Shown here piece after piece: positions 1 to 64,000 of a DNA stretch of 64,000 nucleotides. Position numbers and translations under genes: made by a program. The DNA is taken from assembly GCA_032718475.1 (NCBI GenBank), contig JAUCBJ010004144.1, positions 1-64,000 of the forward strand. Reading direction: 5' to 3'. Each line of letters starts with the position of its first letter. Position 1 is the first letter of the stretch. This stretch comes from Nemertoderma westbladi. Lineage: Eukaryota; Animalia; Xenacoelomorpha. Under the pieces are notes generated by a model that saw nothing but the letters and a program-made list of their open reading frames with translations, was not told the DNA's origin and did no database searches.

Positions 1-171
1 GCAACCCTTACAATTTAGTAATAGCACGCTCCTGATCCCCTTTACTTAACAGTAGAGCAGTCTTCGTGTCTTATTGGTTAGGCGGGAACTTATTAGGTTG
101 GCAGAGAAGTATACCAGTATTTGTCTGTTCAACAGTTCTGCTGTTAGTATAGAGGTCGCGGTTGTTTATCA
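1..171 (+). mobile_element. 3' end of an LTR related to the BEL-C LTR, truncated by the window edge
   Basis: Matches the reverse complement of 40101-40271 with about 11 substitutions in 171 nt. Ends ...GGTTGTTTATCA and runs directly into satellite (CAAAGAATAGCTG). Confidence 0.9.
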
Positions 172-3100
172 CAAAGAATAGCTGATTACTTCTATAAATG
201 TAAGTGTTACCTGTTCTTTTGACTTTCGTTTAAGATTGTCTATCTCGTGGAGTGGGTTAGAAGACATGAATATGAAAATCAATGTCGTTTTTTGTAAAAA
301 ATCAGAGGAGATTTTAATAAATTATTGCTGAAAAACACCAAGGATTTTGACAAGGATTTAATACTCATTAGATTCATGAAATAGCTGAGAAATTTGAGGT
401 GAATTATTGCATTACATATTAACTTCGGCTCCAGCCGCTTTGGCAATACGATGAAACTATAATAAATATTCTAGAACACAACAATATTAACAGGGAGATA
501 GGCTACTTATCTCTTCACTCTGAGAGCCTCAAAAAGGGGGTGTTCTGACACAATCAAAATTCATCCATCTCCAGGGGAAAGACGAAGCAAAGAACAGCTG
601 ATTACTTCTATAAATTTAAGTGTTACCTGCTCTTTTGACTTTCATTTAAGATTGTCTATCTCTTGGAGTGGGTTAGAAGTCATGAATATGAAAATCGATG
701 TCGTTTTTTGTAAAAAATCAGAGGAGATTTTAATAAATTAATGCTGAAAAACACCAAGGATTTTGACATGGCTTTAATACTCATTATATTCATGAAATAG
801 CTGAGAAATTTGAGGAGAATTATTGTATCACATATTAACATCGGCTCCAGCCGCTTTGGCAATACGATGAAACTATAATAAATATTCTAGAACACAACAA
901 TATTAACAGGGAGATAGGATACTTATATCTTCACTCTGAGAGCCTCAAAAAGGGGGTGTTCCGACGCAATCAAAATTCATCCATCTCCTGGGGAAAGACG
1001 AAGCAAATAACAGCTGATTACTTCTATAAATGAAAGTGTTACCTGTTCTTATTACTTTCGTTTAAGATTCTCTATCTCGTGGAATGGGTTAGAAGTTATA
1101 AATATGAAAATCGATGTGGTTTTTGAAAAAAATCAGAGGATATTTTGATAAATTATTGCTGAAAAACCCCAAGGATTTTGACATGGATTTAATAGTTCAT
1201 TATGTTCATGAAATAGCTGAGATACTTGAGGTGAATTGTTGCATTATATATTAATTTCAGCTCCAGTCTCTTTGGCAATACGATGAAACTATAATAAATA
1301 TTCTAGAACACAATAATATTAACAGGGAGATAGGCTACTTATCTCTTCACTGTGTTACCAGTGTTACCTGTTCTTTTGACTTTCATTTAAGATTCTCTAT
1401 CTCATGGAGTGGGTTAGAAGTTATAAATATGAAAATCGATGTGGTTTTTGAAAAAAATCAGAGGATATTTTAATAAATTATTGCTGAAAAACCCCTAGGA
1501 TTTTGACATGGCTTTAATACTCATTATATTCATGAAATAGCTGAGAAATTTGAGGTGAATTATTGTATCACATATTAACTTCGGCTCCAGCCTCTTTGGC
1601 AACACGATGAAACTATAATTAATATTCTAGGACACAACAATATTAACAGGGAGATATGCTACTTATCTCTTCACTCTGAGAGCCTCAAATAGGGGGTGTT
1701 CTGACACAATCAAAATGCATCCATCTCCAGGGGAAAGACGAAGCAAAGAACAGCTGATTACTTCTATAAATGTAAGTGTTACCTGTTCTTATGACTTTCG
1801 TTTAAGATTCTCTATCTCGTGGAGTGGGTTAGAAGTTATAAATATGAAAATCGATGTCGTTTTTTGTAAAAAATCTGAGAATATTTTGATAAATTATTGC
1901 TGAGAGCCCAAGGATTTTGACATGGCTTTAATACTTCATTATGTTCATGAAATTACTGAGATATTTGAGGTGAATTATTGCATTACATAATAACTTTAAC
2001 TCCAACCACATAGCAATACGATGAAACTATAATAAATATTCTACAACAGAACAATATTAACAGGGAAATAGGCTACTTATCTCTCCACTCTGAGAGCTTC
2101 AGAAAGGTGGTGTTCCGATGCAATCAAAATTCATCCATCACCAGGGGAAAGCCGAAGCAAAGAATAGCTGATTACTTCTATAAATGTAAGTGTTACCTGT
2201 TCTTTTGACTTTCGTTTAAGATTGTCTATCTCTTGGAGTGGGTTAGAAGACATGAATATGAAAATCAATGTCGTTTTTTGTAAAAAATCAGAGGAGATTT
2301 TAATAAATTATTGCTGAAAAACACCAAGGATTTTGACAAGGATTTAATACTCATTATATTCATGAAATAGCTGAGAAATTTGAGGTGAATTATTGCATTA
2401 CATATTAACTTTGGCTCCAGCCGCTTTGGCAATACGATGAAACTATAATAAATATTCTAGAACACAACAATATTAAAAGGGAGATAGGCTACTTATATCT
2501 TCACTCTGAGAGCCTCAAAAAGGGGGTGTTCTGACACAATCAAAATTCATCCATCTCCAGGGGAAAGACGAAGCAAAGAACAGCTGATTACTTCTATAAA
2601 TTTAACTGTTACCTGCTCTTTTGACTTTCATTAAGATTGTCTATCTCTTGGAGTGGGTTAGAAGTCATGAAAATGAAAATCGATGTCGTTTTTTGTAAAA
2701 AATCAGAGGAGATTTTAATAAATTAATGCTGAAAAACACCAAGGATTTTGACATGGCTTTAATACTCATTATATTCATGAAATAGCTGAGAAATTTGAGG
2801 TGAATTATTGTATCACATATTAACTTCGGCTCCAGCCGCTTTGGCAATACGATGAAACTATAATAAATATTCTAGAACACAACAATATTAAAAGGGAGAT
2901 AGGCTACTTATATCTTCATTCTGAGAGCCTCAAAAAGGGGGTGTTCCGACGCAATCAAAATTCATCCATCTCCAGGGGAAAGACGAAGCAAACAACAGCT
3001 GATTACTTCTATAAATGTAAGTGTTACCTGCTCTTTTGACTTTCATTTAAGATTGTCTATCTCTTGGAGTGGGTTAGAAGTCATGAATATGAAAATCGAT

Positions 3101-6100
3101 GTCGTTTTTTGAAAAAAATCAGAGGAGATTTTGATAAATTATTGCTGAAAAACACCAAGGATTTTGACATGGCTTTAATACTCATTATATTCATGAAATA
3201 GCTGAGAAATTTGAGGTGAATTATTGTATCACATATTAAGTTCGGCTACAGCCGCTTTGGCAATACGATGAAACTATAATACATATTCTAGAACACAACA
3301 ATATTAACAGGGAGATAGGCTACTTATATCTTCACTCTGAGAGCCTCAAAAAGGGGGTGTTCCGACGCAATCAAAATTCATCCATCTCCAGGGGAAAGAC
3401 GAAGCAAAGAACAGCTGATTACTTCTATAAATGTAAGTGTTACCTGCTCTTTTGACTTTCATTTAAGATTGTCTATCTCTTGGAGTGGATTAGAAGTCAT
3501 GAATATGAAAATCGATGTCGTTTTTTGTAAAAAATCAGAGGAGATTTTAATAAATTATTGCTGAAAAACACCAAGGATTTTATACTCATTATATTCATGA
3601 ACTATTTGAGATATTTAATACGATGAAACTATAATAAATATTCTAGAACACAACAATATTAACAGGGAGATAGGCTACTTATATCTTCACTCTGAGAGCC
3701 TCAGATAGGGGGTGTTCCGACGCAATCAAAATTAATCCATCTCCTGGAGAAAGACGAAGCAAATAACAGCTGATTACTTCTATAAATGTAAGTTTTACCT
3801 GTTCTTATGACTTTCGTTTAAGATTCTCTATCTCGTGGAGTGGGTTAGAAGTTATAAATATGAAAATCGATGTCGTTTTTTGTAAAAAATCAGAGGAGAT
3901 TTTAATAAATTATTGCTGAAAAACACCAAGGATTTTGACAAGGATTTAATACTCATTATATTCATGAAATAGCTGAGAAATTTGAGGTGAATTATTGCAT
4001 TACATATTAACTTTGGCTCCAGCCGCTTTGGCAATACGATGAAACTATAATAAATATTCTAGAACACAACAATATTAAAAGGGAGATAGGCTACTTATAT
4101 CTTCACTCTGAGAGCCTCAAAAAGGGGGTGTTCTGACACAATCAAAATTCATCCATCTCCAGGGGAAAGACGAAGCAAAGAACAGCTGATTACTTCTATA
4201 AATTTAAGTGTTACCTGCTCTTTTGACTTTCATTTAAGATTGTCTATCTCTTGGAGTGGGTTAGAAGTCATGAAAATGAAAATCGATGTCGTTTTTTGTA
4301 AAAAATCAGAGGAGATTTTAATAAATTAATGCTGAAAAACACCAAGGATTTTGACATGGCTTTAATACTCAATATATTCATGAAATAGCTGAGAAATTTG
4401 AGGTGAATTATTGTATCACATATTAACTTCGGCTCCAGCCGCTTTGGCAATACGATGAAACTATAATAAATATTCTAGAACACAACAATATTAAAAGGGA
4501 GATAGGCTACTTATATCTTCATTCTGAGAGCCTCAAAAAGGGGGTGTTCCGACGCAATCAAAATTCATCCATCTCCAGGGGAAAGACGAAGCAAAGAACA
4601 GCTGATTACTTCTATAAATTTAAGTGTTACCTGCTCTTTTGACTTTCATTTAAGATTGTCTATCTCTTGGAGTGGGTTAGAAGTCATGAATATGAAAATC
4701 GATGTCGTTTTTTGAAAAAAATCAGAGGAGATTTTGATAAATTATTGCTGAAAAACACCAAGGATTTTGACATGGCTTTAATACTCATTATATTCATGAA
4801 ATAGCTGAGAAATTTGAGGTGAATTATTGTATCACATATTAAGTTCGGCTACAGCCGCTTTGGCAATACGATGAAACTATAATACATATTCTAGAACACA
4901 ACAATATTAACAGGGAGATAGGCTACTTATATCTTCACTCTGAGAGCCTCAAAAAGGGGGTGTTCCGATGCAATCAAAATTCATCCATCTCCAGGGGAAA
5001 GACGAAGCAAAGAACAGCTGATTACTTCTATAAATGTAAGTGTTACCTGCTCTTTTGACTTTCATTTAAGATTGTCTATCTCTTGGAGTGGATTAGAAGT
5101 CATGAATATGAAAATCGATGTCGTTTTTTGTAAAAAATCAGAGGAGATTTTAATAAATTATTGCTGAAAAACACCAAGGATTTTATACTCATTATATTCA
5201 TGAACTATTTGAGATATTTAATACGATGAAACTATAATAAATATTCTAGAACACAACAATATTAACAGGGAGATAGGCTACTTATATCTTCACTCTGAGA
5301 GCCTCAGATAGGGGGTGTTCCGACGCAATCAAAATTAATCCATCTCCTGGAGAAAGACGAAGCAAATAACAGCTGATTACTTCTATAAATGTAAGTGTTA
5401 CCTGTTCTTTTGACTTTCGTTTAAGATTCTCTATCTCGTGGAGTGGGTTAGAAGACATGAATAGGAAAATCAATGTCGTTTTTTGTAAAAAATCAGAGGA
5501 GATTTTAATAAATTATTGCTGAAAAACACCAAGGATTTTGACAAGGATTTAATACTCATTATATTCATGAAATAGCTGAGAAATTTGAGGTGAATTATTG
5601 CATTACATATTAACTTCGGCTCCAGCCGCTTTGGCAATACGATGAAACTATAATAAATATTCTAGAACACAACAATATTAACAGGGAGATAGGCTACTTA
5701 TCTCTTCACTCTGAGAGCCTCAAAAAGGGGGTGTTCTGACACAATCAAAATTCATCCATCTCCAGGGGAAAGACGAAGCAAAGAACAGCTGATTACTTCT
5801 ATAAATTTAAGTGTTACCTGCTCTTTTGACTTTCATTTAAGATTGTCTATCTCTTGGAGTGGGTTAGAAGTCATGAATATGAAAATCGATGTCGTTTTTT
5901 GTAAAAAATCAGTTGAGATTTTAATAAATTAATGCTAAAAAACACCAAGAATTTTGACATGGCTTTAATACTCATTATATTCATGAAATAGCTGAGAAAT
6001 TTGAGGTGAATTATTGTATCACATATTAACTTCGGCTCCAGCCGCTTTGGCAATACGATGAAACTATAATAAATATTCTAGAACACAACAATATTAACAG

Positions 6101-7411
6101 GGAGATAGGCTACTTTTCTCTACACTCTGAGAGCCTCAAAAAGGGGGTGTTCCGACGCAATCAAATTTCATCCATCTCATGGGGAAAGACGAAGCAAATA
6201 ACAGCTGATTACTTCTATAAATGAAAGTGTTACCTGTTCTTATGACTTTCGTTTAAGATTCTCTATCTCGTGGAGTGGGTTAGAAGTTATAAATATGAAA
6301 ATCGATGTGGTTTTTGAAAAAAATCAGAGGATATTTTGATAAATTATTGCTGAAAAACCCCAAGGATTTTGACATGGATTTAATACTTCATTATGTTCAT
6401 GAAATAGCTGAGATACTTGAGGTGAATTGTTGCATTATATATTAATTTCAGCTCCAGTCTCTTTGGCAATACGATGAAACTATAATAAATATTCTAGAAC
6501 ACAATAATATTAACAGGGAGATAGGCTACTTATCTCTTCACTGTGTTACCAGTGTTACCTGTTCTTTTGACTTTCATTTAAGATTCTCTATCTCATGGAG
6601 TGGGTTAGAAGTTATAAATATGAAAATCGATGTGGTTTTTGAAAAAAATCAGAGGATATTTTGATAAATTATTGCTGAAAAACCCCTAGGATTTTGACAT
6701 GACTTTAATACTCATTATATTCATGAAATAGCTGAGAAATTTGAGGTGAATTATTGTATCACATATTAACTTCGGCTCCAGCCGCTTTGGCAACACGATG
6801 AAACTATAATTAATATTCTAGAACACAACAATATTAACAGGGAGATATGCTACTTATCTCTTCACTCTGAGAGCCTCAAAAAGGGGGTGTTCTGACACAA
6901 TCAAAATGCATCCATCTCCAGGGGAAAGACGAAGCAAAGAACAGCTGATTACTTCTATAAATGTAAGTGTTACCTGTTCTTATGACTTTCGTTTAAGATT
7001 CTCTATCTCGTGGAGTGGGTTAGAAGTTATAAATATGAAAATCGATGTCGTTTTTTATAAAAAATCTGAGAATATTTTGATAAATTATTGCTGAAAGCCC
7101 AAGGATTTTGACATGGCTTTAATACTTCACTATGTTCATGAAATTACTGAGATATTTTAGGTGAATTATTGCATTACATAATAACTTTAACTCCAGCCAC
7201 ATTAGCAATACGATGAAACTATAATAAATATTCTACAACAGAACAATATTAACAGGGAAATAGGCTACTTATCTCTCCACTCTGAGAGCCTCAGAAAGGG
7301 GGTGTTCCGATGCAATCAAAATTCATCCATCACCAGGGGAAAGGCGAAGCAAAGAATAGCTGATTACTTCTATAAATGTAAGTGTTACCTGTTCTTTTGA
7401 CTTTCGTTTAA
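172..7411. repeat. Satellite array, ~416-bp AT-rich monomer with higher-order organisation
   Basis: The same spurious ORF recurs at 416-bp spacing (3852/4268). Deleted monomers of ~355 bp and shorter occur. Longer periods of 1603 bp (2665/4268) and 5191 bp (680/5871, 1715/6906). Confidence 0.97.
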
Positions 7412-7752
7412 CCGTTACAGGACTGGGCTATTTTCCGTGCACCAGGACTGGGGGGGGGTTGATTCCACCCCCCCTTCCATTTTGGATAATTACAGGCCAT
7501 TTTTTTTAAAAATTGGTAGTAATGTGAAAAAATAAATACCTAGCTCGTGTGTGATAAAAAATTATATTTTCGAGTTATGGGTGGCACCGAAACGGCACTT
7601 TTCGTGCACCCACTGAAAAAAATAAAATTTCAGTAAAACAAGTCAAAAAGTTACTTTCCGCCCGGTTTTATGGGTTTTCGACCCCACTGAATCCTACCTG
7701 ATGGTCCATATCGTCTCATAATGTTGATTTATGCCATTTTTTAGAAGCACCC

Positions 7753-8770
7753 AAATTTGAAATTTTCATGCCGCACCCACTTCTAGGATCCCCCGAAAAA
7801 TACCATCCCACTTGTCTGTGACATCTATCTATCGGTCTAAATCGATTCAGCGACCTCGAAAACCTCTGTACACAGAAAATTGACCTTTGGAAATGTGTAC
7901 TATTGAAAGTGAAAATTTGAAATTTTCGTGCCGTACCCACTTTTGTAGGACTCCCCGAAAAATACCATCCCACTTGTCTGTGACATCTATCTATCGGTCT
8001 AAATCGATTCAGCGACCTCGAAAACCTTTGTACACAGAAAATTAACCTTTGGAAATGAGTACGATTGAAAGTGAAAATTTGAAATTTTCGTGCCGCACCC
8101 ACTTTTGAAGGACTCCCCAAAAAATACCATCCCACTTGTCTGTGACATCTATCTATCGGTCTAAATCGATTCAGCGACCTCGAAAACCTTTGTACACATA
8201 AAATTGACCTTTGGAAATGAGTACGATTGAAAGTGAAAATTTGAAATTTTCGTGCCGCACCCACTTTTGAAGGACTCCCCGAAAAATACCATCCCACTTG
8301 TCTGTGACATCTATCTATCGGTCTAAATTGATTCAGCGACCTCGAAAACCTTTGTACACAGAAAATTGACCTTTGGAAATGAGTACGATTGAAAGTGAAA
8401 ATTTGAAATTTTCGTGCCGCACCCACTTTTGAAGGACTCCCCAAAAAATACCATCCCACTTGTCTGTGACATCTATCTATCGGTCTAAATCGATTCAGCG
8501 ACCTCGAAAACCTTTGTACACATAAAATTGACCTTTGGAAATGAGTACGATTGAAAGTGAAAATTTGAAATTTTCGTGCCGCACCAACTTTTGAAGAACT
8601 CCCCGAAAAATACCATCCAACTTGTCTGTGACATCTATCTATCGGTCTAAATCGATTCAGCGACCTCGAAAACCTTTGTACACAGAAAAATGACCTTTGG
8701 AAATGTGTACTATTGAAAGTGAAAATTTGAAATTTTCGTGTTGCACCCACTTTTGTGGGACCCCCAAAAA
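7753..8770. repeat. 162-bp tandem repeat (~6.3 copies) inside the piggyBac-like element
   Basis: GAAATTTTCGTG recurs at 7919, 8081, 8243, 8405, 8567 and 8729. Gives the 54-aa period of the minus-strand ORF. Confidence 0.95.
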
Positions 8771-9038
8771 ATGTATTCAGGGAAGTTTTGACGTAAAATG
8801 GACACCATTGTTCGATTCGGTATACCAAAAAACCTTTATAAACGAGAAACTGGCTGACAACATCAATCCTTTCAAAAGTTGCAAATTTTAGCTTGAAAAG
8901 TGCTGACATGTGTATAGAATTATATTCCCTAAATGCCGTGGATTTTCAAAATTTTATTTTATTCGAATTAACTTTGTAAAGATTGCTTTGAGTTCTCATT
9001 AGTATTGGTTCTATCTATTATGCATCTATCGGTCAAGT

Positions 9039-9125
9039 GGTTCAGTAGCTCAGTTGGTAGAGCGTTGGAAATTATATGTGTAGTAGGTATCGAGTTCGAA
9101 TCCTAGTAAGTGCGAATTATTTTTT
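9039..9125 (+). ncRNA. tRNA-derived Pol III cassette (A box, B box, T6) in U3 of BEL-A; not a complete tRNA
   Basis: A box TAGCTCAGTTGG (9046-9057) with intact D-stem GCTC...GAGC. B box GAGTTCGAATCC (9092-9103). T-run 9120-9125. Anticodon and acceptor stems do not pair. Confidence 0.65.
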
Positions 9126-9322
9126 GTGCAGAATTTCAACTCATTTAAATTAACCGCTACAAATTAATTGCATTTATCTGTACCAATAAGGCTGTAGTTA
9201 TTTGATTGTAACCAATGTCGTGCAAGTTATATATTAGCTGGACCAATAAGCTATCTTTAAAACCTTGTTAGAACCCATAGAACAATCGAGAATTTTCTCG
9301 ATTGATTGCAGCACAAATTTAG

Positions 9323-9329
9323 TATAAAA
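9323..9329 (+). promoter_or_regulatory. Candidate TATA box of the BEL-A LTR
   Basis: TATAAAA preceded by three CCAAT motifs (~9183-9247). Confidence 0.5.
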
Positions 9330-10814
9330 GGTGCGATTTCGTTCATTAGTTATCTCAATCACTTCAATATTCACATCATTATTCTGTCGTGCTTAGTTTA
9401 TTCTCAGATTACATTGTATTATAATTGTGTCTTCTGTAATAAAGTCAGAATATTCTCTCAGCTTTTCTGTTTTACTATGAATTCACTACGGTGAACAAAC
9501 TCAGGGACAGGATGGCCGGCTAGAGATCGGGCCGCAGCAATGAACGGGAACATCACGGGAATGTAGACGAGAGACAACCCGCAATACCATTTTAGAGTTA
9601 TTCGCCCATCGCCTGAAAGGTTAGACAGCGTTCGATCCTTGCTACCTAAGTGTAAGACCAAAAGATCAAAGGTAGACGTAGTGACACGCTGTGAGCCCAA
9701 AATTACATCATAGGGACTGTACTGTCTTGATTCAGGGAAAACCGCAGTAGACCTTCATATTCCTACGGGGGGAGGGAGAGAGAGCAGATACTAGTACGCA
9801 GATAGGACGTAGGCACACCGGTACAAGGCATACACATTGGTTAGGGTGCAGCAAACTGTACGCTTAACTCTTGCTAAGTACAGGTGTGTGTGCGACTATT
9901 TGCAGTACGACCGTGTCTATTACATCAGAACTTGTAGGCTAGGGGGTTGCTGTGTTTTCACCTGAATTGGGATTGTACCGTTCAGGCGGTAGGGCAGTTT
10001 ACGCTAGGCGCAAATAAATTGAGGCTATCAGGGATATACTAACATCTACCGTGTCCCCGCCAACGCCCTAATAGGAAGTTACCCGGACTACCTGGGTGAC
10101 TAAAATTCTAGATAGGAGCCAGGATAGCTATTAGTACCCGTACGCCTACAGTAGTAAACTAACACATCTCTTCTTAGTATCAGGGACCTGGTACCTAAAA
10201 TTGCCGAATTCTGGGCGTAGTATTAACCTTATGCCTGAATTTGAGTCCTGGAAATACGCAAGAGGGGAAGGAACCTTATCATTCGTGAGTATTGGACCTA
10301 CAAGTTATAAAATTAGAATATTCGTAAAATACACACCGTACCCAGTAATTATATATGTGAAGGAGCAAAACTGCTTTGACCGTTCAGAATTAACACACGC
10401 GCGTTAGAAATTATTTACACCTCAAAATATATAAAATTAACTTTCGTCCTTACTGCACTTTGCTCGCTAGTTAGACATCTCCAAATCTGCTCTATACCTA
10501 GCTAGCGTCCCTTTGCCCAACCATATAAATCACACCGCGGCAAAGTATACGAGCCTCTTAGTCCGTCAGTGAGTCAGCCTGATTTTAGGATTCGCTGCGC
10601 GGGATTTTGTTTTATCGAAGTTTGTCTGCTCGTAGACTGTTTTCTGCCTCACCGGTTAAAAGAGATCGATACTGCAATATATTCGCTACTTGGGGTTTAC
10701 TGTTTTGGTGAGAAGGTCGGATTTATGATTTGATTTACAAACTTTACAGTAGGATATTGCAGGTATTGTTACCGTCTCTTCCGATAGTAGGAATAGGCGT
10801 ATCTCTCCAATTTA

Positions 10815-10825
10815 GTAGGAATATG
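10815..10825 (+). promoter_or_regulatory. Non-tRNA primer-binding site of BEL-A (self-complementary to LTR)
   Basis: GTAGGAATATG directly follows the LTR, with no TGG. Exact reverse complement CATATTCCTAC at 9756-9766. Confidence 0.75.
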
Positions 10826-11622
10826 TTTTACTGAACTACGGTTCGGTAGGACTAAAGTTTTTTGAAAAATTTGTATTTTGAGGTAAAAATTTGTATTTGA
10901 TTAGCTAAGTGCTAATTTTTTGAAATAAAATTTGATTTGAACCGCGTGTAAAATTTTTTGGAATTGAATACCGGTGTTTAAAAGGGTTTAAATACCATAT
11001 TGTACCGGTACAAAATTTTCGTAAAGTAAAACCTAACTCTTTTGTTTTTCAGGATTCAGAACTCATTTCTAGACTGTAACGGGAGCAAGACCTCGTTTAG
11101 CAAGTTTGGGAGATAGATAACTCAACAACTTTGGTTGGGAAAATCGCGTTTCGTCCGCAACGTTAAAAACGGAAAGGTTCACGTCCGGTTTGTATCTGGG
11201 AATCTGTTTTTCTGGAGAATTATTGGAGTGGGTGAGTTTGAAAAGTTGCATAAATAAGTTAGGCATTACCGTATTAGTTAAAATTATTGTGGGTTCCACT
11301 GTCTCAAGTATTTATGCATTCCGTATGATTTCTTTGTTCATTGCTGAATTAGTCCGTATTATTGTATTTAATTTACCTTTTGATAACGCATATCGTTATC
11401 CGATTTATTTGTTGTAAAATTGGCCGCTAGGCTAATTTTATTATATACTTATTCCGTGACATTTATTTGCTGTAAAATTGGCCGTTTTAGGCTAATTTTA
11501 TCCATCTGCTATAAAATCAGCCGGTAGGCTAATTTTATAAGACTGTAATTAGTACCGTTTAGATATAAATACGGTAAACTCGATACTTTGACACTCACTT
11601 CACTTGACTTACAACTACCGAA

Positions 11623-14600
11623 ATGAGTGACAAACAAGACTATACAAAGAATACACAAACCGACTATGACTCGTGTGACGGAGATAAGTCAGCAGCGGAA
11701 GAACAACAGGGGAAGACTCGCGAGCCTACCGAACCTACACCGTGCGCGTCACCAGTACATCCAACGGGAGTACCGGATGCCGTAGTACGAGGCGACGGCA
11801 GGACCGAGGACTTTCTAACTGTTCCGCAACCTAGATACAGGGAAACGGAATTGGTAAGTTCAGCAGGAAGCACAGAAAGTGTGGTTAGAAGCGTCGGTGG
11901 ATACATGGCGCATATAACCAGGAGTATTGGAGAAGGCCAACGCATATTAGACGGGTTGACCGCTCCGATGTCTCGATTCGAGTTCTACACCCTCCAGGTT
12001 AGAGTACAGAGTAAAGTATATAAGTCCGTAGATAATCTAGTTGGCCTACAAGATCTAGCTAGACAGAGACAGGACATGGATACTCAACTTAGAATCCTCG
12101 AGAAACTAATGATCACTAGAGAGAAACTGATTCAGTTTAAGTCGACGATTAGACAGATACAACAGGAACAAGCGGACCAGTTGTTAGGTGAGTCAGTTTC
12201 GGACGAATTATTACAACCCGAGGAAGAACAGGAATTGTACCGACTGGATGGACAATTGAAACATCTGACGGACCACTTACGCATGTGCGGCGAAGACGTC
12301 GGCGATTTGGAAACCGTGCCGGAATACACGAGGGAAACTTCATTCGCACAAATCGAATCGGCACCGGGAATACTAAATCAATCATTGGTAAGTATTCGTA
12401 GCGAAATCTGCGAAGGAAGTATAGTCACGTCAGAAGTTGCTCGACAACAGCAGCAGTTCTACAGACAGCAACACGAGATAGAAGAACAAGCTCAACTTCT
12501 AATGATACAAACAGCAGTAGAGGAAGAGAAAATACGTGTTGCAAATGTAGCGAGAATCTCTCATCTGCAGGAACAAGCCGAACTCGAAGCGGCCGAAATG
12601 GAAAGGTTAGAGTTGGACATTGCCCAACAAGCGGCAACGGCCGAGTTAGCGCAACGAACGGCAACAGCCGAGTTAGAGCGACAAACGGCAGCTGCAGCGG
12701 CCGAGTTAGAGCGACAAACGGCTGCGGCAGAGTTAGAGCGACAAAGAGTAGTTTCGGAAGCCAGAGTCGAGATGAAGACACGGCAAATAAAAGCCCAACA
12801 AGCGATACGACAAGCAGAGTTCGAGGCGCAACAACAACAAACGGAACAACGAGAAAAGGAAGTTAAACTTCGTTTCGAACTTGAGAAGAGGGCGAGAGAA
12901 TTAGCCGAAACTAAGGAAAATCTGGATCTTCTAGCCCGCGATCGATCGATGAGATCTCGCGACGGACATGATTTGGACCAGTTAGAGGTAAGACATCGCC
13001 AAATTCAGGAACGGAAGAAGGAAGGAAGCGTAGGAGCACCCGGACGGGAACGACAATTAGTAAAAGACGTGTGTCAACGATTCCCACAGGTAACTCATAT
13101 GTTTGCACCGGTTACGACTAAGGAACCTGTTTCGATTGCGGGTAGTAGTGATATTTCTCCTATCCATGGTGCGACGGAACACAGGTTTGTTATTCCGAAC
13201 GAGTTTATACCGCCAAGAGCAACGTCGTCGCCTATTCCGAGAGTCAAGTTAAGTAACCCACCGATTACAGATCGTAGTAGTTTATTGACCGGACCTGCGC
13301 TACTGACGACAAAACAGGTGAGTCCACCTTTGACGCCTAAACCCGTTACACATTACGCTTACCCAATGACGTTTCGACCAACAAGGCCAGCGGTTTCAAA
13401 TGCTGTCATTCGCCCACCGAACCAGTTTACATCGCAATCTACGACTTCGAGGAAGACTTGTGAGCCTACCGAACAACGGAGAACAGTGGAGACGCGACCA
13501 TTCAACCAGTTTACATCGCAATCTACGACTTCGAGGAAGACTTGTGAGCCTACCGAACAACGGAGACCAGTGGAGACGCGACCATTCAACCAGTTTACAT
13601 CGCAATCTACGACTTCGAGGAAGACTTGTGAGCCTACCGAACAACGAAGAACAGTGGACGATGTTCCGAAACGAGCCGTTAGAATTCGAACGACGCAACG
13701 GACGCGAGCACGTCGACCACCATATCCAGATGATAGTAGTACTTCGAGCGAATCGGATTACCCGAAACGCGAGGTATTTAGAACAGGGGCGGCCGATGAA
13801 TATAAACGCGAGCGTTCAGACAACTCCTTTGCAGACAATCCTCCACAGAATACACCAACACAGAAGGCGTTACAACCAACGGACGCAATTAGTACACAAC
13901 AGTTCGCCGACATTCTGCGACCAGTTGTCAACAAGTTGGCTCAGATCGAGGAGCGTCTGGAGGAAGTTCAAACCGATAGTTCGAGGAACACCGAATTCGA
14001 ATACAATAGACACCCGAAGGCACCACAAAGACCGGTACCTTCAAACCCCACATCGTATCAGGGAAAAGCGCCTAGAAGGGAGAACATCAACCAGGTTACC
14101 AACCAAGGACGCGAAACTCTGAACGTTGCCGAGGAGATAGCGAAATTCGCAGCCAGACAGGGATTGCCGGTACAACAACCACCGAAGTTCTCCGGTAGCT
14201 CAAAACACTGGCATACCTTCGTAGACTATATCGAATCCCAGATCGCCGTGTGCGCCTTTACGTCACGAGAGAAGTTCAATTACTTGCTCCAAACGTTGTC
14301 AGGAGAACCTAAACGTTTGGCGGAGACTTTCGTCGGTGTACCAGACGCTTTCGAACTAGCGTACGATCGTTTGACTTCGATATACGGAGGTACAGTAAGT
14401 ATGGCCAGGTCAGTAATAGAAGAACTCTGTAAGGGAGGGGCTATCACTAAACCCGTCGACTTACTAAAACTGGCTGACGAGATTAAGAACGCTATCACTA
14501 CCTTAAGATCAATTGGACAACTTGATTACGGAAATACCCCCACAGTTTTATTAAAGATAATAGGACGACTCCACCATCGACTTCGTCGGGAGTGGAGGAA

Positions 14601-17600
14601 GGTCGAATATCAGCGAGAGGAGCGAGGAGGATTCCTGAAATTAGAAGATGTGTACCTTTTAATATCCAGGGAGGCGGTAGTAGAAACTCGATCTAACTAT
14701 ACCGACCAGCACATCGTGGCAGAAGGGATCACACTGCCATCCTCCAACCGACAAAAACCCCAGACAACATCCACAAAGACGGCCACTTACGCCACACCGA
14801 CGGAATCACGACAATTCTCAGACGGTAATAGAGTATCTGCGCCCATTGGAACAAAACAGACGAGACAGCAACTCAGCGCCGACTTCAACGGCTGCCAATA
14901 CTGCGAACATTTAGGTAAGCGGTATATTGGTCACAAGTTACGGGGTTGTCGACAATTTCGCGAGTTGAACTCAGAAGAACGACGGCTGCAGATACGGCCA
15001 CTGGACTCTTGTTGGCGGTGTACGCAACACGGACACGTCCGTAAGGATTGCCCAAATACCGACACTTGTCCATCCTGTGGACGCAACCACGACGGTCTGC
15101 TCCACACAGACAGCCACACGCCGACGAAACGCTTCGCCAGGGAACACCCGGAAGCAGCAGCGAGATGTGATGCGGCTTACCGAAAACGGGAATCGAAAAC
15201 GACTCCGACTTTCGTGACCCATATAGAGGATTGCTTTTCAGAACAATCCGGATCGTCGGACGAAGAATCAGACGACGACGAATATTCTAATGGAGACGAA
15301 CAACCGTCAATCGCGCTCCTGACCACCGACCAACTGAAGGGATTCAGTGTAATCCCGATTAAAGTTACTGGCACAAAAGGAAGTAAGAGGATTTACGCGA
15401 TTCTAGACTCAGCCTCATCTCACAGTTACGTAGATGAAAAGATAGCTGACGTCGTAACAGATCTTAGACAAGGTAAGCACGTAAGTTATACAGTAAGTAG
15501 TATGCACGGCCAGCGTGCAATACCAGTGACACGAGTTAAGTTGGACTTAGACTCTCTTCTTCCAAAATCGCAACACAGCGAGAGGGAGAGGTCTTTGTTG
15601 CCCTTTAGAGATCTAACCTTTGCGGCCACGAAGGACTTTAGTAACCTACTAGGTCCAGTGCCGGAACAATCTCTGGAGGACCGTAAGTATTTCAGACACC
15701 TTGGTGTACCCGAATGTCCCGTCAATTATAGATCGGTAGCAATGCTGATCGGGACGGACCAATTCAACCTACATCAGGTGTGGGAAACCAGACCATCGGC
15801 AGTTGTAGCAGGAAACGCATACGCCTGCAGAACGCCGATAGGGTGGTATACTCGAGCGCCTGTGCGCACACTGGACGTAAGTGACGAGGAAGACGACGTA
15901 CAGAGTACATGTAGTTTATTGACTACAAACTCAATTCATTCCTTTTCACACGACGTGAACCATACTACACTACAGTCGACAAAACATCACAGACGTGTAA
16001 CTAGTATGATAAGTCACAAGGAGCAGCTAACCCACAAGGTGAGTTTAGAACTTGGGGAGAAGACGAATCAGCTAGAGATTCCATCGACGACAGATGATAG
16101 GCTTGCGAGTCTACCTACCCCAATAACTTCAACAGTGCCCATCGATATCGACGATGACGCGTTGAAAATTCATCAGTTGGAACAAGCCGCCTTGGACAAA
16201 GAATTAACGGAGAAGACTATCAGGTGGTTAGAACAAGATACAGCTGAACCTGGTAGCTACGACCCTTGTATGTCGGAACAGGAGAAACAATCTCTAAAGA
16301 TCATGGAGGATACTATCCGACAGACGGAGGACGGACATTACGAGGTGGGGATGTTATGGCGTAGCCAAAGTCCTAAACTTATAAATAACTACCCACTGGC
16401 TTTAAGACGTCTACACTCAATCCGACAACGTCTATTAAAGGACGAGAAAGCCCATCTGCAGTATAACACTCAGATGGAGACGTATTTGACGAAGGGATAC
16501 GCTATCCGAATGACTAACCCGGAGCGAGTGACAGACCAGACGTACTACTTGCCACATCACTATGTGAGACATCCCGACAAACCAGATAAAGTACGCGTAG
16601 TCAATGACTGTGCGGCTCTGTTTGAGGGAATGTCCCTCAATAGTGAATTGATGGATGGACCGAACATGAATAATTATCTTATGGGGGTGATTATGCGCTT
16701 CCATCAGCGTCAAGTAGCCTTTACTTGCGACGTAGAAGCGATGTTTCACCAAGTGAAAGCGTTAGAGCGAGACAGAGACAGTTTGCGGTTTCTCTGGTAT
16801 CCGGAAGGGGACTTAAGTCTACCACCAGCGACTTACCAAATGCAAGTTCGCGTTTTCGGTGCCAGAGACAGCCCGAATTGTACGATGTACGCCTTGAAGC
16901 AAGCCGCTAGAGATCAGAAACATCTGTATGACCCAGAGATAGTTAGAATTGTAGAACGTGACTTTTACGTTGATGACGGTTTACAAAGTTGCGACACAGT
17001 AGAACGTGCTACAACAGTAGCACATCAATTACGGGACTGCTTGGCGGGCGGAGGTTTTAACCTCACCAAATTCGCCTCAAACAGTGCCGAATTAGTTGAC
17101 TCATTCGGAACTACTGAGCGTGGAGGTGGTGATATAGACCTAGAGTTCGAACCACTACCGACGACTAAGGTGTTGGGGCTCTTTTGGGACCCAAACACAG
17201 ACAACTTTCGAGTGAAGGTGAGACTGGACAGTCAAGGAGACACACTGACGAAGAGATCATGCTTGTCAAAGTTGAGCCGATTGTTCGATCCGTTAGGATT
17301 CATCAGTCCAGTAATACTGCAAGCTCGCATTTATATGCGCAGTATATGGAAGGATGGACTAACGTGGGACGAGCCGATCTCATCAGATCAAGTGGACTTA
17401 TGGAAGACCTGGGAGGCGGAATTGTCTTCGTTAGAGGACTATTCCATACCCAGGGTTTACTTTCCATTACAGAGTACATTTCCTGACAACTTGGAACTAC
17501 ACTGTTTTTCTGACGCCAGTGACAACGGTTTTGGTGTGGCAGCGTATTTGCGCAGACAAGTAGAATCGGACGAGTTCGATGTTTCGCTCATTACTTCTAA

Positions 17601-20358
17601 GGCTAAGACCATGCCTACTAAGTATATGACGACACCACGAGCCGAGCTACAAGCCGCGACCCTGTCAACCACCATCGTGAACCTCATACAGACAGAACTA
17701 CAGTCGAGTTTACAGATATTTTATTGGACTGACGCGACGTTGGTTTTATTTTACATAAACAACGACACACTCGAATTCAAGACATTCGTAGCTAACCGTC
17801 GCGCAGAGATTCTAGACCGTTCGATAAAAGAGGATTGGCGACATTGTCCCGGACCACAAAACCCAGCTGATATTGCGTCGCGAGGAATGATGCCTGAGGA
17901 ATTCTGTAAACCGGAGAACAAAGAGTTTTGGCAACACGGACCCCAGTTCTTGCAGAAATCGACACAAGATTGGCCTCCGTTATACGACAACAAGTCCAAC
18001 ACCATTCCCAAGGACGCCGAAATCAAGAAACCAAAAAAGGGGAAGACAAAGAAAAAGACGACGGCGGCGAAACTCAAGAAAAAACCGAAGGCGAAATGGA
18101 AAGATATAACTTCAAAGGTCAAGAGAGGAAGACTTGCGAGCCTTTCTACACCAGACATATCGCCAGACGGTCAACCAGACATATCGCCAGACGGTCAACC
18201 AGACACGTTACTAGACAGTCAACCAGACATTTTGCCAGACATATCACAAAATGTTCCACCAGACGTTAGTAACGCACTGACAAACAGTAAAGCCGCAGTT
18301 TCCCTATTGGAGCGGCCTTCTATTGACAAACAACCAGATACGTTACCAGACGTATCGCCAGACACACTACTAGACAGTCGACTAGACACTAGTAATGTAT
18401 TGACTAACAATAAAGCCGCAGTTTCTCTATTGGAGCGGCCTTGTATTGACAAACTACCAATTTTGACACACTTGAGCAACCATAAGCATGGTGAAACCTC
18501 ATGTATTACAGATGTGGGTAGTACCTACGCTAATGTAAATACAGGTGTTACTTTGCGCTCAAGAGACATACCGAACTTGCAACCTACGTTGAGACCTGGG
18601 ATTAATGTCGGCAGAAAATTAAGTTTACCAAAACCTGCTGACCCCATAGAGTTCAAACCACCATTAGCGATCGACTTACAAAGTACCGACAATCAAGGTA
18701 AGAAGTCAAAGAAGGACAAATTACTTGTAGACCCGGACGGATCAACAGTCAACAAGGGAATACTTACCGGCGGACCCGTAGGCCCTTCTAGTAATTCAAA
18801 ACCTTCCAAGTTCTCCATTGACTTACCTGATGACGTCACAAATACTTACGTCGACCGTATTGTAAACTTAACAGATTCTTGGACAAGCGCTTGCCGAAAA
18901 TTAGCGTGGATTGTACGTTTTGTACAATACGTTAAAGGCAAACGCGACTTTACGCGTCGACTTACATTGACTGAGATTGACAGGTGTGAAATCATATTAA
19001 TTCGCCATTATCAACTGCGATATTTCGCGCGCGAATTCACATCTATAAGTCAAGGTCAACCAATCAAGTCGTCACCAATACTGAGTTGGAGTCCGATAAT
19101 TTATAATGGCTTAATTTGTCATAAATCTCGGCTTCAAAACATTGACTTTAACACGAACTTTAGGTACCCAATAATAATACCGCAACACCACGAACTACAA
19201 CGTGCAATGATACTGGACGCACATTTACATCTGAAACACGCTGGAAGACACCACTGTCTTTCCTACTTACGTACTAGATTTGTATTAATTAGACCCAGTA
19301 AAGCATTAAGTTCCGTGACACGTACGTGTATTATTTGTAAAAAGGTACATTCTAGAATAGGTACCCAAGAAATGAGTGAACTACCACAAGCACGACTTCA
19401 AGCATTCAGACCACCTTTTACAGAGACTGGAATTGATTGCTTTGGTCCCATACATACGAAACGTGGACGTATACTAGTAAAACGCTGGGGACTGATTTTC
19501 ACATGTATGTCCAGTAGGGCAGTTCACATTGAACGTGTGATGGATCTTTCCACCAACGCGTTTATACTAGCACTACGGCGATTTATCGCTAGACGCGGAC
19601 TAGTAAAATGCTTGTACTCAGACCAAGGGACAAACTTTGTTGGTGCTCGGAATGAGATTGCTAGAGCCTTTAAGAGATTAGATCATGATCAAATCTCGAA
19701 CGAACTGCAACCTCACAAGATTGTTTGGAAGTTTAATCCTCCAGATAGTCCTTGGAGAGGCGGAGTCTGGGAGAGATTGATTAGATCTATCAAAACGGCC
19801 ATGGCAAAGGTCATTCCAGTAAACCACATATTAACAGACGACCAACTGACAACATTGTTTGTTGAAATCGAGGCAATACTAAATACTAGACCAATAGTAT
19901 TAGTACCCGATGACAAACAATCTCAGTTCGCTTTAACACCAGCACACCTGCTTATGCAGGCACCGACCACATTGACGCCGATTTCCATTCCAATGGAAAG
20001 CGATAGTTACGGGAGAAAAGCGTGGAAAATCACGCAACTACTGGCTAACAAATTCTGGGAAATATGGCAAAACCATTATTTGCCCTCTATTTCTGCCAGA
20101 ACAACATGGTACAATAACACCCGTGCATTAAAGCCGGGAGATCACGTGCTGTTGGCAGAAGTGAATCTAAAAAGACGCTTCTGGATAACAGGTGTCATTT
20201 TAGCCACACATCCATCTATGGATGGAGTGACAAGAACTGTGACGGTACGAACAATTGACGGTCGTACAGTAGACAGACCGACTCAACGTCTCGTACTTCT
20301 TGAAGAGACTCGTAACGAGTCTGGAGACTACAAATCTCCACCTAATACTAGTAAATAA
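11623..20358 (+). CDS. BEL/Pao Gag-Pol polyprotein, 2911 aa, uninterrupted
   Basis: Coiled-coil N-terminus; DUF1759-like Gag (PPKFSGSSKHW); Cys/His knuckles (CWRCTQHGHVRKDC); protease ILDSAS; RT YLPHH...FYVDD; Pao RNase H LHCFSDAS...PRAEL; integrase HHCC, GIDCFGP, SDQGTNF, GGVWERL; DUF5641-like tail. Confidence 0.97.
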   Translation: MSDKQDYTKNTQTDYDSCDGDKSAAEEQQGKTREPTEPTPCASPVHPTGVPDAVVRGDGRTEDFLTVPQPRYRETELVSSAGSTESVVRSVGGYMAHITRSIGEGQRILDGLTAPMSRFEFYTLQVRVQSKVYKSVDNLVGLQDLARQRQDMDTQLRILEKLMITREKLIQFKSTIRQIQQEQADQLLGESVSDELLQPEEEQELYRLDGQLKHLTDHLRMCGEDVGDLETVPEYTRETSFAQIESAPGILNQSLVSIRSEICEGSIVTSEVARQQQQFYRQQHEIEEQAQLLMIQTAVEEEKIRVANVARISHLQEQAELEAAEMERLELDIAQQAATAELAQRTATAELERQTAAAAAELERQTAAAELERQRVVSEARVEMKTRQIKAQQAIRQAEFEAQQQQTEQREKEVKLRFELEKRARELAETKENLDLLARDRSMRSRDGHDLDQLEVRHRQIQERKKEGSVGAPGRERQLVKDVCQRFPQVTHMFAPVTTKEPVSIAGSSDISPIHGATEHRFVIPNEFIPPRATSSPIPRVKLSNPPITDRSSLLTGPALLTTKQVSPPLTPKPVTHYAYPMTFRPTRPAVSNAVIRPPNQFTSQSTTSRKTCEPTEQRRTVETRPFNQFTSQSTTSRKTCEPTEQRRPVETRPFNQFTSQSTTSRKTCEPTEQRRTVDDVPKRAVRIRTTQRTRARRPPYPDDSSTSSESDYPKREVFRTGAADEYKRERSDNSFADNPPQNTPTQKALQPTDAISTQQFADILRPVVNKLAQIEERLEEVQTDSSRNTEFEYNRHPKAPQRPVPSNPTSYQGKAPRRENINQVTNQGRETLNVAEEIAKFAARQGLPVQQPPKFSGSSKHWHTFVDYIESQIAVCAFTSREKFNYLLQTLSGEPKRLAETFVGVPDAFELAYDRLTSIYGGTVSMARSVIEELCKGGAITKPVDLLKLADEIKNAITTLRSIGQLDYGNTPTVLLKIIGRLHHRLRREWRKVEYQREERGGFLKLEDVYLLISREAVVETRSNYTDQHIVAEGITLPSSNRQKPQTTSTKTATYATPTESRQFSDGNRVSAPIGTKQTRQQLSADFNGCQYCEHLGKRYIGHKLRGCRQFRELNSEERRLQIRPLDSCWRCTQHGHVRKDCPNTDTCPSCGRNHDGLLHTDSHTPTKRFAREHPEAAARCDAAYRKRESKTTPTFVTHIEDCFSEQSGSSDEESDDDEYSNGDEQPSIALLTTDQLKGFSVIPIKVTGTKGSKRIYAILDSASSHSYVDEKIADVVTDLRQGKHVSYTVSSMHGQRAIPVTRVKLDLDSLLPKSQHSERERSLLPFRDLTFAATKDFSNLLGPVPEQSLEDRKYFRHLGVPECPVNYRSVAMLIGTDQFNLHQVWETRPSAVVAGNAYACRTPIGWYTRAPVRTLDVSDEEDDVQSTCSLLTTNSIHSFSHDVNHTTLQSTKHHRRVTSMISHKEQLTHKVSLELGEKTNQLEIPSTTDDRLASLPTPITSTVPIDIDDDALKIHQLEQAALDKELTEKTIRWLEQDTAEPGSYDPCMSEQEKQSLKIMEDTIRQTEDGHYEVGMLWRSQSPKLINNYPLALRRLHSIRQRLLKDEKAHLQYNTQMETYLTKGYAIRMTNPERVTDQTYYLPHHYVRHPDKPDKVRVVNDCAALFEGMSLNSELMDGPNMNNYLMGVIMRFHQRQVAFTCDVEAMFHQVKALERDRDSLRFLWYPEGDLSLPPATYQMQVRVFGARDSPNCTMYALKQAARDQKHLYDPEIVRIVERDFYVDDGLQSCDTVERATTVAHQLRDCLAGGGFNLTKFASNSAELVDSFGTTERGGGDIDLEFEPLPTTKVLGLFWDPNTDNFRVKVRLDSQGDTLTKRSCLSKLSRLFDPLGFISPVILQARIYMRSIWKDGLTWDEPISSDQVDLWKTWEAELSSLEDYSIPRVYFPLQSTFPDNLELHCFSDASDNGFGVAAYLRRQVESDEFDVSLITSKAKTMPTKYMTTPRAELQAATLSTTIVNLIQTELQSSLQIFYWTDATLVLFYINNDTLEFKTFVANRRAEILDRSIKEDWRHCPGPQNPADIASRGMMPEEFCKPENKEFWQHGPQFLQKSTQDWPPLYDNKSNTIPKDAEIKKPKKGKTKKKTTAAKLKKKPKAKWKDITSKVKRGRLASLSTPDISPDGQPDISPDGQPDTLLDSQPDILPDISQNVPPDVSNALTNSKAAVSLLERPSIDKQPDTLPDVSPDTLLDSRLDTSNVLTNNKAAVSLLERPCIDKLPILTHLSNHKHGETSCITDVGSTYANVNTGVTLRSRDIPNLQPTLRPGINVGRKLSLPKPADPIEFKPPLAIDLQSTDNQGKKSKKDKLLVDPDGSTVNKGILTGGPVGPSSNSKPSKFSIDLPDDVTNTYVDRIVNLTDSWTSACRKLAWIVRFVQYVKGKRDFTRRLTLTEIDRCEIILIRHYQLRYFAREFTSISQGQPIKSSPILSWSPIIYNGLICHKSRLQNIDFNTNFRYPIIIPQHHELQRAMILDAHLHLKHAGRHHCLSYLRTRFVLIRPSKALSSVTRTCIICKKVHSRIGTQEMSELPQARLQAFRPPFTETGIDCFGPIHTKRGRILVKRWGLIFTCMSSRAVHIERVMDLSTNAFILALRRFIARRGLVKCLYSDQGTNFVGARNEIARAFKRLDHDQISNELQPHKIVWKFNPPDSPWRGGVWERLIRSIKTAMAKVIPVNHILTDDQLTTLFVEIEAILNTRPIVLVPDDKQSQFALTPAHLLMQAPTTLTPISIPMESDSYGRKAWKITQLLANKFWEIWQNHYLPSISARTTWYNNTRALKPGDHVLLAEVNLKRRFWITGVILATHPSMDGVTRTVTVRTIDGRTVDRPTQRLVLLEETRNESGDYKSPPNTSK
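13420..13660 (+). repeat. 84-bp in-frame tandem repeat (~2.8 copies) in BEL-A gag
   Basis: NQFTSQSTTSRKTCEPTEQRR repeated three times. Confidence 0.9.
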
Positions 20359-20483
20359 TTAGGAGTTTACAAATAGATTTCCACGTACCTGTACACCGTA
20401 GTAAGGACAGCGGTAGAATTCCATTGTCTTTATATGTGAACATTGAGGGTAGTACCCTTATGTGTCACATAGGAGCGGGATTT

Positions 20484-20682
20484 GTAGGTATAAGAAATGG
20501 AATTCTACTTGGAACTCACAATATTGAGACATTTTCGAAATTTTAGACAATCCATTTGGATTTGAAAAATTTTAAAATTTTACGGTAGGTATAAGAAATG
20601 GAATTCTACTTGGAACTCACAATATTGAGACATTTTCGAAATTTTAGACAATCCATTTGGATTTGAAAAATTTTAAAATTTT
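20484..20682. repeat. 101-bp-period tandem duplication downstream of pol
   Basis: GTAGGTATAAGAAATGG...TTTTAAAATTTT at 20484 and 20585. Confidence 0.9.
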
Positions 20683-21118
20683 CTCCAGTGAATAGATTTC
20701 AGGGTACAGTCGGGTGGAACTTAAAATTAGAGAAACAAGAGAGGAAGACTTGCGAGCCTTTCTTAAAATTTTAATTAAATTTTACACGGTCTTGTTTCAA
20801 TAAGTTACGTCAAAATAGACTCCCCTATATTTATTACTAATTCTTGATTGCTTATTTTCTGATAATAGTTTGGGATCAAAAAGTGAGTATTTTAGACTCA
20901 CAGCCAGTTTAGCCCAAATTCGTTTTTATTTCGGCAAAAAATTTTAGATAAGAAGCAGCGTGTCATTAAAGAAACCTTAGATCTTAGGCTATGGGTAGGA
21001 GGTTAGAGCGTTGTCGAAGCCCAAAAGGCAGACGAAACTCTCACGTCTCCTCACAACTAACCACAAACTCTGTTGTATTCCCTCTAGTAGTAATGATTAT
21101 GTAACTACACCTCTAATT

Positions 21119-21373
21119 ATGGAGAAAGGGATACAAGGAGAGCCGAGATGGGGATATGATATCCAAGAGGAGGCAGCAGCGCCATTCGAAAGATTTGGAG
21201 CCAAGGGCTACACTATATTTGGTATAAAGGAATTATCAATGCGGGATCTCTTATCGAAAGACCATCTATGTTTACATTGTTACCCTATGAAGGAGAACGT
21301 ATTGTGGAAATTACGGATGAATCACGGCAGACGCGCGCGCCTATCGGTCACCCCGGTGATGATTTCAACGTAA
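21119..21373 (+). CDS. BEL-A accessory gene, segment A (unknown function)
   Basis: ATG at 21119. MEKGIQGEPRWGYDIQEEAAAPFERFGAK aligns with BEL-C MEKDIRAQPRRGFTAREEAELPFARPGCK. Confidence 0.6.
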   Translation: MEKGIQGEPRWGYDIQEEAAAPFERFGAKGYTIFGIKELSMRDLLSKDHLCLHCYPMKENVLWKLRMNHGRRARLSVTPVMIST

Positions 21374-21849
21374 CTACTACGATCGCCGACGATCCTTTAG
21401 AGGAACTTCTTGAGATAGAAAGGAACCTCCCGAAGAAATCTCAGACGGAGATTCGACAACTTGAAGCAACAGATGCTATAGTTTGCATACAACCTTCAGA
21501 AACCTACCAACCCATAGACCCAGATGATTACGATTATAGTATGGGAGGAAGCGCTCGACCGATTGGAGATCTTATATACGAACGAGTGTGGTACCCTGCT
21601 AATACGATGTGTAGTAAATGTGGCGTCGCTGGACATCATATGGCAAAGTGCAGTGGAAAGCACATTACTACGACTCAGCTAATCTGTGGATGGTGTGGGG
21701 ATCAAGGGTCTCATACCTTTTATACTTGCTGGAGATTTATGGCTCAATGTACTTACTGCAATATAAAGGGACATCGAGCATCTGAATGCCAACTAAGAGA
21801 CATACCCTATGAACACGAATCTGTTAAAACTCGTGAGGAAGTTATTTGA
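21268..21849 (+). CDS. BEL-A accessory gene, segment B with three CCHC zinc knuckles
   Basis: CSKCGVAGHHMAKC, CGWCGDQGSHTFYTC, CTYCNIKGHRASEC. Confidence 0.75.
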   Translation: MFTLLPYEGERIVEITDESRQTRAPIGHPGDDFNVTTTIADDPLEELLEIERNLPKKSQTEIRQLEATDAIVCIQPSETYQPIDPDDYDYSMGGSARPIGDLIYERVWYPANTMCSKCGVAGHHMAKCSGKHITTTQLICGWCGDQGSHTFYTCWRFMAQCTYCNIKGHRASECQLRDIPYEHESVKTREEVI

Positions 21850-22741
21850 TGAGTGGGAAGATTTAGCCGACGAACATGTATCAGCACAAAGAAGACGGTT
21901 TCCGATGAGAGCGCATCTCGGATTTTGGGCGGTAAATCCTCAAACGATGATGTCGGAAGGATATATCTCCGCTATGCCTCAATATGACGAACTTATCGAG
22001 GTTGTCGATATTTTGCCCCACGACAGCGGATTCCGAGTAGTGCGCGAGTATCTGTTACAGATTCACCCGGATAACAAGAACACGTGGAATTTACAGAAAG
22101 TCGTAAATCGTATCACGTATGGTGAATTTGATCGTTTCCGAACCGAAAAGCGGAATAAAGGAGCTTGGTTAACCGTCGCATGGGCGTACCGAGCCGCGTT
22201 TTACCATAAACGTATACGAGCGAGCGTATTCGAGGAAGAAGAGGTCCTAGAGGCGACGAATATACCAGCCACTCCGGTTGCGCCGTCTGCACGTCACCCT
22301 CGGGAGGACGGGCAGGGTAGGATCATACGGGTCCAGAAGGTGGGCCAACAATTGAAGAAAATCATTAATGTAGAAGAACGCAAGGGAGTTGAGCCGACCA
22401 TTCGAGTTACTCGGGATACGGTATCACTTCCAAGAGAACCAGTAGGAGGATCGGGACATACACCAGCTGATCAACAGGGGGCGCAAGCTAATCTTGGGTC
22501 TGCGTCGTCCGCTTCTCACGCGTTCCCAGACGTTCTACCAACTGTAGTGACGACTGATCGGTCACGAGGAATCGGTCGAGGTTTTGGGATGCCAAATAGA
22601 CGAATTTGCGAGGAAATAGTCGCACCGTCTCTCAACGTCCCAAGTAAACCAGTGACTCGCCCCACAAGTCCCATATCGCGAGCAAAGTCACCTGTGCGCA
22701 GTTTTCGAGGACGCGGCAGGGCTCGATCCACTAAGCGATAA
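21809..22741 (+). CDS. BEL-A accessory gene, segment C (310 aa, basic RG-rich tail)
   Basis: Long ORF. PQYDELIEVV...REYLLQI resembles BEL-C PEYPDEIRAV...RYLLQI. Ends SFRGRGRARSTKR. No signal peptide or transmembrane segment evident. Confidence 0.7.
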   Translation: MNTNLLKLVRKLFDEWEDLADEHVSAQRRRFPMRAHLGFWAVNPQTMMSEGYISAMPQYDELIEVVDILPHDSGFRVVREYLLQIHPDNKNTWNLQKVVNRITYGEFDRFRTEKRNKGAWLTVAWAYRAAFYHKRIRASVFEEEEVLEATNIPATPVAPSARHPREDGQGRIIRVQKVGQQLKKIINVEERKGVEPTIRVTRDTVSLPREPVGGSGHTPADQQGAQANLGSASSASHAFPDVLPTVVTTDRSRGIGRGFGMPNRRICEEIVAPSLNVPSKPVTRPTSPISRAKSPVRSFRGRGRARSTKR

Positions 22742-23729
22742 AAGGGAGGGCAAGGGTGGACGTAAGACTCGTGAGCGTTTCTTATGATTTATGATTTATT
22801 TTGAATTATATGTTTTATATGTAGAAAATAAAACTTATATTATTTATGTTTCATATTTGAGATGCAAAGGAGTTTATATTGTTCTAAACTTATGCAGTTT
22901 ATATTTATGTTTAAGTAAAGACTTATATTTTGTAAAACTTATATTTTATATTTGTGCTTATTCCAAACTTATGCAATTTGTATTGTTCCGAATTTATGAA
23001 ATTTAGAAAGTTTAGAAGGAACTTATATTTGAAAGATTTATGTTTCATATTTGAGATGCAAAGGTTTATATTATTCTAAACTTATGCAGTTTATATTTAT
23101 ATTTAAGTAAAGACTTATAGTTAGTAAGATTTATATTTAGTAAGAATTTATATCTTATATTTACGTGATTATTTCGAACTTATGCAATTTATATTATTCT
23201 GAACTTATGCAATTTATATTGTTCCGAATATTATGCAATTTATATTTTATAAGCAGTATTTGTATTTACAGTGTAAAAGAGAAAGTTTTATAGACAGAAA
23301 ATTTTGTGCTCAGAAAGACTCATATTTGTAATTATTCCAAACTTATGCAATCTACATTTAGGTACGAAAGTATTTGTAATTACTTGAATTTATGCAATAT
23401 TTGGGATGCAATAGTAGATGGAAGACTTGCGAGCCTTTCTTATTGTTTTCATTTATTTGTATTTGTAATTGTTTGAATTTATGCAATATTTGAGATGCAA
23501 TAGATTTATATTGGTGAATTTAATTTAGATTTATATTGTACTTACTTAGTAAAGCCTTAAATACGTAAAGTTTGAATTTGTAATTATTTTTGTATCGAAT
23601 CATTACGTAGAAAGGAAGTATTGTTTGAAATTTAATTGTAAATATGTAAGTACGCCCTAAGTATTCTATAGTTTGATTGATTATTGGTGAAAACCGTATA
23701 TTTTATGCACGATAATATCCTGTTTTCAT

Positions 23730-23736
23730 GGAGCGG
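23730..23736 (+). promoter_or_regulatory. PPT-equivalent of BEL-A (GGAGCGG)
   Basis: Directly abuts the 3' LTR. The same heptamer abuts the BEL-C 3' LTR. Confidence 0.75.
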
Positions 23737-25638
23737 TATAGAATTATATTCCCTAAATGCCGTGGATTTTCAAAATTTTATTTTATTCGAATTAACTTTG
23801 TAAAGATTGCTTTGAGTTCTCATTAGTATTGGTTCTATCTATTATGCATCTATCGGTCAAGTGGTTCAGTAGCTCAGTTGGTAGAGCGTTGGAAATTATA
23901 TGTGTAGTAGGTATCGAGTTCGAATCCTAGTAAGTGCGAATTATTTTTTGTGCAGAATTTCAACTCATTTAAATTAACCGCTACAAATTAATTGCATTTA
24001 TCTGTACCAATAAGGCTGTAGTTATTTGATTGTAACCAATGTCGTGCAAGTTATATATTAGCTGGACCAATAAGCTATCTTTAAAACCTTGTTAGAACCC
24101 ATAGAACAATCGAGAATTTTCTCGATTGATTGCAGCACAAATTTAGTATAAAAGGTGCGATTTCGTTCATTAGTTATCTCAATCACTTCAATATTCACAT
24201 CATTATTCTGTCGTGCTTAGTTTATTCTCAGATTACATTGTATTATAATTGTGTCTTCTGTAATAAAGTCAGAATATTCTCTCAGCTTTTCTGTTTTACT
24301 ATGAATTCACTACGGTGAACAAACTCAGGGACAGGATGGCCGGCTAGAGATCGGGCCGCAGCAATGAACGGGAACATCACGGGAATGTAGACGAGAGACA
24401 ACCCGCAATACCATTTTAGAGTTATTCGCCCATCGCCTGAAAGGTTAGACAGCGTTCGATCCTTGCTACCTAAGTGTAAGACCAAAAGATCAAAGGTAGA
24501 CGTAGTGACACGCTGTGAGCCCAAAATTACATCATAGGGACTGTACTGTCTTGATTCAGGGAAAACCGCAGTAGACCTTCATATTCCTACGGGGGGAGGG
24601 AGAGAGAGCAGATACTAGTACGCAGATAGGACGTAGGCACACCGGTACAAGGCATACACATTGGTTAGGGTGCAGCAAACTGTACGCTTAACTCTTGCTA
24701 AGTACAGGTGTGTGTGCGACTATTTGCAGTACGACCGTGTCTATTACATCAGAACTTGTAGGCTAGGGGGTTGCTGTGTTTTCACCTGAATTGGGATTGT
24801 ACCGTTCAGGCGGTAGGGCAGTTTACGCTAGGCGCAAATAAATTGAGGCTATCAGGGATATACTAACATCTACCGTGTCCCCGCCAACGCCCTAATAGGA
24901 AGTTACCCGGACTACCTGGGTGACTAAAATTCTAGATAGGAGCCAGGATAGCTATTAGTACCCGTACGCCTACAGTAGTAAACTAACACATCTCTTCTTA
25001 GTATCAGGGACCTGGTACCTAAAATTGCCGAATTCTGGGCGTAGTATTAACCTTATGCCTGAATTTGAGTCCTGGAAATACGCAAGAGGGGAAGGAACCT
25101 TATCATTCGTGAGTATTGGACCTACAAGTTATAAAATTAGAATATTCGTAAAATACACACCGTACCCAGTAATTATATATGTGAAGGAGCAAAACTGCTT
25201 TGACCGTTCAGAATTAACACACGCGCGTTAGAAATTATTTACACCTCAAAATATATAAAATTAACTTTCGTCCTTACTGCACTTTGCTCGCTAGTTAGAC
25301 ATCTCCAAATCTGCTCTATACCTAGCTAGCGTCCCTTTGCCCAACCATATAAATCACACCGCGGCAAAGTATACGAGCCTCTTAGTCCGTCAGTGAGTCA
25401 GCCTGATTTTAGGATTCGCTGCGCGGGATTTTGTTTTATCGAAGTTTGTCTGCTCGTAGACTGTTTTCTGCCTCACCGGTTAAAAGAGATCGATACTGCA
25501 ATATATTCGCTACTTGGGGTTTACTGTTTTGGTGAGAAGGTCGGATTTATGATTTGATTTACAAACTTTACAGTAGGATATTGCAGGTATTGTTACCGTC
25601 TCTTCCGATAGTAGGAATAGGCGTATCTCTCCAATTTA
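23737..25638 (+). repeat. BEL-A 3' LTR (includes a second copy of the tRNA-like cassette at 23863-23949)
   Basis: Direct repeat of 8913-10814, followed by TSD ATGTG. Confidence 0.95.
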
Positions 25639-25830
25639 ATGTGTTTTTTACACCCCCTATAACTCGAAAACTAACAGAGCTATAAAGTTCTCGTTTTTTT
25701 TGTGAGATTCAGAGATATATTTTAGGAAAACTCAGGAAATTTCAGCTTACTGCGATCAGTGCTTCTGCGCAGATCACTAGATAAACTTAAGGGGGGGGTG
25801 GATTCAACCCCCCCCCCAGTCCTGTAACGG

Positions 25831-28800
25831 TTAAGATTGTCTATCTCTTGGAGTGGGTTAGAAGACATGAATAGGAAAATCAATGTCGTTTTTTGTAAAA
25901 AATCAGAGGAGATTTTAATAAATTATTGCTGAAAAACACCAAGGATTTTGACAAGGATTTAATACTCATTATATTCATGAAATAGCTGAGAAATTTGAGG
26001 TGAATTATTGCATTACATATTAACTTCGGCTCCAGCCGCTTTGGCAATACGATGAAACTATAATAAATATTATAGAACACAACAATATTAACAGGGAGAT
26101 AGGCTACTTATCTCTTCACTCTGAGAGCCTCAAAAAGGGGGTGTTCTGACACAATCAAAATTCATCCATCTCCAGGGGAAAGACGAAGCAAAGAACAGCT
26201 GATTACTTCTATAAATTTAAGTGTTACCTGCTCTTTTGACTTTCATTTAAGATTGTCTATCTTTTGGAGTGGGTTAGAAGTCATGAATATGAAAATCGAT
26301 GTCGTTTTTTGTAAAAAATCAGAGGAGATTTTAATAAATTAATGCTGAAAAACACCAAGGAATTTGACATGGCTTTAATACTCATTATATTCATGAAATA
26401 GCTGAGAAATTTGAGGTGAATTATTGTATCACATATTAACTTCGGCTCCAGCCGCTTTGGCAATACGATGAAACTATAATAAATATTCTAGAACACAACA
26501 ATATTAACAGGGAGATAGGCTACTTATATCTTCACTCTGAGAGCCACAGATAGGGGGTGTTCCGACGCAATCAAAATTAATCCATCTCCTGGAGAAAGAC
26601 GAAGCAAAGAACAGCTGATTACTTCTATAAATTTAAGTGTTACCTGCTCTTTTGACTTTCATTTAAGATTGTCTATCTCTTGGAGTGGGTTAGAAGTCAT
26701 GAATATGAAAATCGATGTCGTTTTTTGTAAAAAATCAGAGGAGATTTTAATAAATTAATGCTGAAAAACACCAAGGATTTTGACATGGCTTTAATACTCA
26801 TTATATTCATGAAATAGCTGAGAAATTTGAGGTGAATTATTGTATCACATATTAACTTCGGCTCCAGCCGCTTTGGCAATACGATGAAACTATAATAAAT
26901 ATTCTAGGACACAACAATATTAACAGGGAGATAGGCTACTTATATCTTCACTCTGAGAGCCTCAAAAAGGGGGTGTTCCGACGCAATCAAAATTCATCCA
27001 TCTCCAGGGGAAAGACGAAGCAAAGAATAGCTGATTACTTCTATAAATTTAAGTGTTACCTGCTCTTTTGACTTTCGTTTAAGATTGTCTATCTCTTGGA
27101 GTGGGTTAGAAGACATGAATATGAAAATCAATGTCGTTTTTTGTAAAAAATCAGAGGAGATTTTAATAAATTATTGCTAAAAAACACCAAGGATTTTGAC
27201 AAGGATTTAATACTCATTATATTCATGAAATAGCTGAGAAATTTGAGGTGAATTATTGTATCACATATTAAGTTCGGCTCCAGCCGCTTTGGCAATACGA
27301 TGAAACTATAATACATATTCTAGAACACAACAATATTAACAGGGAGATAGGCTACTTATATCTTCACTCTGAGAGCCTCAAAAAGGGGGTGTTCCGACGC
27401 AATCAAAATTCATCCATCTCCAGGGGAAAGACGAAGCAAAGAACAGCTGATTACTTCTATAAATGTAAGTGTTACCTGCTCTTTTGACTTTTATTTAAGA
27501 TTGTCTATCTCTTGGAGTGGATTAGAAGTCATGAATATGAAAATCGATGTCGTTTTTTGTAAAAAATCAGAGGAGATTTTAATAAATTATTGCTGAAAAA
27601 CACCAAGGATTTTATACTCATTATATTCATGAACTATTTGAGATATTTAATACGATGAAACTATAATAAATATTCTAGAACACAACAATATTAACAGGGA
27701 GATAGGCTACTTATATCTTCACTCTGAGAGCCACAGATAGGGGGTGTTCCGACGCAATCAAAATTAATCCATCTCCTGGAGAAAGACGAAGCAAATAACA
27801 GCTGATTACTTCTATAAATGTAAGTTTTACCTGTTCTTATGACTTTCGTTTAAGATTCTCTATCTCGTGGAGTGGGTTAGAAGTTATAAATATGAAAATC
27901 GATGTGGTTTTTGAAAAAAATCAGAGGATATTTTGATAAATTATTGCTGAAAAACCCCTAGGATTTTGACATGACTTTAATACTCATTATATTCATGAAA
28001 TAGCTGAGAAATTTGAGGTGAATTATTGTATCACATATTAACTTCGGCTCCAGCCGCTTTGGCAACACGATGAAACTATAATTAATATTCTAGAACACAA
28101 CAATATTAACAGGGAGATATGCTACTTATCTCTTCACTCTGAGAGCCTCAAAAAGGGGGTGTTCTGACACAATCAAAATGCATCCATCTCCAGGGGAAAG
28201 ACGAAGCAAAGAACAGCTGATTACTTCTATAAATGTAAGTGTTACCTGTTCTTATGACTTTCGTTTAAGATTCTCTATCTCGTGGAGTGGGTTAGAAGTT
28301 ATAAATATGAAAATCGATGTCGTTTTTTATAAAAAATCTGAGAATATTTTGATAAATTATTGCTGAAAGCCCAAGGATTTTGACATGGCTTTAATACTTC
28401 ACTATGTTCATGAAATAACTGAGATATTTTAGGTGAATTATTGCATTACATAATAACTTTAACTCCAGCCACATTAGCAATACGATGAAACTATAATAAA
28501 TATTCTACAACAGAACAATATTAACAGGGAAATAGGCTACTTATCTCTCCACTCTGAGAGCCTCAGAAAGGGGGTGTTCCGATGCAATCAAAATTCATCC
28601 ATCACCAGGGGAAAGGCGAAGCAAAGAATAGCTGATTACTTCTATAAATGTAAGTGTTACCTGTTCTTTTGACTTTCGTTTAAGATTGTCTATCTCTTGG
28701 AGTGGGTTAGAAGACATGAATAGGAAAATCAATGTCGTTTTTTGTAAAAAATCAGAGGAGATTTTAATAAATTATTGCTGAAAAACACCAAGGATTTTGA

Positions 28801-31800
28801 CAAGGATTTAATACTCATTATATTCATGAAATAGCTGAGAAATTTGAGGTGAATTATTGCATTACATATTAACTTCGGCTCCAGCCGCTTTGGCAATACG
28901 ATGAAACTATAATAAATATTCTAGAACACAACAATATTAACAGGGAGATAGGCTACTTATCTCTTCACTCTGAGAGCCTCAAAAAGGGGGTGTTCTGACA
29001 CAATCAAAATTCATCCATCTCCAGGGGAAAGACGAAGCAAAGAACAGCTGATTACTTCTATAAATTTAAGTGTTACCTGCTCTTTTGACTTTCATTTAAG
29101 ATTGTCTATCTTTTGGAGTGGGTTAGAAGTCATGAATATGAAAATCGATGTCGTTTTTTGTAAAAAATCAGAGGAGATTTTAATAAATTAATGCTGAAAA
29201 ACACCAAGGAATTTGACATGGCTTTAATACTCATTATATTCATGAAATTAGCTGAGAAATTTGAGGTGAATTATTGTATCACATATTAACTTCGGCTCCA
29301 GCCGCTTTGGCAATACGATGAAACTATAATAAATATTCTAGAACACAACAATATTAACAGGGAGATAGGCTACTTATATCTTCACTCTGAGAGCCTCAAA
29401 AAGGGGGTGTTCCGACGCAATCAAAATTCATCCATCTCCAGGGGAAAGACGAAGCAAACAACAGCTGATTACTTCTATAAATGTAAGTGTTACCTGCTCT
29501 TTTGACTTTCATTTAAGATTGTCTATCTCTTGGAGTGGATTAGAAGTCATGAATATGAAAATCGATGTCGTTTTTTGAAAAAAATCAGAGGAGATTTTAA
29601 TAAATTATTGCTGAAAAACACCAAGGATTTTGACATAGCTTTAATACTCATTATATTTATGAAATAGCTGAGAAATTTGAGGTGAATTATTGTATCACAT
29701 ATTAAGTTCGGCTCCAGCCGCTTTGGCAATACGATGAAACTATAATACATATTCTAGAACACAACAATATTAACAGGGAGATAGGCTACTTATATCTTCA
29801 CTCTGAGAGCCTCAAAAAGGGGGTGTTCCGACGCAATCAAAATTCATCCATCTCCAGAGGAAAGACGAAGCAAAGAACAGCTGATTACTTCTATAAATGT
29901 AAGTGTTACCTGCTCTTTTGACTTTTATTTAAGATTGTCTATCTCTTGGAGTGGATTAGAAGTCATGAATATGAAAATCGATGTCGTTTTTTGTAAAAAA
30001 TCAGAGGAGATTTTAATAAATTATTGCTGAAAAACACCAAGGATTTTATACTCATTATATTCATGAACTATTTGAGATATTTAATACGATGAAACTATAA
30101 TAAATATTCTAGAACACAACAATATTAACAGGGAGATAGGCTACTTATATCTTCACTCTGAGAGCCACAGATAGGGGGTGTTCCGACGCAATCAAAATTA
30201 ATCCATCTCCTGGAGAAAGACGAAGCAAAGAACAGCTGATTACTTCTATAAATTTAAGTGTTACCTGCTCTTTTGACTTTCATTTAAGATTGTCTATCTC
30301 TTGGAGTGGGTTAGAAGTCATGAATATGAAAATCGATGTCGTTTTTTGTAAAAAATCAGAGGAGATTTTAATAAATTAATGCTGAAAAACACCAAGGATT
30401 TTGACATGGCTTTAATACTCATTATATTCATGAAATAGCTGAGAAATTTGAGGTGAATTATTGTATCACATATTAACTTCGGCTCCCGCCGCTTTGGCAA
30501 TACGATGAAACTATAATAAATATTCTAGGACACAACAATATTAACAGGGAGATAGGCTACTTATATCTTCACTCTGAGAGCCTCAAAAAGGGGGTGTTCC
30601 GACGCAATCAAAATTCATCCATCTCCAGGGGAAAGACGAAGCAAAGAATAGCTGATTACTTCTATAAATTTAAGTGTTACCTGCTCTTTTGACTTTCGTT
30701 TAAGATTGTCTATCTCTTGGAGTGGGTTAGAAGACATGAATATGAAAATCAATGTCGTTTTTTGTAAAAAATCAGAGGAGATTTTAATAAATTATTGCTA
30801 AAAAACACCAAGGATTTTGACAAGGATTTAATACTCATTATATTCATGAAATAGCTGAGAAATTTGAGGTGAATTATTGTATCACATATTAAGTTCGGCT
30901 CCAGCCGCTTTGGCAATACGATGAAACTATAATACATATTCTAGAACACAACAATATTAACAGGGAGATAGGCTACTTATATCTTCACTCTGAGAGCCTC
31001 AAAAAGGGGGTGTTCCGACGCAATCAAAATTCATCCATCTCCAGGGGAAAGACGAAGCAAAGAACAGCTGATTACTTCTATAAATGTAAGTGTTACCTGC
31101 TCTTTTGACTTTTATTTAAGATTGTCTATCTCTTGGAGTGGATTAGAAGTCATGAATATGAAAATCGATGTCGTTTTTTGTAAAAAATCAGAGGAGATTT
31201 TAATAAATTATTGCTGAAAAACACCAAGGATTTTATACTCATTATATTCATGAACTATTTGAGATATTTAATACGATGAAACTATAATAAATATTCTAGA
31301 ACACAACAATATTAACAGGGAGATAGGCTACTTATATCTTCACTCTGAGAGCCACAGATAGGGGGTGTTCCGACGCAATCAAAATTAATCCATCTCCTGG
31401 AGAAAGACGAAGCAAATAACAGCTGATTACTTCTATAAATGTAAGTTTTACCTGTTCTTATGACTTTCGTTTAAGATTCTCTATCTCGTGGAGTGGGTTA
31501 GAAGTTATAAATATGAAAATCGATGTCGTTTTTTGTAAAAAATCAGAGGAGATTTTAATAAATTAATGCTGAAAAACACCAAGGATTTTGACATGGCTTT
31601 AATACTTCATTATGTTCATGAAATTACTGAGATATTTGAGGTGAATTATTGCATTACATAATAACTTTAACTCCAGCCACATTAGCAATACGATGAAACT
31701 ATAATAAATATTCTACAACAGAACAATATTAACAGGGAAATAGGCTACTTATCTCTTCACTCTGAGAGCCTCAAAAGGGGGTGTTCTGACACAATTAAAA

Positions 31801-33465
31801 TTCATCCATCTCCAGGGGAAAGACGAAGCAAAGAACAGCTGATTACTTCTATAAATTTAAGTGTTACCTGCTCTTTTGACTTTCATTTAAGATTGTCTAT
31901 CTCTTGGAGTGGGTTAGAAGTCATGAATATGAAAATCGATGTCGTTTTTTGTAAAAAATCAGAGGAGATTTTAATAAATTAATGCTGAAAAACACCAAGG
32001 ATTTTGACATGGCTTTAATACTCATTATATTCATGAAATAGCTAAGAAATTTGAGGTGAATTATTGTATCACATATTAACTTCGGCTCCAGCCGCTTTTG
32101 CAATACGATGAAACTATAATAAATATTCTAGGACACAACAATATTAACAGGGAGATAGGCTACTTATATCTTCACTCTGAGAGCCTCAAAATGGGGGTGT
32201 TCCGACGCAATCAAAATTCATCCATCTCCAGGGGAAAGACGAAGCAAAGAATAGCTGATTACTTCTATAAATGTAAGTGTTACCTGTTCTTTTGACTTTC
32301 GTTTAAGATTGTCTATCTCTTGGAGTGGGTTAGAAGACATGAATATGAAAATCAATGTCGTTTTTTGTAAAAAATCAGAGGAGATTTTAATAAATTATTG
32401 CTGAAAAACACCAAGGATTTTGACAAGGATTTAATACTCATTATATTCATGAAATAGCTGAGAAATTTGAGGTGAATTATTGCATTACATATTAACTTCG
32501 GCTCCAGCCGCTTTGGCAATACGATGAAACTATAATAAATATTCTAGAACACAACAATATTAACAGGGAGATAGGCTACTTATCTCTTCACTCTGAGAGC
32601 CTCAAAAAGGGGGTGTTCTGACACAATCAAAATTCATCCATCTCCAGGGGAAAGACGAAGCAAAGAACAGCTGATTACTTCTATAAATTTAAGTGTTACC
32701 TGCTCTTTTGACTCTCATTTAAGATTGTCTATCTCTTGGAGTGGGTTAGAAGTCATGAATATGAAAATCGATGTCGTTTTTTGTAAAAAATCAGAGGAGA
32801 TTTTAATAAATTAATGCTGAAAAACACCAAGGATTTTGACATGGCTTTAATACTCATTATATTCATGAAATAGCTGAGAAATTTGAGGTGAATTATTGTA
32901 TCACATATTAACTTCGGCTCCAGCCGCTTTGGCAATACGATGAAACTATAATAAATATTCTAGAACACAACAATATTAACAGGGAGATAGGCTACTTATA
33001 TCTTCACTCTGAGAGCCTCATAAAGGGGGTGTTCCGACGCAATCAAAATTCATCCATCTCCAGGGGAAAGACGAAGCAAACAACAGCTGATTACTTCTTT
33101 AAATGTAAGTGTTACCTGCTCTTTTGACTTTCATTTAAGATTGTCTATCTCTTGGAGTGGGTTAGAAGTCATGAATATGAAAATCGATGTCGTTTTTTGA
33201 AAAAAATCAGAGGAGATTTTAATAAATTATTGCTGAAAAACACCAAGGATTTTGACATGGCTTTAATACTCATTATATTCATGAAATAGCTGAGAAATTT
33301 GAGGTGAATTATTGTATCACATATTAAGTTCGGCTCCAGCCGCTTTGGCAATACGATGAAACTATAATACATATTCTAGAACACAACAATATTAACAGGG
33401 AGATAGGCTACTTATATCTTCACTCTGAGAGCCTCAAAAAGGGGGTGTTCCGACGCAATCAAAAT
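25831..33465. repeat. Satellite array, ~416-bp monomer
   Basis: Resumes in register after the TTAA. 416-bp spacing (26281/26697) and a 3621-bp period (26697/30318, 27128/30749). Confidence 0.97.
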
Positions 33466-33995
33466 TGTGACGGGATCTACGGATCCCGGTTTATCCGTTG
33501 GGTTTTCTATCCACGTGTCCCCGCCGTGTGTGAAAGGTAAAAGAGTTCTGATGTTGGGTAATATGTATAAAGGTATAATAGTCTGATAGTTGATATAGTA
33601 TAGTATGACACAACAGGTAATATATAATGGCGGTAGCGGACGGTGACAGAAGTCCCCGTTCCACCCTACTGATCTGACTGAGTAAACTGAATGATATGAT
33701 TACAGGTTACTGGTTATATTGCACGGTGGCCTTATTGCTACTCAATCGATGCCTTTCCCCCCTCTGATTGGTTGATATCCCTGTTGGCACCCTTTGGAGT
33801 GTTTCCCTTCACTCCCTGTGTTCTCTCTCGGTTAGGGGTTTGGCCCCTGACCCTTATTGTGTGTGTCTCCTTTGGGGCCTATTGTCCCCGTTTACTGGGC
33901 TGACACGAGGTTGATTGGTAATCAACCTCGTGCTCCCAATATTGCTTTATGGCTCACTCTATGGGTTTGTGTTAGCGGAATTGGATAAGCTAACA
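33466..33995 (-). repeat. Element B 3' LTR (530 bp)
   Basis: Matches 39732-40100 joined to 56600-56765, with 2 substitutions and one 5-bp indel seen. Confidence 0.95.
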
Positions 33996-34369
33996 CTCCC
34001 CCCCATGCTATCTTCCCGGTGAGAAGATAGCATCCAACTAAAGTGCGCTACAATTCCGCTGGATCCCGATCTATTATCGGGTGTGGGGTGGGTCTATTTT
34101 TTCTTTCGGAGCCGGCTTTCCGGGCCGCTCCCTATGGGTATGATGTCACTACCCTCTGGCGTCTCGTGTCGGGCCGATCGTGCGCTTCTCTCACACAATT
34201 TTTGTTTCCCCAACACTCTCACCACTCTAACTCCGCTCTCTGACTCAACTCGCTCTTACCCTCTCCCCACACCTGAATCGCACTCCTCTCTCTCGCCAAC
34301 AGTTCCTCTCACTATCTCCTCTCTAATCTCTGCCACTCTCTAAGGCCCTGACCTCTAATGCTACCCCTG

Positions 34370-35940
34370 TGCTATCATACTATCTACCTACTACTTATTT
34401 GCTAACTATCTAACTATCTTACTTTCTACTAACTCTACTCTCCGCTAACTCTCACTACTTCTGGCTCTAACTAAAGCCTCTAACTTTCTACTAACTCTAA
34501 CTAGAACTACTAAGTCTAGCTAACTCCTACTAACTCTCTACTTCTACTAACTCTACTTGACTCATCTAAGTCTACCAACTCTCTAGCCCTTTAACTAGAA
34601 CTCCCTAACTCTACCCACTCTTCTAACTACGTGGCGCTTGCGGTGCCCACAACCACTCTACTATCTGGCACCCTATGTGCCCTCCCTGCTCTACTCTACT
34701 ATCTGGCACCCTATGTGCCCATCTCTACCACTCTACTCTATCTCTAACTCTCTAACTCTACTACCTGGCACCCTATGTGCCCTCTCTACTATTCTACTAC
34801 CTGGCACCCTATGTGCCCTCTCTACTACTCTACTCTATCTCTAACTTACCTCCTTTACATCTACTCCCTTTACGTCTACTCGCCTACACGTGACGCTCTG
34901 AATGCCGGCAGAGTGGGTACGTTAATTATGTGAACTACTACTGACTCTACTAACTCTCTTCTAACTCTACTAACTCTTTTTGTGCCCGGCACCTCTTGTG
35001 CCCGGCACCTTCTAACTCTACTAACTCAACTAACTCTCTACTAACTCAACTAACTCCACTACTAACTCAACTAACTCTACTACTAACTCTTTTTGTGCCC
35101 GGCACCTGTTGTGCCCGGCACCCACCCTAATTAACATACCCTGCTCTTACATCAAACACATCATCACGCCCGTGCCCCACTAAGTTCAGCGCATTCCCTA
35201 CTAACTCTAACTACGTGGCGCTTACGGTGTCCACAACCCTCTACTGCTACTACTAACACCCCTAACTAGCGGTACTACGTACCCTCTTACTACTCTAGCT
35301 CTCTCTACTAGCTAGCGGTACAACGTACCCTCTAACTCTAACTAACTAGCGGTACTTACGTACCCTCTAACTCTCTTCTACTAACGGTACTACACGTACC
35401 CTCCTACTAACTCTTCTACTAACGGTACTACACGTACCCTCCTACTAACTCTTCTACTAACGGTACTACACGTACCCTCTAACTCTTACTCTAACTAGCG
35501 GTACTACGTACCCACTAACTCTAACTCTAACTAGCGGTACTACGTACCCTCTAACTCTAACTCTAACTAGCGGTACTACGTACCCTCTAACTCTAACTAA
35601 CTCTAGGTACTACGTACCCTCTAACTCTCTTCTACTAACGGTACTACACGTACCCTCCTACTAACTCTTCTACTAACGGTACTACACGTACCCTCCTACT
35701 AACTCTTCTACTAACGGTACTACACGTACCCTCCTACTAACTCTTCTACTAACGGTACTACACGTACCCTCCTAATAACTCTTCTACTAACGGTACTACA
35801 CGTACCCTCCTACTAATTCTTCTACTAACGGTACTACACGTACCCTCCTACAAACTCTTCTACTAACGGTACTACGTACCACCCTTTAACTAACTAACTA
35901 ACTAACTAACTAACTCTTACTACCTAACTTATACCTACTC
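34370..35940 (-). repeat. Low-complexity CTAACT-rich 3' region of element B with arrays of short hairpin units
   Basis: GGCAC-CCTAT-GTGCC units (~34665-34820). GGTAC-TAC(AC)-GTACC units (~35270-35880), partly with a 38-bp period. Confidence 0.85.
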
Positions 35941-36288
35941 TATTATTTAATTATTTTCTTATTTTTAATTAAATAATTATTTTATATTTTGTGCGTGGGA
36001 AGGGCGTCTCGCCCTCATTCCCACCCCCCTCAGTCCAAAACTTTGGACGACTAAAAACTCTCACGTGCCCCTTCTTCCAGTAGGCACTCTCCTGCTGCCC
36101 TCCTATACGTCCTCTAACTCTTCGCCACACTCTCTTCGGTGCCACCTTTGCTGGCCTCCCCCTTCGTATGTGCGCTGGCATTAGAGCCCTCGACGACCCC
36201 CGCTCGTCCCTCGGTATACGCGGTGTCTGCCCATGTAATGCCCCCTCGCACTGTGTCAGCCCTGCGTGTGTATGCAACACGCCTCCTT

Positions 36289-39200
36289 CTACTTTCCCGA
36301 CTCCCTTATGCTTGCTATGGGCTTCTCTGCCCCTGGTTTAGTCCTTTCACATCCTCTCCCTTTCCAACACTCTCCGGATCTGTGTCCTTTTACCACACAT
36401 CGATGACATAGTCCGTTTGCGTCTGTGTAGGCTACACGATCTCGTTTGGGCAACGCTTGCCAGTACTTGCAACTCCTGGTCTTATGGGTTCCGTCCCGAT
36501 GTAATTGACATTGGAATCCTGGATTATAGCGTTTCCTGTATAGTCCTTCACGTATCGCGCTTAGGTTTATATGTACCGATTTAATGTTTTGGTTGTCTAG
36601 ACTCGGCCTACTGGGTATATTGGGATTGTTTTTATTTACGGTGTTATTTTCTTTCTGTCCCTGCCACGGTGTGGCCCTGCTACCAGCTAACTGTGGACTA
36701 GCAGTCCCCTGTATGGCCGCGTGTGGTGGTGACTGTCCGCACGACCTGCTCTCGTCCAGGGAGTTCGATATTCTTGCTCCTATCGGGGTATATTGTCGAT
36801 ATTGTGATGGGGGAATGTCACCCTGTCCCCCCCCCAGCCGGTATGTTTGGTACTGGGGTTGATGTTAATACATTGGGGCCCATACGTCTATCTCCAATAA
36901 CTCCCCCCTCCCCTGGATATATGTTATGTCCCTGTGTATTATAGTCATGCTGCTGTACCGATATAGGCCTACCTACCTCTCGCCTACCTACCGGTATGTA
37001 CTCCGCGACTTCCGGGTTTAATCCCGTCGTTCGCGCTACCCCATCGCCTACTCTATCTCTCCCAGCATGGCCTATAATAGTATGTGCAGTAAGGCCTACA
37101 GTATGTCCTGCAGTCTGCATGTGCCCTTCCGAACCGAAGTTTATTCTTCGCGAATCTCGAATCTCCCCGCGACTACCGTACTCTCGATCGGCAGCTATAT
37201 CCCGTCGGGAAGCTTCTCTTCGATCCCCTATCCTGCTCTCGTCTTCGTATTGGTACGTCCTGTACCCCTCTCTTGGTGTGCGGTGCGTTTCTCCGGGGCG
37301 ACGGCAATCTCCCGAAGTTCGACCCCACTGGCTCCCTGACTCCATCTCTACTGTCGACGGTCCGTTATCCGTCCTCGCACTGCTATCGTTCGTGGCGACA
37401 CTTCTTCTACTATCTTCTCTTCTTCTCTTTTCTGTGTAGTATTCCGGCTCGTGAGATCTCTCGTCGACCTCCCGGTTAAACTCCACTGTTCTTCTTCTCT
37501 CTTCTGGTCGGGCTCGACGCTTCGCCTGCCCTCTCGCGACGTCAACCTGCCTCTCTCTGCTCGATCGCACGCCGCTGGGGGTACTCGCAATCCCCCTATT
37601 ACTCTCCGTCGCCGGGTGTTGCGGTTTACCTGATTCGGCCCGCGCATTATCCGCCGACGGCTGTGGGACACTCTCTGCCCCCCCTCTCTCTCTACTAACT
37701 TCTCGCGGTGAGGTGTCCGTAGCCCCCCCCCCACCCGCCACTTCTAACTTCACTACTCTCTCACTACACCTCTATACCCGTCTTGTGGGGCATTCTCTGC
37801 CCCCCCTCTCTCGCCACTAATCTTATGTGGTGGGGCGCCCGTAGCCCCCCCCCCCACCCGTCACATCTAACTTCAATATCTCTTACTTCGACTCTACACC
37901 CCTCTCTAGTCGACGCACTGTCTCCACTACGGCTGGGTCTATTCACCCCCGCCTCTCTCTCTACTACTGCGTGGCCCACCAGGCCCACTTCGGGTTGGCT
38001 CAACCCCGCTACCCCCTGCCTACCAACTACGTGGCCTACCAGGCCGCCGTCGGGTTGGCTCAACCCTGCCACCTCCTGCCTACTAACTACGTGGCCTACC
38101 AGGCCACCGTCTGCCGGGTTATGTACGTCCGACACGCTCATATTAATAGCACCATTCCCAATATTATTTGTTAAATCAATTAAATTATTAGAATTTGAAA
38201 CGAGATTTGAATTATTTAAATTAGAATTATTACTACCAGGTAAAATATTATTTGCTGCAATAAAGGGATTAGGGTTATCTACTACGGTACTATTAATATT
38301 AACATTTCCTAACGTACTACTACTACCCCCCTCGCCCGTACGGCTACACCAGTTCTGGTTCTCTCGCTCGGTGCTTGTAAGTGGGGGCTCCCTCTCTGAT
38401 ATTTCCAACCGCGCCAGTTCTAGTCGGCGCTGCTCTAGTTTGGCTTGATATTGCGCAAGCCTCCCTAGCCGGGCACGCAAATCATCCCGCTCACGCTTAC
38501 CCTCTATCTTTCTCTTTCGCATATTCTGCTCGCCCGACTCAACTCTCGCAATTATCTCAAGCCACGTCGCCGGCTCGTCCCCTACTCTCATCTTCCGCTC
38601 TACACACTCCTCGACTCTCTTACACTCCTCGACTCTCTTTCTATACTCTCTTAACTCCAACTCTCTTAACACCTTTAAGACGGCGGTTTTATCCCTCAGT
38701 TGCCGCTCTAAGCTTTTCTGCTTTGCCGCCGCCCTTTCTAAATCATACGCCAGATTTATCTCCCGCACCCTTCTTTCTTTTGCGGAGGATGTAGCAGACT
38801 TATCGGTTGCGACGGACTCCCACCCCCCCCTCTGTCCTACTAACTCTCCCCCGCCTCCCGGAACTTCCTCCGACCGACGAGACCGAATCCTCGGAGTTAA
38901 CCTCGGATTCGCCCTCCTGCGGTCTCTTCCAACCCACTAATTTTACTCCCCGGGCATCGACTAAGTATGGCCCTATGTACACTACACTAGGCTGCATACC
39001 CCTACATTCCCATAGTTCAACCAGTTCGTTGACAACTCCTCTCGCCCTCAACTCTGCTAGTTCTCTCTGTCCAGAACACACTAGGTGATCAAAGTATCTG
39101 TTCGACTCACCTAGTCGCTTTCTCAGTCTCACCTCGTCTATCTTCGCCCCCTCCTTGGCCTCCTTTCAGTAGTTCCCGGGTCGCGTTGTAGGCCCGTCGA

Positions 39201-39601
39201 AGTCGATCAGAAACCCCGACGTCCTCGTCGCCGACCTCTCCTCTGTCTCTCCGGGTCCGACGTCGTACCGACGGCCCCACCGTTGCCGTTCCGGTGGACC
39301 GTCCGTCGTCCTCGGCCTGTGGCTGACCGGTGACATCGGTATGTCGACCCTCGCTCCGCGTCGACTCGTCTTTCTCGTCTCCTCCCTCGCTCCTCACTCG
39401 ACTCGCTCTCTCCGTGGTAGACGACCCCCCACATCTTGGTTCGCCAGGTTGCTCGTTATCGACGTGGCGTCAACCGGCGTCGACGTGGTCGGCGTAGCAT
39501 CGACTCGGCGTCGTGGGTTCGTATCGTCTCGCCGTGGCCTCGCGGATCGTTAGATCGTCGTCCGGGGTCCGCGGCGGTGTCGTTCCTATCTCTCGACTCA
39601 T
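36289..39601 (-). pseudogene. Frameshifted gag-like gene of element B
   Basis: Chained minus-strand ORFs (coiled-coil 37764-38768, R/E-rich 36818-37753). A further start-less frame 36289-~36835 encodes CQLHRDGTHKTRSC...GLCHRCVVKGHRSGEC, the BEL Gag knuckle pattern. The start position is uncertain. Confidence 0.7.
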
Positions 39602-39722
39602 CTTTGTCTTTGGTGGCTGGCAGCCACAGTCTGTCAGTTGGTTGGATCTAGTTCTATCACTGTCAGACTGTTAGGGCAGCTGCTAGGATTCTATCTCTGT
39701 CAGGGCAGCTGGGCGGATCTGA

Positions 39723-39731
39723 TTCTGTCAC
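39723..39731 (-). promoter_or_regulatory. Non-tRNA primer-binding site of element B
   Basis: Minus strand reads GTGACAGAA directly after the LTR. Its complement lies in the LTR at 39909-39917 (and 33643-33651). Confidence 0.65.
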
Positions 39732-40100
39732 TGTGACGGGATCTACGGATCCCGGTTTATCCGTTGGGTTTTCTATCCACGCGTCCCCGCCGTGTGTGAA
39801 AGGTAAAAGAGTTCTGATGTTGGGTAATATGTATAAAGGTATAATAGTCTGATAGTTGATATAGTATAGTATGACACAACAGGTAATATATAATGGCGGT
39901 AGCGGACGGTGACAGAAGTCCCCGTTCCACCCTACTGATCTGACTGAGTAAACTAAATGATATGATTACAGGTTACTGGTTATATTGCACGGTGGCCTTA
40001 TGCTAGTGCTACTCAATCGATGCCTTTCCCCCCTCTGATTGGTTGATATCCCTGTTGGCACCCTTTGGAGTGTTTCCCTTCACTCCCTGTGTTCTCTCTC
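39732..40100 (-). repeat. Element B 5' LTR, internal-proximal part (split by BEL-C)
   Basis: Matches 33466-33829. Confidence 0.93.
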
Positions 40101-42268
40101 TGTTAAACAACCGCGACACCTATACTAACAGCAGAACTGTTGAACAGACAAATACCCGTATACCTCTCTGCCAACCTAATGAGCTCTCGCCTAACCAATA
40201 AGACACAAAGACTGCTCTACTGTTAAGTAAAGGGGATCAGGAGTGTGCTATTACTAAATTGTAAGGGTTGCTAAATACAAAACCGCTACTTACCGTTGGA
40301 TGGCGCTAATCTGCCGTCCGCTAATATATTTTACTAAATTTACACAACTCCTGCAAAATCGCTTGTTCCTTTCTCTACCGATCGCTCGATAGAGAGCTAA
40401 CTGTTTGAATCTATGAGCCACGCGGGAATAACCAAAACAATAAACCCGAGTCGGCTCCCTAAGCTTACTTAAGACGAGTGCGAGGGGCTTTGCACTCAGA
40501 GTATATTCTTACGCCTAATTTTACTACTGAAATACGCCAATGCTTACGTCTTTTCTAATCGCGAATACTGAGGGTTCCCTAACGGAATGTGTGAATGCGA
40601 GAATATTTAAAATAATCAAAATTGGTACAGTACAATGTCTTTCGTAGGTGATACCGCTCTGGGTCTAAACTTGCCTGCAGCTGGCTTTAGGCCAGCAACT
40701 TACTAGTGTCTTGCGTACTGACTACTGCGATCTAGCTTATTGCCCGCTAATGCAAATAACCGCCTAGCGTGAATAGTTTACGGTACTCTAAATTATTACC
40801 TTAGCTACTCTCCGCTATGCTGCGTACTAATTCTTAATTTTACTAATTAATTACAGTCACAAATATGTAACAGCCTAAAATACTGTATTACTTTGACCTA
40901 ATCAGTAATTATTTACGGTAAACTAAGAGATAGAATCAATCAAAGGGAAAAGAGCGCCTATCTAAGCATTCGTAATCATAGGCACACTTTAGTAACACAC
41001 CAATCAGCGTCAGCAATCACAGATCACAATAGCACGACTTGCAATTATACAATCTGCAATTATATAATTCGCAACATAATAATTCGCAATTGACTAATTC
41101 GCAATCTACTTACTCGCAACTTACTTACTTACTTACTGTAAGGTATGCAGGCCCCTCCCGGGTACATCTAGGCTTCCTAACTAACCCAATTCCTGCCCCC
41201 TAATACTAAATAGAGACAAAACCTTGGATCATCAGCCCCCTAATTACTGTACCGGCGAGCGGTCTCCAACCCACAGTCCAAACTGCCCGACCACAACGTT
41301 GACCCCCGCCAGCGTTGCCCGCTTTTGAATCCTCCGCACTCCCTTCGTCGCTAACCCCCCGATGAGCCCACCGCCTACTGGCACCTTAGCCCTCCATTAT
41401 GCTAATAGCTACCGTAGCGGCGCATGCAAATCACAAAGTCTGACAGTCTCAGGAATCCCTTAGGATTATTGCGCAGAAAGGAATCACATAGAACCATTAA
41501 TCAAAGGGTAGAAATCATAGTTCAATTGTAATTAGCAGTAATCGAAGGAATTAATTGAGAAACACAATCAAAGATAATCGCACTAGCAAAGCATTTCAAG
41601 AAATTAATCAAATTTAGCAAATTGCAGAAAATACGCTAAAAATTGAATAGAGACAGCTCAGCAAGTACAAGGTGATAGCAGATCATGTGAGGTGATCATG
41701 TGAGGTTCTACCGGCACACCGCCAATTTATAGGTGATCCGGATGGGGTGATGCAATAGGGTGACGCAATCGCTCTCCTATTGGCTCTCCAGTCCGCGCTA
41801 GCATTAGACCAACCTGGAAGCAGCTAGTCCAATAAGGAGGCCGGATTGTAGCCCTATTGCCTGCCCAAACCTCGAATTATTACCTTATATGGTAATGGTT
41901 CACGTCCCTGGCCGCTGAATGGCCAGGACAGCGTCCCTATATGATAGCCCTACTGATGCTAATATCAGCAAGCACAAAATCCAGGGTCCGAATGAACTTG
42001 CTACCCTGGGACTATCTACATATATCCTAATACAAAATTACGTAGGTAGGGCTACATACTATACAAAATGGATGGATGCAAAATATATGGGCGTTTTAAC
42101 TTCCTTACCTAAATGTCACCGCACTGTGCCTTATCTAAATAATTATACTGCACAACGGACTAATATTACGTACAGTATAACGGACTAATATTGCATACTG
42201 CATAACGGACTAATACTGCATACAGTATAACGACTAATAATGTGGATACAGCGCCATATACCGTAACA
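40101..42268 (-). repeat. BEL-C 3' LTR
   Basis: Direct repeat of 54427-56594. Preceded on the minus strand by GGAGCGG (42269-42275). Confidence 0.95.
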
Positions 42269-43141
42269 CCGCTCCAAGGGAAATCATATAATGTTTCCCT
42301 CCAATTGTAGAAGAGTATAAGGTGATGTATACAAAACAAAATAAATTTCTTCCAACCAATCTAAATACTTGATACTATAAGTCCTACTATTTACAAATAC
42401 TGCTATAGATATTGCATAATGAATTACATACAAATTAAATTTACAAATATTATCTCTCTCACTGTTTAACGATTATTACATACAAATTAAATTTACAAAA
42501 TATTGTTTCTCGTTCATACTACATAATGATTACTACATACAAAATTAAATTTACAAAATATTACTTCCTTTATTTATTTACAAATTGACGGTCTACCTAT
42601 TGAAATGGAACATGGCTAGGACAATGTCCCCCATTTCCCATCTCAATTAACGATCAACATTAACAAGATAAACTAAATATAAACGTATTTGAGGCTAAAT
42701 TTTTAACTAAATTGCATTAAAGGCCGATAATCAAATTAAATATAAAATACGTAATAATTTCTTTCATTTTCGGACTTTACTTAATTTCTTATAAAAAACG
42801 CAAATCATCTTGGTTTGATGATTGCAGGTAAGTGAAAGGAGTAAGCCAAACCCGCGGGTTTGTCTCCCCAATCACTTCCTTTGCCTCTTTCAATAAACTT
42901 TAGAGCAAATAAAGTCATATACACAAAATCAAATATAATATAGGCTCAAAATCATATTTCCAACGGACTATAAAGTAAAGTATTTCCTTTCAATATTTTT
43001 GGCCTTCGAAAATAAAACTCTAAAATATGGATACGACTAGTGTATATGAGTCCAGTCGAATGATTGATCAAAACCTATGATATACATCAGAGCGACGATG
43101 ATGTATATGTCTAGAGTTTGTCGCTCCGTGATATTATAGTC

Positions 43142-44246
43142 TTATCGGCTAGCTCCTGGGTCTCTCGGGCTCGCTCCTCTCCTTTGTCACTTCCCCAGAT
43201 ACACCAGTCTACCCCCTGTAGACTCTGTTGACGGCGTCCTTGAGGCGTCACTTCCCGGAACCGGCGACGACGTTCCCTGGGCACCGACTATCTCCCGACT
43301 GGTGCTCCTCCCTCGGCCTCGTCCCATTTGCCGTGTCCCTGTGGGCGCCTCCGCCAACTCCTTTTCTTCAACCGTAGAATAGAACTGCTCGTCCTTGGCT
43401 TGACGCTTGCCAAGGACTCCTCCTTCTGGTACTTGCCGCGAGCTGTGAGCTCCGGCTGTTGTCTCTGTGGGCGCGGCGGTCCTGATCCTCCACTCGTTCA
43501 GAGGTCAATGACCCCAAACGAGTCTCCTTAGGCCGCCAATTGTGCGCTGGGTAATAAATCTAGACGTATATATCAGAGCGACGATGATATATAAAGGATT
43601 GGACATATTCGGGCTTAATAATGCGTTCGTCGAAACTTCCCGAAATAATTTGGAGTAAATATCGTATAAACCGCGGATTGTGGGTATAGTTAGTAGACGG
43701 ATGGACGGCGCGAATCTCGTCTGGATACTCAGGCGTGACGCTTCTCACTCGGTGAGGTGAAGTAAACGCAGTCCAGGGACTCGAGAGCTCCAAACCCGCG
43801 GGTTTGGTACCCGAGTCCCGCGCCGCTTCGCGCCGCGCCTCTAGATCCTTATAGGCTCGGTATAGCGAAATGGCCGCCGCCGTGTCTATGCCGTGTCGAA
43901 CAGGGTTTAATCTCCGTATACGGATCTAAAGTCGTAACGGTCGGCGTAATGGGTCTCGGAGGTCGCTTTCCGCTGAAGTTGATACTGATCATCGGGTTGC
44001 TCATCGGGTAACCTCCCTCGTATATCTAAGGAACTGGTGAGCTTGACAACGCGTTAATATCGGTTCTGGATGTTGCTCGTCTAGTCGGTCGGGAATCGTG
44101 GGTTTGTATTTCCCATTTAGCTCCATCACCGACCGCCCATGGTAGTAAACGTTCGAATCTTTACATCCCGGTCGCGCGAATGGTAACTCCGCCTCCTCTC
44201 TGGCAGTAAATCCTCTGCGCGGTTGCGCTCTAATATCCTTCTCCAT
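43142..44246 (-). pseudogene. BEL-C accessory gene homologous to the BEL-A accessory gene, fragmented, without zinc knuckles
   Basis: ORF 44001-44246 (MEKDIR...), ORF 43560-43793 (...RYLLQI...) and a distal frame encoding MGRGRGRSTSREIV each resemble parts of BEL-A segments A-C. Confidence 0.6.
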
Positions 44247-45007
44247 TATGCCCCGAGTATATACATATATATCCCAATAAGTGTTCCGTTACGCAAACCA
44301 ATTACACTGTGGGTAATCAGTTAGATGTCGCCGAAGGACAGACCTCCCGAACCCCCCCCCCCGCTGCCTTCCAGCAGTTCAGGTTCGACTCTCTAGATCC
44401 CGTCTCTTCCTAACTAACTATCCTCTAACCTATTCCCATGCATAGCGCAAAAACTTTGGAGATAAACTGGCCGTGACCAACTCACTTTTTGATGCCCAAA
44501 CTACTCCCATTACTCGTACTGAACTACAGTAGTTAGAAAGGACCATAGCCACAATACTCGACTATACCAAACCCACAGGTTTGATAATCGAACATCACAC
44601 ATCCTGCAAACTACTGAGTGGGGTCCATGTACGCCTCTGGTGCTACTAACCTTTAGCACCTTAGTTGCACTGTTGGCACCAATCTGTGGAAGTTGCTAAA
44701 CTCAATTTACACTCCTACGTAATATAGCCGTCACCATGGTTTCTAAATGCTATTTTCCAGGCTTCACGACTTTTCAAATTACTGTTTATCTATAGACGAA
44801 TTCAAAATGCGTCTATACACAGCGTCTGGAATTGTCTTGGGTTCACTTCTAATTTTTAAAATTTTTAAATTTTCCAAAATTTTTGAAAATAAAATTTTGT
44901 TTTGATACCCACCAGACAAAACTCAACGCAAATCACCACAACCCGCTCCTATGCATTTCGTTGTATTTGCATACGAGGAATGCATATGAAGTGAGTTGCG
45001 TCCAACA

Positions 45008-48000
45008 CTAATTCTGTTTTGAGGCAGGAGACAAATTATAATCTCCCGTCTTGATACGTGTCTCCTCTAATAACACAATATCTTGGACCGGTCGGTCCAA
45101 GGTGTGTAAACCATTAGTTTTACACTTCTTTGGGTGTGGACACTTGCACCTAATTTTCACAGTGACTGTGCGCACTATGTTTTGCACGTCTGGGTGTGTG
45201 TGCAAGATAACTCCAGTCTCCCAATACTTTCTCTTGACAATCGGCTCGGTTATCAATACGTAGTCTCCCCTTTGGAGACTCCGAACCGTTTTGTACCACT
45301 TTGTTCTGGTGGATATGGTGGGAAGATAGTATTCCCGCCAATATTCCCAGAATGTGTACGCGACTAATTGTGTTACTTTCCAGCTCTTACGACTATATAG
45401 GTCGGCACTAATGGGTTCTGATGCCGGCACAAGAAATGCTGGACTCTGCATTAGCAAATGATTCGGCATTAATGCAACACCGTCTGGCAACATAGCTATC
45501 GGCCTCGAGTTTAGGGTATGCTCGATTTCAATGAAAGCTGTAACCAGTTCGTCGTCGGTAAGTTGTTTGTTCACAGGCAACGTCTTAGCAATGGCCTGCT
45601 TTACAGAGCGAACTAAACGCTCCCAACTTCCTCCTCTCCAAGGACTTTCTGGAGTATTAAATCTCCATTCTACTCTTTGCGGCAAAAGTGCTGCAGAAAT
45701 TTCCTTATTCTGTGCTGCTTTATGAGCCGCGTTCAACTCGTTATTCCCTCCGACAAAGTTTGTACCCTTATCGGAGTAGAACGCCTTTACTAGTCCTCTC
45801 CTGGCCATAAATCTCTTTAAGGCCAGGAGCAGAGATTTGGTCGACATGTCTGCCACACGCTCGATATGTATGGCTCTACTAGCCATGCATGTCAGTAGCA
45901 GACCCCATCGCTTGTGGGTCAGCCGTCCACTCTTTGCTTCAATCGGACCAAAACAGTCCACCCCTGTGTTCGTAAAGGGTGGGTCATATGCCTGCACTCT
46001 CGCTTCCGGGAGTTCAGCCATCTCCTGTTCCAATACTCTGGCGTTCACCCTCTTGCAAACCAGACAGGCGTCGTACATGGTGCCGACTGCCCTGCTTGGC
46101 TGCAATAGAATGAATCGCTGTCTCGCTGCCGACAAACAGTGTAACCTTCCCGCGTGATGCAACCTCTTATGTATATCCCATAGAATCGCTCTTTGCAATT
46201 CTATTGGGTGACTAGGGATTATCACTGGGAACCGAAACTGTGAGTTTATGTCGACAGTCTGGATTCTCGATCTATGACAAATTAAACCCTTATGGATTAA
46301 TGGACTCCATTTTCTAAGGGGTTTATAGAGAACTGGTCGTTGAGCCGATAATAGATGGAATTCTTTCGGGAAGGCACACATTTGATAATGCTTCAAATGC
46401 TTTAATTCCGCTTGATCAATCTCATCCTCTGTCAGAGGTTGTTTCAATTTCCGAATTCGCTCACTATTGGTGCTCAATGGTTCTCTCAAATGTTTCGAAT
46501 GTTTTAAACAAAGGTACGAAGTGTATCGGCTTAACCACGCAGTTCTTTTACAAATTGTCAGCCAAGAGGCAGACGAATTTAGTAATTTGTCATAAATACT
46601 GCATGACTCTAATGCCAGCGACGGTTGTCCGCTAACTAATGGAAGTTTCGAATCCAAACCCGCAGGGTTGGAAACCAAAGGATCCATTGTGTCGGTCATT
46701 TTCTGTCCGTCACTTACCAACTGTGACTGTCGTCTAGTCGGTAAGGGTGGTTTTACGTCATAACTTACCCTTCCGGACCTAGTAGTCACGTAAGTCTGTT
46801 GGTCTGACAGGTCTCCGGGCCGCTCCAATGACTCTTCAGGCCGCTCCAATGACTCTTCAGGCCGCTCCAATGACTTAAGTTTGGCTTTAGACTTCGACTT
46901 AGAGACTTTCTCCACCTTGACTTCTGCATCTTCAGGCATCGGATTGGTCACTATCTTTAGTCGCTCTGGCCAATGTTCCTGTGTCCTCGTTAGAAAGTCA
47001 GGTCCATGCAACCAAAACTCCTGAGACTCTTCCTGACAGAATTCCGCCGGCATTGCACCTCTCGAAGTTATGTCGGCCGGGTTCAACACTCCCGGACAAT
47101 GTCTCCATTGTTCCTTCGTCGAAAAATCAACGATCTGAGCGCGTCTGTTGGCCACAAATGTCTTTAGTGCAATATTGTCGGCCGCAATGTATACTAACAC
47201 CAAGGATGCGTCCGTCCAATAGAATAAGGTCAATGTCGTGTCTAACTCCTCTGTTATCTGCTTACTTACCTCGACCGAAACTACAGCCGCCTGTAACTCT
47301 GCACGAGGGACAGTCATGTATTTGACCGGCATTGTCTTTGATCTAGAAGTCACAAAGGCCGTTTCAAACTTGTCCTGACTTACCTCTCGGCGAAGGTAGG
47401 CTACCATACCAAAGCCGGTGTCACTTGCGTCACTAAATAGGTGGAGCTCTAAATCAGCTGGGAATACCAGCTGATTCGGAAAGTAGGAACGGGGTACATC
47501 TATATTTTTCAATAGATGTAACTCGGCTTCCCACTCCCTCCACTGCTTCGCATGTATAGGAGATATTGGTTCGTCCCACTCTATGTCGGACAACCAAATT
47601 TTCCTCATGCACGCTCGTGCCTGTAATATAACCGGACTGATAAAGTTCATCGGGTCAAATAGTCTACTTAAAGTCGATAAGCAAATTCTCTTTGTCAAAA
47701 TTTTGTCTGGGCTACTGGGCTCAAATCTAACTCTTACCTGGAACTTGTCTGTATTCGGATTCCAAGCGAGTCCCAGTACTCGCGCCATGGGGATTGGTTC
47801 TACCCCCAATTCAATGTCTCCGCTCCCGCGATCTTTCACCGGGAACGACTCTAATAGGGCCTCCGAGTTCGTAGTGAACTTGGTCAGAGGGAATCCCCCT
47901 GTAGCCAAGCACTCCTGTAGGCCGTGAGCCACTTCTATGGCTTGTTCCGCCGTGTCCTTGGACACCAATCCGTCGTCCATATAGAAGTTTCTCAAGATGG

Positions 48001-51000
48001 ACTCGATTACTTCTACTGGATACTTACCAATTTGGGCTGTTGCCGTTTTCTTTAAAACGAACAGCGTGCCATTCGGACTATCGCGGGCGCCAAATATCCT
48101 AACGTACATTTGGTATGTAACCACTGGGCCGGATAAGTCTTCATTCTCGTACCAAAGAAAGCGAAGGCTATCCTGGTCTGCCTTACAGGCTCTTACCTGG
48201 TGGAACATCGCCTCGATGTCACAAGTAAATGTGAATCGCCGCTGTCTAAAACGTAACAGTATTCCAATCAAATAGTTATTCAGGTTGGGTCCGTCCATCA
48301 ACTCTGAATTCAGGGACATACCTCTATAGACTGCTGCGCAGTCGTTGACTACTCGGACTTTGTCTGGCTTGTCAGGGTGAGTCACATAGTGGTGTGGAAG
48401 GTAATAAGTCTGGTCTGTCACTAAGTCAGGGTCCTCTACCTTCCCAGCAAATCCCTTGGCAAAATAGTTGTTGATCTGGGCGCAATACTTCTCCCTAATG
48501 TCCGGATTCTTCAACAACCGAGCCCTTACTCCGTTCAATCTTTTCAAGGCTAAGCTGTAGTTGTTCTCCAACTTAGGTGGTTGTCGACGCCACAACATTC
48601 CAACTTCAAAATGTCCAGTCGGTAGTAGACGTATGGTATCTTCCATCATCTCCAGCGACCGTTTCTCATCAGTAGACATGGCTAGGTCATATCCACCGGG
48701 TTCCATTGCGTCCCTATCCAGCCATTCGACGGTTCTGGCTCCTGTCTCGAGGTCCTGGCGTATCAATTCCTTCTGTAATTCCTCCTCACTGTATTGGAAA
48801 ATGTCTAGGTCTCGATATTTAGCCACTTGACCCTCCACTATGTCTGTATAAGTCAAAACGTTAGTCAAATAGGTAGCGTGGGCCGCTGAACCAGACCCAC
48901 GGGTCTGATAACAGTAGTCCTCGGGTTCACTATCTGTCAGGTCGTTATGAAGTGGTTCCGACAACCTAACATTATCGGGAATCAACTCCTCGTCCGACTC
49001 GCTAAAGTCACTATAGTGGTCAATACAGGTTCTCCTAAACTCGTCTATGTCTGGTGGTTCTACTAACGGTGGTTGAGTTATAGGCTGTAGTTCGTCGTAT
49101 CTGTCCATTGGCTTGTCGCCTGTAAACTCATAAGACATGGGTACTCGTGTATACCAACCTAGTATAGTCCTATGGGCATGTGGTCCATTGACATGCGGCT
49201 CAGCTGGTCTCGTTTCCCATATCTGGTGTGCGATCAGCTGTTCTGCACCAATTAACATGGAAACATTCCTATAACCTACCTGGTGTCTGGGTATTCTGAG
49301 CTTGTCAAAATACTCCTGTGCTATGGGACTCATCGGTGGCACCTTACCTAACTGCCTGCCGAATCCCTTCATAGCTAGACACTTAAATCCGTCCAATGGC
49401 AAAGCTTTCCGTTCTTGTCGAGTGTGTTGGTCTCTCGGAAGTAGGGAGTCTAGTTCCACCGAAATTCTGTGTCCCTTGAGGTCTCCTACCCCATGCATAG
49501 ACTTCAACTCTATTTGGATCTCCTCAGCGTTCTGGAAGCTAGAAACAGCTCTCGCCACTTCCTCGTCGATATAAGATAATGTGGACGCAGTGTCCAACAT
49601 CACATATATTCGTTTCGATCCCTTATCTCCAGTGAGTTTCACCGGAATCACGCTAAATATTTCCGACGTGGCCGATGATAAATACGTCCGCGCGCTGGTT
49701 GATGAACTATCCGCGGTGAAACCTTGGCAGGTCACCTCTCTTGCGCTCGACTCGCCATCCTCATCCGACGAACCTGGTTGGTAACCATCGTCTTGGATGC
49801 CAGTGTACGTATTCCTCCTTATCGATACGGGTTCTTTGCTCCCCTTCCTGTGAGGATTTCGCTGTAAGTAACGGTCCGTTGGGGTGTGGAAATTCGCATG
49901 TAGCAACTTGTGATGTAGTCTGCCGCATTCCATGCATCCGTCCTTGCTGTTCGGGCACTGCCGCCGTACATGACCTGGCGCAAGACATGCCCAACAGGTG
50001 TCCAACGTCCGCACTTGAACTCTTCTCTGTTCCGAATTTAATTCCTTGAACCGTCTGCAACTATCTAACTTATGGTCGTCAGATCTTACCTCCTTTAGTA
50101 AACAGTATTGGCAACCTACAAATCCATCCGGCAACTCCTGTTGCTTTAACCTAGGTCTATCTAACCGCTCACCTGGCCATACTCGCGAGTCTGATCTAAA
50201 GGCTGGGGTACTCGAATTATATCTGTCTACTGAGTTATAAGTCACAGTGGTCCTGTCATCGTCAAAACTTACCATAGACTTACCGGTAACAGGTTTAGAC
50301 TCCCTCATATTCTCTTCTGAGAAGTTTGATTTCATCTCTGCTACTGCGTCTGTGGCTATCATGTCATGAATATGCTGAAGTGTCAACACCTTGCCTTGGC
50401 CCTCCAACTTATTCTCTAATTTGCGCCATTTCTGTCGATAACGCATGTTTAAACGTCTTATTACGCTTTTCAAAACTTCGGCGTGATCACCATGATGAGG
50501 TAGATTCACCGTCCTCAAGATGTCCAATGCGTTCGAAATAGCGTTCGCTAAGTTCAACAGCTCTAACGGAGTTGTAATCCTTCCGCCCTTACCCAAGTCT
50601 TCTACTATCGACTGCGCCATCTTGGTTTTATTCCCGTAGATGTCACTAAGCGTCTTCATCGCTAACTCGAATGCTCTTTCGTTGCCGACGAAGTTATCAG
50701 CAATGGCTCTAGGTTCTCGATGGAGCATCTGAAGCAAATAGTTGAACTTCTCGTTGGGAGTAAAGGTGCTGTTGGTTAGCTGTTCGTCGACATAGGTTTT
50801 GAAGGTCCTCCAGTGTTTGTGGTTGCCCATAAACTTCTGGGGTTGTTGCGTCGGCAGTCCTTGCCTAGCAGCAAACTTACCTATGTCCCTAAGGGTTGCG
50901 TCGTTCCGGGTTAACAAATGGTTTAGTTCCGCAGGGTTGTTAAGTCTGTTCCTTTCCCGGTGGTTGAAACTTACCTGCTCCGCGTCTGTCCTTCTTTCTT

Positions 51001-53341
51001 TATAGTTTCGGGACTTATGACGTCTCATGTCTTCCTCTTCATCGCTTGACTCGGTGTCAGTCCTTAGCGCTCGCGATGGTTTGCGCGCCGAGGCCCTGAT
51101 CCAAGCCTCCTCAATTAATTTTTCCGCCGAATTTTCGAAATTGGGATTAGAGATGTTCGGGACAGGCGTCCTTACCTGAGGTCTATGTGGTATAGTCTCC
51201 TCCGATATGCGTACTCGTTGACTAGGCTGGACTTTATCTAACTCAGGCCTGCTGGTATTAGAATTACTTCTTACCTGGGCTGCTTCCTTTAACCGTAGGT
51301 TGCTAAGCATGTCCATTATAGGTTGGATGTGCGGCGATATAGCTTGCGCTAAACTAGCACTTAACTCATCCCTCGTAATAAATTCCTGGCTAGGGTTCTG
51401 TTGTATAGTCGGCTCTATCTGAGTAATCCGCTGTCTCTCATATGATCCCTCTTCCGGTTTAACCCGGAAGTTCTCCGTCGAACTGGGTCGGCGCTCCGTC
51501 CGCGTATTCCAAACCCGCGGGTTCGGTTCGCCAAGTACTCGTCCCGTCGGAGTTTCTTCTCTAAATTCTCCATTGTCTCGTTCGGTATACAGTGGTGCGG
51601 TGTTCCGATGACGTAGATCCTGCGCGATAGGTGAAGCACTAATACCAACTGGCATGCGATATGTAGAGAATGGTTTAGCGATCCGTGTACTCGTAATAGC
51701 TGGACCGGGTATAGGAATTCTGGTCGTCGTCGACTCGCGTATAGCCGGAGTTCTCGCTTCCTGTTCGGCCTTCTGCAGTGCGAACAGTTCTCGCAACTCT
51801 GTCCCTACACTCGCCCCACATTCTTCGATCATTCGCATCCCCTTCTCGGCGATTTCATTCGCCTTCCTAGTCCGTTCTTCGCTCTCTAAACTTAATCTCG
51901 CACTTTCCAACTGCGCCAGTTTACGTTCTTCTTCTTCCCTCGCTCGTCTCGCTGCGCTCTCTTCTTCCACACGCGCCTTTTCTTCATACAACGCTTGTCG
52001 CTCTTTCTCGATCTCGAGTTCGCGTTCCTTACGTTCGCGTTCAAGTTGGAATTCGCGTTTCTTCGCTTCCCGTTCGCGTTCAAGTCGGAGTTCGCGTTAT
52101 TTCTGTTCGCGTTCTTTCTGTTTGCGTTCAAGTTGGAGTTCGCGTTCAAGTTGGAGTTCGCGTTCCTTCTGTTCGCGTTCCGCTTGCTCACGCTTACCTT
52201 TCTCTTCCAACTCCCGCAACTTTGCGTCTAACTTACGTGTTCGCTCCCTTTCCCGCTCGGCTTCCTTCCGTGCTTCCGATGCACGCAAAACTTCTGCCTG
52301 TTGTTCGTCCAGTCGGCGTCTTCTCTCCTCCGCCGAGTTGTGAGAAACAAGGGATCTAGCCCATATAACCTTCCCTCGCGCGTGACTAACCTGGGAATCG
52401 CCGCTGTCTCTGGATGCATCGTCGGGTGGAGTCAACGTCCTCTGTTGGATGTTCTCCGTCGTCGGTAGCACCTGGCCCGGTACCACCACTCCATTCTGCA
52501 TCAGCCAGCTAGTAACTTCCCTTTGATACCGGCGCTCTTCTTTATCTTGGATCTCTTCCCGCTCCACTAAGTCTCTCAACTCTGCGTCACTCACTTGAGT
52601 CGCCTGCGCTTGTGATGCCCATAGCAGCCAGTTCTCCGTCCTAACTCGTCGGAATCGCTCCGATAACTCGCGGTGCTCCAACAAGGCTGCTAAAACCCTG
52701 TCGTAAATCCTCGTCGCCACGTCGCTCGACTGAGACTCTACTGCCTTCTTCGCTAGGACTGCAAGCTCCTCCGTCTGCTTGAATAACGCTGAGTTATATC
52801 CTCTTCTAATCTCTACTAACCCTTCCCTGTCGATGTTCGCTGAATCGGCCAACATCTTCCTTACCTTGTCCGTCGTCCGAGTTATATGTCCGGCATGCGC
52901 GCAAAGTTTCTTCTTTATCGCAATGTCTAGTTCTCTCTCGCTTACCTGACTCACACTCGGTGGACTTGAAGGATTATTTCGGGAACTACGGGTACTCCTA
53001 ACAGCCGCTGGGACCACGGCACTTACCATACCCACAGGTCTGGAAACCGGGCTCCGGGCTCTCGCTTCTGCTACACTACCATCCCTATCACTCACCTCTG
53101 TCCGGGTTGCTGTACAATCCTTCCTTACAGTAGCGGTAGGGGATCCTAATACTATTACCTGAGGTAGTTCTTCTTCCTCACTAGTCACTGTCTCGTCCTC
53201 CTGTTCACTTACGTCAGCGTCGCTCGCTGCGTCGTCATAGTCGGCATTGTCGTCAACAGTAATATTTACGCTATCGTCAGTCGGCGGTCCGGCCGCCATC
53301 TCATAGCTGTCCTCTAGTGCCTCTTTGTCTGAGACACTCAT
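45008..53341 (-). pseudogene. BEL/Pao Gag-Pol (~2777 codons) with one in-frame TAA at 52097-52099
   Basis: ORFs 52097-53341 and 45008-51991 are in the same frame. The stop is GAA>TAA within a KERELQL repeat. Motifs MLDTAS, YLPHH, FYMDD, LFSDAS, GVDCFGP, SDKGTNF, GGSWERL. Confidence 0.9.
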
Positions 53342-54416
53342 AGTCTAAATAATGTTTTGCCTTCCGGCAAAATATCTCGCAAAAGTTCGAGATATAATTA
53401 TAATTTAACCGAAAATACGGTCAAATTATTTGTCAAATAATCAGTTGGTCCAAATGTCAAATAAATTCGCAATGCAATATTGTGAATTTAATGGGGTATA
53501 TAGTTATAGCAAATACTAGCACAATATTTAAACAAAATATTATTATTTAGCTACTATATAGTATTAAATACCGGTATAGCACAAAATAACTTCTGAATCT
53601 AATACAAAATATTCAGAATAAATTTGCCACCCAAATATTTCTAATTTTATATATAGCTCTAATCAACGTAATTTTAATTTCAAATATTATATGTATCCAC
53701 TAGCGCGTGGCTACATCTTCGGGTTGCGACTCTCTCTAACTCTCTCTCTAACTTGAGCGATTCAAAAAACCATGGCCGGCTAAACCTAAATATCCTAACT
53801 AATAAATTGAGTTCAGCTTCGCAGTTAAACAACCGATAATTTTTTACTGCTTCCACAAACACACTGGTGCCAACAGAACAACTAACCTTGTTTGCTGTGA
53901 GATTCCACGTCCGCGTCCAAAGATTCAGGCCCTTCGCTGATTGCAAACCGAACCCGCAGACCCACACGAACCCCAAACTCAGAAGTTCCGTCTTGCCATG
54001 TATCTCCAGATGGTATAAAATAACTAAGCGGTTACCTAACATGCCGGTACAAAACTCTAGAATTTTACAAATAATTTTGACCGAAACTGAATTCTCGCAA
54101 ACCTAGCTAAAATTTCAAAAAATTTACTAATTACAATTCGCCCTAAAGCCTAAGGAACTGCTGTATTCGCAATTAGCAAAAACGCACTACCGTACATCCA
54201 CTGTACGCAGTACAGTAAGTAAAACAGTACACCAACCTAACAGCCTAATGATACTGTGTGTGTGGTACGGCAAACAAATGTCCTTCTACCGTACGCAGTA
54301 ACAGCAATCAGCCTAATGTACTACTGTACTATCGTACGCGACCAGTGAATACAGTAATCTAAACTAGCAGCCTAAGAATACACTATTGACCGCTGCAAGC
54401 AACAGCCAATAAAAAA

Positions 54417-54426
54417 CATACCTTAC
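54417..54426 (-). promoter_or_regulatory. Non-tRNA primer-binding site of BEL-C
   Basis: Minus strand reads GTAAGGTATG directly after the LTR. Exact complement in the LTR at 55464-55473 (and 41138-41147). Confidence 0.75.
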
Positions 54427-56594
54427 TGTTAAACAACCGCGACACCTATACTAACAGCAGAACTGTTGAACAGACAAATACCCGTATACCTCTCTGCCAA
54501 CCTAATGAGCTCTCGCCTAACCAATAAGACACAAAGACTGCTCTACTGTTAAGTAAAGGGGATCAGGAGTGTGCTATTACTAAATTGTAAGGGTTGCTAA
54601 ATACAAAACCGCTACTTACCGTTGGATGGCGCTAATCTGCCGTCCGCTAATATATTTTACTAAATTTACACAACTCCTGCAAAATCGCTTGTTCCTTTCT
54701 CTACCGATCGCTCGATAGAGAGCTAACTGTTCGAATCTATGAGCCACGCGGGAATAACCAAAACAATAAACCCGAGTCGGCTCCCTAAGCTTACTTAAGA
54801 CGAGTGCGAGGGGCTTTGCACTCAGAGTATATTCTTACGCCTAATTTTACTACTGAAATACGCCAATGCTTACGTCTTTTCTAATCGCGAATACTGAGGG
54901 TTCCCTAACGGAATGTGTGAATGCGAGAATATTTAAAATAATCAAAATTGGTACAGTACAATGTCTTTCGTAGGTGATACCGCTCTGGGTCTAAACTTGC
55001 CTGCAGCTGGCTTTAGGCAAGCAACTTACTAGTGTCTTGCGTACTGACTACTGCGATCTAGCTTATTGCCCGCTAATGCAAATAACCGCCTAGCGTGAAT
55101 AGTTTACGGTACTCTAAATTATTACCTTAGCTACTCTCCGCTATGCTGCGTACTAATTCTTAATTTTACTAATTAATTACAGTCACAAATATGTAACAGC
55201 CTAAAATACTGTATTACTTTGACCTAATCAGTAATTATTTACGGTAAACTAAGAGATAGAATCAATCAAAGGGAAAAGAGCGCCTATCTAAGCATTCGTA
55301 ATCATAGGCACACTTTAGTAACACACCAATCAGCGTCAGCAATCACAGATCACAATAGCACGACTTGCAATTATACAATCTGCAATTATATAATTCGCAA
55401 CATAATAATTCGCAATTGACTAATTCGCAATCTACTTACTCGCAACTTACTTACTTACTTACTGTAAGGTATGCAGGCCCCTCCCGGGTACATCTAGGCT
55501 TCCTAACTAACCCAATTCCTGCCCCCTAATACTAAATAGAGACAAAACCTTGGATCATCAGCCCCCTAATTACTGTACCGGCGAGCGGTCTCCAACCCAC
55601 AGTCCAAACTGCCCGACCACAATGTTGACCCCCGCCAGCGTTGCCCGCTTTTGAATCCTCCGCACTCCCTTCGTCGCTAACCCCCCGATGAGCCCACCGC
55701 CTACTGGCACCTTAGCCCTCCATTATGCTAATAGCTACCGTAGCGGCGCATGCAAATCACAAAGTCTGACAGTCTCAGGAATCCCTTAGGATTATTGCGC
55801 AGAAAGGAATCACATAGAACCATTAATCAAAGGGTAGAAATCATAGTTCAATTGTAATTAGCAGTAATCGAAGGAATTAATTGAGAAACACAATCAAAGA
55901 TAATCGCACTAGCAAAGCATTTCAAGAAATTAATCAAATTTAGCAAATTGCAGAAAATACGCTAAAAATTGAATAGAGACAGCTCAGCAAGTACAAAGTG
56001 ATAGCAGATCATGTGAGGTGATCATGTGAGGTTTTACCGGCACACCACCAATTTATAGGTGATCCGGATGGGGTGATGCAATAGGGTGACGCAATCGCTC
56101 TCCTATTGGCTCTCCAGTCCGCGCTAGCATTAGACCAACCTGGAAGCAGCTAGTCCAATAAGGAGGCCGGATTGTAGCCCTATTGCCTGCCCAAACCTCG
56201 AATTATTACCTTATATGGTAATGGTTCACGTCCCTGGCCGCTGAATGGCCAGGATAGCGTCCCTATATGATAGCCCTACTGATGCTAATATCAGCAAGCA
56301 CAAAATCCAGGGTCCGAATGAACTTGCTACCCTGGGACTATCTACATATATCCTAATACAAAATTACGTAGGTAGGGCTACATACTATACAAAATGGATG
56401 GATGCAAAATATATGGGCGTTTTAACTTCCTTACCTAAATGTCACCGCACTGTGCCTTATCTAAATAATTATACTGCACAACGGACTAATATTACGTACA
56501 GTATAACGGACTAATATTGCATACTGCATAACGGACTAATACTGCATACAGTATAACGACTAATAATGTGGATACAGCGCCATATACCGTAACA
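54427..56594 (-). repeat. BEL-C 5' LTR
   Basis: Direct repeat of 40101-42268. TATAAA on the minus strand at 56052-56057 with upstream CCAAT-type motifs. Confidence 0.95.
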
Positions 56595-56599
56595 CTCTC

Positions 56600-56765
56600 G
56601 GTTAGGGGTTTGGCCCCTGACCCTTATTGTGTGTGTCTCCTTTGGGGCCTATTGTCCCCGTTTACTGGGCTGACACGAGGTTGATTGGTAATCAACCTCG
56701 TGCTCCCAATATTGCTTTATGGCTCACTCTATGGGTTTGTGTTAGCGGAATTGGATAAGCTAACA
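56600..56765 (-). repeat. Element B 5' LTR, distal part
   Basis: Matches 33830-33995, followed by TSD AAAAT. Confidence 0.93.
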
Positions 56766-59700
56766 AAAATTCATCCATCTTCATGGGAAAGACGAAGCAA
56801 ATAACAGCTGATTACTTCTATAAATGTAAGTGTTACCTGCTCTTTTGACTTTCATTTAAGATTGTCTATCTCTTGGAGTGGATTAGAAGTCATGAATATG
56901 AAAATCGATGTCGTTTTTTGTAAAAAATCAGAGGAGATTTTAATAAATTATTGCTGAAAAGCACCAAGGATTTTATACTCATTATATTCATGAACTATTT
57001 GAGATATTTAATACGATGAAACTATAATAAATATTCTAGAACACAACAATATTAACAGGGAGATAGGCTACTTATATCTTCACTCTGAGAGCCACAGATA
57101 GGGGGTGTTCCGACGCAATCAAAATTAATCCATCTCCTGGAGAAAGACGAAGCAAATAACAGCTGATTACTTCTATAAATTTAAGTGTTACCTGCTCTTT
57201 TGACTTTCATTTAAGATTGTCTATCTCTTGGAGTGGGTTAGAAGTCATGAATATGAAAATCGATGTCGTTTTTTGTAAAAAATCAGAGGAGATTTTAATA
57301 AATTAATGCTGAAAAACACCAAGGATTTTGACATGGCTTTAATACTCATTATATTCATGAAATAGCTAAGAAATTTGAGGTGAATTATTGTATCACATAT
57401 TAACTTCGGCTCCAGCCGCTTTGGCAATACGATGAAACTATAATAAATATTCTAGGACACAACAATATTAACAGGGAGATAGGCTACTTATATCTTCACT
57501 CTGAGAGCCTTAAAAAGGGGGTGTTCCGACGCAATCAAAATTCATCCATCTCCAGGGGAAAGACGAAGCAAAGAATAGCTGATTACTTCTATAAATGTAA
57601 GTGTTACCTGTTCTTTTGACTTTCGTTTAAGATTGTCTATCTCTTGGAGTGGGTTAGAAGACATGAATATGAAAATCAATGTCGTTTTTTGTAAAAAATC
57701 AGAGGAGATTTTAATAAATTATTGCTGAAAAACACCAAGGATTTTGACAAGGATTTAATACTCATTATATTCATGAAATAGCTGAGAAATTTGAGGTGAA
57801 TTATTGCATTACATATTAACTTCGGCTCCAGCCGCTTTGGCAATACGATGAAACTATAATAAATATTCTAGAACACAACAATATTAACAGGGAGATAGGC
57901 TACTTATCTCTTCACTCTGAGAGCCTCAAAAAGGGGGTGTTCTGACACAATCAAAATTCATCCATCTCCAGGGGAAAGACGAAGCAAAGAACAGCTGATT
58001 ACTTCTTTAAATGTAAGTGTTACCTGCTCTTTTGACTTTCATTTAAGATTGTCTATCTCTTGGAGTGGGTTAGAAGTCATGAATATGAAAATCGATGTCG
58101 TTTTTTGAAAAAAATCAGGAGATTTTAATAAATTATTGCTGAAAAACACCAAGGATTTTGACATGGCTTTAATACTCATTATATTCATGAAATAGCTAAG
58201 AAATTTGAGGTGAATTATTGTATCACATATTAACTTCGGCTCCAGCCGCTTTGGCAATACGATGAAACTATAATAAATATTCTAGGACACAACAATATTA
58301 ACAGGGAGATAGGCTACTTATATCTTCACTCTGAGAGCCTCAAAAAGGGGGTGTTCCGACGCAATCAAAATTCATCCATCTCCAGGGGAAAGACGAAGCA
58401 AAGAATAGCTGATTACTTCTATAAATTTAAGTGTTACCTGCTCTTTTGACTCTCATTTAAGATTGTCTATCTCTTGGAGTGGGTTAGAAGTCATGAATAT
58501 AAAAATCGATGTCGTTTTTTGTAAAAAATCAGAGGAGATTTTAATAAATTAATGCTGAAAAACACCAAGGATTTTGACATGGCTTTAATACTCATTATAT
58601 TCATGAAATAGCTGAGAAATTTGAGGTGAATTATTGTATCAAATATTAACTTCGGCTCCAGCCGCTTTGGCAATACGATGAAACTATAATAAATATTCTA
58701 GAACACAACAATATTAACAGGGAGATAGGCTACTTATATCTTCACTCTGAGAGCCTCATAAAGGGGGTGTTCCGACGTAATCAAAATTCATCCATCTCCA
58801 GGGGAAAGACGAAGCAAACAACAGCTGATTACTTCTTTAAATGTAAGTGTTACCTGCTCTTTTGACTTTCATTTAAGATTGTCTATCTCTTGGAGTGGGT
58901 TAGAAGTCATGAATATGAAAATCGATGTCGTTTTTTGAAAAAAATTAGGAGATTTTAATAAATTATTGCTGAAAAACACCAAGGATTTTGACATGGCTTT
59001 AATACTCATTATATTCATGAAATAGCTGAGAAATTTGAGGTGAATTATTGTATCACATATTAAGTTCGGCTCCAGCCGCTTTCGCAATACGATGAAACTA
59101 TAATACATATTCTAGAACACAACAATATTAACAGGGAGATAGGCTATTTATATCTTCACTCTGAGAGCCTCAAAAAGGGGGTGTTCCGACGCAATCAAAA
59201 TTCATCCATTTTCATGGGAAAGACGAAGCAAATAACAGCTGATTACTTCTATAAATGTAAGTGTTACCTGCTCTTTTGACTTTCATTTAAGATTGTCTAT
59301 CTCTTGGAGTGGATTAGAAGTCATGAATATGAAAATCGATGTCGTTTTTTGTAAAAAATCAGAGGAGATTTTAATAAATTATTGCTGAAAAGCACCAAGG
59401 ATTTTATACTCATTATATTCATGAACTATTTGAGATATTTAATACGATGAAACTATAATAAATATTCTAGAACACAACAATATTAACAGGGAGATAGGCT
59501 ACTTATATCTTCACTCTGAGAGCCACAGATAGGGGGTGTTCCGACGCAATCAAAATTAATCCATCTCCTGGAGAAAGACGAAGCAAATAACAGCTGATTA
59601 CTTCTATAAATGTAAGTTTTACCTGTTCTTATGACTTTCGTTTAAGATTCTCTATCTCGTGGAGTGGGTTAGAAGTTATAAATATGAAAATCGATGTCGT

Positions 59701-62700
59701 TTTTTGTAAAAAATCAGAGGAGATTTTAATAAATTAATGCTGAAAAACACCAAGGATTTTGACATGGCTTTAATACTTCATTATGTTCATGAAATTACTG
59801 AGATATTTGAGGTGAATTATTGCATTACATAATAACTTTAACTCCAGCCACATTAGCAATACGTTGAAACTATAATAAATATTCTACAACAGAACAATAT
59901 TAACAGGGAAATAGGCTACTTATCTCTTCTCTCTGAGAGCCTCAAAAAGGGGGTGTTCCGACGCAATCAAAATTCATCCATCTCCAGGGTAAAGACGAAG
60001 CAAATAACAGCTAGCTGATTACTTCTATAAATGTAAGTGTTACCTGCTCTTTTGACTTTCATTTAAGATTGTCTATCTCTTGGAGTGGATTAGAAGTCAT
60101 GAATATGAAAATCGATGTCGTTTTTTGAAAAAAATCAGAGGAGATTTTAATAAATTATTGCTGAAAAACACCAAGGATTTTGACATGGTTTTAATACTCA
60201 TTATATTCATGAAATAGCTGAGAAATTTGAGGTGAATTATTGTATCACATATTAAGTTCGGCTCCAGCCGCTTTGGCAATACGATGAAACTATAATACAT
60301 ATTCTAGAACACAACAATATTAACAGGGAGATAGGCTACTTATATCTTCACTCTGAGAGCCTCAAAAAGGGGGTGTTCCGACGCAATCAAAATTCATCCA
60401 TCTTCATGGGAAAGACGAAGCAAATAACAGCTGATTACTTCTATAAATGTAAGTGTTACCTGCTCTTTTGACTTTCATTTAAGATTGTCTATCTCTTGGA
60501 GTGGATTAGAAGTCATGAATATGAAAATCGATGTCGTTTTTTGTAAAAAATCAGAGGAGATTTTAATAAATTATTGCTGAAAAGTACCAAGGATTTTATA
60601 CTCATTATATTCATGAACTATTTGAGATATTTAATACGATGAAACTATAATAAATATTCTAGAACACAACAATATTAACTGGGAGATAGGCTACTTATAT
60701 CTTCACTCTGAGAGCCACAGATAGGGGGTGTTCCGACGCAATCAAAATTAATCCATCTCCTGGAGAAAGACGAAGCAAATAACAGCTGATTACTTCTATA
60801 AATGTAAGTTTTACCTGTTCTTATGACTTTCGTTTAAGATTCTCTATCTCGTGGAGTGGGTTAGAAGTTATAAATATGAAAATCGATGTCGTTTTTGTAA
60901 AAAATCAGAGGAGATTTTAATAAATTAATGCTGAAAAACACCAAGGATTTTGACATGGCTTTAATACTTCATTATGTTCATGAAATTAGTGAGATATTTG
61001 AGGTGAATTATTGCATTACATAATAACTTTAACTCCAGCCACATTAGCAATACGATGAAACTATAATAAATATTCTACAACAGAACAATATTAACAGGGA
61101 AATAGGCTACTTATCTCTTCACTCTGAGAACCTCAAAAAGGGGGTGTTCTGAAACAATCAAAATTCATCCATCTCCAGGGGAAAGACGAAGCAAAGAACA
61201 GCTGATTACTTCTATAAATTTAAGTGTTACCTGCTCTTTTGACTTTCATTTAAGATTGTCTATCTCTTGGAGTGGGTTAGAAGTCATGAATATGAAAATC
61301 GATGTCGTTTTTTGTAAAAAATCAGAGGAGATTTTAATAAATTAATGCCTAAAAACACCAAGGATTTTGACATGGCTGTAATACTCATTATATTCATGAA
61401 ATAGCTGAGAAATTTGAGGTGAATTATTGTATCACATATTAACTTCGGCTCCAGCCGCTTTGGCAATACGATGAAACTATAATAAATATTCTAGAACACA
61501 ACAATATTAACAGGGAGATAGGCTACTTATATCTTCACTCTGAGAGCCTCAAAAAGGGGGTGTTCCGACGCAATCAAAATTCATCCATCTCCAGGGGAAA
61601 GACGAAGCAAACAACAGCTGATTACTTCTATAAATGTAAGTGTTACCTGCTCATTTGACTTTCATTTAAGATTGTCTATCTCTTGGAGTGGGTTAGAAGT
61701 CATGAATATGAAAATTGATGTCGTTTTTTGAAAAAAATCAGAGGAGATTTTAATAAATTATTGCTGAAAAACACCAAGGATTTTGACATGGCTTTAATAC
61801 TCATTATATTCATGAAATAGCTGAGAAATTTGAGGTGAATTATTGTATCACATATTAAGTTCGGCTCCAGCCGCTTTGGCAATACGATGAAACTATAATA
61901 CATATTCTAGAACACAACAATATTAACAGGGAGATAGGCTACTTATATCTTCACTCTGAGAGCCTCAAAAAGGGGGTGTTCCAACGCAATCAAAATTCAT
62001 CCATCTCCAGGGGAAAGACGAAGCAAAGAACAGCTGATTACTTCTATAAATGTAAATGTTACCTGCTCTTTTGAATTTCATTTAAGATTGTCTATCTCTT
62101 GGAGTGGATTAGAAGTCTTGAATATGAAAATCGATGTCGTTTTTTGTAAAAAATCAGAGGAGATTTTAATAAATTATTGCTGAAAAACACCAAGGATTTT
62201 GACATGGCTTTAATACTCATTATATTCATGAAATAGCTGAGAAATTTGAGGTGAATTATTGTATCACATATTAAGTTCGGCTCCAGCCGCTTTGGCAATA
62301 CGATGAAACTATAATACATATTCTAGAACACAACAATATTAACAGGGAGATAGGCTACTTATATCTTCACTCTGAGAGCCTCAAAAAGGGGGTGTTCCGA
62401 CGCAATCAAAATTCATCCATCTTCATGGGAAAGACGAAGCAAATAACAGCTGATTACTTCTATAAATGTAAGTGTTACCTGCTCTTTTGACTTTCATTTA
62501 AGATTGTCTATCTCTTGGAGTGGATTAGAAGTCATGAATATGAAAATCGATGTCGTTTTTTGTAAAAAATCAGAGGAGATTTTAATAAATTATTGCTGAA
62601 AAGTACCAAGGATTTTATACTCATTATATTCATGAACTATTTGAGATATTTAATACGATGAAACTATAATAAATATTCTAGAACACAACAATATTAACAG

Positions 62701-64000
62701 GGAGATAGGCTACTTATATCTTCACTCTGAGAGCCACAGATATGGGGTGTTCCGACGCAATCAAAATTCATCCATCTCCAGGGGAAAGACGAAGCAAATA
62801 ACAGCTGATTACTTCTATAAATGTAAGTTTTACCTGTTCTTATGACTTTCGTTTAAGATTCTCTATCTCGTGGAGTGGGTTAGAAGTTATAAATATGAAA
62901 ATCGATGTCGTTTTTTGTAAAAAATCAGAGGAGATTTTAATAAATTAATGCTGAAAAACACCAAGGATTTTGACATGGCTTTAATACTTCATTATGTTCA
63001 TGAAATTAGTGAGATATTTGAGGTGAATTATTGCATTACATAATAACTTTAACTCCAGCCACATTAGCAATACGATGAAACTATAATAAATATTCTACAA
63101 CAGAACAATATTAACAGGGAAATAGGCTACTTATCTCTTCACTCTGAGAACCTCAAAAAGGGGGTGTTCTGAAACAATCAAAATTCATCCATCTCCAGGG
63201 GAAAGACGAAGCAAAGAACAGCTGATTACTTCTATAAATTTAAGTGTTACCTGCTCTTTTGACTTTCATTTAAGATTGTCTATCTCTTGGAGTGGGTTAG
63301 AAGTCATGAATATGAAAATCGATGTCGTTTTTTGTAAAAAATCAGAGGAGATTTTAATAAATTAATGCCTAAAAACACCAAGGATTTTGACATGGCTTTA
63401 ATACTCATTATATTCATGAAATAGCTGAGAAATTTGAGGTGAATTATTGTATCACATATTAACTTCGGCTCCAGCCGCTTTGGCAATACGATGAAACTAT
63501 AATAAATATTCTAGAACACAACAATATTAACAGGGAGATAGGCTACTTATATCTTCACTCTGAGAGCCTCAAAAAGGGGGTGTTCCGACGCAATCAAAAT
63601 TGATCCATCTCCAGGGGAAAGACGAAGCAAACAACAGCTGATTACTTCTATAAATGTAAGTGTTACCTGCTCATTTGACTTTCATTTAAGATTGTCTATC
63701 TCTTGGAGTGGGTTAGAAGTCATGAATATGAAAATCGATGTCGTTTTTTGAAAAAAATCAGAGGAGATTTTAATAAATTATTGCTGAAAAACACCAAGGA
63801 TTTTGACATGGCTTTAAAACTCATTATATTCATAAAATAGCTGAGAAATTTGAGGTGAATTATTGTATCACATATTAAGTTCGGCTCCAGCCGCTTTGGC
63901 AATACGATGAAACTATAATACATATTCTAGAACACAACAATATTAACAGGGAGATAGGCTACTTATATCTTCACTCTGAGAGCCTCAAAAAGGGGGTGTT
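56766..64000. repeat. Satellite array, ~416-bp monomer
   Basis: 416-bp spacing and a 2020-bp (5-mer) period (61284/63304, 61700/63720). Confidence 0.97.

Follow-up and report, generated by a model that had tools for sequence, protein, structure and literature searches.

PBS sequences complementary to the element's own LTR in BEL/Pao-type retrotransposons and a gag-only relative: candidates for self-priming

Three LTR elements in a satellite array

The window analysed here comprises 64,000 nucleotides from Nemertoderma westbladi (contig JAUCBJ010004144.1, positions 1 to 64,000) and consists of a 416-bp satellite array and three LTR elements, A, B and C (Table 1). The satellite is present in at least 53 copies, with variants of 355 and 324 bp, at 172–7411, 25831–33466 and 56766–64000. 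It directly follows the end of a further C-family LTR (93% identical) at 1–171, and a tandem array of a 162-bp unit (6.3 copies) lies at 7753–8772.

Table 1. Coordinates of the three elements and of the features discussed in the text
Feature	Position	Strand	Description
Element A	8913-25638	+	16.7 kb, young, BEL/Pao-type
A TSD	8908-8912 and 25639-25643		ATGTG, 5 bp
A 5' LTR	8913..10814	+	1902 bp, TA..TA ends
A TATA box	9323..9328	+	start predicted near 9355
A proximal AATAAA	9438..9443	+	329 nt upstream of pairing-site 3' end
A intron candidate	9620..11052	+	1433 nt, GT..AG; would remove pairing site and PBS
A local hairpin	9714..9983	+	270 nt; -118.7 kcal/mol, z -6.7, 0/200 shuffles
A candidate self-primer	9756-9766	+	CATATTCCTAC; 1048 nt from LTR end; second copy 24580-24590
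A distal AATAAA	10013..10018	+	246 nt downstream of pairing site
A PBS	10815-10825	+	GTAGGAATATG; 11 nt, directly 3' of LTR
A gag-pol	11623..20358	+	single ORF (2.9 kaa); DUF1759, Peptidase_A17, integrase zinc finger, DUF5641
A PPT-like tract	23729..23736	+	TGGAGCGG; adjoins 3' LTR; identical 8 bases in C
A 3' LTR	23737..25638	+	1902 bp, 100% identical to 5' LTR
Element B	56765-33466	-	530-bp LTRs, TSD ATTTT, 5' LTR split by C
B 5' LTR, two pieces	56765-56595 and 40100-39732	-	
B candidate self-primer	39917-39909	-	TTCTGTCAC; 177 nt from LTR end; second copy at 33643
B PBS	39731-39723	-	GTGACAGAA; 9 nt, directly 3' of LTR
B gag-like ORFs	36289..38936	-	fragmented; BEL-like zinc knuckle
B 3' LTR	33466..33995	-	530 bp
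Element C	56594-40101	-	16.5 kb, young, BEL/Pao-type; sits in 5' LTR of B
C 5' LTR	54427..56594	-	2168 bp, TG..CA, TSD GAGAG
C candidate self-primer	55473-55464	-	CATACCTTAC; 1037 nt from LTR end; second copy at 41138
C PBS	54426-54417	-	GTAAGGTATG; 10 nt, directly 3' of LTR
C gag-pol	45008..53344	-	same four Pfam domains as A; one in-frame stop near 52097
C 3' LTR	40101..42268	-	2168 bp; LTR pair 99.7% identical

All three elements have 5-bp TSDs and a purine-rich tract ahead of the 3' LTR. The LTRs of A carry TA at both ends (8913–8914 and 10813–10814) instead of TG..CA; the TSD is clean and the two LTRs are identical. Contigs of four runs (X1, X3, X4 and X5) were compared with positions 8900–11700; at the left boundary of A, X4 contigs from the flank of another insertion stop before 8913. 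Past pol, A has two additional ORFs (21160–22741), one with a weak zinc-knuckle match, and a short translated match connects the 3' part of A with that of C (E = 1e-7). In C, the stop at 52097–52099 (minus strand) cuts the first 415 codons off the remaining gag-pol.

A and C share the gag-PR-RT-RH-INT order and Pao-type domains (Peptidase_A17, E = 1e-39 to 1e-42), and PF05380 was present in 120/120 homologues among the matches listed. The two are sisters (RT-RH identity 61%, SH-aLRT 100). In a quick 58-row tree, which was built with neither an outgroup nor named reference elements and omits three families that have no 400-aa stretch (L066 among them), they form a long branch and have no close relative. 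The closest database proteins are 38–45% identical to those of A and C, and the named ones come from molluscs, echinoderms, cnidarians, shrimp and fish. An earlier note on this DNA had counted three BEL/Pao elements; A and C are such elements, but B is not a coding one. Three ORFs of B had no Pfam match, no pol was found, and its resemblance to BEL homologues is confined to the Gag zinc-knuckle stretch (best E about 1e-6). By these features B appears to be a gag-only, non-autonomous relative of A and C.

Each PBS is complementary to its own LTR

In A, B and C the PBS pairs with a site inside the element's own LTR, in a register fixed at the LTR end and with a sequence specific to the family, and the pairing extends to related families (see below). 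The six motifs reported in the earlier note were all found again at their places, and the register was confirmed, the first base after the LTR being the start of the duplex (offset 0) in 3/3 elements. The statement that a TGG-type PBS is lacking also held: none is found in the 10 nt next to the LTR end in A, B or C, and the first TGG past the LTR is at +145 (A), +19 (C) and +106 (B). The PBS sequences, described as distinct, are each family-specific, but those of A and C are partly similar (GTA.G..TATG).

A match was contained in 2/3000 dinucleotide shuffles of the A LTR, 3/3000 of the C LTR and 3/3000 of the B LTR. Decoys taken from real sequence (leader windows, offsets 0–3) equalled the match length in 3/130 cases for A, 2/130 for C and 0/130 for B. 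By shuffling, the chance is near 1e-3 for each element; the leader-window decoys put the background for A nearer 1–2% than the 5e-4 previously given. When 15 foreign PBSs were compared with each LTR at offset 0, the longest match was 7 nt on the A LTR and 6 nt on those of C and B.

The internal regions of A, B and C hold no longer complement to the PBS, the longest being 6–7 nt, and a scan of the window returned no tRNA and no Rfam RNA. In Cer7 the primer is encoded elsewhere in the element; a primer of this kind was rejected here, given the short internal complements and the lack of a tRNA or Rfam match. A primer built by splicing was likewise rejected for A, B and C, where the best candidates reach 7, 0 and 5 nt and decoys do as well.

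Several repeats and splice-like motifs lie near the paired stretches. A second 9-base copy of the start of the A PBS, GTAGGAATA, is found at 10787–10795, 28 nt ahead of the LTR end, and overlaps a predicted splice acceptor. In C (minus strand), five GTAAGT donor-like motifs occupy 55462–55434, the first of them one base past the pairing site, and an acceptor-like motif lies 59 nt ahead of the site. In the leader of B (39720–39620, minus strand), the PBS core TGACAG occurs three further times.

The core duplexes between site and PBS amount to only -12 to -14 kcal/mol, and they are absent from the minimum-energy folds of naked RNA in A, B and C. Flanking helices were significant on the 3' side in A (5/921 windows) and on the 5' side in B (10/505), and none was found in C. 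In A, the pairing site is located in the 5' arm of the 9714–9983 hairpin. The site being within so strong a hairpin, the hairpin would have to be opened; it could act as a switch or as a substrate for a double-strand RNase. No such hairpin was found at the pairing site in B, C or the related family L074, and no helix extension or hairpin common to the sites of A, B and C was found.

The pairing recurs in related families

Relatives were collected from metagenome contigs, giving 80 loci in 41 families, which may stem from few host species; the viral and prokaryote collections yielded no loci. The 5' LTR end was mapped from LTR pairs in 13/41 families, and the other 28, including L053 and L056 with ambiguous nested repeats, were dropped before counting. 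A tRNA-type PBS, with TGG in the 10 nt next to the LTR, was seen in 0/13 families. In 11/13 the PBS pairs with a predicted intron joint inside the LTR, over 10–15 nt and starting 0–5 nt from the LTR end. In L074 alone the complement is contiguous, with 12 nt at offset 5.

The introns are predicted from sequence alone, each by the donor GTRAG and a pyrimidine-rich acceptor ending in AG. Under the first splice rule (offsets 0–3, eight pyrimidines of 12), 8/13 families passed; under a loosened rule (offsets 0–6, eight of 15), 11/13 did. The decoys were repeated under the loosened rule, and 0/75 passed for each of the 12 passing families. The failures were the family L073 and the single copies L054 and L031. 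L073 has a PBS of the L012 type, and in the 5' copy examined its donor has decayed. Four of the 11 splice-joint families have one PBS type in common, so that the 11 represent 8 distinct sequences. When an identical full search was run across elements, a match of at least 10 nt to the own LTR was obtained in 14/16, and to a foreign LTR in 7/220 pairs; five of these seven are due to one PBS type on the long C LTR.

The paired PBS stretch begins with GT in 13/15 passing elements, A, B and C among them, and with AT in 2/15. An AATAAA or ATTAAA is found 17–130 nt past the primer end in 9/12 passing relatives, and a hexamer downstream of the primer end fits the need for strand transfer after a cut there. 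The earlier note had suggested scanning related families for complementarity, and 12 of the 13 do have a pairing of their own. Its idea of a BEL/Pao lineage with a PBS complementary to its own LTR is thereby supported and widened as far as the pairing goes (with 0/13 TGG); the priming role is still something that we infer. The families fall into two predicted forms. A, B, C and L074 would represent an intron-less form, and in most relatives the splicing of an intron inside the LTR is predicted to build the primer.

In the LTRs of L012, L032 and L066, an acceptor-like AG lies 13 nt ahead of the donor, which suggests a 13-nt micro-exon carrying the 5' half of the predicted primer. The L061 LTR has alternative acceptors at offsets 320 and 550, both followed by TTTAC, so that an identical 11-nt match would result from the use of either one.

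The transcript of element A and the proposed primer

The upstream TATA box that the earlier note had mentioned for A was located at 9323. A joint between 9619 and 11053, corresponding to the intron candidate, is carried by one X4 contig with a depth of 250 and with 26 letters on its shorter side, which is below the 30-letter caution level; it is not among the joints listed for X1, X3 and X5. The acceptor of this intron is the best of two that pass in the LTR plus leader. X4 was labelled DNA by guess. We read it as RNA because of the splice joint and because it shows 51 A>G places, compared with 18, 19 and 9 in the remaining three. On the reading of X4 as RNA, the joint implies that the RNA begins upstream of 9620, in agreement with the TATA box, and that the pairing site is internal. 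The A pairing site is thus probably not the RNA 5' end, the joint being a hint and not proof. The suggestion that TCATATT is an initiator and the site the transcript 5' end is accordingly disfavoured, and the alternative named with it, an internal primer made by cleavage, fits the joint better. Within the site, T9758C accounts for 23% of the depth in X1 and 27% in X3; it would break the ninth pair counted from the priming end, unless PBS base 10823 covaries.

From the pairing and its recurrence we consider self-priming in some form to be likely. As to its form, we lean slightly towards a process in which A, B and C would prime minus-strand DNA with an internal stretch of the element's RNA, which is predicted to be cut immediately 3' of the site. 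On the unspliced RNA, the site, which ends in AC, would anneal to the PBS, which starts with GT. The element's RT would then use its RNase H to cut behind the AC, as in Tf1, leaving a 3'-OH, and extension from this 3'-OH would copy the LTR beginning with its terminal base. For A this would mean a long 5' fragment as primer, about 410 nt if counted from a start near 9355, and not just the first 11 nt. Since an AATAAA lies upstream of the A site, and no poly(A) hexamer was found in the LTRs of B and C, R may not cover the site. Strand transfer needs R past the cut, and so read-through or a second packaged RNA must be assumed: the A genomic RNA would extend beyond the 3' LTR copy of the site, as the distal AATAAA (10013) would allow, or a second packaged RNA would serve strand transfer. 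The spliced A RNA, with 9620–11052 removed, would lack both site and PBS and would be used solely for translation.

A start of the Tf1 kind is an alternative to the internal cut. Here a second, downstream start would place the site at the 5' end of a dedicated genomic RNA, and the TATA promoter would make the spliced mRNA. The available text of PMC5341516 offers a precedent in Tf2, in which alternative starts gain or lose the self-primer. The A site begins in TCATATT, the distance from site to LTR end is alike in A and C (1048 and 1037 nt), and among the relatives a TATA box precedes the primer by 31 nt in L049 and a TATA-like motif precedes it by about 45 nt in L074. However, A, B and C have no TATA-like motif 25–35 nt upstream of the site, the only joint found implies a start upstream of 9620, and the possible extra pairing in A and B is 5' of the site. 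We therefore regard such a start as unlikely. It is also distinctly unlikely, in our view, that the pairing is real but has another role (splicing switch, packaging or dimer formation) and that a host RNA, for example a tRNA fragment, primes. The position of the A site within both a strong hairpin and an intron is switch-like, and the pairing of the relatives exists only after splicing, as in a splicing sensor; yet the duplex ends 0–5 nt from the LTR boundary, where synthesis is required to start. Seven bases of the B site resemble the anticodon loop of tRNA-Asp(GUC), which would favour a host primer. Half-tRNA priming is known in some copia lineages, according to the available text of PMC6317226. 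Against it, the twelve PBS sequences (A, B, C and nine types in the relatives) would need twelve host RNAs, yet each fits its own LTR.

Finally, the matches in A, B and C might be due to chance, or be functionless relics of old copying errors. The A and C LTRs are about 2 kb long, decoys reach 11 nt in 3/130 windows for A, one foreign PBS type obtains 10–11 nt on the C LTR when offsets and splicing are allowed, and the folds do not contain the duplex. On the other hand, shuffling gives a chance near 1e-3 for each of the offset-0 matches, which are present in 3/3 elements; the elements, with LTRs 98–100% identical and TSDs intact, have moved recently and have no other PBS; and the same signature is present in 12/13 related families. 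This explanation is very improbable. Returning to priming by the element's own RNA, a broader proposal can be made tentatively, with slightly less than even confidence. In a broad animal BEL/Pao lineage, tRNA priming would have been replaced by an own-RNA primer under the control of the spliceosome. Removal of an LTR intron would assemble the primer in most families; in families of the intron-less form, A for example, the primer would arise from an internal cut, and an alternative splice would delete both site and PBS. Splicing would thus sort genome from message.

Complements of the own LTR that serve as PBS, with a primer cut from the element's own RNA, are described for Tf1 and Tf2 of Schizosaccharomyces pombe and for Tj1 of S. 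japonicus in the available portions of PMC5341516 and PMC4600332. A, B and C resemble these elements and the Tf1/sushi group in having no tRNA PBS and a PBS complementary to their own LTR. Unlike Tf1/sushi elements, which encode a Ty3/gypsy chromovirus polyprotein, A and C have BEL/Pao domains. In Tf1, Tf2 and Tj1, as far as the same portions go, the primer is the mRNA 5' end and the LTR is short, whereas here the site lies 45–65% into the LTR and is probably internal; in A and C it is separated from the PBS by about 1 kb, and in most relatives it is split by a predicted intron. An extra U5 stem beside the primer duplex, a Tf1/sushi trait, is present in A (5/921 windows) and not in B or C. Self-priming has also been predicted for Tcn1 (gypsy) and for TAR, Houba and Osr-1 (copia), by a complement of at least 10 bases located 0–5 nt after the 5' LTR (available text of PMC6317226). 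By this rule A and C would be included, and B, with 9 nt, is one base short. Those elements belong to plant gypsy and copia lineages, and in that text have no splice-built primer.

The ICTV profile of the Belpaoviridae describes a PBS of 18 nt for the 3' end of tRNA-Arg or tRNA-Gly, with LTRs of 0.2–1.2 kb and genomes of 4.2–10 kb, and calls BEL/Pao replication poorly understood (PMC8742986). A and C agree with it in their LTRs, TSD, PPT and one gag-pol ORF with Pao-type domains. They differ from it in size (A, LTR 1.9 kb and genome 16.7 kb; C, LTR 2.2 kb and genome 16.5 kb), and a tRNA-type PBS, by the TGG criterion, is absent from A, B, C and the 13 related families. Three BEL/Pao papers (PMC554778, PMC3118150, PMC6238403) are silent in their main text on PBS, tRNA and priming, and the available parts of five others (PMC3601003, PMC5443660, PMC5445492, PMC8220671, PMC3286476) contain nothing on BEL priming. 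In this literature, as far as its text was available, no self-priming or splice-built primer was found for BEL/Pao; subscription journals, Repbase notes and supplements may contain a prior description. Host-tRNA priming is the current assumption for BEL/Pao. If self-priming is true, BEL/Pao would join gypsy and copia as the third superfamily to prime without a tRNA, and its internal or splice-assembled primer would be mechanistically unlike that of Tf1. A self-primer would also account for the lack of a recognisable PBS in these elements, and it gives a simple rule for annotation.

Two further observations concern the RNA of element A. The depth of X4 drops relative to X1 near 9464, in contigs that by their nature cannot show RNA ends or levels. 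One X4 contig, covering 9944–10644, has 88 differences, mainly A>G, which suggests hyper-editing of double-stranded LTR RNA.
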